A program made the position numbers and the translations under genes. Of a stretch of 64,000 nucleotides of DNA, positions 1 to 64,000 are shown in pieces (the stretch's first letter is position 1; every line of letters begins with the position of its first letter). Origin of the DNA: Nemertoderma westbladi (taxonomy: Eukaryota; Animalia; Xenacoelomorpha); the NCBI GenBank assembly GCA_032718475.1, contig JAUCBJ010001930.1, forward strand, positions 1 through 64,000, in the 5' to 3' direction. Under the pieces are notes generated by a model. The model had not been told where the DNA came from. It did not search any database and saw only the letters and a list, made by a program, of their open reading frames with translations.

Positions 1-2758
1 AGAAGGCACTGATGTTGCCAAGGGAACGGTAGAGTGCTTGCAACGCGGTGGATTTCGGCTAACCAAATTCACTAGTATCTCCCGTAAGTTTCTGGAATCG
101 ATCCCGGTAGAAGACCGAGGTGTTAAAGATCTGGACCTCATCAAGGACGATCTTCCAGAAACCAAAACACTTGGCTTAAAATGGGACACGGAGAGAGATA
201 TCTTGTTTTTCCAGTTAAAACAGCGAGATAATCCAGTTAGAACTAAACGGATTTGTCTAAGTATCCTGAGCACTTATTTTGATCCATTGGGATATATTAG
301 CCCAGTTATATAGGTTTTTTCGGAGCTTAGTGCAACAAATGTGGCTTGAAAACCACTCGTGGGACGATCCACTTAAGGGAGAACTACTAAAGAAGTGGAT
401 GAAATGGGAAGATTCTTTACCATCCATCGAGAACTTTACGATTTCCCGTTCATATTTTGGTCACGTTCTCCCCACGTATTCCTATCAACTCCATGTATTT
501 GGAGACGCCAGCGATATGGGAATAGGTATAGTAGCCTACCTGAGGGTTGAAACTCCGGACGGAATTAAAGTTGCCTTGGTCGCCTCTAAGGCCCTAATAA
601 ACAACAAATTACGAGTTCCTCGAGCGGAGTTAAAGGCAGCTCTATACGCTACAGCCATCGGCCGGAATGTAACAGAACAGGTCGACTATCCACTGGAGAA
701 AACTGTCTATTGGACTGATGCTTTACTCATTCTGGAGTATATAACAAATGAAGTCTGTCAGTTTAGCGTCTTCGTTACCAACAGAGTAGCCATTATACTT
801 AGTCGCTCTAATGTAGATCAATGGAGACATTGCCCTGGGACGTTCAATCCAGCCGACATCGCCTCCAGAGGAGCAACTCGTCAAGAACTGATAGATACTC
901 CAGATTGGTTAGGCGGACCCGACTTCCTAAGTAAAGAAGAGGATGAATGGCCTCCTCATCTCACCACGGCAGTGATTAGACAAGCCAAGGGAGCGGAGAA
1001 AGTCAATCCTAAAACCCGGACAAGTAAATCAAAGTTATTTAAACCCGTGATAGATCTGTCTGTACTACACATTTCCGGGGACGACGCTGTGCATCTAAAC
1101 TCCCCCACCACAAATAAATCTGTTGTGGAAATTAGAGAAAGAGACTGGAAATCTGGAACACCAGACGTCTCGCAGGGACTCTCACCTCTCCTGCAGAGAG
1201 TGATAAAGCACTATAGCTCCTGGAACCGTCGTGTATTTGAAGCGATGCTTCCATCATCACTACTCCAGGACGAAGATCGCTAGTGATACCGCTCCACTGA
1301 CATCTGCGCAGGTCCATGCTATTAAAGATCTTCCCAAATACAAAGTGTCGGTTAGGTTTCTGAAGGAGAAGATCAGTTACCAGGAGCATGAAGAAACCAA
1401 TAAGCAGATACTGAGACTCCTGCAATGCTATGAAGATTCCGATAAGTATTTCCTGTTGTTGAGAAATCCACAGATGCGCTTAAGGGATCGTTTCTCTAGC
1501 ACAATTATAGATGGGTTAATACGTGTTGGAGGGAGACTAACTAATGCTCCATTGTCCTTTGACACTAAATTTCCCCTACTCATTAGAAATCTTGAAATAC
1601 AAATCAAGATGATTGTAGATGTTCACAGTAGGCTTTACCATGAACCAAGTTCTTAGGAACTGTATACCCTGTAGGAAAGCATTCAGTATGCCTTTAACAC
1701 AGCGAGAGACAGAATTACCTAAGGAACGAGTAAGCTTCTATGAACCACCCTTTACTAATACTGGTGTGGATTTATTTGGCCCTATTGAAGTATATCGTGC
1801 TAGAACTATAGTCAAGCGATGGTGTGTCATCTTTGTCTGTATGACTTGTAGAGCGATCCATCTAGATATGGTGAACGATCTATCTACCAACAGCTTTATA
1901 CTGAGTTTACACTGACAGATCGCTCGCTTTGGAACTAGCAACACGATGAGATCTGATAAGGGAACGAACTTCATTGGCGCCAATAATGAGATCAAGGCTT
2001 ACGTTAAAGATTGGAACCAAAGACAGGTGGATGATCAGCTAAGGGTAACAGCATCTAGCTGGACCTTCAACGCCGCCGACGCCCCTTGGTGGGGAGGAAG
2101 TTGGGAGAGATTAATAAGGAGCGTAAAGACCGCATTTATCTTTATAGTGCTTTGCCGCGCGTATCTTACCAACAAACTTTTGCGGACGTTAATGGAGGAA
2201 ATCGCCGCCTATCTTAACGAGAGACCGTTTATGCCAGTCTCATCGAGCCCCGACTCCCTAGAAGCGCTAACACCCGCGCATTTCCTACTGAAGAAACTGG
2301 TAGCCATGCTCCCAAAATCGGAAATCACGGATGAAGACGAATACACTTGGCAACTCATGCAGTTATTATCCCGTTGTTTTGCTGACCATTTCGAAAAACA
2401 TTATCTGCCTATGCTACAACTTCGAACCAAGTGGTTTGCGCAGCAAGAAAACGTCAGCGCCGGAGACATGGTTCTTATTGTGGAATCAGATCTTCCATGT
2501 AAGCGGTGGCAGACAGGTTGTATCATCGAGACTCATATATCCAATAATGGTTTAGTGCGATCAGTAGAACTTGTCGTCATGCGACGTAACTTTAAGAAAC
2601 CTGGAATTGTATTCGAAACACAGCAGCTCAATCGCCCAATTGGTCGTTTATGTTTACTGGAACGAGACAGAGAGCTATCCGGAAACTATGGAAGGCAAGA
2701 TACTCTTCCCACGACCACTTCCCTAATCCAACAAACATCTAGGAACTCCCCAACGTAA
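1..2758 (+). pseudogene. pol: BEL/Pao pol (end of RT, RNase H, integrase, C-terminal domain), frameshifted
   Basis: Motifs GGFRLTKF, LGLKWD, FDPLG; HVFGDAS, YWTDA, WRHCPGTFNPADIASRG; TGVDLFGP, RSDKGTNF, APWWGGSWERLIRSVK. Split over at least five ORFs. Confidence 0.93.
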
Positions 2759-4467
2759 CAACGCACGGAGTGGGTGTGTGACTATATTATTTTATATTTG
2801 TTTTTATTATTTTTATATTTATGTATGTATTATTATGTAATTTTATTATAATCGTTTTCTTTAATTTTATTTAGTAGAATGTTATTTAGCGATTATTCAG
2901 TAGATTAGTGCAATATATATATTCGTGTTTATTACTTAATTACTTACATTATATATTTAGTGCAACGGCGAGAAATAATTATTTTTCTCTTTCCTTACTG
3001 TCCGTATCATATTATAAATACGTGACTACAGTAAGATGAAATGTCCGTACTTATTAAAGTACAATAAAGCTCCTACTATACTCAAGTATTATTGGTAAGT
3101 AGAGTATTAGGAATGCAAAGTTCAGATCCTCGTGTCTCGGCTAAATCAAGCTCTGGGTAGACCTTGGAACCGACTTGCCTCTTCTCACTGACATTGCTTC
3201 TTGCAATATTGCTCTCATACCGTATATTAAATAATACATATAGTAGCGTGATGTCCCTTTAACAGTAGCGTGAAACGCAAAATAAATCTGTTAAACCCTT
3301 TGACCATCTGTAATACTATTCGATTAAGATATTGCGGCACCCACCGATATGCTTGAAAGACAAAATTCTAGAATCAGTGGTTAACGTCCCCAGACAAGTT
3401 CTGGAATTATTCGGTGCCCATCTTGAATATTAATTATTTAATATTTACAAAATCTGTTAAAACAAATGTTACAATAGCGTAAATGCTAAGAAATTAACTC
3501 TAGAAAATCTATAAATCAAAATCTGTTACAATTTAGATCCTCTAAAATTCTAGTCGATTAAGAAATCGCAGCACTTACCGATACTCTTAAAAGGACAAAT
3601 TTCCTAGAATTAAGGATCCTAATTCCCAGACATGCTCTGGAATAAAATTGTGTCTATTTTAATATTAAATAATAAAATTTACGGGAATAAATTTAAATTC
3701 ATATCCTCTCATGAATTTGATAAATTGTCATTTTATACAATTTATAACATTCCCAAAATTCCATTAATTAATAGATCATGGGAGCGGAGATTCACCCTAT
3801 TAAATATATTAGTGTGAGAGAATCTCCAATATATAGTCAATAGCCGATAAAATTCTTAAAATCATGTATAAAGGGGAATATTGGCAATTAAAGAATTACT
3901 ATTAAATAGCATCCCAGATCTGTATGCATGAGAATTACCCTAATTCTACTGCTAGCTTTCCATAATGTCACCATAGCAACAACCACGCTAGAATTAGAAA
4001 CGAGTTAAAAGAAAAATAGAAAGCTTGCCCATTGAATAGCATACGGAATAAATAGCACACTGCTAGTATCTAGAGATACATAATAATAACGTGGCATTCT
4101 GGAAGGCACTTGACTAACGAACAAATGGCCCGAATGTGTACAATTTGTGACAGTTGTGCGGAATTTGTGCATTTATAGGTGAATGTTACTACTAAAGTGT
4201 GTTTACAGTAGCGAGTCGCAGTTGTGAAAGTAGCCCTACCTCTGTAGCAAGAACCTGAAGTAAATCTAAGCCCTTGGGACGGACAGTGGAGTGACTCACG
4301 CTGGTTATTGTTGTCGTTGTGTAGCTACTACGTTGGCGAGAGGCACAGCGGCGACAGTACATCAGCGCTGAGGATCTTGCGCTGTCCGGGGGCATTGAGG
4401 GGTAGTCAGCGAAGACCGCTAGCCTAAATATAATTAATTATAATATAGATAAACTCATATAGCAGCT

Positions 4468-6189
4468 ATGACTGAGTTGATAGAAGATGATCTTGGTATC
4501 AGGGAGCGATATACCCTACCATTGCAAGCGTTTGTTGATAGTTTAATACGCGGCGACGCTAGTCAACCCACTACGGAGGACGATGGCCATTATATTGAAC
4601 CGCCAATGTTAAAGGAACAGCTCACGCTTGAATTGGACTATAGAAAATTCACCGCTTGCTATACGCATCGTAATGGTACGTATATGGACTTCTTAACTAC
4701 TGGTCATCCTATCGATTTACACGATATGGACGATGTAGACACCGAAAGGGAAATGGTTCTATTTAAATATCATACCCAGCGGAGTCGGAACGATAAACTG
4801 AGAATCGAACACGAAAATTCTATTCGAAACCAACTCGAAAGAGAAGACGTTGAAGAGCCGGATAAATGCAGTGACTTCAACGAATATCTGGAATTGTTGA
4901 GAGAAACATATCTCAATATAGCCGCCAGTCAACAAAATCTCGAAACTTTATATCCTCAAGGTATACATCATGACCTATGATAGAACTCAAACGACTCTAT
5001 TTCACTATGATGTATCTTACCGCCGATCGACCGCTACTTGTTGTAATGGATAGCTTCTAACAGATGGAGGAATATTGTAAAACTGGAGAAAGATCACCTG
5101 CGTTTCCCCTACAAGACGTGCATCTTTGGTATTATTGCGATGAATGCCCTAGACCCAACCAACAAACGGAAAGACATAAACATCCACGGAGACGTTGCAC
5201 TAAACACAGTTTTACTCGTTATACTTACGGGAGTTTCGAGCGAAACTTGTTCGACGTATCACCCACGCTCGCTCGACTCAAACGATCCTTAAATAAACCG
5301 ATGATCAGAGTTCCGGAATACTGGGTCAGACCTCCTCATTCCCTGGTGAGACCTCAGACTCTTGATCCTAATAGTATGACGGATCCTCCTGAACTGTACT
5401 CATTGTTCAAAGATCTAGTGTTACCCGAACAATTAGTCGGTGGCACTCCGGTTGTGGGCTCCCTAGATATTCGCCCATCCTACCTAGCCAGATTGGGACG
5501 CGGACATTTAATATCGCCGTTCAACCCATATAATCGTCCTAGATTAACCCCGATACAACCTGTCACCGAGGTGGAGGAGAGAGTTGTACGAAACGCGTTA
5601 GACACTATTCGACAAAAGATTGGAAAAGGAACCTACGATTGTTTAGAGAAATGTAAATTGCAGCAACAAGTCCAAGCGGTAAACGAATTAGCTTTATCTC
5701 AGTTCGATTGGGAAATCCAGAATCTCTAAGAAGATATCGAACTTGGACGATCCTGCTCTCTGAAAGAGTTTTGGACGAATGCTTCCAACAAGAAGCGGAG
5801 GAAAATCAGCTCGAGGAGAAGCATATCGATTCCGACAGAGCCCGAGAACGCGAGTTGGAAAGAACCATCAAACCGAGGAAATTTCTCACTACACACGGTC
5901 AACCTACCGCTCTCTCGTGCAAACGACCCATCAGGAACCAGTAAGAGCTGCTGTCTTGAAACGCGCTCTAAAGGTTGTTCGATCTCGTTCCACGGAGGTT
6001 GATATCAATCAACCGGGTACCTCGACCGGCGGATACACTGACCGTAATCCTAAACCTTCCGATGCAATTGTATTGCACCCTTTACCCCAGAGTTATAGCC
6101 CTCCTAGTAAAGTGGCTCGCCCCAAAGAGAAAAGGACTCTTGCTTGCCTCAAAAAACTGTGTAAACGCCGTTCACGTAAGAAAGACTAA
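4468..6189 (+). pseudogene. Extra ORF (ORF3) of BEL element A, unknown function, frameshifted
   Basis: ORF pieces 4468-4980, 5064-5729, 5708-5944 and 5779-6189. N- and C-terminal parts are homologous to 59499-60788. Very basic C-terminus ends about 70 nt before the PPT. Confidence 0.75.
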
Positions 6190-6267
6190 CTGTTTAGATT
6201 ATTTTTATATTTTAGAAACAGTGATTTTTTATATTTTATAGAATGAAATCCCATTTTCTGGGAGCGG

Positions 6268-7420
6268 TGTAAAAGCTTTTGCGGACATAACAAGTCATTT
6301 TGCCCGCAGTGTACCGTGTAGGTGCTTTTGCGGACATAACAAGTAATTTTGCCCGCAGTGTACCAGTAGGTGTTTTAGCGGACATAACAAGTCATTTTTG
6401 CCGCAATGCTCATAATACTCTAAAAGACTGGAGCTCAGATGACGAAATCTGTCAGCTGATTTACTGTCAACGTGGAACCTTTCTTTGTTCTAGCTCAGCC
6501 AATCAGAGCGATTTTCATTTTATGTTGGACAAGGGCTTAGGTAAAACCGCGCAATGCATTATGGTTTTTGTTTACTTTTTCTGAGACTCAGAACACCGGC
6601 TTAGAGTTCTTCTGTGCTTCTGTGGAAGTTTTAAACTTTGGCCAAACATTAGATGGCTTTGATTACAAGAACGTAAATCTATTATCGGCAACTTCATGGA
6701 CTGCAACGCATTACCGATCAATTCTGTTCACCGCACTATTTTACTTCTGTTTACTGTCTGTTATTAATTGCTGTATATTGATGGATATGTTGTTATATTT
6801 GGAGAATAACAATAAATAATCATAAAACCCCCAATCTTCTTGATTACTGAAGGTTAGAAGGACCGGTTACCTGTAGCAATTGCGACTTACATTATAGTGG
6901 TTTTTGTGTGAGTTAAATGCTATTTCATAATCCCTACATGTGTCAGTTGCTATCCTCCTTATATATGATCAAATTCAGTGACGGTCGGCAGATCAGTGTG
7001 AAGTAGTGTGAAGTCGTGTGAAGTAGTGTAACAGACAATAAAGCATCTCCTAAAGAATGCGCTATTTACGAAACTCAGTAGCCATCTCGTTGTGTTTAGT
7101 ATAAGTCATAACTCTGTTTTATATACTTAAAGCGCCACGTCCTAAATGAACTGTTAATATTTCCCCAAAAGTAAATAATATTGTCAGAGATTATATAGTA
7201 ACGATCAATCGAATAATACAGTAGGTCTGCACCGCAATAACATTCAAAGCACCCGAATCCAGTCTCCCTTAACAGTGGGTGAATGATTGCGCATAGACTG
7301 GCTTCGGCTAATGTAACTTCATGTGCACTAAATAATTGTTATAGGCTAAAGTTGATTTATAAAACAAGAGGACACCTAAAATTGGCAGGTTAAACTGCTA
7401 AAGGTCTGAAAGCGCGAACA
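6268..7420 (+). repeat. 3' LTR of BEL element A (1153 bp)
   Basis: Starts TGTAAAAGC after the PPT and ends AAAGCGCGAACA, matching the termini of the paired LTRs of element B. Contains a CCAAT box (GCCAATCAG about 6498) and three short GCGGACATAACAAGT repeats near the start. Confidence 0.9.
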
Positions 7421-8372
7421 TGGCGGTAGGTAGGTCTACAGTGTAGGTAGGCTTACTCGGTTACTCACACATTTATTTAACAAAAGCTTTGGTGGAGCAA
7501 GTGGCGTTCTTTTGGCGTTATGTAGGTCTACAGTGTAGGTAGGCTTACTCACACATTTATTTAACAAAAGCTTTGGTGGAGCAAGTGGGGTTCTTTTGGC
7601 GGTAGGTAGGTCTACAGTGTAGGTAGGCTTACTCACAAATTTATTTAACAAAAGCTTTGGTGGAGCAAGTGGGGTTCTTTTGGCGGTAGGTAGGTCTACA
7701 GTGCATACTGCATACACATTTATTTAAGAAAAGCTTTGGTGGAGCAAGTGGGGTTCTTTTGGCGGTAGGTAGGTCTACAGTGTAGGTAGGCTTACTCACA
7801 CATTTATTTAACAAAAGCTTTGGTGGAGCAAGGGGGTTCTTTTGACGGTAGGAAGGTCTACAGTGCATACTGCATACGCATTTATTTAACAAAAGCTTTG
7901 GTGGAGCAAGTGGGGGTCTTTTGGCGGTAGGTAGGTCTACAGTGTAGGTAGGCTTACTCACACATTTATTTAACAAAAGCTTTGGTGGAGCAAGGGGGTT
8001 CTTTTGGCGGTAGGTAGGTCTACAGTGCATACTGCATACACATTTATTTAACAAAAGCTTTGGTGGAGCAAGTGGGGGTCTTTTGGCGGTAGGTAGGTCT
8101 ACAGTGTAGGTAGGCTTACTCACACATTTATTTAACAAAAGCTTTGGTGGAGCAAGTGGGGTTCTTTTGGCGGTAGGTAGGTCTACAGTGCATACTGCAT
8201 ACACATTTATTTAACAAAAGCTTTGGTGGAGCAAGTGGGGGTCTTTTGGCGGTAGGTAGGTCTACAGTGTAGGTAGGCTTACTCACACATTTATTTAACA
8301 AAAGCTTTGGTGGAGCAAGGGGGGGTCTTTTGGTGGTAGGTAGGTCTACAGTGCATACTGCAAACACATTAA
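7421..8372. repeat. Tandem minisatellite of 84/79-bp units, about 11-12 copies
   Basis: Core ACACATTTATTTAACAAAAGCTTTGGTGGAGCAAG...GGTAGGTAGGTCTACAGTG followed by either TAGGTAGGCTTACTC or CATACTGCAT. Confidence 0.95.
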
Positions 8373-9461
8373 TTTAGTGAAATAAGTGGAATTTTGGGGG
8401 CAGGTGGAGCGGAGTAAACTAATTTATTTCGAAAAAGTTACTTTTATATTATTATTATTATCAACGTGTAATTTGATGCAATCTGTAGTTTGAACAGTGT
8501 ATCTTGACAGATAGGATACGGATGTGTGAGAGAAGTTGAGACGCAGAGATGTTACAGAAGTCAAATGTGCTAACAACCAAACTGAATCTTGATTTGCCCC
8601 AATCGTACTTATAGTCGAACGCAATTAGCAGGTTTTGGTTTACACTTTAACAGCAAAAGTTAGTTGTAAGTGTAATTAGAACTTCAGTGGTTTTACAAAC
8701 ACAGTGATTCTGCATTAAATATCAAACTTACATTGTCTCTTTCAACCAATTCGCTTGAGTTCCCATGGCTCTCTCCCAGACACTCCACAGCTAAAAGAGC
8801 TGCAAGAGTCAAAGTTAGAAGAGTTTCCTTGAACATTTTAGGGTTTACAAAATACATCATGCACTAAAATACACGTTCGTGAGGCCTTCGCGCAGCACGA
8901 GGCTTAGTTATGAGATACAGATTAATATTCTACTGTATCACAAACTCGGTATTAATTAAATTAACCAAACACAAGTAAATCAAAGAGAGCGCAATAACCC
9001 ACCTCTCTTCAACCTCTGCACCACCCGCACTCCAACCAACTCAAACGAGCACACAGGATTGAGGAAAGGCAGGTATTATCAGGGAATTTGAGTTTTAAAA
9101 GTTATATGTTACATTTATTTTTAATATTACACAATATACAACTGGAGCGATTCACAAATATGCAAACAGCACAAATTCCTACCAAAATTATTAAAGATCG
9201 CATATTATATAATTTATTTAACCAACAAAGAAATCAATAAACTCATGTTATTGGTAACATGATAAAACTCATGAAGTAATATATATTAAATATTTTAGGC
9301 GTGGCGGCGACCCAATTTGTAAGAAATATAAAACTTACCTTAGGAAGATAATATTGATACTGAAATATTAATTTTTCATGTCAACGCCACTATGAATTTA
9401 TTAAGCTAATTATTCTAAAGAATCACGATTAAATACTCAACCAATAATTTTGTAGGCCTAA

Positions 9462-9768
9462 AGGCCCGTTCACATCCAACAGAACGGTACACCGCGCGGT
9501 GTACCGCAGGGCCAGTGGTACACCGCTGACTGTGAACGACCCAACAGGTAGTTGTGCGCTAAACCACGCGGTTTACCGCAGCCCATTTAAACAATGTTAA
9601 AACAATTAATGTAATTTCCTGTTGAATTCACAGTCCACAGACAGACAATCAGTTACCGCAACGGTACCGTTGGGTGTGAACGGGCTCCGGGTCGTGTACC
9701 TCTGGCTTACCGCTTCAATACCGCTAGACTACTTTACCGCTCACGCACCGTTGGATGTGAATGAGGCT
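9462..9768. mobile_element. PIF/Harbinger-like MITE
   Basis: Imperfect 19-bp TIRs AGGCCCGTTCACATCCAAC / GTTGGATGTGAATGAGGCT flanked by TAA on both sides; an internal TIR-like copy lies at about 9668-9686. Confidence 0.75.
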
Positions 9769-11419
9769 TAAGGTAAACACAATAAGCAAGCTAAACCTTG
9801 CTTATTGTGTTTACCTAAAACCTTATTTTACCTTAATAGTCTGCCTCATTACATTGCTGCCAAATGAGTAGTGGTTAGTTCGTGGTTGGACTGGATCCCA
9901 GTTAGGCTATGCAATAGCAAGCATGTCTTGGAATAAGGAAGCTAGTGTAGAATGACGGCTGACGGGGTATTTTAATAATTTAATTACGTTCAAATAAATT
10001 AAAAAGACCTATTTATTAAAACTTAAATAATTAACAATTATAAATGAATGGGGTATGGGGATTACAGCTGTGTCGTTTTTAGGTATAATTACTTATATCT
10101 TATGCTATAAAATAATTAATTTCTGTTGAAAGTTATGTTGAAAATGATGTTTTTACCCTACCCAACTTAAGTAAGTATCTGCAATTATCTTAGCTTCTCG
10201 AAGGCCAACACAAACTCTCCTAAAAAGGTGCATTAGATACCAGCCGTTAAATCTGCGGATAGTGGTTTCGGTGAAATAGCATCATGATGCAAGAAGGTAA
10301 TATATCCTAAAGGCCAGATATATTCGAGGAAGAGGAAGTTCATGAAGGAACTAATGTACAAGCTACTCCGGTTGCGTTGTCGATGCGACACCGTAGGGAA
10401 GATGGATAACAGAGAATAATTAAAGCTCAGAAGATCGGTGAACAATTAAAGAAGATGATTAATATCGAGGAGAGAGGAGGACTTGAGTCGACAATCCGAG
10501 TTACTCGAGATACTGTATCGTTTTCCCGAAAAGCGCGAGGAGGGTTGGGACACATTTTAGCCAAACCAAAAGGGGCGCAGGTTCCTCGTGATCCTGAATT
10601 ACCGGCTTCTAGTGCGTTTCCGAATGTTCTACCAACGGTCGAACCGACTCGTCTTTTGCGATGGATCGGACGTGGTTTTGTCGGTTCAGCGATGAGGCGA
10701 ATTTGCGAAGAAATAGCTGCACCGCCTCCTAACGTTCGAGGTACAATAGTGGCTCGACCCGAGAGTCCAACCTCAGATCTAAATCGCCCATAAGTCGCTT
10801 TCGAGGACGCGGTAGAACTCGATCTAATAAGCGGTAAGATGAAGGATTATAGACGGACGGAAGACTCTCGAGCCTTCCTTATTGTTGTTTCATTTATGGA
10901 CATTGTTGTTCTCTATCGATGTTAACGTATTAGTTGAAGAGATTAGACCAGAAGGACGAACTCTATAGTCGTCAGGGGGGACACTTATTTAACCTTTATA
11001 TTTATAAACTCTTGTAAATAATTATTTGATATTATTTTGGTGAAGGTTATATTATAGAAAACTCTACTTTATGCAATTTCAATTATTTTGTATATTGTTC
11101 GTTGTTTGGAATTCTGAAGATTTATTTGTAAATATTGTATTACGTAAACTAATGTAAATTTAAATTTGGAAATTATATTTTGCCGTATGTATGATAGATA
11201 TACCGTACTGTTATGTACTATGGAAAGCAATTATTTGAATTTATGCATTATTAATATGCAATTAATTTATATTTGATAAATTTATATTTGGTGAATTTAT
11301 TTTGATGAATTTATTTACTAAATTGCAATATTAGATACATAACGTTGTGTATATTTAGAATTTATGTAGTAGATTTATTTAGTTTTATATGTACAAATGT
11401 TCCATAACTCTCCGTTGTA

Positions 11420-11704
11420 ATTAGTATAATAACTCTGTCTGATATTTAAAGCGCAGCATCTAAAGGAACTGTTGTTATTGCCCTGAAAGTAAACATAGTT
11501 TTTGGAGATTATATAGTAGAGATCAATCGAATAATACAAAGTAGCCTACATCATTCTCGGATATAGAATTCAGTCTCTCACACATAGTGGGTCATACGGC
11601 GCGCTAGACTGGCTTCCACTGTGGAAATATTTTGAGCGGCTGTCAGAAAACACAAAACACATAAATTAACAAGTTAACCTGTTAAAGGTCAAAAAGCGCG
11701 AACA
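11420..11704 (+). repeat. 3' part of an LTR from a third BEL-related family ('C'); element remnant probably extends back to about 10200
   Basis: Aligns with 7095-7420 and 50718-51067 and ends AAAGCGCGAACA. The upstream boundary is not defined. Confidence 0.7.
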
Positions 11705-13384
11705 CTACCTAACCAAGAACAAGCGGACCCACAATTGTGAGTGACCGTATAACGACATTCCAACAGCACACACTGAGGCTTCAAACTGATACAGACAGAA
11801 GTGCGGCCGTATGTGTGCGACACAAACTACTCATGGCAGAACCATTCGGGTTAGTGCGGTTTAGCTGCAATACATGCGGCGAGTGTTTTTCACGCGACAA
11901 ATGTATCCGCAATTGGGAGACATTGTAACTGTAATGTTTGTAAGAAACGTTTCTCAACTTCCGGTGATACAGTGAGACACGATCTTTCCCAGGTTGCATA
12001 ATAAACTAGTAACTTAAGTAGAGTATTGTAGTTAGTTGGATATTATGATAGTACTAGAGTATACATCTGCAATACAGCATGCCGATAGTACTGGTGAATT
12101 CAAATTGGGGTGGGGTCCAAGTTAATTCATTGAAAGGCGACACTATATTTCACAGCACTCTGGAATATCAGAGTAGATTACGACCGATTACGGACCCCGG
12201 CCATTCTATATCTCTGGTTATAATTTTGGTTTAATTGATTATTTTAAGTAAATAATTGTATGGCGCTGGAATTTAAACATTTACAATTTTCTTAGATTTG
12301 CAATATTTTTAGGAGCTCGCTTAAAGTAAGATTAAAATTATTTTGCAATTGATTACTGGATGTTTTACTGACATATCAATTCGATATAATCAATAATTTT
12401 CAGTTCTGCTTGAACTATTTATTAGATATTCAAAAAATTTACTTAACTATATTTACTTCGGGATCCCGCTCCAAAAATGTCGGGATCAGGGCCGGGATTG
12501 CAATTTTCGCCGGAATCTCGGTTTTTCTGGATCGGGATCCCGTTAGAATTTAAACGGGATGAGAATTTTTCGGGATCGCTATCGGAATTGCAAGTTTGAT
12601 TTTAATTTTTAATTTCACGAATTTTGCGATATTTTTATCACTTTATAACACACTGCCAAAATATTAGTAAGATAAAGTTATATTACAATTAATTTAGTTA
12701 GTCATAGTTCACAGATGGGATTTCGCAATCTTCAACGCACCGCTGTCAACACTGCAGTTATCCAGTGGTGCACGCACGCGCACAATAACAAAATTGAATA
12801 TTACCACCAAAAGGATTCAATCGTTGTGTAAAGCTTGAAAATTCATGTTGAAAGTCGTTGTTATTACTTTATTTACTCGGCAAAAATTCACCGAAAATAC
12901 TTCTAATATAGATGGATATTACGTTGTTAAAACGATGGCCGTTGGGGACCATCGTAACTACATTACATAGATAAATTGGTTCCATGATAGATAAATTGGC
13001 GCCAACTAATCTAGCGAGGTATTGTTAAACAACCTCTGTTACGATTTTCTACAGTGACGAGGCCACAAACCTTTCATTGTAAAGTTCCAGTATTCCCCGA
13101 ATCAAACTCACAGAGTTACCCATCGATGTTGGTCGGGATAGAGGCCCAAATGTTCTTAGTAGCTACCGGTGCATCTGTTACATCTATTGTATTTGGATCT
13201 AATTTAGGTACCCAATTATATTCCTACGTTCACTCCTGAGGCGCTCCACTCCCCAAAGCACTGTAGCTGCTGCATTCGGTATTACAGTCAGCCAAACCCA
13301 GAAAGTATTAAAGGCCCCAAAATGTTGAAGTTTGTGTCATTAAATTGAATTATAAATTAAAATAGAAGCTTGAAAATCTAATAA

Positions 13385-16009
13385 TAAAGAGTTAATTGTA
13401 TTTATTTATGAATCAAGCACGTTAATTAAAAACCTTTCCAGTAGATATGTGAGCGCCAAAGCATGTAAAAAACTAAAAAGCAACAAGACCTAGACGTTGC
13501 ATGCAATCAGTAATCAGCTGACGGCAGCCTGCTGATCGGTAGATTTCGCCCCGCAACTGAAGGCATTCTCAGGTGGCCAAGCCAGGAAATATCGAGAGAG
13601 ATTCCCAAAGGGGGACGGAACAGGTAACGAAATGAAGAAATGTCTGTACTGTAACTAACCACTGGGAAGCAGCACGTAACTTGCGCAGTCACGTTTCTGC
13701 TTGTTGATAACTGGCTTGCGTGTTTGGATGTAATACATTTCAACCTTTTGCAAGACTGGCCGCAACGGGTGTCTAGCATTTACAGTGAAATGTTTAAACA
13801 ATTCACGCCAGTCAGTCAGCCAATGTGTATTGGGTGTTCGGACACTTCCCCCCCGGACACTTCCCCCCCCCGGACAGTTCCCCCCCGCTCAAGTAGGACA
13901 CTTCCCCCCCGGACACTTCCCCCCCAGACACTTCCCCCCCCCGCGGACACTTCCCCCCCGACTGTTCTTAACTTCGCACATTCGTATTTTTCATTTGGTA
14001 AGGTAAACGGACCGCTTGTATCCAGATAAGTTGTATCCAATTTTCCTTTCGTAGCTCAGAAAGTGATCTTTTGCATCCCGATTTTACATTTTATATCCAA
14101 GTTTTATTTATGGGTTTTATCAATGCAACTACATCGTATTGTTTACAAATCTTTAAACAATTAATTATATTAGATGACCTATAAATTCCATCCCCGGAAT
14201 GATATACTGTTTTTATTAACTATAGAATTATAATAATTAATTGTTTTAATTATAGGTATTATTATGTAATAGTCTTCTTCAAATTGTAGCAGATGGGGAT
14301 GAATAGTATTGTTGCAATCAAAATTATACCTCTCCAGGGTAAAATCGACATGCGTCGACCTGTATTCTGTGTTCAGCATTACATATTGATATAAATATTA
14401 CTACTATACATACTATATAGATATTGTACACACTGCATATTAAATTTCCTGGTTACTTGCAATATTTTTAATAGGATTTTGTTGAATTATATAATATTGT
14501 AGTAATTTATATATTAAATTGGTTAACATTCAATACAGCTCCTACTTTAGGCTTAGTCAATTTATTATCTGGTGATACAAACATAAATTAATTATTTTAA
14601 AGTGGTCTTAAGTCTTTCACCACGGGCACTCAGGGAAATGCCGGGGTCTGGGGGCGATAACCCCCAAGAAAAGAAGCGGGGGTTTGGGGGCGGTAGCCCC
14701 AACAAAAGAAGCGGGGGTTTGGGGGCGGTAGATTTAAAGAAATTAAAAGAAAAACAAACAAAATTTGACTATAAAAATGTTTCATTTATAATTTTGAAAA
14801 AACTTGTCTAGATACAACTTATCCTGTAACCATCTTTAACTTTTGTTTATTGCTTTGATGCACCCAGATTAATTTTAACACTTTAACTGGGGGGGAAGTG
14901 TCCGGGGGGCATGTGTCCGGGGGGGGGAAGTGTCCGGGGGGGAAGTGTCCTACTTGGGCGGGGGGGAAGTGTCCGGGGGGGAAGTGTCCGGGGAGGGAAG
15001 TGTCCTAGATCCGTGTATTGGGCTCGCCGCGGTGCGTCATGATGTGGTTGTGCAGTCTTACCCTGTTCGCTCCCTTCATTGGCTGTCCCATCCTGGTGCT
15101 GTCTAACGCGTTCAAACAAGTGTTGGATGGTGTGTCCAACATATTCCCCCTTACAAGAGGGACAAGAGAAAGAGTAAACGACGTTAGACGCAAGGATTTC
15201 CGGGATGGGGTGTTTGAGAGATGGGAGTGACTGGCGCAGATTAGATGTTTATGTTTAGATTTTGTTTTGATGTTGTTTAGATATAGTTACCCTGGTCTTG
15301 CACACGGCCAGTTCGGTTTGTTTTTACAACATCTAAACTACGCCAGTCACTCCCATCTCACAAACACCCCATCCCGTAAATCCTTGCGTCTAACGTCGTT
15401 TACTCTTTCTCTTGTCCCTCTTGTAAGGGGGAATATGTTGGACACACCATCCAACACTTGTTTGAACGCGTTAGACAGCACCAGGATGGGACAGCCAATG
15501 ATGGGAGCAAACAGGGTAAGACTGTGCACAACCACATCGTGACACACCGCGGCGAGCCTAATACACATTGGCTGACGGACTGGCGTGAATTGTCTAAACA
15601 TTTCACTGTAATTGCTAGACATCCATTGCGGCCAGTCTTGCAAAAGTTTGAAATGTATTACATCCAAACACGCAAGCCGGTTATCAACAAGCAGAAACGT
15701 GACTGACGCAAGTTTACTGTGCTGCTTCCCAGTGGTTAGTTACAGTACATGCATTTCTTCATTTCGTTACCTGTTCCGTCCCCTTTTGGGAATCTAACTT
15801 GATAATTCCTGGCTTGGCCTACTGAGAATGCCTTCAGTTGCGGGGCGAAACCTACCGATCAGCTGGCTGCCGTCAGCTGACTCACTGATTGCATGCAACG
15901 TCTAGGTCTTGTTGCTTTTAGTTTTTTACATACTTTGGCACTGACATACCTACCGGTAAGGTTTTTACTTAACGTGCTTGATTAATAAATAAATACAATT
16001 AACTCTTTA
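13385..16009. mobile_element. Penelope-like element (PLE) remnant: two 5'-truncated 3' ends in inverted orientation (13385-about 15250 minus; about 15324-16009 plus)
   Basis: Encodes a GIY-YIG endonuclease C-terminus (CKGEYVGHT...LFERVRQH...FEMYYIQTRKPVINKQ*). An inverted arrangement is characteristic of PLE insertions. TTAAATTGAATTAT occurs at both flanks (about 13340 and 16007). Confidence 0.8.
13833..15012. mobile_element. Non-autonomous TIR DNA transposon (Merlin- or MULE-like) nested in the PLE
   Basis: GG...CC termini; arrays of GGACACTTCCCCCC on the left and their reverse complement on the right; 8-9 bp TSD GTGTATTG(G) at 13825 and 15013. The PLE sequence rejoins when the insert is removed. 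Confidence 0.8.
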
Positions 16010-16077
16010 AATTGAATTATATTGTTAATATTTAGACTGTCACATTTATACGTCATTTAGTCCGAATTGTATTAAAT

Positions 16078-19000
16078 ATGTCTTCGAATACTTTGAGTGA
16101 CGCTGCTTGGGATTTACTGGATCGTATCATGGCAGATGAAAGTGATTCTCAGTCCGGTGAGGATGAACAAGATAAATGTGTCAATCCACCAACTTCTAAT
16201 AACGAAATCAGCAACACAAGCAGCGGTATAAACGTTATCAGTTTTAAATCAGAAGCGGGAGCTATTTGCGGTACTTCAGAAGATAAATCTCGAAAGATCA
16301 AACAAGAGTTCTGTACAGATGAACAATATTCTAATAATCAAATCAGCAACACAAACAGCGGTATAAACGTTATCAGTTTTAAATCAGAAGCGGGAGCTAT
16401 TTGCGGTACTTCCGAAGAGAAATCTCGAAAGATCAAACAAGAGTTCTGTACAGATGAACAATATTCTAATAATCAAATCGGCAACACCAACAGCGGTATA
16501 AACGTTATCAGATTTAAATCAGAAGCGGGAGCTATTTGCGGTACTTCTGAAGATACATCTCGAAAGATCAAACAAGAGTTCTGTACGGATGAACAATATT
16601 CTAATAATCAAATCGGCAACACCAACAGCGGTATAAACGTTATCAGTTTTAAATCAGAAGCGGATATTTGCGGTAAAGATAAATCTCGAGTTGTAAGACA
16701 AGATTTCTGCATTGGGAAACCATCTCCTTGTGAAGTTATTGCTAAGTCCGTTCTCAAGTGTAAGCAAATTAATCGTAAAGTAAATTTAAAGAATCGTAAA
16801 CAATCATTGCATAAAGGTATCAAGGATAAATGTGAATCTTGCGACAAACAATTTAGAAACAAACTGAGTCTAAAGAGACATGTGGAATCAATTCACAAAC
16901 GTATCAAGTATAAATGCGTTTATTGCGATAAATTGTTCACACAGGAAGGAAATCTAAAGAAACACCTCGAATCAGTACATAAAGGTATCAAGTATAATTG
17001 CGGTTCTTGTGACAAACAATTTAGTTACAAAGGAGGTCTAAAGACACACATAGAATCAGTTCATAAAGGCATCAAGTATATTTGCGATTCTTGTGACAAA
17101 CAATTTAGCGTCAAAGGATATCTGAATAAACACATGGAATCAGTACATAAAGGTATCAAGTATAAATGCGTTTATTGTGACAAACAATTTAGTTACAAAG
17201 GAGTCTAAAGAAACACATAGAATCAGTTCATAAAAGAATCAAGTATAATTGCGATTCTTGTGACAAAAATTTCAATAACAAGTGGAGGCGGAAGGCACAC
17301 ATAGAATCAGTTCATAAAGGCATCAAATATAATTGCGATTCTTGTGACAAACAATTTAGCGTCAAAGGATATCTGAAGAAACACATGGAATCAGTACATA
17401 AATATATCAAGTATAAATGCGTTTATTGTGACAAACAATTCATTAACAAATGGAATCTGAAGACACACATAGAATCAGTTCATAGAGGTATCCAGTATAA
17501 ATGCGGTTTCTGTGACAAACAATTTAGTCAAAAAGGAAATCTAAAGTTACACATAGAATCAGTACATAAAGGTATCAAGTATAATTGCGGTTCTTGTGAC
17601 AAACAATTTAGTCAAAAAGGAAATCTAAAGGGACACATGGAATCAGTACATAAAGGTATCAAGTATAATTGCGGTTCTTGTGACAAACAATTTAGTCAAA
17701 AAGGAAATCTAAAGGGACACATGGAATCAGTACATAAAGGTATCAAGTATAATTGCGGTTCTTGTGACAAACAATTTAGTCAAAAAGGACATCTAAGGAC
17801 CCACATGGAATCAGTACATAAAGGTATCAAGTATAATTGCGGTTCTTGTGAGAAAAAATTTAGTCAAAAAGGAAATCTAAAGGGACACATGGAATCAGTA
17901 CATAAAGGTATCAATCAAGTATAATTGCGGTTCTTGTGACAAACAATTTAGCGTCAAAGGATATCTGAAGAAGCACATGGAATCAGTACATATAATGGTA
18001 TCAAGTTAAAATGCGCTTGTTGTGACAAGAAATTTATTAAAAAATGGAATCTGAAGACACACATAGAATCAATGAATAAAGGCATCAAGTATAATTGCGG
18101 TTCCTGTGGAAAACAATTTAGTGACAAAGGATTTTTAAAGAAACACATGGAATCAGTACATAAAGGAATCAAATCAAGTATAATTGCGGTTCTTGTACCA
18201 AACAATTTAGCGTCAAAGGATATCTAAAGAAACACATGGAATCAGTACATAAAGGTATCAAATCAAGTATAATTGCGGTTCTTGTGTCAAATAATTTAGT
18301 GACAAAGGATATCTAAATAAACACATGGAATCAGTACATAAAAGGTATCAAGTATAATTGCGATTCTTGTGACAAACATTTCAGTGACAAAGGATTTCTA
18401 AAGAAACACATGGAATCAGTACATAAATGTATCAAGTATAATTGCAGTTCTTGTGACCAACAATTTAGTTACAATGGATATCTAAAGAAACACATGGAAT
18501 CCGTGCATAAAGGAATCACGTATAATTGCAGTTCCTGTGACAAACAATTTAGTCAAAAAGGAAATATAAAGGGACACATGGAATCAGTACATCAAAGGTA
18601 TCAAGTATAATTGCGGTTCTTGTGACAAACAATTTAGAGTCAAAGGATATCTGAAGAAGCACATGGAATCTGTACATGAAGGTATCAAGTATAAATGCGT
18701 TTATTGTTACAAACAATTCAATGATAAAGGATATCTGAAGAGACACATGGAATCAGTACATAAAGGTATAAAATCAATTATAATTGCGGTTCTTGTGACA
18801 AACAATTTAGTGACAAAGGATATCTAAAGAAACACATGGAATCAGTACATAAAGTTATCAAGTATATTTGCTGTTCTTGTGACAAATAATTTAGTGACAA
18901 AGGATATCTAAAGAAACACATGGAATCAGTACATAAAGGTATAAAATCAATTATAATTGCGGTTCTTGTGACAAACAATTTAGTGACAAAGGATATCTAA

Positions 19001-19230
19001 AGAAACACATGGAATCAGTACATAAAGGAATCAAGTATAATTGCAGTTCTTGTGACAAACAATTTAGTTACAAAGGATATCTAAAGAAACTCATGGAATC
19101 AGTACATAAAGGTATCAAGTATAATTGCGGTTCTTGTGACAAACAATTTAGTGACAAAGGGAAAATGAAAACACATATACACTCAGTTCACAAAGATACC
19201 AATTCAGGCTCCTGGTGGTGGAATCTGTAA
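16078..19230 (+). pseudogene. Tandem C2H2 zinc-finger protein gene, copy A (about 28 fingers), frameshifted after about 17200
   Basis: 84-bp/28-aa repeats HKGIKYxCxxCDKQFxxxxxLKxHMESV; N-terminal 135-bp (45-aa) repeats; multiple indels and stops. Confidence 0.9.
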
Positions 19231-21034
19231 ATTACCGACTTCAATTCCGTTTTATCAACAGAAATAAACTCCGGTACCGCGTCTGTCGGTCTGTTCATCC
19301 CTTTACTTACAAACTATATATGCGTGCACTTTGTTATCTTAAACTGAAAGTATATTATATGATTATTTTCACCATGGGTCGTGAAATAGTTATTAATCAA
19401 TCAGACCACAGGCAGATATTTTGCAAAGTCAATTTTCTCGGAATTGTTCATTTTCAATTTATTAATCTTCCGCTATTTTTCCACCAAATTTCTTTAATTT
19501 GGCTTATTGGAAGTGGTTTCGACAGTTATTTAAACGTAATCTTATGAAATTTTGATAAATATTTACATTTCTGTGTAATTTACCTAAATAAAAAGTTATT
19601 AAAATAATTTAAATTAAAATGGCAGTAATTTTTGTAGATTTGATGGCGCTGAGTACAAAAAATGTTTCCTTGAAATTTGGATTAAGATTGAGGGAGTAGT
19701 AATGTTTTTAGTGAAATCTTTATTCCGCCATTTGCCGCTAACGGGAGGCGATTAATTTTATAATCTTTGTATTAAGACTATTTGGCTTTCCATGTACAGT
19801 AGTGAATGACTATGATGAAATCATTAAATTAACCTTTAACCCAAATTGACAGCCATAAAAAAGTTCACGGGGGTAATACAAAACAATGGTAATTTGAATA
19901 TGAGGATAACGAACCTGATTTTATGACCTTATGGGTTGTCTAGGCTCAGAGGGGGGGGGGGGGGGGGGGGGGGGGGGATTTTTTTGCCAGTCACACAGGA
20001 ACGTAATTATTTGAAAGTTGATGTTGAAAGTGAATTTATCGCTACTTTGAATTTACTTTACTTGTTGAATGTCACTCACCCTTCATTTCATAATATTTAG
20101 CATTCAGGTTAATATTGTACACAACGGTTCCTTCCGTCTGATTATTCATCATTAGATATTGATAAGTGAAAATTAATAATTGCAATCCCATTTAACATTT
20201 ATGTTACATAGGCCGGTTACATACAGTAGAGTCGTTATTCAGGTAGGTAGGCCCTAATCCCCCCCACCCCCCCCATGCTGTTCTTCAAATGTTAATGAGA
20301 TTGCATGAAATTTGAAACAGAGATAGTTTCTTACAGTTTCTAATACTTAAGCCTAAGGATTTAGCATGACAGTAATCTATCTCATCTGGACCAATCAGTA
20401 AACAGTATTCGCCTACGCAGTACGCCTATGCATACGTTACGCGTATGTCAAATCGCTCAATGTTACGGTAACAGATGTGTGGTTGCGCGGCGTACCGTAA
20501 ACATGAGCTTGCGCATTATTCGAGCTTGCGTATTCATTAAAAGTTGTGTTAGCGGATTCCGTCCGTTATGCGCCCCTATCACAGAGTCGGAGAGGAGCCA
20601 ATATACAAATATTTGCCAGAATAAACTCCGGCTAGTAAGGGAACTCACTAGTTCTCTTGCAGCAAACCGATTCATTTCATTAGTTTTTCCTTTTTACCAA
20701 TTCACAGTTGAGTCAGTTGAAAGCTAAGCTACTGTAAGCCGAACCCTGCAAATTGCTGCAGTTGGCACTTTACATCCATACAGTGTGCATCGTTTTGTAC
20801 CGCATAGTCTAACGGTAGTCACGGTAGGTTACAGGTCAGCGCAATATAACCAACCATCTAACAATATGGATCATATCAGTATAGCTAAACTTTATAGACT
20901 CTTATTCACCGGGCCTACGGCCAGACAGTCACCATAGATAGTACTACGATCGGCATGCTGCATTGCAGCTGCATTATTTATAAATATAAATATACATTAC
21001 ATTATTACTTTGGTTTTTATATATACATTACATT

Positions 21035-22200
21035 TTATTCAGAATACTGTGCCGGATTGTCTATAAAGTTGCGCCGCCACAACTCCCTATCACCCATGAC
21101 ATTTGCTAGATCATTCGCATCTTCAAGGCCAGTGTCCTTTAAGAAGCGTCTCAAGAAGGTCATGGGCAGTCCACTACGGTTATTCACTCCATGAGGGAGC
21201 CAACGCACAAGATTATGCATTGGCTGGTCCTCACGGCGAAAACAATGTTCTGCAAAGCAGAGGCGGCTTTGTTTTAGTATCAAGCAGGGGATACTAATGG
21301 AATACCTGCAATGGTGTATAGAGTCTGAATGGATATGCATTCATTGTACTTGACACAATTCGAACTTGTGAAAGTGCCATCCAGAGATATGCTATCCTCT
21401 GCAGTTAGAGCCTAGCATTGACTCCCCTATAAGAGTACTGGTACTAGGCCTACTCCAGCCATAAATAATCGAACCTTAAGGTTCCTTTTTTATTATATAT
21501 GAAACTTGAAAATCCTGGACAGACTATTCAATGGTACCCATACTTTCCCCTTACGTATCCGAAGGTCTTCACCTGACTTTCGGATCCATGATCCCAAGTA
21601 GCAGAAGTTATCCACGTGCTAAAGCAACCCGTAGCTAGCTGTTATGCCCTTAACGATCCGACATTTTTTGAGGGCTATCTAGGTTCACTGTCAAGATTAT
21701 GTTCTTCTTGGAGTTTACAAGAACCCTAAGTATGCTTACTATGCTTATGGTATGCTGACAGCAAGATGCCTGTCTTTCTTTTTTGATAACTCTTCAATTA
21801 TCCTTCTAAGTGCCAAAATGGCCTCCATGGTCCAACGACCTTTACGGAACCCATTCTGATTTCCACGGAGAAGTCTCTCAATGGGATCCCTGATGCGATT
21901 TAATAGAATTCTATTGTATAGCTTTGCAGCAATCGAGATCAATAAGATTCCCCGAAAAGAAAAATAGAGTGTTAGGTTGCCCTTCTTGGGAACTGGCACC
22001 AACTTATTTGTTTTCATTTCTTGTGGGACTCTTGTTGTTGGGTACATGTCTACTATGATGGGATAGATGAGCTTTAAACATTCAGGTTTTTTAAAGACCT
22101 CTGGGGGAACACCATCTACTCCACTGGCACGATTGGTCTTAATGCTCTTTGCAGCAGCCTTTACTTCTGGAAAGGAGATATCGCCAATAGGAATATCCAG
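21035..22200 (-). mobile_element. RTE-clade LINE fragment (RT and C-terminus), degraded
   Basis: RASGVDGVPPEV, LVPVPKKGNL, KLYNRILLNRI, QNGFRKGR; C-terminal FAEHCFR...WLPHG...MGDRELWR. Confidence 0.8.
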
Positions 22201-22662
22201 GTGGAGAGCGAAAATGGAGCATTTGCGCTGTGCGAGCGCATGGCCGACGGCGTTGGCCATGTGGTATTGTTCTAGAATATTACAGTATTATTAATGCCAT
22301 GTAAAGTTAAAAGTTAAAGCCCATGTTGCTGATGGAAAATAACAAATGCCTACCTTGATTTTGTTAAGGTCAGTTTTGTTTATACTTGAAGGCTTACATA
22401 TATAAGTATACATAGGCATAATATTCCAAATACTTTTGTTGCGCCTGTCGATTCGTATAAATCGACAGGCGCATAGACCCCCCAATTTATATTACTTGCG
22501 CATGTACATTAGTGGTACGGTATACATACAGTATGCGTTCAGGTAATGTATTAATTAGTTACGGTATACACCTATACATTCAGGTAACGGTAGATAATGG
22601 TAAACGGGAAACTATCACATCACCTGAATACTCTACTGTAATAATAATAAACAAAACACGGA

Positions 22663-25600
22663 ATGTACTATTCTCTCGTCGAGTTTGTGGATGAGGATAA
22701 TGCGTTAGCCGCTGTCCCACAAACATGGCTAACTAGAATACTCGAAACAAATGATGTGGATGAGCGACCTCTTGCGGAATGCTATTGGCCTCCAAAAAAT
22801 GTATCGAATGCCATCAAAAATTACACCCAACCAGAAAAGAATTGGGACCTATACCCAGTTGTTATCATACGGAGAGGCTGCACGTATGGAGATGTAATTA
22901 AATACCAAAAACGGGCTGAAAACAATAGGGCGCTTGAGTCCGAAGGAGGAGGTCAACAATCTACTACCGGCAATCATCGCAAAAGGAAACGTGATGCAAG
23001 GTTAGCTGTTAGGTTAGATGATTAGGCTAGCGGTAATGAACCATTCAGCCATTTGGTTGTCTGCCTATATCCTGATATCATATATAGGCCTACCATACCG
23101 GTAGGCCTATCTTTGTTCCTCCCACTTCAACCTAGTCTAAACCTCCCGGAGTCCTAACTACCGGTAGTACGGTTATATGTTCTGTTGTATATATATATAT
23201 ATCTACTTAGTTTATATATAAAACTTTATAAATAAATTGTATATATAACTACTTAATTTTCAATTTAATTTATAGTTATGGTACATTCTATATGAAAATA
23301 CAATGTGTATTCAACATTAAGAGTGCATGTAACAAAATGTTTGTCTTTACTTGTAGTAGGAGGCTACTGCACAGTGCACACCCATAACTTTTTAAATCGT
23401 CATTTTCATCAATTTTTATGCTATTTTTCTATTACCGTAACATCAACGTTAATATTAATTTTGATATAGACCCCCACCACGATTTGATGGCGATAGCGAA
23501 TCCGACGATACTAATGGTGAAATGGAACTTCCTGGAGCACCGGATCCTCCAACACCGCCACCAACAGGTATAAACACCACTCCAAGAACTCGGGGTGGAT
23601 CAGACGCTGAGATAATTGCCGTGACGCCCATTGAACAACAACAACATCTGGCCAATTATAATCCGAACTCACCCGTGCTAATTATGGAGTGTAAGTTCAT
23701 CCTTATACATCATTATTACAAGTTTACAATTACCACAAAATCTACCATGCCTTTTAGTTTCCTAGTTTAGTTTTATATCAAGGACTAACATTGATACAAT
23801 GTAAGAACTTTAACCATGATGCCTAGTTTATTTTGCGTTATTTAAATGTATGTATTGTATTCATTAAACTGTATGAGTTGAATATTATGCGTTTGTGTAA
23901 CGTTAATAAATCAACTGCAATAACTAGTTTTAATTTTTCTGAAATGTTACTGTTTCCTCAACGTTAAAATTCAACGACAATGAACATAATTGTATTTTTG
24001 TTAAATATTATACGTTGATACAATGTTACCAATTCAACCAACAATTCCACAGTGTGCAAGAGTTAAATAATATACGTTGAAACAATGTTACCAATTCAAC
24101 CAACAATTCCACAGTGTGCAAGAGTTAAATATTATACGTTGAAACAATGTTACCAATTCAACCAACAATTCCACAGTGTGCAAGAGTTAAATATTATACG
24201 TTGAAACAATGTTACCAATTCAACCAACAATTCCACAGTGTGCAAGAGTTAAATATTATACGTTGAAACAATGTTACCAATTCAACCAACAATTCCACAG
24301 TGTGCAAGAGTTAAATATTATACGTTGAAACAATGTTACCAATTCAACCAACAATTCCACAGTGTGCAAGAGTTAAATATTATACGTTGATACAATGTTA
24401 CCAATTCAACCAACAATTCCACAGTGTGCAAGAGTTAAATATTATACGTTGATACAATGTTACCAATTCAACCAACAATTCCACAGTGTGCAAGAGTTAA
24501 ATATTATACGTTGAAACAATGTTACCAATTCAACCAACAATTCCACAGTGTGCAAGAGTTAAATATTATACGTTGAAACAATGTTACCAATTCAACCAAC
24601 AATTACATAGTGTGCAAGAGTTAAATATTATACGTTGAAACAATGTTACCAATTCAACCAACAATTCCACAGTGTGCAAGAGTTAAATATTATACGTTGA
24701 AACAATGTTACCAATTCAACCAACAATTACATAGTGTGCAAGAGTTAAATATTATACGTTGAAACAATGTTACCAATTCAACCAACAATTCCACAGTGTG
24801 CAAGAGTTAAATATTATACGTTGAAACAATGTTACCAATTCAACCAACAATTCCACAGTGTGCAAGAGTTAAATATTATACGTTGAAACAATGTTACCAA
24901 TTCAACCAACAATTCCACAGTGTGCAAGAGTTAAATATTATACGTTGAAACAATGTTACCAATTCAACCAACAATTCCACAGTGTGCAAGAGTTAAATAT
25001 TATACGTTGAAACAATGTTACCAATTCAACCAACAATTCCACAGTGTGCAAGAGTTAAATATTATACGTTGAAACAATGTTACCAATTCAACCAACAATT
25101 ACATAGTGTGCAAGAGTTAAATATTATACGTTGAAACAATGTTACCAATTCAACCAACAATTCCACAGTGTGCAAGAGTTAAATATTATACGTTGAAACA
25201 ATGTTACCAATTCAACCAACAATTCCACAGTGTGCAAGAGTTAAATATTATACGTTGAAACAATGTTACCAATTCAACCAACAATTACATAGTGTGCAAG
25301 AGTTAAATATTATACGTTGAAACAATGTTACCAATTCAACCAACAATTCCACAGTGTGCAAGAGTTAAATATTATACGTTGAAACAATGTTACCAATTCA
25401 ACCAACAATTCCACAGTGTGCAAGAGTTAAATATTATACGTTGAAACAATGTTACCAATTCAACCAACAATTCCACAGTGTGCAAGAGTTAAATATTATA
25501 CGTTGAAACAATGTTACCAATTCAACCAACAATTCCACAGTGTGCAAGAGTTAAATATTATACGTTGAAACAATGTTACCAATTCAACCAACAATTACAT

Positions 25601-26943
25601 AGTGTGCAAGAGTTAAATATTATACGTTGATACAATGTTACCAATTCAACCAACAATTCCACAGTGTGCAAGAGTTAAATATTATACGTTGAAACAATGT
25701 TACCAATTCAACCAACAATTCCACAGTGTGCAAGAGTTAAATATTATACGTTGAAACAATGTTACCAATTCAACCAACAATTCCACAGTGTGCAAGAGTT
25801 AAATATTATACGTTGAAACAATGTTACCAATTCAACCAACAATTACATAGTGTGCAAGAGTTAAATATTATACGTTGAAACAATGTTACCAATTCAACCA
25901 ACAATTACATAGTGTGCAAGAGTTAAATATTATACGTTGAAACAATGTTACCAATTCAACCAACAATTACATAGTGTGCAAGAGTTAAATATTATACGTT
26001 GATACAATGTTACCAATTCAACCAACAATTCCACAGTGTGCAAGAGTTAAATATTATACGTTGAAACAATGTTACCAATTCAACCAACAATTCCACAGTG
26101 TGCAAGAGTTAAATATTATACGTTGATACAATGTTACCAATTCAACCAACAATTCCACAGTGTGCAAGAGTTAAATATTATACGTTGAAACAATGTTACC
26201 AATTCAACCAACAATTCCACAGTGTGCAAGAGTTAAATATTATACGTTGATACAATGTTACCAATTCAACCAACAATTCCACAGTGTGCAAGAGTTAAAT
26301 ATTATACGTTGAAACAATGTTACCAATTCAAGTTAGAATACTGTTACTTTATTTCATGGCGTATTTCAATCCGACTTAAAAATAAAAAAGAGGGGCTTAA
26401 AAAATTTTCATATATATTTATTAATATTTGTAATTGTTGAATTTTAGCTCTGGGTAAGAAGCTTCTTAGCAAATTAGAGTGTCTTCAGCAGGAGCTGAAA
26501 AGGCAAGGGGAGCGACAAGTCGAACTTGGTATTAAAATTGAGAGAATCATAGACGGCGACTCCTCTAAAGCAGAATCAGGCTATATCCCAAAGTTCCCCA
26601 TGAGCCGTATTGAAGAGGTCAATGAGAAATTGAAAAAATTGAAACGATTGAAAAAATTGAAATTGAATGAAAAATTGAAACTGAATTATAGTGGCAACCC
26701 TAAAACATGTTTAATTATATAAACTAAACTAAATAAATGAAAAACTAATATTTGATTAAACATGTAAGTAATTTATTAATATTGATTGACCATTACTTAT
26801 CATTTACAGAGTCTGTGAGACGGAATAAAGCATTGGTGTCAGTGTCTGATGCTGATGTGGGAAATGTTGTGAAGGACTGGTTAAAGTTTGCTGATGCAAG
26901 AATGTCTCGTAAGAAGAGGTCACTCGGCGTCACAGAAGAGTAA
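22663..26943 (+). pseudogene. Spliced transposon accessory gene (DUF4806-like). Predicted exons 22663-23000, 23470-23690, 26448-about 26640, 26810-26943
   Basis: N-terminal VEF...AVPQTWL...CYWPP motif; GT-AG junctions join in frame (KRDAR|PPPRFD; IME|SLGKKLL); FPMSRIEE and C-terminal VKDWLKFADAR motifs. The middle appears deleted. Confidence 0.65.
24001..26330. repeat. 62-bp tandem satellite, about 37-38 nearly identical copies
   Basis: Unit TTAAATATTATACGTTGAAACAATGTTACCAATTCAACCAACAATTCCACAGTGTGCAAGAG, with only a few recurring variants (GAA/GAT, TCCAC/TACAT). Confidence 0.98.
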
Positions 26944-27335
26944 AGATAGACTAAAGAATAATACATTCTCGTGACTAACATATTAATACGGCATATATAT
27001 ACATTTCGCAGTTGTACTGCTAATCTTTGATTGCGTAATCGTGTGGCCTTCCGGCCGACTGCAGCAGACCATGCACTGAAAGGCAGATGCGGGTTAATTA
27101 ATTAGAACTTAATTACAACAATATTTTTTAGTTAGTCATAACTAACATGTATATATGTATAATATATATATATAATAGTATAGTATAGTATATAATACAA
27201 TGCATGTATAATATAGTATATGTATGTATATATATGTAGTATACACTATACATAGACATATACCTGTATAATACAGTGCATCATGTATAATATAGTATAA
27301 ATATAATACATATATTTATATATTATACATATATA

Positions 27336-27339
<4 letters not shown>

Positions 27340-27383
<44 letters not shown>
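27340..27383. repeat. (TA)n microsatellite within a TA-rich low-complexity tract
   Basis: Perfect TA run seen directly. Confidence 0.95.
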
Positions 27384-27386
<3 letters not shown>

Positions 27387-27869
27387 GGGCATATATATCT
27401 TTCGCAGTTGTACTGCTTATCTTTTTTGATCTACCTCAATTTGATGTTTTAATCACCTTTTTGAAAGTGATACTTTTTTTAAGATTACATATTTTTATAG
27501 TGATATTTTAGTTAACTTCAAAAAAAAATATTTTATTATAATTCGGCAAGCCCGTACAATATAATTTTATGTCAAAGTTCACTAGTTTTTATAGAGAGTG
27601 AAGTTGATTCTCACGATGGGGATTCATTTGCAATTACGGCAGGATCTGAAATAGTTAATAATACTAGAACTTTCGACTTTTGTAACTTTGAAGTTGATTT
27701 AGGTAAATTCGATGATTCAGATTATGATTCCGATGCTATAATAGATGAATCTGAAGTTACCAATGATTCAGACGGCTTTAATGATGGTAATTCTCTGCGT
27801 GATTTTTTATCAGAGTGGGCGATTTCTTACTCTATTCCTCAAACTGCACTTAGAGCCCTATTAGATGGC

Positions 27870-29594
27870 TTGCGGTCTTCCCCTCAGGTTACTAATGAAA
27901 GTTTGCCAAAAGATCCCAGGACTCTTCTACGGACTCCTAGGAGTGAATCATTGTGTTTAAACTTGTGCTTAAATAAATCTGGGGGTTTGTACTACTATTT
28001 TGGAATTGAAAATAGCATAAATTATATTCTCAACAGTAGTAATGAATGGAAGAAATTTGTATCACTTTCAATAGATTCTGCAAATAATTTATCTATACAA
28101 ATAAATGTGGATGGTCTCTCGGTATACAAGAGTTGTAATTCACAGTTATGGCCACTTCTAAGTAGAATAGTCTTTCCTTGTAAAACTGAACCATTTATAA
28201 TAGCTTTGTATTACGGTAATTCAAAACCAACAGATCTAGAGTTTTTGCATGATTTTTGTACTGAGTATAAGAGACTTCAAACGTGTGGAATTTCAATTAA
28301 TGGATTACAGTGCAATTGTACTATTACAATAACTGCCGTAGTTTGCGATGCTCCTGCGCGATCCTTTCTTAAATGCGTTAAAGGTCCTGGCGGGTACTTT
28401 GGTTGTGATCGATGCACAGTAGAGGGCGTTTGGGAAGATAAGGTTGTTTATCCCGATTTGGATGCGAGTTCTAGAACTGCTGAGGATTTTGCTTCACAAA
28501 CAGATGAAGACCATCATCGTGGAACATCCCCTTTATCTGATCTAAAAATAGATATGGTTCACCAGTTTCCCTTAGATTACATGCACCTTATTTGCTTAGG
28601 GGTAATGCGACGTTTAATATTTCTTTGGGTTAAAGGTCCACCTCAGTGTCGTCTCGGTAGTGTACTTACTAATCAATTGTCAAATATTCTACTTTCTTAT
28701 AAGAGTTACATACCGTCTGAATTTGCTAGGAAACCGCGTTCTATTGCCGAGGTTAAACGTTGGAAAGCCACAGAGTTCCGATTATTTCTACTGTACACCG
28801 GTCCAGTTGCGTTGAAGCCTATCTTATCTAAGTCATTGTATGATAACTTTATGTTATTTTTTGTAGCAACCTATCTTTGTCTTAGTCCATTGTACTGCAG
28901 TCTCTATGTCGATTATTCAAATAAATTGTTTCGTTTATTTGTTGAACATTATTCAAAGTTATATGGTTCAAATATGGTAGTATATAATGTTCATTGTTTA
29001 ATACATCTGGCTGAAGATGTTAAACGATTTGGAAATTTAGATAGAGTTTCTGCCTTTCCTTTTGAGAACTTTTTGGGCAGTTTGAAAAAACGACTTCGTT
29101 CTCCAAACCTCCCATTGCAGCAGCTAGTGTTGCGAGAGCTCGAGATCAGAAAAAATACTGGAAAGATTAATAAGAAATCAAATGACTCAGAAATTATACA
29201 CAAAATCGAACACAATGATGGGCCTTTAACAAGCACTTTCACCCATGCTCTAAACATACGACAGTACAAAAGTGTACTTATTAATAATAATATTACTTTG
29301 TCGAGGGAAGGTTGTGCTAATAATTGTATTAGTGTTAATAATTCTCCAATGTTGGTTCGTAATATTTTGAAAGTTGGCTCAGACACTGTTGTGATTTATC
29401 AAAAGTTTGTTTCTGTTTCTGATTTTTTTGTTTACCCGTTACAATCTAGTAAAATTGGCATTTTTAAGGTTGGAAATGTGTCCAGTGATTTGCACCATAT
29501 GAAACTAAAAACCGAAGAAATTCATAAGAATGTAATTTTACCGATAGGTAGAACTGATAATTCATTTGTATTAATCCCAATACTTCATTCATAA
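27870..29594 (+). CDS. EnSpm-like DDE transposase (the reading frame extends upstream of 27870 without an ATG, so probably a spliced exon)
   Basis: Motifs LPKDPRTLL, NVDG, CDAPARSFLK, GYFGCDRC, FPLDYMHLICLGV, WKATEFRLFLLY, YNVHCLIHL, SAFPFEN. In-frame upstream LRDFLSEWA...PQTALRALL. Confidence 0.85.
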   Translation: MRSSPQVTNESLPKDPRTLLRTPRSESLCLNLCLNKSGGLYYYFGIENSINYILNSSNEWKKFVSLSIDSANNLSIQINVDGLSVYKSCNSQLWPLLSRIVFPCKTEPFIIALYYGNSKPTDLEFLHDFCTEYKRLQTCGISINGLQCNCTITITAVVCDAPARSFLKCVKGPGGYFGCDRCTVEGVWEDKVVYPDLDASSRTAEDFASQTDEDHHRGTSPLSDLKIDMVHQFPLDYMHLICLGVMRRLIFLWVKGPPQCRLGSVLTNQLSNILLSYKSYIPSEFARKPRSIAEVKRWKATEFRLFLLYTGPVALKPILSKSLYDNFMLFFVATYLCLSPLYCSLYVDYSNKLFRLFVEHYSKLYGSNMVVYNVHCLIHLAEDVKRFGNLDRVSAFPFENFLGSLKKRLRSPNLPLQQLVLRELEIRKNTGKINKKSNDSEIIHKIEHNDGPLTSTFTHALNIRQYKSVLINNNITLSREGCANNCISVNNSPMLVRNILKVGSDTVVIYQKFVSVSDFFVYPLQSSKIGIFKVGNVSSDLHHMKLKTEEIHKNVILPIGRTDNSFVLIPILHS

Positions 29595-29930
29595 TTCGTG
29601 TGTCAACTGAGTTTTTAGTGTTTATGTTTACGTAATAGTAACATATGTAACAGATGGATACAGTAATACTTTTAAATTTGTTTACTCTTTTATTGAAAAA
29701 AACGTTGTGCTTTATGTTAATCTTCAAATTGATTCGTAATTAATTAGTTTTTGTTTACAAAGTAGTTATTCAAAGCATACATAGGTGGGCATTTAATTTA
29801 AGTAATTCTGGGCTTACTTCTTAATTAATTACTTTTACACTAAATATATTATTATAATGGCACGATTCATTCTGTGGGGCGAGTCAGTACTGTGAGCTAT
29901 CTGTGAATGGTATATAATAATAATTATACT

Positions 29931-30085
29931 AAGGTCAGTGCGTCACCTTCCTTTACTTTACATTGTAAAGGTCAGTGCGTCACCTTCCTTTACTTTACAT
30001 TGTAAAGGTCAGTGCGTCACCTTCCTTTACTTTACATTGTAAAGGTCAGTGCGTCACCCCCCTTTACTTTGCATTGTAAAGGTTA
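29931..30085. repeat. 37-bp tandem repeat, about 4 copies
   Basis: Unit AAGGTCAGTGCGTCACCTTCCTTTACTTTACATTGTA. Confidence 0.9.
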
Positions 30086-30554
30086 GCACCAATATATTAT
30101 ATTATGACTGTAGCCATAGTTTAAAATAACTGATCGCTGAAATGGTTTGCAGTTCTTAGGTTGTAATTAAAGCCCCCCCTCCCCCCCCCCCCCTCCCAGA
30201 ATACTTAAATTAAATGACCTCTTTTTAAGTTAAATGCTTAAAGTCCCTCTATAATGTAACATAGTCAGAATATTATGTATGTACATTTGCAACTATTATC
30301 TTCTAATTTGATAATATAATTACGTATTATTTGCAATCAAATGTTTTTTAATGTTCTTACAAAGTAACTACGGTAGGGGGAACTACAAATTATTGATCGC
30401 TGATGAAACCCAGATACCGGATTGTGGTGCATTTTGACCGCAAGTGAAAAAGTGATCTGTGCAAATTGGCCTTATATGAAATAAAGTTTGTGCAATCCAA
30501 ACAACCATTAATTCAACGTTGATTAAAGGTTGTAATTTAACCAAATGTTGTTAC

Positions 30555-31277
30555 AATGGCAACGAACGTTCATCGTTGATGCAACATTGCAATATAGTTA
30601 GGAATATACCGTTATTACAACGTAACTTCAATGAGAAAACAACCACTTATTCAACGTTGATTCAACGTCTAACTGCAATGTTACATTGTTACAATGATAA
30701 CTAACAGTCAACGTTGATGCAACATTGCAATATAGTTAGGAATATACCGTTATTACAACGTAACTTCAATGAGCAAACAACCACTTATTCAACGTTGATT
30801 CAACGTCTAACTGCAATGTTACATTGTTACAATGATAACTAACAGTCAACGTTGATGCAACATTGCAATATAGTTAGGAATATACCGTTATTACAACGTA
30901 ACTTCAATGAGCAAACAACCACTTATTCAACGTTGATTCAACGTCTAACTGCAATGTTACATTGTTACAATGATAACTAACAGTCAACGTTGATGCAACA
31001 TTGCAATATAGTTAGGAATATACCGTTATTACAACGTAACTTCAATGAGCAAACAACCACTTATTCAACGTTGATTCAACGTCTAACTGCAATGTTACAT
31101 TGTTACAATGATAACTAACAGTCAACGTTGATGCAACATTGCAATATAGTTAGGAATATACCGTTATTACAACGTAACTTCAATGAGCAAACAACCACTT
31201 ATTCAACGTTGATTCAACGTCTAACTGCAATGTTACATTGTTACAATGATAACTAACAGTCAACGTTGATGCAACGT
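30555..31277. repeat. 138-bp subterminal tandem repeat, about 5 copies, rich in CAACGTTG
   Basis: AACATTGCAATATAG recurs at 30583, 30721, 30859 and onward; the array abuts the terminal repeat. Confidence 0.93.
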
Positions 31278-31461
31278 TTCTGTGTTACCTGGGATAAGAC
31301 ACATAAATGAATAGGTTAAACTGTTAAAGGTCTAAAAGCGCGAACACTACCTAACCAAGAACAAGCGGACCCACAATTGTGAGTGACCGTGTAACAACTT
31401 TCCAACAGCACCCACTGAGGCTTCAAACTGATACAGACAGAAGTGCGGCCGTATGTGTACG

Positions 31462-31984
31462 GTTACGTGTGTAAGGCTTGGGTAGCTCTATCAAAAATGG
31501 ATACCATCTGGAAATCAGATCTCTCCAGGCACCTGAAGACTAAGTTCTTTCGAGCCACAGTGGAAAGTGTATTTTTATACGGGGGTGAGACCTGGACACT
31601 GACTAAATCACTTGAACAACGAATTGATGGTTGCTACACAAGACTACTAAGGGAAGCCCGAAACATCAGCTGGAGACGACACATGACAAATACCGAGCTT
31701 TATGGTACAATACCACCTGTATCAACCACCCTTCGTGAACGCAGATTAAGATTCAGTGGGCACTGCTGGCGAAGTAAAGACGAGGTCATACCAGATCTAC
31801 TTCTCTGGCAACCAACTCATGGAAAGCGCAGTCGTGGACGACCGGCCATAACGTATATAGATCAACTTGAAAGGGATACTGAACTAGGGAGAAACGAAAT
31901 TGCGACAACTATGGAGAATCGGAAAGCCTGGAAGGATCTCATTTCCACTGTCAGAGTTCGCTCGACCTAGTAGTAGTAGTAGTA
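31462..31984 (+). mobile_element. 5'-truncated RTE-clade LINE
   Basis: IWKSDLS...VESVFLYGGETW...RRLRFSGHCWR...RGRP; (TAG)n tail; 11-bp TSD GTATGTGTACG (31451, 31985); empty site in copy A at about 11809. Confidence 0.92.
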
Positions 31985-33686
31985 GTATGTGTACGACACG
32001 AACTGCTCCTGGCAGAACCATTCGGGTTAGTGCGGTTTAACTGCAATACATGCGGGGAGTGTTTTTCACGCGACAAATGTATCCGCAATTGGGAGAGATT
32101 GTAACTGTAATGTTTGTAAGAAACGTTTGTCAACTTCCGGTGATACAGTTAGACACGATCTTTCCCAGATTGCATAATAAACTAGTAACCTAAGTAGAGT
32201 ATTGTAGTTAGTTGGATATTATGATAGTACTAGAGTATACATACACCATGACCTGGAATATAGCGTCGTAATTCAGTGACTTGGACCGGACCCCCCCCCC
32301 CCCCCCCCCCTCAACCCTTTTCTAAGAATGCCTTATTAAGAATGAATAACATTGTTTATAATCCTGCGATCGACAGCTGCAATACAGTATGCCGATAGTA
32401 CTGGTGAATTCAAATTGGGGTGGGGTCCAAGTTAATTCATTGAATTGCGACACTATATTTCACAGCACTCTGGAATATCAGAGTAGATTACGACCGATTA
32501 CAACCCCGGCCATTCTATATCTCTGGTTATAATTTTGGTTTAATTGATTATTTTAAGTAAATAATTGTATGGCGCTGGAATTTAAACATTTACAATTTTC
32601 GTAGATTTGCAATATTTTTAGGAGCTCGCTTAAAGTAAGATTAAAATTATTTTGCAATTGATTACTGGATGTTTTACTGACATATAAATTCGATATAATC
32701 AATATTTTTCAGTTCTGCTTGAACTATTTATTAGATATTCAAAAAATTTACTTAACTATATTTACTTCGGGATCCCGCTCCAAAAATGTCGGGATCAGGG
32801 CCGGGATTGCAATTTTCGCCGGAATCTCGGTTTTTCTGGATCGGGATCCCGTTATAATTTAAACGGGATGAGAATTTTCCGGGGTCGCTATCGAAATTGC
32901 AAGTTTGATTTTAATTTTTAATTTCACGAATTTTGGGATATTTTTATCACTTTATAACACACTGCCAAAATATTAGTAAGATAAAGTTATATTACAATTA
33001 ATTTAGTTAGTCATAGTTCACAGATGGGATTTTGCAGTTTTCAACGCACCGCTGTCAACACTGCAGTTATCCAGTGGTGCACGCGCACAATAACAAAATT
33101 GAATATTACCCCCAAAAGGATTCAATCGTTGTGTAAAGCTTGAAAATTCATGTTGAAAGTCGTTGTTATTACTTTGTTTCCTCGGCATAAATTCACGGAA
33201 AATACTTCCAATAGATGGATATTACGTTGTTAAAACGATGGCCGTTGGGCACCATCGTAACTACAATACATAGATAATTGGATCCATGATAGATAAATTG
33301 GCGCCAACTAATCTAGCGAGGTATTGTTAAACAACCTCTGTTACGATTTTCTACAGTGACGAGGCCGCAAACCTTTCATTGTAAAGTTCCAGTATTCCCC
33401 GAATCAAACTCGCAGAGTTACCCATCGATGTTGGTAGGGATAGAGGCCCAAATGTTCTTAGTAGCTACCGGTGCATCTGTTACATCTATTGTATTTGGAT
33501 CTAATTTAGGTACCCAATTATATTCCTACGTTCACTCCTAAGGCGCTCCACTCCCCTAAGCACTGTAGCTGCTGCATTCGGTATTACAGTCAGCCAAACC
33601 CAGAAAGTATTAAAGGCCCCAAAATGTTGAAGTTTGTGTCATTAAATTGAATTATTAATTGAAATAGAAGCTTGAAAATCCAATAA

Positions 33687-34377
33687 TAAAGAGTTAATTG
33701 TATTTATTTATGAATCAAGCACGTTAAGTGAAAACCTTACCGGTAGGTATCTGAGCGCCAAAGCATGTAAAAAACTAAAAAGCAACAAGACCTAGACGTT
33801 GCATGCAATCAGTGATCAGCTGACGGCAGCCTGCTGATCGGTAGATTTCGCCCCGCAACTGAAGGCATTCTCAGGTGGCCAAGCCAGGAAATATCGAGAG
33901 AGATTCCCAAAGGGGGACGGAACAGGTAACGAAATGAAGAAATGTCTGTACTGTAACTGTATTGTCCTATTGTAAGGGGGAATATGTTGGACACACCAAC
34001 CAACACTTGTTTGAACGCGTTAGACAGCACCAGGGTGGAACAGCCAATGATGGGAGCAAACATGGTAAGACTGTGCACAACCACATTGTGACACACCGCG
34101 GCGAGCCCAATACACATTGGCTGACTGACTGGCGTGAATTGTGTAAACATTTCACTGTAATTGCTAGACACCCGTTGCGGCCAGTCTTGCAAAAGTTTGA
34201 AATGTATTACATCCAAACACACAAGCCGGTTATCAACAAGCAGAAACGTGACTGACGCAAGTTTACAGTGCTGCTTCCCAGTGGTTAGTTACAGTACATG
34301 CATTTCTTCATTTCGTTACCTGTTCCGTCCCCTTTTTGGAATCTATCTTGATAATTCCTGGCTTGGCCTACTGAGAA
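33687..34377. mobile_element. Penelope-like remnant, copy B (inverted pair, interrupted by a LINE; resumes 39624-39642)
   Basis: Same GIY-YIG C-terminus (ORF 33962-34255) and inverted 3' end as 13385-16009. Confidence 0.8.
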
Positions 34378-34576
34378 GCTTTAAGAACCCCACTACTATG
34401 AAGAAGATCTGGTACTGCTATACTGCTTACCGGTAATGGTTTAATGGCCTAACCCCTGTTTTACTCTGGCAATAGTCTGACTCACAAATATTTAAAGCTA
34501 CCGTATACAACAACAACTGACAACTGAGTGTCGGTGTCACAGTGAAAACTACATCGAATAATCATACAGTTTTGCA

Positions 34577-35332
34577 ATGCCGCGCCCACGATCTGGTAAC
34601 AGAAATACTGGACCATCCCCGCATCCGGCAAACGGTGATGATACAGATTGTGAACAGGGTGGAACCGACTACTCGGGAAATTCATCGATTGAAACCCTAA
34701 TCGCTGAACTTAGTAGAGAATTCAAAAGGGAGATTTCGGTATTGAACGACAAAATCGATAAACTAACTAACCTTACTGAGGAAGTCGCTGAAGTGAAATA
34801 CGAGAATACTATCCTTAAAGAAGAGCTTCAAACTCTTAAAAAATCTCATGAGGACCTCGAACAATACACTCGACTCAATACCATACTTCTACACGGACTT
34901 AAAGAGGACCGACCGGTTAGCGAAACAGCTAATGACCGACAATTTGTCGAGAAGCTTTTATCGCACTCAAGGTATGGCATCACAACAGGCCAGATCGACA
35001 TCGTCCACCGTGTGGGAGCTAAACGAGACAATCGCAACCGACCCGTAATTATACGATTTATCGGACACGCCCAAAGGAACCAACTGCTCTACGTCCCCAA
35101 GAAAGACCACCCGGAACAAATGAAGGGGCTCTACTTCACAGAGAACCTGATCCCACAGCGCGCTGCCATTCTCAATAAGGCGACGGACGCCAAGAGAAAA
35201 CAACTGCTCCACTCCGCATACTCCCGAAATGGAAACGTATATGTCAAATACGACAGAGCGACCCCAGCAAAGCAGATCCCAACCGTGGACGCCTTAAATA
35301 ATCTGCTGAAATCGACTACTATTACAAAGTAG
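34577..35332 (+). CDS. LINE ORF1 (coiled coil plus RRM-like domain)
   Basis: Heptad-rich region then LEQYTRLNTILLHGL, IDIVHRVG, RPVIIRF, YFTENL, AYSRNGNVYV. Confidence 0.85.
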   Translation: MPRPRSGNRNTGPSPHPANGDDTDCEQGGTDYSGNSSIETLIAELSREFKREISVLNDKIDKLTNLTEEVAEVKYENTILKEELQTLKKSHEDLEQYTRLNTILLHGLKEDRPVSETANDRQFVEKLLSHSRYGITTGQIDIVHRVGAKRDNRNRPVIIRFIGHAQRNQLLYVPKKDHPEQMKGLYFTENLIPQRAAILNKATDAKRKQLLHSAYSRNGNVYVKYDRATPAKQIPTVDALNNLLKSTTITK

Positions 35333-35922
35333 CTCCAGAAAGATCGAGAATCGGAATGTATCGCAACCCTTTTTCACGGCTTTCTGTAACTAAAATGTGT
35401 CAGCATTACACTATGATTTAAATATTACTTAATAAATATAATTTAGTATATACAGATATTTGAACGGTGTTTTTGGCTTTTTAGTATATACCTACTAAGT
35501 TTACAATATCAAACTAAGTAACTAAATGTGTCGGCATTACACTATGATTAAAATAAAAAATATACTAAATACGTATAATGTGTATATGAATGGTGTATAT
35601 GGTATTCTAGTATACCTGCTAAGTTCTCACTAACAAACAGTAATTAAATGTATTAGCATTACTTAATATAATCCTACTAAGCAAACATGCGTAATATAGG
35701 TAGCTTTGAACACAATTTTTTTTATTTTGCTAGATTAGACTATCTGTCAGTGTTATAAATTTTTTATATTGGGCTATTGACTAATGGTAACCGGTATTTT
35801 GTATACAATATAGCATAGAGGTATATCTGTCTATGCTACATATAATAGATTTTTAGCTTAATAGTACGTATATATACATATTAGATAGGTATTGAACATT
35901 TTTTTTTTTAGGATGGAACCTT

Positions 35923-38900
35923 ATGTACCAAGGCAGTCACCCTTCGTGCGATTTTTGCTTCTCCCAAATAAATATTACTGAGAAACAATTTAACTGTACC
36001 CTTTGTCGCAATATATACCACGTACCCTGCGGAACACACTTAAGCACCTCTGATATACTAAACGGAAATACAACAGACAATAATTACTGTATATTCTGCA
36101 ACCTATAAATTTTCCCTTTTGCTGTAGTTCCAGACAATGACACTGACATATTTAACCAGGACTCGAACACAGACGACAGTTCTCTACCAACAGACTATAC
36201 TGAGACAAACAACATATTTGAAGACATAGACCCGGACCAAAATATAAACTCAAATAACACAGACGGTACATACTTTACAGAACAGAAATTTAATGATGCT
36301 ACATTCAAAAAATCACTACTGGTATACCACATAAACTGTAGGAGCCTAAATAAAAACCTGACATCGACCATCGACTATCTCAACTTACTCGACAAACGGT
36401 TTGATGTAATTACCTTTACAGAGACTTTTTTGACAGACGAAACTGACCTAACTACTTTAAATATAGACGGATACTCGCAACCATTAGTAGACAACAGACA
36501 GTATGGAAAACGGAGCCGTGGTGGAACTGCCATTTACGTAAAAAACGGACTAGAATACACCTGCCATACGGACATAAACATTGAACGTTGCGAATCTTCC
36601 TGGGTCAGTGTTTCCCAATCTAAACAAAGTAACAGAAAACCCATTTTAATTGGTACCATATATCGACCCGAATCATACAAATTATCAGATTTTTTGGAAA
36701 ATTTAAACTGTACATTAGATGAAATTTCAAATAAAAATATAGATTCAATTATAACCGGTGATTTCAACATTGACCTTCTACGAAAACAAAACACTAACAG
36801 TAGTACATATCTTCAAACACTCGAATCCAATTCATTTGAACAACTGATTAAAGTAGCCACTAGAATTACGCTCCACTCAAAAACCTTGATTGATCATATC
36901 TTTACCAATATAAAGGATAAAACCTTAACTCCGGGTGTTTTTCAAGCAGAAGTAGGGACAACCGATCACTTAGGAACCTTCATATCAATACAAAACACAG
37001 CATGTTTTTTTAATCCACCGGAATCCCGCTTCAAATACGACATTTCAAAATTCGACAAAAAACTATTTTTAAGCGATCTAACTAAGACAAACAGCTGGAC
37101 ATATAAAAACGAAAAAAATGAAGACAAATTCAACCAATTTTATGAAGACTTTAAAAAAATTGCAAATTTTCATCTTCCAAAAAAGAAAATAAACAAGGAC
37201 GAAATACCTAGGAAACCTTGGATGACCGAAGGTCTAATTAAATCTATTAAAACTAAAAATAAAATGTACGTATCCGTTACAAAAAATATGACCGAAGAAA
37301 AACTAACTCAATATAAAAAATATAGAAATAAACTGACTAAAACACTCAGACAGGCTGAAAAATCATTTTACGAAAACGAATTTGAAAAAAACAAATCAAA
37401 CATAAGAAAGACATGGCAGACTATCAACACCGCATTAAAAAAATCAACTGCAAAAAAATCCCCTAAAAAAATTATTATTGACGAAAATGGAAAGAAAAGG
37501 GAAATTACTGACCCAGAGAAGATATGCAACGTATTCAACAATCACTTTGCTACTGTAGGATCCAGACTAGCAAAAGATCTACCAACAACAAATCGTAACC
37601 CAACTAGATATATTAACCATTGTAAACCCAACTCCTTTTCACTCGTAGAAACGACAAATACCGAAACTATTTACAATATACTTGATCTTGACAACTCTCG
37701 ATCCAACAACGACAGTTTCCCTATTAAATTAATTAAAACAGCAGCGTATGATCTCGCAGCGCACCTAACCTACCTAATTAATCTATCAGTTAAGCATGGC
37801 TTTTTTCCCTCTAATCTAAAATCAGCAAAAATCATACCTGTATTTAAATCTGGCGATCCCACTGATAAAAACAACTATAGGCCTATATCATTATTACCTG
37901 TATTTAGCAAGCTTTTTGAACGAGTAATCAACAATCAACTACTATCCTACTTAAACAAAAATTCAATACTATCAGACAGCCAGTACGGTTTTAGAACACA
38001 CTCCACTACGACAGACGCCATACTCACGGTAACTGAGAGACTACTACAGATACTAGACTCACAGGAATATGCTTGTCTAGTGCTTAAGAAAGCATTTGAT
38101 ACACTACAACACCAAATACTATTGGACAAACTAGACTGCTATGGCATACGAGGCATCCCACACAAACTGCTGACTAGCTACTTACACAAGAGAACACATA
38201 CCGTTGCTATAGGCAACTCTACTTCAGAATCAATACATGCTTCCTGCGGTACCCCACAGGGAGCAATACTGAGCGCAACACTGTTCCTACTGTACATAAA
38301 TGACCTACCAAATTGTACTTCACTACTAACAACACTATTTGCGGACGACACGAATCTACTTTATTATCACTCAAACCCTGACACATTACAAGACAATATC
38401 ACTACTGAACTTAGTAAACTTGATCAGTGGCTCACTGACAACCAACTATCACTAAACCTTAAAAAAACAGAACACTTAATTATCACAAATAAAAAACACG
38501 CCAACATTGCAAATATAAAAATACGACAAACTCCTATTAAAAAAGTAATTCACACAAAATTTCTTGGAATATGGACAGACAATGAACTAACATGGAAAAA
38601 TCACTGTGCCTACGTGCTTAAAAAAATTTCAAAATCTATAGGTATTTTCTTTAAACTTCGCTACATTCTACCACTACACATACTTAAACTACTCTACCAC
38701 TCCCTTATACAACCATACATTACATACGGGATAGTGATCTGGGGAAATGCTCAACCTGCACACATTAACCCAATTAAAATTAAAGTTAACAAACTTATCA
38801 GAGCAGTTACTTTCAGTCACTACCAAAAACACGCACCACCACTTTACAAACAACTTAACATACTTCCGATCGAACAACTACACCGACTCGAAACCGCAAA

Positions 38901-39168
38901 ATTAATGTGGGAAATCAACCACGGAAAGAAACAACCTTTTATTACCTCACTGTTTAAACAAATATCCACTATACATACATATAACACACGGTCAGCCTCA
39001 AGTAAAAACTGTTTTATTCCACGTATACGTTTACAACACGCACAAAAATCACTAAAATATCACGGTGCCATTGTCTGGAACTCGTTAGACAACAGTCTAA
39101 AACAATGCAAATCTAAAATATCACTCGCACACAAATTAAAAATTCAATTAATTTCTGAACTAAACTAA
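35923..39168 (+). pseudogene. LINE ORF2 (PHD-like finger, AP endonuclease, RT) with one in-frame stop and a deletion in the RT motif
   Basis: 35923-36108 and 36430-39168 share a frame across TAA at 36106-36108. HINCRSL, GDFN, LIDHIF, NYRPISLL, PQG, FADD are present. LVLKKAFDT lacks the usual FLD. Confidence 0.88.
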
Positions 39169-41721
39169 ATAAAACATCAATACTGAACATAAGGGTACTT
39201 AAGTAAGTAAACTAAATTAAATAACATAAATAAATAAATAAAATAAAATTTTACAGTAAAACAATAATCACTTGAATAACTAACTTCTTTATAAACACAA
39301 ACAAATACTATACACACATACTTTAATAACGTAGGGAAAGCAAAAACCGTATTATTTCTACCAAGGGTGACAGCCCAGCAACCCCCCCCCCCCCCCCCCC
39401 CTCCAAAAAGACCGCTGACGGAAGCCAACTACACTAGCTTAGGCTACAGTTGGCTTCTATCAGTGCATTGCATCATAACTCTAAAAGACGCCCCCTAACC
39501 CTAACCAAATTCATCAATACCTTTCTAAATATTACCAAAGTGGTGGCGGTTATATTACCGGTACAATAATGTGCGGTCTATTCGAGAAAGGAAATAATAA
39601 TAATAATCAGTTAATAATAATCAGAGAATGCCTTCAGTTGCGGTCAGCCAAACCCAGAAGGTATTTAAGGCCTCAACTGCTGAGGTTTGTGTCATTAAAT
39701 TGAATTATATTGGTAATATTTAGACTGTCACATCTATACTTCAGTTAGTCCGAATTGTATTAAATATGTCTTCGAATACTTTGAGCGACGCTGCTTGGGA
39801 TTTACTGGATCGTATCATGGCAGATGAAAGTGATTCTCAGTCCGGTGAGGAGGAACAAGATAAATGCGTCACTCCAGCAACTGTTAATAACGAAATCAGC
39901 AACACAAACAGCGGTATAAACGTTATCAGTTTTAAATCAGAAGCGGGAGCTATTTGCGGTACTTCTGAAGATAAATCTCGAAAGATCAAACAAGAGTTCT
40001 GTACAGATGAACAATATTCTAATAATCAAATCGACAACACAAGCAGCGGTATAAACGTTATCAGTTTTAAATCAGAAGCGGGAGCTATTTTCGGTACTTC
40101 TGAAGATAAATCTCGAGTTGTAAGACACGATTTCTGTATTGGGAAACCATCTCCTTGTGAAGTTATTGATAAGTCCGTTTTCAAATGTAAGCGAATTAAT
40201 CGCAAAGTAAATTTGAAGAATCGTAAACAATCATTGCATAAAGGTATCAAGTATAAATGTGAATCTTTCGACAAACAATTTAGAAACAAACTGAGTCTAA
40301 AGAGACACGTGAGATCAATTCACAAGCGTATCAAGTATAAATGCGTTTATTGCGATAAATTGTTCACACAGGAAGGAAATCTAAAGAAACACCTGGAATC
40401 AGTACATAAAGGTATCAAGTATAATTGCGGTTCTTGTGACAAACAATTTAGTGACAAACAGAGTCTGAAGAGACACATGGAATCAGTACATAAAGGTATC
40501 AAGTATAAATGCGTTTATTGAGATAAATTGTTCACACAGGAAGGAAATCTAAAGAAACACCTGGAATCAGTACATAAAGGTATCAAGTATAATTGCGGTT
40601 CTTGTGACAAACAATTTAGTGACAAACAGAGTCTGAAGAGACACATGGAATCAGTACATAAAGGTATCAAGTATAATTGCGGTTCTTGTGACAAACAATT
40701 TAGTGACAAACAGAGTCTGAAGAGACACATGGAATCAGTACATAAAGGCATCAAGTATAATTGCGGTTCTTGTGACAAACAATTCACTGACAAAGGATAT
40801 CTGAAGAAACACATGCAATCAGTACATAAAGGTATCAAGTATAATTGCGGTTCTTGTGACAAACAATTTAGTGACAAACAGAGTCTGAAGAGACACATGG
40901 AATCAGTACATAAAGGTATCAAGTATAATTGCAGTTCCTGTGACAAACAATTTAGTGACAAAGGACATCTGAAGAGACACATGGAATCAGTACATAAAGG
41001 TATCAAGTATAATTGCGCTTCTTGTGACAAACAATTTAGTGACAAACAGAGTCTGAAGAGACACATGGAATCAGTACATAAAGGCATCAAGTATTATTGC
41101 GGTTCTTGTGACAAACAATTTACTCAAAAAGGATATCTAAGGACCCACATGGAATGAGTACATAAAGGTATCATGTGTAAGTGCGGTTCTTGTGACAAAC
41201 AATTCAATGATAGAGGATATCTGAAGAAACACATGGAATCAGTACATAAAAGGCATCAAGTATATTGCGGTTCTTGTGACAAACAATTTAGTGACAAAGG
41301 ATATCTGAAGAAACCCATGGAATCAGTACATTAAGGTATCAAGTATAAGTGCGGTTCTTGTGACAAACAATTCAATGATAGAGGATATCTGAAGAAACAC
41401 ATGGAATCAGTACATAAAAGGCATCAAGTAATTGCGGTTCTTGTGACAAACAATTTAGTGACAAAGGATATCTGAAGAAACACATGGAATCAGTACATAT
41501 AGGTATCAAGTATAATTGTGGTTCTTGTGACAAACAATTTACTCAAAAAGGACATCTAAGGACCCACATGGAATCAGTACATAAAGGTATCAAGTATAAT
41601 TGCGGTTCTTGTGACAAACAATTTAGTGACAAAGGATATCTAAAGAAACACATGGAATCAGTACATAAAGGTATCAAGTATAATTGCGGTTCTTGTGACA
41701 AACAATTTAGTGACAAACAGA

Positions 41722-42211
41722 TTAATAAAAAGATAAGTTATTTTCGGTAAAATAAACTTATCATTCGAGGTTAAGACCCCTAGATCCCTTCCTATAATAA
41801 TTGTATAATAACAAACACCTCTAAAAATACAGCTTGCCAACACATTGTTACTATCAATAATCAAAAATCAGGGGCTAATAAAATGGCAGCTGGCTTTGAA
41901 ATTAATACTCCATATCTCAAGAACCTGTGGCCTAGTGGTTGAAGTCTCGGCTTCCACCTCGAGGTCTTCAGGTTCGAATCCGACATCACGCTGATGAGAC
42001 CCAGTAAGGTCGAAACGCGTACGTGGTTTGGAGAGATATGAGATATTAATTTCTAGAAAAAATACGCGATTCCTAAATTTGTACACTACCCGGTTAAAAA
42101 GTACGCATGTGATGGGATTAGTCCTACAATTGCGCCAATAAAAGATAAGTTATTTTCGGTAAAATAAACTTATCATTCGAGGTTAAGACCCCTAGATCCC
42201 TTCCTATAATA
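41722..42211 (+). mobile_element. Non-coding retrozyme/SINE-like element, family 1 (about 413-nt monomer plus about 76-nt terminal direct repeat), tRNA-like head followed by a hammerhead
   Basis: Direct repeat 41724-41800 / 42137-42212; about 13-bp TSD AGTGACAAAC(A)GA; A box TGGCCTAGTGG (41928-41938); B box GGTTCGAATCC (41971-41981); hammerhead core immediately downstream. Confidence 0.85.
41986..42026 (+). ncRNA. Type I hammerhead ribozyme (minimal, palindromic stem III)
   Basis: Stem I TCACG/CGTGG; CTGATGA 41991-41997; stem II GACC-cagtaa-GGTC; GAAA 42012-42015; ACGCGT palindrome; GUA cleavage triplet, predicted cut after 42021. Confidence 0.9.
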
Positions 42212-44622
42212 AGTGACAAACGAGTCTGAAGAGACACATGGAATCAGTACATAAGGTATCAAGTATAATTGCGGTTCTTGTGACAAACAATTTAGTGACA
42301 AACAGAGTCTGAAGAAACACATGGAATCAATACATAAAGGTATCAAGTATAATTGCGGTTCTTGTGACAAACAATTTAGTGACAAAGGGAATCTAAAGAA
42401 ACACAAACACTCAGTTCACAAAGATACCAATTAAGGCTCCTGGTGGTGGAATCTTTAAAATACCGACATCAATCCCGTTTTATCAACAAAAATATCAATC
42501 CCGTTTTATCAACAAAAATAAACTGCGGTACCTCGTCTGTCGGTCTGTTCATCCCTTTACTTACAAACTATATATGCGTGCACTTTGTTATCTTAAACTG
42601 ACAGTGTATTATATGATTATTTTCACCATGTGTCGTGCAATAGTTATAAGTCAATTTTCTTGGAATAACAATTTTCATTTTCAAATTAATAATGTGTAAT
42701 TGTGTAATTTACCTATTTTAAATAAAAAGTTATTAAATTAATTAAAATTAAAATGGCAGTAATTTTTGTGGATTCGATGGCACTGAATACAAAAAATGTT
42801 TCCGTGAAATTCGGATTAAGATTGAGGGAGTAGTAATGTTTATAGTGAAATTTTTATTCCGCCGTCTGCCACTAAGGGAAGGCGATTAATTTTATAATCT
42901 TTGTATTGAGACTATTTGGCCTTCCATATGCAGTAGTGAATGACTATGATAAAATCGTTATATTAACTTCTAACCCAAATTGACAGCTATAAAAACAGTT
43001 CACGGGGGTAATACAAAACAATGATAATTGGAAATGCGCCCCCTGGGAAACGAAAAAAATAAGTAGTGCAAATTTATGTGCAAACTTTTAACATTTATGT
43101 CTAAGGCCGGTTACATACACATACAGTAGTGTCGTTATTCAGGTAGGTAGGCCATACTCCCCCCCCCCCCCCCCCCCAAATTATTCTTCTAATGTTAATG
43201 AGATTGCATAAAGTTTGAAACAGTAATAGTTTCTTACAGTTTCAAATACTGAGGCCTAAGCATTTAGCATGACAATAATCTCCTATCTCATCTGGACCAA
43301 TCAGTAAACAGTATTCGCCTACGCATATGCATACGGTGCGCGTATGTCAAATCGGCCAATGTTACGGTAACTGGATTGTGTGGCTGCGCGCCGTACTGTA
43401 AACATGCACTTGCGCATTATTCGAGCTTGCGTATTCATTAAAAGCTGTGTTATCGGATGCCTCCCGTTATGCGCTCCTATCACAGAGTGGGAGGGGAGCC
43501 AATTTACCAATATTAGCCAGAACAAACACCGGCTAGTAAGGGAACTCATTAGTTCTCTTGCAGAAAGCCGATTCATCTCATTCGTTTTTCCGTTTACCAA
43601 TTCACAGTTGAGTCAGTTGATTGCTAGCTACTGTAAGCCGAACCCTGCAAAGGGCTGCAGTTGGCACTTTACATCCATACAGTGTGCATCGTTTTGTACC
43701 TCATAGTCTAACGGTTGTCACTGAAGGTTACTGGTCAGCGCAATATAACCATCTAACAATATGGATCATATCAGTAGAACTAAACTTTATAGACTCTTAT
43801 TCACCGGGCCTACGTCCAGACAGTCACCATAGATACTACTACAATCGGCATGCTGCATTGCAGCTGCATTATATTTATATATATATATATACATTACATT
43901 ATTACTTTGGTCTTTATATATATATTACATATATATTAAGAATGCTGTGCCGGATTGTCCACGAAATTGCGCCGCCACAACTCCCTATCACCCATGACAT
44001 ATATAATATAATTAAATATAATAATATAGACTACTAAGTAAAACCTCACCATGCAAATATCAGCCCCCCCCCCCCCCCCCCCCCCCCCACCTACCTATTA
44101 ATGGAACATCTACTCTACCCTTCTGTAAATCAACTCCGCCTGGTAATCCACACATACAAAGCATCGCTTGTGCGCAGCGCAAGCCTTGGAGGATCCCAAG
44201 ATCAAATATTTTGGTGAAAATATGTAATATAATTTATGTTGCTTTCATTATTATAAATATACGATAGAAAAGATTCAAAGATAGAAATTAATGACTGTTA
44301 TGACACGAGTTGTTGACTTATAATGATATTATTATATATCTATTTTAATTATATATTTATTCTGAGTTGTAAGAGTCGATGACGATTCGTTTACATCTGC
44401 ATTTAAATTGAGCCAAGGAAGTTGATTGTTTAAATTCCTGAGGTAGGTCATTCCAAAGCGCTGGGGCTTGATATATGGCGGTATTTTGAGCATACAAAGT
44501 TCTGAGCAACGGCAAACGATAATTTGAGGCAGAACGTGTGGGATAAGAGTAAATTTGTCTATTAATAATACATTTTGAGCTTAATTCAATTGACAGTTTT
44601 ATTAAAAATTTTCAGGGTTTAA

Positions 44623-46181
44623 CCCTATTAGTACCGGGCTATAAAATGTTGTACAAATACCGGGAGGGGGTCATATTGACCCCCCCTTCTAAAATCTACA
44701 AATATTTACGAAAACGTCTGATTTTTTGTTTGTACGTAGGTATCACTAGTCTGGATCCAACCGAAAAAAAAAATTTTCGAAAAAATGTACTGGGGTGGTT
44801 ATATTGCAGCACCAAAATTACAAGTAGTGCACAATTTTCACAAAATTTGAAAGTTACATTTTCGGCTAATTATTTTTCAATACAGGTTTTTTGGGGTGCA
44901 AAATACATTGGAAAATATTTCAAAATGATATGATTACTATAAATGGCTGTTTAGTCCTCTCTGCGTAGGAAAAAAATGAAAAAAACAAGTAACCAGCACT
45001 TTTCAGTTAGAACACAAAATTTTTAATTCACTTATACGATGCTATAAATTCACATTTTCAGGTTTTCGAGGGCGCTGATTCTAATGGAATACATTTCTAA
45101 TATGCCAGATCATTGCTACTTGTATTTTTCGGCGTAATTTAGCAAATTTTGGTGCTAGCACCAAATTTCGTACCCATCGCCAAAAAGTACAAGTTTGCGA
45201 TGTCCAGTGCTGTTTTTATTGATTCCATCGGATTCAGGACCCTCATAAACCCGTATAACGCAAGAAACAAGGTGATACTATCTACTTATCAATTTGCATA
45301 TTTTCCAAAATTTGGTGCTGGCACAACAATTTTCACCCACCGGCGAAAAATACAAGTTTGAGAACTCTTATGAAATTTTTACTGATTCCATTGAATTCAG
45401 AACCATCACAAACCCGTATAACGCAAGAAACAAGGTGACACAATCAATTTATATATTTGATGGTTTTCAAAATTTGGTGCTAGCACCACATTTTGCACCC
45501 ACATCCGAAAAATACAAGTTTGAGATGTCTAGTTCGATAATTATATTTTCCATTGAATTCAGAACAGCCATAAACCTCTAAAACGCAAGAAATAAATTGT
45601 CACAAGCAATTTTATATATTGAAAGGATTTTCAAAATTTCGTGCTAGCACCAAAATTAGCACACAGCACCGAAAAATACAAGTTTGATACGCTTGGTTCA
45701 ACTCGTATATATTTCATCGAATCCAGAACCTCAAAAAACCCCAATTTTGTAAAAAACAAGTTTCAAACAATCAATTTACAAAATTGACTTATTTCAAAAT
45801 TTGGTGATGGCACCAAAATTTGGCACCCATCGAAAAAAAACAAGTTTGAAATTTCTAAATCAATTTATATGAATTCCATCCAATTTCTAACACCAAAAAA
45901 CCGGTGTAAATCAAAAACCGAGATGTTACAATTCATATTTAATGAAATGTAATTTTCAAAAAACGTCTCAAAAAAAGTGCCAAAAGTAGGGTTAAAAAAT
46001 GGTGCTATAACTCGAATAGTACCCAATATTTTTGAAAACGGTTTTTACTACCATGAAGACAATAGAATTTTAGGAAAAGTCACAAAATTTCAGATTCCCA
46101 ACTGCGTTTGTTTCAGAATTATAATAAAAAAACCACGGGGGGGGTCATATTGACCCCCCCCCCCCCCCGGGTTTAATAGGG
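44623..46181. mobile_element. piggyBac-like non-autonomous DNA transposon
   Basis: TTAA|CCCTATTA...TAATAGGG|TTAA ends; subterminal palindromes GGGGTCATATTGACCCC at both ends; internal degenerate tandem repeats of about 170-175 bp (about 45140-45950); interrupts the LINE ORF2. Confidence 0.82.
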
Positions 46182-47626
46182 TTAAAACTTAGAGTAACAC
46201 ACTGTAAACGATACATGTCTTCCAGCTTTCGAATGCATAGATGTTTAAATAATGCCTCGGTGTGAGCCTTATGTTTTTTGAATAAGATTATTCGAATAAT
46301 TTTCTTCTGTATTTTTATGAGAGGATCGATGGAATAGCCTGGTGAGCCCCACAGTATTAAACCAAACAACAGATATGGGCTAACTAGAGTATGGTACAAT
46401 GTAAGCCGAATTTGTTCTGAAATAGAGTGTTTAATTTTGTTGATAACCCCAATGTTTTTAGAAATTTTAGAACGTATGTATTTTATGTGAGTTTGCCATT
46501 TAAGATTATCTGTAATCATAATAGCTAAAAATTTTGTGGATTTCACTTGGGAAACCTCATACCTAGCATTTGAATCGGTGGGACAGTTTGATCTTTAGGT
46601 CGCTTCAATTTAAATATCATAAAATTAGTTTTGATGCGAATGAGTTTTGATTTAATGTGAGTTTGTTTATTGATAGACAGTTACAAACATGTATTAACTC
46701 GACGTTTAGGGTATTAATCATTTGAGCAATATTTTTTCCGGACATAAAAATATTCGTATCGTCTGCAAATCGTATAAATTTTAATAGTTTAGAATATTCC
46801 ACAATGTCATTAATATATATGAGAAACAAAACTGGGCCCTAAATGGATCCCTGGGGTACACCTTTGGTGATGCATTCGCACCATATTGAACGTATTGGTA
46901 TCTGTTGCAGAAATAATTTTTAAACCATTCCAGAGGTGTACCCCGAATTCCATAATGTTCAAATTTTTGACATAGAATGTTATGGTCGACGGTATCGAAA
47001 GCTTTAGATAGGTCTAAAAAAATTACTGTTGTCATTTGGGAATTTTCTACAGCGTCTGATAATTCGCTGAAAAGTAAAGATAGTGCTATATCTGGCGAAC
47101 GCCCACTTTGAAACCCAAATTTACGAGATGTTATTATTTTGTATTTTTCTAAATAGGATATTAATTAGTTATAAACACACTTTTCAATAAGTTTTGAACA
47201 TAAAGGTATAGGACACTAACAGGTCTATAATTCATAACGAATTTTTTATATTTTGCTTTGTAAATAGGAGTAATTTTTGCTATTTTCATAGCTCTAGGAA
47301 CAATTCCAGTTTCCAAAGATGAGTTAATTATGTGTAGCAAAGGGTCAGTAATATGATTAAATACATAATTTTATTATAGATGGATTTATTAGATCAGTTC
47401 CAATTGCTTGTTTATTAGCTAAGGAGGAAACTATATTTTTGAGTTCATCTTTTGAAATTTTTGAGAGAAACATTGATGTGCATTGCCCACCTTGTAGGTA
47501 TTTGTAAATCGATTCATTGGTTGAAGGTATTTTTGCGGCTAGTTGTTGCCCAAATAACGAGTAGTGCTCATTGAATCCGTTTGCAATCTCAGTGCCATCT
47601 TCCACAAGTTTATTTTTTATAAGGAA

Positions 47627-48041
47627 ATAAATTGGAGATGAGCTGTTGCAACTGTAATTAAAGGTGTAATATTATGGGTTTGTTTAGAAGTGGAAAAATT
47701 AATTACAGTTGCAACAGCTCATCTCCAATTTATTTAATTAATATCACCTGGCAGCAATACCGAGCTGAATATTTATTTATTTATTTGTACTTCCCTCCTG
47801 TTTCACTCTAGCATATTTGAGGCCGTTAGGTCCGCTGTTAGAGATAGAATATATGCAACTTAAGACTGCCCGTTCAATAGAAGTGGATTAGGTGGGACTG
47901 TGAGTGTCGGGGGCTAGTGGCTGAGCTGGTTAGCGCTACTGATGAGGCCTGTTAGGCCGAAACGTGCGTATAGCGCTGGTTCAACCCCCGGTAACGCGCT
48001 CCCATTTTTCTCCACTTCTGAACAAACCCATAATATTACAC
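47627..48041 (+). mobile_element. Non-coding retrozyme-like element, family 2 (about 345-nt monomer plus about 75-nt inverted terminal segment)
   Basis: 12-bp TSD TTTTATAAGGAA (47615, 48042); removing the insert restores the LINE frame SQYTSSFLIKNKLVEDG; contains A box, hammerhead, B box and T5 in that order. Confidence 0.85.
47931..47978 (+). ncRNA. Type I hammerhead ribozyme
   Basis: Stem I TAGCGCTA/TAGCGCTG; CTGATGA 47939-47945; stem II GGCCT-gtt-AGGCC; GAAA 47959-47962; short stem III ACG-tg-CGT; GUA triplet, predicted cut after 47970. Confidence 0.92.
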
Positions 48042-49540
48042 TTTTATAAGGAACGATGAAGTGTATTGTGATTTTCTTTTATGGGAGGGAATTAGCGACT
48101 TTATTACACCCCAAGTTTTACTAATATTACCCTTTAATTTTTCGAACAGTTCACTAGTATAATTTTTTTTGCGAATTACTGTGGTTGATTATTTTTACAT
48201 TTTATAAAAGTATCTTTAGTGTTCTGTGTTTTATATTTGAGAAAAGTGGAGTAAAGCTTGTGTTTTCTACGGATTGAACTAAAAACAGTTTCACTTATCC
48301 ATGGTTTAACAGGATTTATAATACGGATTTTCTGAAGAGGAAAGTGTTGATTATAAAGTTCCTGATATAAATCGATATGAAGTTATCGTAAGCAGTATCT
48401 GGATTTTAAGACCCCAGAACGTGCTTCCACCCCACCTTAGTAATACTCTGAATAGCTTTTTTGAAGTGGGTAGTGTTCGATTTGGAATGGTCACGTCGAT
48501 AGTAAAACTTCGGGGCGCACCGCCCCACTTAAGTAAAGAATATAGCAATATAATAAAGGTAGCGCGAATATAATTTGGAATGTCACAAAACGTTATGATA
48601 GGTAGATGATCTGAAATATTGGCTAACAAGATTACAGTATAATGGTAGTGTAGTTATTAGTTAAAATATTATTAATTGAGGTTGCAGTGTGCTCCGTAAT
48701 TCGTGTTGGTTTGTTAACTTGTAGAACGAAAAATGTTTGATTTAATAACTCAATGAAATTTTGCGGCACTGAGCAATCATTAGCGTGTATAATATTAATG
48801 TTAAAATTTCCACTTAAATAGCATATCTTCCCTTCATTATTTATATTTTTTCAAGGTCTATTTTTAGCAGCTCCAGAAATGCCTGGATATATGTATTGGG
48901 GGGACTATATATGTTTCCAAAAATTACATTTTTATTGTTTCCTCTACTCCATTCAACAAAAATTGTCTCATATAAACCGCACTTAAAAGATCCTAAGTCG
49001 TGTCTATCACACTCAAGGTCGTCACGGACGTATATTCCAGCACCCCCACCTACAGTATCTTTTCGAAATTTGTAGAAAAAATTATAGTTTTTCAAAGGAA
49101 ACAAGTCGTGATTTTGTTCGATTTGCCATGTTTCACTCAGTCCTATAACCGCTGGTTGATTATTTACACACAGCAATAATTGTTCAAGTTCTTCTAAATT
49201 TTTATTTAAACTTCTGATATTAGCCTGCATTATAGCAAATGATTGCTCCGCCTTACAATACAACCAACTTCGGATGGATTTTTGTAATATTTACATTTTG
49301 GATTGAAGTTATTGAACAAATTTGCATCAGGATCAGATCCAGGTTCATTAAATATTGAATCATCATCGTCCAAAAAATTTATAAATTTATTATCCAAGAG
49401 ATCAAGATTCACCACAGATGGTAAACGGAAATCAGATATAGTTAAAATATATTCTTCATGATTTTCGATTTTTTGGAATGGCAGGGAATTCTCTATACAA
49501 CTAAGACATAACCAATGGTCTAAGTTAATAAAATAATTAT

Positions 49541-49740
49541 AGATAGTAACAACGTGTTGGCAAACTGTATTTATCGAGATATTTGTTATTATACATTTAT
49601 TATAGGAAGGGATCTAGGGGTCTTAACCTCGAATGATAAGTTTATTTTACCGAAAATAAATTATATTTTATTGGCGCAATTGTAGGACTAATCCCATCAC
49701 ATGCGTACTTTTTAACCGGGTAGTGTACAAATTTAGGAAT
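49541..49740 (-). mobile_element. Partial second copy of retrozyme family 1, truncated by the Copia insertion
   Basis: The reverse complement matches 42069-42212 and then continues into sequence matching 41801-41855. Confidence 0.9.
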
Positions 49741-49810
49741 TGTTAGTTGATTCACAATAGATTCTTATAACAAAGAATAGGCTTGAATATAAAACTATAT
49801 ATTGAGCGAT

Positions 49811-51067
49811 TGTAAAAGCTTTTGTGGGATAACTGATACGTTTGCCTTTGCTGGCCAGTTCTCCCCCAGGCGCTGGAATACTCTAAAAAGGTTTTCTAAC
49901 TGTATATATATTCCCCTCGCCCGCAAGGTACCTTTACAGGTGTTTTAACGGACATAAAAATCATTCTGCTATATACGTGTTTTGGCGGACATGGTAAGGC
50001 AAAAACTTGTAATGCACCAACTACCTTTCACAGCTTAGCCGTGATGATTCATATTACGACATCTAGCAGCTGGTTGCTGACATGGAAACAGCCATTGGAC
50101 GCGTGGTTCTTTGTTTGGCTTGGGCCAATCAGGGCGGTTTTTCCTGTCGACGTGTAGCTTTTCTGCCGATCATAAGGAGAGTGTTCTGTCTTACTGTTTT
50201 ACTTGTTACTTTGTTGTTATTGCTGTCTAAGCCAGAAACACCGGCCTTTTGGGAAGAACTCTAGTAAACTGCTTGAATTATCGAAAGTATAAACTGTTAC
50301 CGAATCGAATCACAATTAATTAATCAATCAAATCGAAAGACAGCATTAACTCACTTAATTTAATTGCATTAATCATATTGTTTGTACTGTTATTTTACCG
50401 TCAGTCATTAATTGTACCTATTTGGTGATGGAAATATTGCTATTTGGATAATACGGATAAATCACCCAATTCCCAATTTTCTTGATAACACTACAGGTTA
50501 GAGAGACCGGCTATACATAACAATTGCGATTTATATTAATGTGGTGTGTATTGAATCCAATGTTATTTAGCAGACCCTACGTGAGTCAATTACTGCTCTC
50601 TTTATGTTTGATCAAATATACTGACAGTCGGCAGAATAGTGTGTATGATTGTGATTGGTAACAAAGTATTTCCTAAAGAATACGCTTTATACTTTAATCA
50701 TAAGCAGTATCATTGCGTTTAGTATAAGTCTTAGTTCTGTTTAAATAGATAAAGCGCCACGTCCTAAAGGAACTGTTAATATTTCCCGAAAGCCAATAAT
50801 ATCTGTCAGAGATTAATTATTAACGATCTATCGAATAATACATTAGGTATACACTGCAACCTTACACTGTAATAATACAATTCAAGCATCCGAATTCAGT
50901 CTCCCGGGTGTAGATCCATCGGGTGAATGATCGCGCATGGGCTGACTTCGGCTAATGTTTTGCGTATTAGCATAAATTATTGTCGTATGCTAAAGTGGTT
51001 TTAATTAACTAAAAGACATATAAATTTTGGCAGGTTAAACTGCTAAAGGTCTTCAAAAGCGCGAACA
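49811..51067 (+). repeat. 5' LTR of element B (1257 bp)
   Basis: Direct repeat of 60867-61863; CCAAT box at about 50123. Confidence 0.96.
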
Positions 51068-51439
51068 GTAACAGTTTAAATTCTTATTGCAGTAGGCAAT
51101 AAGGTTGCAAGTGTAGGCATTAAATACAGTTTAATACTGTTCTGACGAACAGTAACAGTTTACAATCTTATTGCAGTAGGCAATAAGGTTGCAAAATACC
51201 GTAGTGACTGGTAAAACTGAACCGGTACTTTGTAGGTCAGTAGGCCTAACTGTCATCACCGGTACCGGTACTGCTGTACAAGTACATTTAGTATTATTCG
51301 ATTTTGATTATTGTATACCGGTAGGCTGTTTAAGAGATTAGGGACTGTACACCCCTTGTTTCTTTTGGAGCTTACTTATTTCTGTCAGTTTTATTTACTA
51401 GTAGGCTAATATTGAGCAGAAGGCGTGTGACCCTGCTCA

Positions 51440-52025
51440 GATTGTTCAGATAATTGTAGGCTGAGCTGCTGTCTGACTGTTGTTGAGTTTGGAGAGATTG
51501 CGGCGTGTGTAGAGTTTGTCTGATAAAGTGCCGTTAGTAAGTTGGGGCAGCCATAAGCGGTAAGGTCAATCCCCTCTTAAAGAGTAAGTCGTACTACCGT
51601 GTTAGAACGCATACTAACTAACAGTTTCAGAGTCTGCATATACTGTAGTTTATTTAGGCTTGATCGTAGTCTGCCAGTGTTTTTAGCCTGTGTTTGTTTG
51701 TGTGGTCTGTTCAGGTACCGTAATAGTTATTACTCAGATATTTTGTAGGCTGGATTGTTGTCTAGCTATTTTTGGGTCTGAAGGGATTGCTGCGTGTGTA
51801 GAGTTGGTCTGATCAAGTGCCGTTAGTAAGTTGGGGCAGTCATAACTGTAAGGTCAATCCCCTCTTAAAGAGTAAGTCGTACTACCGTGTTAGCACGCAT
51901 ACTAACTAACAGTTTCAGAATCTGCACATACAGTAGTTTGTTTAGGCTTGATAGTAGTCTGCCAGCGTTTGGTTTGTATTTGTTTGAGTATTCTGTACGG
52001 GTAGCGTAATATTTATTATTCAGAG
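51440..52025 (+). repeat. Diverged tandem duplication (about 289-bp period) in the long 5' UTR of element B
   Basis: GCGTGTGTAGAG...GTAAGGTCAATCCCCTCTTAAAGAGTAAGTCGTACTACCGTGTTAG occurs from 51503 and from 51792. Confidence 0.85.
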
Positions 52026-53327
52026 TTTATGCGATTATTCGCAACATTCATGTCCCCAAGTTTATTCCTACAGTAATTGTGCTTGTTATACATACCGTTA
52101 TAGTTAAACTAACCCCGGTACTACATCAGGGCTGCTTGGCGTAGGTAAAGACTGACGACTTTGTGCTTCGGTCACTCCAGCAGATGCCGTGGTTCTTTTA
52201 ACTGTTCAAGTATATTTAACTACTGATTATTTGTTATACCGGTACTTGTACCTAATTTAGGGTTTAGTGTACAGTGCTGTCCGAAGTAATTAGTGTAGGC
52301 AGTATATTTGTGTTGTAAAGTGGTTGATAGGCACATTCGTTAGCTCTATTAGCTTCTGGGTAGGAACAATCCGTGATACATAACGTAGTACCTATAGCGA
52401 TACGGTTATAGGTCGTCAGGCGGTGGTATTTTCCTATCTGGACAGTACAATATATTTTCTACTACTTATTATTTAAATACCGTAGTACCCTGTCCTTTGT
52501 CATAGCCAGAAATCTAACCCTTTGTTAGACTGGTTTGTAGACTTCCTGTAAAATTACCCTAAAAATTTCGTACGTAATATTTTGTTGTGTTTAATTAGAG
52601 AATTGATCTCACCCGTATCGTAAGTAATTTGTAGTATTAAGTAACTTAGGTAAATTAGAATTATCAGTTTTAGTGTCAAATAAATAACACTTCACTGAGA
52701 GCGCTCAGCTTCTGTGTAGTGACTTCCCCAGAAATAATAACATTTATTTCAAATATTGTCAAAACCCCTTTTTAAACGGGTATATATCTATTATAAATCA
52801 ACTCAAACGATTTATAAATAGTAGGCCTGCCATACAACAACTAGGTCTCACTGTCAGTTGGACTACTGCTTAAATAACGGTAATAAAGTAAGTTAAAGTA
52901 ACTAAGTAACTTTAAAATATTCAGAAATTCAATTATTCTAAAAATAATTGACATACCGGTACTTACAATAGGCTTATTATATTTATTTTTATAAATTTGA
53001 GCTGAAATCATACCGGTACTCTGTAATTAATTCTAGTCCAGAATTATACTTATATACTATAAGTGTAAGCTGTATACCGGTATTCATTATAGGCCTACTA
53101 TATATATATATATTTGTGCTAAAATTATACCGGTACTCTGTGACACATCTAGTTTGTAATAACACTTATATATTATAAGCATGCCGGTATTCTAATATAT
53201 TGTGTATATATCACGTTACACTGGGTAACGGTACCGGTAATAAATCGCTAGGCTTGCGGTCATACGGAATTACTAGACTTGCTTTAACTGAAACTATAGT
53301 AGTAGACATTCAACTGTATAACTAAAC

Positions 53328-56300
53328 ATGTCTGACACTCAGCAAAACCTGTCGGACAGTCTGATCGATACAACTATCTGTGATTCAGATAGGAGTGTGG
53401 AGCGAATAAGAGAGGAGTTCGGCTCACCTCATACTGTAAAAAAGGTCATCCCTCCAGTAGTATCAGACCCTAGGCTAGTCCACCATAGGTCCATCATAGG
53501 CACTAGGGCACAGGTAAAACGGGACCAAGAGGCAGTTGTCTTATCGCAGCAACATCTTGGTCAAGAACCTACTTCCCAGCGACCCGATAGCTCCAGCAGT
53601 TCGGATACTGTAGAGCTGACTCCCGAACATGGAGTGCAGATGTCTGATAAAGTCTACTCGGACCCCCTTCTTACTCTTCCTGCTGCAGTGCTAACTACTA
53701 TATTCATTGCGGTGGAGGAACATCAAGCCGACTGGGCGAAGAATAGGCGAGCGACCCAAGATAATTACGCGGGATACGCCAGGGAAGAATTGATATCTAT
53801 TGTTGAATCACAATGGAACTTTCCCGGACTCGGACTTCCGTTTGATATGTCCGAGGCTACTTGGGAAGATATACACAAGATGGGAGTGGCAAAAGATACA
53901 ATGGATCCAGCTGTTTGGAAGAGGTCGGCAGCAGGATATGTGCAGGGATTCTTCGGCTCCTTGGAGCGCTTGGAAGAACAACTGTTTCGACAACATCACG
54001 GACCTCAAGAGCAGGAAGAGCTGCTATACCAAGTACGCGAAAGAACCCTACGCATTCGACTAATCCTCTCAGCCTTTGAGGAAACTTCCAAAAGAAGACA
54101 GGACACTTCGCTGCAGGTTGCTGTCAAAACTTGGCTACATCGGGTAGATCTCAAAGTACAGGAAACAGCCCCCTGGAAATCCCAGCTGGCTGAGAGATCA
54201 ACCTATGAAGAACAAACTGATGTCACCCTTTCTCAAGCAGAAAGCGAAGAGGCCGCCGAGAAACCGCGAACTAGAGACGCTATCGACATTTATTTGTCCG
54301 ACTATCAGCGATTCCTAGGAGACGAAGAGTTGAGGAGACGGCTGCATGGACTTTCCCCTAATAGTGAAGGAACCAAGCTTATATTGGACTCAATCGATGC
54401 CGAAATGTTAGCTGCAAACCAAGCTGAATGTGATGAAAAACTCCGCCTCATTAGAGTCCGAGAAGAACAAGTAAAGAAAGAACTGATAGAGAGAAGAAAG
54501 GTAGCAGCAGCAGCGGCGGCGGAAGCAGAAGCAGAAAGAAAAGAAGCAGAAGCCGAAAGAAAGGAAAAAGCGGCAGAAGCAGAAGAAGAAAGAAAAGCGG
54601 CGGAAGCCGAAAGAAAGGAAAAAGCGGCAGAAGCAGAAGAAGAAAGAAAAGCGGCGGAAGCCGAAAGAAAGGCAAAAGCGGCGGAAGCAGAAGAAGAAAG
54701 AAAAACGGCGGAAGCCGAAAGAAAGGCAACAGTGGCAGAAGCAGAACGGAGAGCGTCTGAGGCGACTATCCAATTGGAGTTGGAAAAGCTGCAAGAGACG
54801 CAAGACAGTATAAATAAACAGTTTACTGCTAATCAAATGCAGCTGATGAGAAAATCTACTCCCAAGCGCCAGGGGTACACATCATCGGAAGAAGGCGATA
54901 CTACCGACCCTGAAGGCGGAGGAGATAGATCTCATCTAAGTAGGCGTAGAAAAACATATTACCGTCGTAAATTGCCTGATTTGCCCCCAGCTGTTAAAAG
55001 ACAGCTAAATAGCACAGATTTAGGTAGTGCAGAACCCATAGAACAATTTATCCAGGTCAAAAGACTCCCTACTATAGTCGATGAACCTGAAATAATTAGG
55101 CCTGTAGTTCCCAAAGTCACTTCTGTGCTAGAGACCCCTACACTTCCAGAGCTTAACTCTAAATTCCCTTTACATAGCACTACACTGCCTGTACCCGGTG
55201 GAACAGTCCATTCAAATACCCCTGTCCAGATAGCAGAGAGAGAAATCAATAATTTGTCTCCCGTCGTCCCGCGTCAGCCCGCTACTATGTTGGCGACTCC
55301 CGCTTCAGCGGTTGAGTGGGTGGAGGAGGGACGGCGGGGGATGAATCTCCTGTTAGGACAGATGCAGGAGACTGTCCACCAACTTAAGGGAACAGTGAGG
55401 GAAGGTAGAGCAGAGTTGCAAGAAGTGCAGCAAAGTATCGCGCTAGAACGCGACAAATTAGTCAATATACAAAAAGGCATACCAATGCCCCCTGTAACAT
55501 TGTGTCAACCCGTTAGGTCTGAAGTATTACATGCGCAAGGTGTGGAGCCTACACGCATCTATACTGCTAGTGAAGTTGAAACCCCTATAGCAAACCCTAT
55601 TAAGGGTGATTATAGACCTGTTATTAATGATATTCCCTATAGACATGATAATGATCCGAGAAATTTGTATACCGATAATTCGATATTAAATAACACGATG
55701 GCCCAAGAAAGCTTTACGCGTCAGATGGCTAGAACAGAAGCCCGCCAAGCGGTCAAAGTGGGAGAGATCATCAAATTCAATGGAGATGAGATGAAATGGT
55801 TACCTTTCAACGAATATTATAAAGATAGCATACAGAACTCTGTACTATCTAACGGAGAGAAACTTAGATTCCTCATCAAGTGCTTGGAAGGACCTCCCAA
55901 GTTAATGGCGTTAAAGTTTATTGGACATCCAGAAGGATTAAGACAAGTTTGGGATACATTAAACATCAGGTATGGTAACAAAGATAACATAGCTAAGTAT
56001 TTGTATACCAAGTTAGTAGCCCCCCGACACTTCCTTAGTAGTGGGATTATAGAGTTTTCCGATGAAATACAAGAGATCTGTAGACAACTGGACTGGTTAG
56101 GTAAGTCGCACGAATACCAGAGTTCCATGGTTATTGGAGCCGTAGTCTCTACTTTACCAAAGGGTGGAGTATGTACACGCTGGGACAAGAAAGTGTTGTA
56201 CATGAATGAACAACAACGACGAAGTCCTACCATGGCTGATCTCATGTCTTTCTTAGATAGTGAAGTAAAATTACAACTCATAAGGCAGGCCAGAGAGAAA

Positions 56301-57071
56301 ACATCGGAAAATAAGGTAAGTGAGAAACCCGATTCTAGGAGAAGGATAATACCAGTGTGTTATACTGACGACGGCGAAAGCCAAGCTTCTCAAGAAGAGG
56401 ACAGCGGGAAAGACACAGCAAAATCTTACTATGACAACAAGACCTATAAAGACGTAAGTAAATACAAGTCTCGAACCAGTGACAGGAGAGAACAGGTAAC
56501 AACAACTCCTCCTACGTCTCCTAAGAGAATTCACGGAAGAAAGCCCGAAGAAAGAACGAGAGTGCAGAACGTTAACCAAGTTAAGGTGAGTAACATCAAA
56601 CCAAAATGTGCGCTGTGCGACGGGCCTCACCGTTTGAGTGCGTGTGCTGAATTTCTAAAGAAATCCCCTGTAGACAGACGTACAGTCCTGTGGAATAAGC
56701 GGCTATGCTATAATTGCCTCAGATCAGGACACCAACGGCGAACCTGTTACTCCGACGTAAAGTGTGCAAAGTGTGGCGCGAAACATCACATCTTGTTACA
56801 CAGTGAGTTCGAACGAGACAACCAGAGTCAGGTAAGTGAGCCCGAACTACATGTCCAATTCAGTGATGTGAACGACACTGACCAAGGTTCTGAGTGGGAA
56901 GGATTCTATACAGACGAATTCTCCGATGCCAACGAATCCTGTTATCTAATAAATACCGCAGTGTATCGAGCACTTACTTACGAAAAAGACATCAACGAGG
57001 AGTTTCCCCAAACTACTTTCGCCAAACAACCATCTTGGAAAGCTCCAGCTTCCAACGTAGGAATCAGATAA
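53328..57071 (+). CDS. gag: BEL/Pao Gag (1247 aa)
   Basis: Ala/Glu coiled-coil repeats; DUF1759-like FNGD...WLPF...KLRFLIKCLEG; knuckles CALCDGPHRLSAC, CYNCLRSGHQRRTC, CAKCGAKHHILLH. Confidence 0.92.
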   Translation: MSDTQQNLSDSLIDTTICDSDRSVERIREEFGSPHTVKKVIPPVVSDPRLVHHRSIIGTRAQVKRDQEAVVLSQQHLGQEPTSQRPDSSSSSDTVELTPEHGVQMSDKVYSDPLLTLPAAVLTTIFIAVEEHQADWAKNRRATQDNYAGYAREELISIVESQWNFPGLGLPFDMSEATWEDIHKMGVAKDTMDPAVWKRSAAGYVQGFFGSLERLEEQLFRQHHGPQEQEELLYQVRERTLRIRLILSAFEETSKRRQDTSLQVAVKTWLHRVDLKVQETAPWKSQLAERSTYEEQTDVTLSQAESEEAAEKPRTRDAIDIYLSDYQRFLGDEELRRRLHGLSPNSEGTKLILDSIDAEMLAANQAECDEKLRLIRVREEQVKKELIERRKVAAAAAAEAEAERKEAEAERKEKAAEAEEERKAAEAERKEKAAEAEEERKAAEAERKAKAAEAEEERKTAEAERKATVAEAERRASEATIQLELEKLQETQDSINKQFTANQMQLMRKSTPKRQGYTSSEEGDTTDPEGGGDRSHLSRRRKTYYRRKLPDLPPAVKRQLNSTDLGSAEPIEQFIQVKRLPTIVDEPEIIRPVVPKVTSVLETPTLPELNSKFPLHSTTLPVPGGTVHSNTPVQIAEREINNLSPVVPRQPATMLATPASAVEWVEEGRRGMNLLLGQMQETVHQLKGTVREGRAELQEVQQSIALERDKLVNIQKGIPMPPVTLCQPVRSEVLHAQGVEPTRIYTASEVETPIANPIKGDYRPVINDIPYRHDNDPRNLYTDNSILNNTMAQESFTRQMARTEARQAVKVGEIIKFNGDEMKWLPFNEYYKDSIQNSVLSNGEKLRFLIKCLEGPPKLMALKFIGHPEGLRQVWDTLNIRYGNKDNIAKYLYTKLVAPRHFLSSGIIEFSDEIQEICRQLDWLGKSHEYQSSMVIGAVVSTLPKGGVCTRWDKKVLYMNEQQRRSPTMADLMSFLDSEVKLQLIRQAREKTSENKVSEKPDSRRRIIPVCYTDDGESQASQEEDSGKDTAKSYYDNKTYKDVSKYKSRTSDRREQVTTTPPTSPKRIHGRKPEERTRVQNVNQVKVSNIKPKCALCDGPHRLSACAEFLKKSPVDRRTVLWNKRLCYNCLRSGHQRRTCYSDVKCAKCGAKHHILLHSEFERDNQSQVSEPELHVQFSDVNDTDQGSEWEGFYTDEFSDANESCYLINTAVYRALTYEKDINEEFPQTTFAKQPSWKAPASNVGIR

Positions 57072-58037
57072 TTTCCTGTAGTTCAGGTAAGAGTTCACGG
57101 TCTTAACAAAAGCTACATAGTGAACGCCCTCCTGGACTCCGGCAGCACAGGAACATTCATCGATCAAGAACTAGCCGAAGATATCTTTGCTGGACAACCC
57201 AAGTTCCGGACTAAATTGAATATGTCAGGAATTATGCAGGTTTGGAAATCTACCCTGACGGCAGATTACTATGTAGGTGTGTTGTCCACCCCCCAGGATA
57301 AGTTAGGAACACAAGGTGTAAGGTCAGTAAAAATGGTGGCTATAAAGAACTTTGCTACTACTCAAGCAGACCTTTATAATTGGGACGAAGATGAGAGCGT
57401 CCAACATCTTAAGATACCTCGATTCCAGACAGATTATCCTGGAGTGCAAATACTTATCGGCCAAAACGCGCACGAGGCGCTCGAGCCATTAGAGAAACGG
57501 CCTGCTCAACCGCAGCCATTACAAACTTATGCGGTAAGAACTAGAGTAGGTTGGTACTTCACTGGCCCTTCCCGTAGAACTCTCAAAGAGAGATTACCTC
57601 AACCACAGGTATACCAAGTAAAGGGGGAAGTGGAGAGCAGTGATGTGGACGATCCAACTGAGGGAACACCATACTCCTCAGATAATGACGATATTAACTC
57701 CAATGTAGATCAATGGAGACATTGCCTTGGGACGATTAATCCAGCCGACATCGATTCCAGAAGAGCAACTCCTCAAGAACGGATAGATACTCCCGGCTGG
57801 TTAGGTGGACCCGACTCCCTAAGTAAAGAAGAAGATGAATGGCCTCCTCATCTTACCACTGAGGAGATTAGACAGGCCAAGGGAGCGGCGGAAGTAACAC
57901 GACAGCCTAATCACCCAGCTGGTCGCTTAGGTTTACTGGAAAGAGACCGAAAACTGTCCGGAAACCATGGAAGGCAGGATACTCTTCCTACGACCACTTC
58001 CCTAATTCGACAAAGATCTAGGGACTCCATAACGTAA
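57072..58037 (+). pseudogene. Aspartic protease fused in frame to two short pol remnants
   Basis: Same frame as gag after a single TAA; ALLDSGS and ILIG...RTRVGW; junctions at about 57698 (to the equivalent of about 807) and about 57895 (to the equivalent of about 2616). Confidence 0.88.
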
Positions 58038-59498
58038 TTATATATGGAGTGGGTGTGTGACTATATCATTTTATATTTGTTTTTATTTTATATTTATGTA
58101 TGTATTATTATGTAATTTTATTATAATCGTTTTCTTTAATTTTATTTAGTAGAATGTTATTTTAGAATATTTAGTAAATTAGTGCAATATATTAGTGTTT
58201 ATTATGTATTTAATTACTTATAATATATATTTAGTGCGACGGCAAGAAGTAATTATTTTCTCTTTCCTTACTGTCCGTATTATATTATAAATGCGAGACT
58301 ATAGTAAGATGACATGTCAGTACTTCTTAAAGTACAATAAAGCCACTACTATACTTAAGTATTATTGGTAGGCAGAGTATTAGGAATGCAAAGTTCAGAT
58401 CCTCGTGTCTCGGCTAAACCAAGCTCTGGGTAGACCTTGGGAAACGACTTGCCTCTTCACACTGACATTGCTTCGTGCGATATTGCTCTTCTACCTTATA
58501 ACAAATAATACATATAGTAGCGTGATGTCCCTCTAACAGTAGCGTAAATCGCAAATAAATCTGTTAAACTTTTGACCATCTGTAATTCTAGTCGATTAAG
58601 ATATCGTAGCACTTACCGATACTCTTAAAAGACAAATTTCATAGAATTCAGGATCCTAAGTCCCCAGATATGCTCTGGAATAAAATTTATGTCAATTTAA
58701 TATCAAATAATAAAATTCACGGGAATAAATTTAAATTCATATTCGAATGAATTTCATAAATTGTCATTTTGTGCAATTTATAACATTCCCAAAATTCCAG
58801 TAATTAATAGATCATGGGAGCGGAGATTCATATTGAGTGTGCTAGAGTGTGAGAATCTCCAACATATAGTCAATAGCCGATAAAATTTATAAAATCATGC
58901 ATAAAGAGGATATTGACAATTAAAGAATTACTATTAAATAACATCCCAGATCTGTATGCTTGAGGATTGCCCTAATTCTACCGCTAGTTTTCCATAATGT
59001 CACCATGGCAACACCCACGCTAGAATTAGAAGCAAGTTAAAAGAACAATAAAGGGCTTGCCCCATTGCGTAGCATAAGAGTATACATAGCGCGCTATTAG
59101 TATCCAAGGATACATAGTAAATACGTGACATCCTGGAAGACACTGACTAACGGACAAATGGTATGTATGTGTGCAGTAAGTAATGATTGTATGGAATTTG
59201 TGCGTTTATAGGTGAATGTTACTACTAAAGTGTGTTTACAGTAGCTAATCGCAATTGTAAAATAGCCCTAACTCTACCGAGATAACCTCAAGTGGATTCA
59301 AGCCTTTAGGACGGACAGTGGTGGGACTTGTGCCGGTTATCGTTGTCGTGCTGTGCTACATGTTGGCGTAAACACTGCGACAGCGGTACATCGGCGCTGA
59401 GAAACCCACTGTCCGGGGGCAAAAAGCCTAATAGGCAGCGACGCCCGCCTGCCTAAAATATTAACTTATATTGATATTAACAAACTCAGATAGCAGAT

Positions 59499-60788
59499 AT
59501 GACGGAATTGATAGAAGATGACCTTGGTATTAGAGAGCGATATACTCTACCTTTACAAGCGTTTGTGGATAGCTTGATACGCGGTGAAGCCGATCCGACT
59601 ATTACGGAGGACGATGGTCGTTATATCGAACCGCCGATGTCCCAAGAGCAACTTACGTGTGAATTGGACTATCGAAAATTAACCGCTCGCTATACGCATC
59701 GTAATGGTACGTATATGGACTTCTTAACTACCGGCCATCCTATCGATTTACATGATACGGACGATGTAGACACCGAAAGGGAAATGGTTCTATTTAAATA
59801 TCATACCCAGCGGCGTCGTAACGATAAACCGAGAATAGATCACGAAAATTCTATTCGTAACAGACTGGGAAGACGAACCAATATGTCTGGAATCTGAAGA
59901 GATTCAGCCTATCGCGCTCGGAACAACGACAACGATTACATCCTAGAATGGTATCAAGGTCCACAGTGTCTCACTGCGTACGATTATCGCCATGCCAACT
60001 ATGTTTCTCGGCAACGTTGTCGGTTATGCGCATCGAGAGACCATGTTACGCCCATGGACACAAACGTCCGCTGTTCCTATTTCCACGAACAACCGGCGAT
60101 GGAAATTTATTGCGCGTATTGCAGATTTAATAATTTGCATATTTTTGCGGTTTGCCCTCAATTTATGACTCAATGTCACCACTGTCAACTAAAGGGACAC
60201 GCCAGTTTCGATTGCCCTTTTTAATCGCGATTTGGAAAGCGTAGATGAAATGATCACACTACGTTACATTAGAGCTTGGGAAGCGAACGCTGATTTACAT
60301 CGTGATTCGCGCCATCGCTATTATCCTGGACGCGCTTACGAAGGAATTTATGCGTTCCATCCTTATCTATTCGCTTCTGTCGAACAGAAATCACGCATAT
60401 CGAGTTACAGGAAGTATATCGACGGCCTTACGAGTACCAAGCCCGCGAACGCGAGTTGGAAAGAACCATTAAACCAAGGAAGTTTCTAACTGCCTATGGT
60501 CCACCCACGGCCCTCGTTCAGACCACTCGTAAAGGACCCGTAAGAGCGGCTGTCTTGAAACGAGCTCTCAAAGCCGTTAGACCCCTCTCCCCGGACGTTG
60601 ATGTCAATCAACCCAGTACTTCGACCGGCGGATATACCGATCGCAATCCCATACCTTCTGATGCAATCATATTGCACCCTTCACCCAGGAGTTATAGCCC
60701 TCCTCGTAAAGTGGCTCGCCCCAAAGAGAAAAGGACTCTTGCTAGCTTTAAAAAGCTGCGTAAACGCCGTCCGCGCAAGAAAGACTAA
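59499..60788 (+). pseudogene. Extra ORF (ORF3) of element B with central CCHC zinc knuckles
   Basis: Homologous ends to 4468-6189; the frame continues past TGA 59895-59897 through three Cys/His motifs; frameshifts at about 60220 and about 60440. Confidence 0.78.
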
Positions 60789-60866
60789 CTGTTTAGAGTA
60801 TTTTTATATTTTAGAAACTGTGATTTGGTATATTTTATAGACTTAAATCCCATTTTCTGGGAGCGG

Positions 60867-61863
60867 TGTAAAAGCTTTTGTGGGATAACTGATACGTTTG
60901 CCTTTGCTGGCCAGTTCTCCCCCAGGCGCTGGAATACTCTAAAAAGGTTTTCTAACTGTATATATATTCCCCTCGCCCGCAAGGTACCTTTACAGGTGTT
61001 TTAACGGACATAAAAATCATTCTGCTATATACGTGTTTTGGCGGACATGGTAAGGCAAAAACTTGTAATGCACCAACTACCTTTCACAGCTTAGCCGTGA
61101 TGATTCATATTACGACATCTAGCAGCTGGTTGCTGACATGGAAACAGCCATTGGACGCGTGGTTCTTTGTTTGGCTTGGGCCAATCAGGGCGGTTTTTCC
61201 TGTCGACGTGTAGCTTTTCTGCCGATCATAAGGAGAGTGTTCTGTCTTACTGTTTTACTTGTTACTTTGTTGTTATTGCTGTCTAAGCCAGAAACACCGG
61301 CCTTTTGGGAAGAACTCTAGTAAACTGCTTGAATTATCGAAAGTATAAACTGTTACCGAATCGAATCACAATTAATTAATCAATCAAATCGAAAGACAGC
61401 ATTAACTCACTTAATTTAATTGCATTAATCATATTGTTTGTACTGTTATTTTACCGTCAGTCATTAATTGTACCTATTTGGTGATGGAAATATTGCTATT
61501 TGGATAATACGGATAAATCACCCAATTCCCAATTTTCTTGATAACACTACAGGTTAGAGAGACCGGCTATACATAACAATTGCGATTTATATTAATGTGG
61601 TGTGTATTGAATCCAATGTTATTTAGCAGACCCTACGTGAGTCAATTACTGCTCTCTTTATGTTTGATCAAATATACTGACTGTCGGCAGAATAGTCTCC
61701 CGGGTGTAGATCCATCGGGTGAATGATCGCGCATGGGCTGACTTCGGCTAATGTTTTGCGTATTAGCATAAATTATTGTCGTATGCTAAAGTGGTTTTAA
61801 TTAACTAAAAGACATATAAATTTTGGCAGGTTAAACTGCTAAAGGTCTTCAAAAGCGCGAACA
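60867..61863 (+). repeat. 3' LTR of element B (997 bp; 260-bp deletion relative to the 5' LTR)
   Basis: Lacks the equivalent of 50641-50900, with AGT microhomology at the junction. Otherwise only one substitution was noticed (50626 vs 61682). Confidence 0.96.
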
Positions 61864-62416
61864 GCGATATTGATAAATCCGATTGTAATAACTATTGACG
61901 AATATATAATAAACAATTAATAGCCAAACACCAATGAACACAACTTTCGAAACCAAGGCGTCACGCACAAGTCAACGTTAGTCGGGCCAATGATAAAAGA
62001 CTATAACTACCAATGCCCTAGTAGCATACGGTAGGTTTAACTATAAGTACAGCAGTATCGCTTACCGGTACTGAGTAACACGTAAACTCATAAGTTAAAA
62101 GATAATCTACCGGTACTCGCTGATAAGCTAATTCAAAATTCCCTCTCACAAATTCCCCCCTACTTAAAACTTTGAATAAAGTGAACAAAAATTACTTTAC
62201 TTACAGTAAGTCAATGCAATAATCCGCTAAAGATAATAGTTCTTGGCGATAATCGCAACATTTCCTAAAAAAAATTACTGTATCAAACAAATATATAACA
62301 CCAAAAAAAAACTAAAAATACCATCAATATCATAGTTAGAATAGTAATTTAAATCATTGAATAGTAAATCAAAATTGCAAAAGCAATACAGTACAAAAGT
62401 TCTGTAATTAACCCAA

Positions 62417-64000
62417 TTACATCGAAACAATAAAATCGTCTTTGGTAACTTTACGCGGGTTCTTTTTCGTCAATACATCGGCCAAATTCTTCTCTGAAGC
62501 AATTAATTTCAGTTTCCAATCATTCCTTATGATCCCTTCACAGATATACGAGAAATCTATCAACAGGCGTTTTTCCAATGGTGTTCCTCGTTTACCGGAA
62601 ACAGCGTCAAACAAAGATTTATTATCAGTGTACGCTTCTATCGCAGTAAAATAACCAGTTATTCATTCAATGATGTTCCGAACAAAACAGGCAGCGTCTA
62701 GACCATCGACCAAAGCAATTGTTTCGGCTGATAAAGCGCTCTTAGCAACTCGTCGTGTCTTAACGGATCTCCACGAAATTAATGAACTACCCCAATAAAT
62801 AATATACCCACACCAACTGGGTAAATCAAACGAGGCATCACAATAAACGGTTAGCTTGTTAGATTCCACCTTGGTATAATGTAAACCAACATTCGCTGTG
62901 TGCTGTAAATAACGTATTAATTTGTTAATCGTATTCTTCGTAACATCTGTCATTTCTTGGTTATTTAACATGGAAAGTGAACCAACATGAAATGATATGT
63001 CTGGCCTCGAAGTTCCAGCCACCCATAAAAGTTTGCCGACAATTTTCCGATTAATATTTGGTTTATATTGATTATCCACTTCATCAACTGAAAGCTCTAT
63101 TAAATTTGAAACAAATTGAGATTGATTAATTTCAATCAAACCATTTTCTGAACGACGAATCTGCATACCAAGAAAATTGCTCCACTCTGAGGACAATATT
63201 TTCTTATATCCAATGGTCAATCGATGTAAAACTTTGTTTAATACGACTCCAAATTCTACAGATCCTATAGAAATGATGTCATCTACATGGACTGCCATAC
63301 AACCAATTATTTCTCTCCGTCGGCTCTGTCCGAGGGACAAGATTTTCCATTAAGAATACTTAGCTCTTCGTACAATCGATTGTACCATTGACGTGAGGCA
63401 TCAGTTAAACCGTACGCATCGTTTTAGTTTCCAATCATAGCCTGGTCTCGCATAATCACGCAGTGGTATAACAAAAACATCTCTAGAGATATTAGACCCT
63501 TGAAGGAATGCAGTCTTAATATCAATAAATGTGATATCCCAGTTGTTCGTTAGAGCCAAAACTAGCAGCAAACGTATAGATTACGCATAGAAACGATAGA
63601 AACGCAAGTTGGAGAATAAGATTCTGGATTATCCAAATCTTCAAACCCTCTAGCTACCAATCTCGCTTTTGGTACTTTTGCGCCATGGGGTGTTTTCTTC
63701 CAAGTCAATACCCATTTGGTAGTCACGGTATTCATGCCTTCCTTAAAAGGTATTTCTTCATAGACATCATTAGCTGCCCATTGACTCAACTCGTCAAGCT
63801 TGGCAGCCTTAAATGGATCGAAGCTGTCATCATCATTAGCATTAGAGTTGAACATAGCCACTTCACACAATTCAACCTCAGATTCCGGATTTTTTGCAGG
63901 ACCTCTCAAGCGATTTCTTAGTGGGTAAGTCTTGGTCTGGCTGTCTTTGACTAATTTTCTAGAACTACAAGATCCGTTTACACCACCATTAACATTCTCA
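62417..64000 (-). pseudogene. pol: Copia pol (RT and RNase H), frameshifted
   Basis: KWVLTWK...KARLVARGF, AVHVDDII, VGKLLW...SRPDI, YCDAS, AETIAL, NLADVLTK. Confidence 0.92.

Follow-up and report, generated by a model that had tools for sequence, protein, structure and literature searches.

A hammerhead ribozyme motif between A-box and B-box sequences in a short mobile repeat of Nemertoderma westbladi

In ribozyme gene therapy, engineered tRNA cassettes carry a hammerhead between the A box and the B box, followed by a T run; the tRNA fold is kept and other RNAs are cut in trans. In the Schistosoma SINE-like repeats Sm-alpha and Sj-alpha, tRNA-derived A and B boxes and a type I hammerhead occur within one repeat, as described in the available parts of PMC6765202, PMC2576457 and PMC2770079, and in Sm-alpha the promoter precedes the ribozyme (PMC6765202, PMC2576457). 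Metazoan non-LTR retrozymes are non-coding units of 170-400 nt with a type I hammerhead (PMC7229834, in its available sections; bioRxiv 10.64898/2026.07.22.740005), and in the available portion of PMC7761336 they do not seem to carry promoters. A 2026 preprint links metazoan retrozymes to Penelope-like elements through co-occurrence and pLTR similarity (10.64898/2026.07.22.740005). Two questions about the animal retrozyme cycle concern the polymerase behind the RNA and the enzyme behind its insertion, and the family described here gives a handle on both.

In this study, we analysed the 64-kb stretch of DNA whose first lines are given above, hereafter the window. On balance, we consider that the locus at 47699-48041 is probably a young member of an abundant family of 343-bp non-coding repeats, namely a non-LTR retrozyme likely mobilised by Penelope enzymes, in which a hammerhead sits between likely tRNA-derived boxes that are predicted to double as its outer helix and probably form a live Pol III promoter.

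The initial annotation had taken a unit of about 100 nt to be the element. This was not sustained, since the borders, the target duplication and the empty site enclose 427 bp, and the mobile unit is the 343-bp monomer. The parts of the insertion are as follows.

47615-47626, + strand: left target-site duplication, 12 bp, an exact direct repeat of 48042-48053
47627-47698, - strand: 72-bp second copy, inverted and 5'-truncated, arranged head-to-head with the main one
47699-48041, + strand: full retrozyme monomer, 343 bp, 43% G+C
47699-47735, + strand: start of the unit, which recurs as the tail of the inverted copy (blastn 36/36)
48042-48053, + strand: right target-site duplication, 12 bp

In minus-strand orientation, this inverted second copy consists of the T run and the last 40 bp of the unit, followed by a tail of 34-36 bp that is the start of the unit. 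No open reading frame of at least 120 aa overlapped the 343-bp monomer. The depth of the family was high from about 47612 to 48043 and was at flank level outside. Furthermore, contigs joining 47614 to 48042, with 12 ambiguous letters, were found in all three DNA runs examined (X1, X3 and X5). These contigs represent the empty site, and the insertion is therefore recent and polymorphic. MicroRNA-like Rfam matches at 47620-47740 were set aside as merely the inverted repeat.

The stretch was covered by 2035 contigs in run X1 and by 1064 in run X3, and the summed depth inside the element was 155-1463 times that of the flank, which is not a copy number; the family can fairly be put at hundreds of copies or more. 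Runs X7 and X8 held no contig of the family, which is no proof of absence. Insertions of Penelope-like elements are marked by an inverted 5'-truncated copy, a tail of 30-40 bp and a short target duplication, as described in the available parts of PMC8557442 and PMC3846280. The present insertion likewise has an inverted 5'-truncated copy, a tail of 34-36 bp and a 12-bp duplication with its empty site. Taken together, the Penelope-type marks, the empty site and the abundance of the family suggest a non-LTR retrozyme that was likely moved by Penelope enzymes.

Penelope-like GIY-YIG endonuclease remnants, arranged head-to-head in several inverted copies, were present at 13385-16018 and 33677-34377 of the window. 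One of them matched Pfam PF01541 with 22.8 bits at 15380-15700, and head-to-head remnants lay at 15.0-15.7 kb. Penelope-like elements thus exist in this genome. A comparison within the 64-kb window gave no sequence common to the end of the element and these remnants.

The inserted copy is unbroken through the predicted cut site of the ribozyme, and the inverted piece spans the junction between the end and the start of the unit. These features point to a circle, a multimer or a terminally redundant RNA as the putative template and, as judged from the inserted letters, exclude a cleaved linear monomer. The end-to-start junction, as it would occur in tandem copies (the dimers to multimers of metazoan retrozymes), was seen in the inverted piece and in contigs; a tail alone would account for it. 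Run X4, which is only guessed to be RNA, gave a self-closing contig of 371 nt (47967-48043 followed by 47699-47996, depth 5.5). We did not take it as evidence of expression or of a circle, because a 36-bp terminal redundancy in DNA would close the same loop.

Subsequently, the ribozyme and the sequences around it were located within the monomer.

47904-47913, + strand: 5' arm of an outer helix closing a hairpin of about 100 nt; its family partner is 47987-47997, and the register is shifted in this copy
47918-47929, + strand: A box; its part 47919-47927 has a second predicted role, pairing with the B box to give distal helix I
47928-47931, + strand: helix I bulge, serving as hammerhead loop 1 and coinciding with the GG of the tRNA D-loop motif; left unpaired when folded with family-majority letters
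47932-47938, + strand: 5' strand of helix I, within a palindrome that recurs at 47971-47977; no variant reaches 1%
47939-47945, + strand: catalytic core CTGATGA; no variant at 1% or more
47946-47958, + strand: helix II and loop 2; pairing probability 1.00, variants at 47952 and 47958
47959-47970, + strand: core GAAA (47959-47962), a 2-bp helix III with a 4-nt loop, and the GTA triplet
47971-47977, + strand: 3' strand of helix I
47978-47988, + strand: B box, of which 47978-47986 is also the 3' strand of distal helix I
48005-48009, + strand: T run (T5), Pol III terminator-like, 16 nt 3' of the B box

All motifs named by the initial annotation (A box, core, helix II, GAAA, GTA, B box and T5) stand at the positions it gave. 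Together, 47932-47977 forms a canonical type I hammerhead between the A box and the B box. The core is complete (CUGANGA, GAAA, NUH), helix II has 4-5 bp, and helix I is open, with the loop 1 bulge at 6-7 bp; this bulge lies at the spot of the 5' loop in the Rfam HH9 model. The cut site is predicted between 47970 and 47971, and the B box begins 8 nt past it. A search with the Rfam hammerhead models, which had been proposed beforehand, matched Hammerhead_1 (RF00163) at 47933-47976 with 23.4 bits and an E value of 8e-4, below the gathering score of 34. At the gathering threshold, Rfam gave no match in the whole 64-kb window. The palindrome of helix I is present twice (47931-47938 and 47971-47977) and forms a 7-bp direct repeat that flanks the hammerhead core. 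Such a repeat may have been left behind when the core inserted into a sequence derived from a tRNA.

When both strands of the window were scanned for the core with helices I and II, two hammerheads were found, the focal one and one at 41991. The latter belongs to a second, unrelated element (41728-42215, within 41719-42221), which has the Sm-alpha order, a 412-bp unit and 76-bp terminal repeats. Its A box lies near 41928, its B box at 41971-41981 and its hammerhead at 41991-42021; Rfam gave 24.4 bits with HH9 and 15 bits with the tRNA model (E 1.3). This element sits in a C2H2 zinc-finger array with a candidate 10-bp target duplication, and no T run follows its B box.

The strength of the two boxes was examined with matrices built from phage and prokaryotic tRNAs, not those of the host. 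The A-box matrix was derived from 134 tRNAs chosen by a T-arm pattern and the B-box matrix from about 20 tRNAs chosen by a D-arm pattern, so that neither was trained on the box used for choosing its tRNAs; the parse demanded T8, A14 and A58. With these matrices, the focal A box was within the top three and the focal B box was the second best of 128,000 window positions. The best two A and B pairs in the window were those of the two hammerhead elements (33.0 and 27.7 bits, the next pair having 20.3), and the focal pair was second among the 128,000 positions. When compared with real tRNAs, again phage and prokaryotic, the focal A box outscored 67% of 159, and the focal B box was outscored by 91-95%. 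The observation of the initial annotation that the hammerhead sits between Pol III boxes was therefore confirmed: the boxes are statistically strong, the T run is kept across the family, and the whole lies in a mobile repeat.

The predicted fold was that of a ribozyme. With the family-majority letters, the pairing probability was 0.85-0.86 for helix I, 1.00 for helix II and 0.00 for the D arm and the T arm; over all foldings, the D-arm and T-arm values were 0.00-0.07. ARAGORN reported no tRNA at the element, and Rfam RF00005 gave no match at E values up to 10, either for the full feature or for each half alone. The initial annotation had described a tRNA-like unit whose anticodon arm is replaced by the hammerhead. 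Of this description, the strong A and B boxes around the hammerhead held, and the tRNA fold did not. In the predicted fold, the tRNA-like pieces supply the ribozyme with helix I, loop 1 and its distal helix.

Between the A box (47919-47927) and the B box (47978-47986), 8 of 9 places pair. In the same register, real tRNAs had a median of 5-6 of 9 pairs and the second element of the window had 5; eight pairs were attained by 1 of 41 unselected and by 0 of 19 D-arm-selected real tRNAs. An earlier comparison of tRNA pairing (1/153) was set aside, as it was biased by the T-arm search pattern, and the unselected sets were used instead. Since such pairing is rare among real tRNAs, the boxes appear to have been remodelled into the distal helix I of the ribozyme. 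The sole mismatch of this helix is C47921 against A47984, both of which are box-consensus letters. A58 is a consensus letter of the B box. The C of the A box belongs to the TRGCY motif, as given in the available part of PMC10886601.

With the letters of the window itself, the pairing probability of helix I fell to 0.08, and the active fold cost 3.9 kcal/mol versus 1.8 kcal/mol for the majority letters. A pairing of 47905-47913 with 47985-47993, which had been put forward as an extension of stem I, does exist in this copy; it depends on two private letters and belongs to the misfolded copy. In runs X1 and X3, 99.7-99.8% of the family depth had A at 47909 and G at 47993. Helix III had a probability of 0.00-0.02 in the monomer, and a dimer formed a duplex of 8 bp with -8.8 to -9.8 kcal/mol. 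A weak helix III that forms in the dimer has been described for metazoan hammerheads (PMC4209133, in its available part). The focal copy, which stands alone as a monomer and carries two private changes that should misfold helix I according to these predictions, is therefore likely a dead end.

The variation of the family was read from depth-weighted letter tables of two DNA runs (X1 and X3), which do not represent individual copies; run X5 was used at a threshold of 3% only. Between 47860 and 48030, another letter reached at least 1% in X1 or X3 at 16 places. The places 47909 and 47993 were set aside as private, as the window letter is rare there (<0.3%). Of the 28 places immediately upstream of the A box, 8 were variable; the A box itself had 1 such place among 12, the stretch separating the boxes 4 among 48, the B box none among 11 and the downstream flank 1 among 11. 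The comparison of boxes with flanks that had been suggested at the outset was borne out in part: the boxes (1/23) were less variable than the upstream flank (8/28; Fisher p 0.03), whereas the comparison with both flanks gave p 0.08. A test of box places beyond the ribozyme helices (0/8, p 0.32) was discarded, since most of these places pair. Conservation cannot separate promoter function from ribozyme function here, because nearly every box letter also pairs in the ribozyme.

The sole A-box variant, 47925 G/A (25-44%), keeps the purine and changes G-U to A-U. At 47958, C/T variation (19-34% of the depth) changes the first pair of helix II from G-C to G-U, and the variant at 47952 falls in loop 2. 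The letter at 47966 is A in 84-97%, which makes loop 3 a palindrome for most of the family. None of the unpaired box letters (T47918, C47921 and A47984) had a variant at 1% or more, in numbers too small to test. For the majority of the family, the T run is lengthened to T6-T7, the C at 48010 being T or absent, and it is T6 in a diverged subfamily. There were at least two subfamilies: the variant letters at 47915, 47925 and 47952 climb together, from 9-29% in X1 to 79-90% in X5. The diverged form has a different sequence after 48000 (48000-48030) and retains the T6 run. At 47930-47975, runs X3 and X5 also held contigs with a step back of 46 nt or with a 4-letter insertion at 47937, which made up 1108 of 4703 depth in X5, in one contig. 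They are possibly from a related family with another helix I.

From these observations, we propose the following course for the family. TFIIIC would bind the A and B boxes, and Pol III would start near 47905. Many transcripts would end at the T5-T7 run and give an RNA of about 100 nt folding as a hammerhead, which would be cut after 47970 into pieces of about 65 and 38 nt. The cutting would probably take place in a dimer, since helix III is weak and palindromic. Some transcripts would pass the T run and, in tandem copies, reach the next hammerhead. The resulting cut-to-cut monomer would start 5' with the B box and finish 3' with the A box, and a host RtcB-type ligase would close it, rejoining the promoter. 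A Penelope protein with reverse transcriptase and GIY-YIG activities may then insert a copy of the circle or multimer elsewhere, which would produce the inverted copy, the tail and the 12-bp duplication. RtcB circularises other retrozymes efficiently, according to the available text of PMC7229834. Read-through of the T run is plausible, because a single-molecule assay put termination by human Pol III at T4-T9 at only 52-65% (PMC13385618, as available in part).

Several findings stand against this proposal. The terminator lies 34 nt past the cut site and opposes a 343-nt monomer made by Pol III. The B box is weak, below that of 91-95% of real tRNAs, the Rfam score is below gathering, and helix II has a G-U pair in 19-34%. 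A bolder form of the proposal, which we regard as rather unlikely, is a self-cutting Pol III gene with two products. The terminated RNA of about 100 nt would serve as a dimer partner in trans for lone copies or circles; its halves would stay paired, with ends of the tRNA-splicing type, and would be passed to RtcB. Read-through RNA alone would yield the mobile circle, in which ligation rejoins the B box to the A box, each insertion thereby regaining the whole promoter. If this were true, the same bases would be a promoter in DNA and a ribozyme helix in RNA.

The same retrozyme may instead carry its boxes as a relic, a possibility to which we give limited weight. A tRNA gene or SINE head would have been captured, pieces of its D and T loops would be kept only as the distal helix, and transcription would come from Pol II or from read-through of a neighbour. 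The deviations from typical tRNA boxes are indeed those completing the helix, the B box is weak for a tRNA, the T run would stop a Pol III-made monomer, and read-through transcription has been proposed for metazoan retrozymes (PMC7761336, in its available portion). However, the three unpaired box letters named above are free of variants at 1%, with the limit on numbers given there, and the T run lies at terminator distance and is retained in the diverged subfamily. A T5 in a given 30-nt slot arises by chance in about 5%, and 48005-48009 is the sole run of at least four T within the monomer. If the boxes are relics, the family would be an ordinary retrozyme of unusual origin. Very unlikely, in our estimate, is an origin of the boxes by chance, as side effects of a GGTT bulge in the helix I of a hammerhead. 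In tRNAs the two boxes are naturally part-complementary (median 5-6 of 9), loop 1 provides the GG, Rfam and ARAGORN detect no tRNA, and the exact 16-letter D-arm motif fell within a tRNA in 0 of 4 distinct viral contexts (family variant, 1 of 25). Yet the joint score was reached in only 3 of 300,000 trials with random type I scaffolds having complementary arms and in 11 of 600,000 with scaffolds having the observed 9-nt distal arm and the GGTT bulge, and none of those reaching it also carried T5. Moreover, the sole other hammerhead of the window likewise has both boxes, and, among 100 viral loci with a degenerate D-arm motif, 23 had it at position 8 or 9 of a tRNA.

The framing of the initial annotation, in which the ~100-nt unit is a stand-alone tRNA-like SINE or small-RNA gene, is now hardly credible. 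The A box, the B box and the T run are spaced as in a tRNA gene, and the summed depth is greatest over the core, though inflated there by short branching contigs. Against it, the borders, target duplication and empty site enclose the 427 bp, depth is at family level over the whole monomer, and no cloverleaf forms; for this copy the reading is largely refuted. It seems similarly improbable that a DNA-level repeat (a MITE, a Helitron-type element or a satellite) carries the ribozyme as a passenger. Inverted repeats are present, but the ends are not inverted copies of one another, and what is inverted is a truncated copy, placed head-to-head and bearing a tail, as in Penelope-like elements (PMC8557442 and PMC3846280, in their available parts). 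The core and helices also have no variant at 1% or more except for one G-U and loop changes. We therefore retain the reading of a Penelope-mobilised retrozyme with a live Pol III promoter as the probable one.

Most of the window is made up of transposable elements and arrays of zinc fingers, a content that points to an animal genome. At 16036-19160 and 39724-42405 it contains two C2H2 zinc-finger genes, which are paralogous and have long arrays of 84-bp repeats. A LINE open reading frame of 1019 aa at 36109-39168 is unbroken and encodes endonuclease and reverse transcriptase, and a 692-aa open frame at 27516-29594 resembles a DNA transposase, with no Pfam match. A 62-bp satellite at 24000-26331 has 37.6 copies that are 98% alike, with a loose A-box-like match per unit on the minus strand.

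In the literature we found no natural hammerhead between an A box and a B box, in agreement with the initial annotation, which knew of no mobile element with this layout; supplements or Repbase and Dfam may contain it. Pattern scans for a hammerhead with a B box gave 0 and 7 loci in metagenomes, all 7 of them G+C-rich and unrelated, and 0 in viral contigs. Scans for an A box with the start of a hammerhead gave at least 121 prokaryotic and 63 viral loci, and helices I and II were present in 0 of 184 among the matches listed. The family offers two practical handles: a short, mutable putative internal promoter, and a polymorphic insertion whose empty site is known and which bears a Penelope footprint. 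The sequences of a tRNA-type promoter and of a ribozyme are here encoded in one set of bases. Given the partial complementarity that A and B boxes have from the start, this layout suggests that a tRNA gene could readily turn into a mobile RNA that cleaves itself.

Compared with described systems, the focal element resembles Penelope-like elements in its inverted 5'-truncated copy, its tail (30-40 bp in those elements) and its hammerhead, and its 12-bp target duplication is near their 8-10 bp (PMC8557442, PMC3846280 and PMC4209133, as far as available). Unlike them, it has no open reading frame, its hammerhead is canonical rather than minimal, and it carries tRNA-type boxes. The Cassandra and Helenus TRIMs likewise bury a Pol III promoter within the repeat of a non-autonomous retroelement; in contrast to the focal element, they are LTR elements with primer-binding sites and, in the available part of PMC10886601, without a ribozyme. 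The order of parts is the same as in the engineered tRNA-hammerhead cassettes, whereas the focal element is natural, mobile and predicted to cut itself. With metazoan non-LTR retrozymes it shares, besides the size and hammerhead type given at the outset, a weak palindromic helix III, a G+C content below 45%, many dispersed monomers and a proposed Penelope partner (PMC7229834, in its available sections; bioRxiv 10.64898/2026.07.22.740005). It differs from them in having internal Pol III boxes and a T run, and in its case a single insertion displays both the Penelope footprint and an empty site. Like Sm-alpha and Sj-alpha, it combines tRNA-derived boxes with a type I hammerhead; in place of the Sm-alpha order, its ribozyme lies between the boxes, the boxes pair as the distal helix, and a T5-T7 run follows. 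Accordingly, the class of the element was already known, as was the combination of Pol III boxes with hammerheads, and what appears to be new is the interleaved layout of A box, ribozyme and B box.
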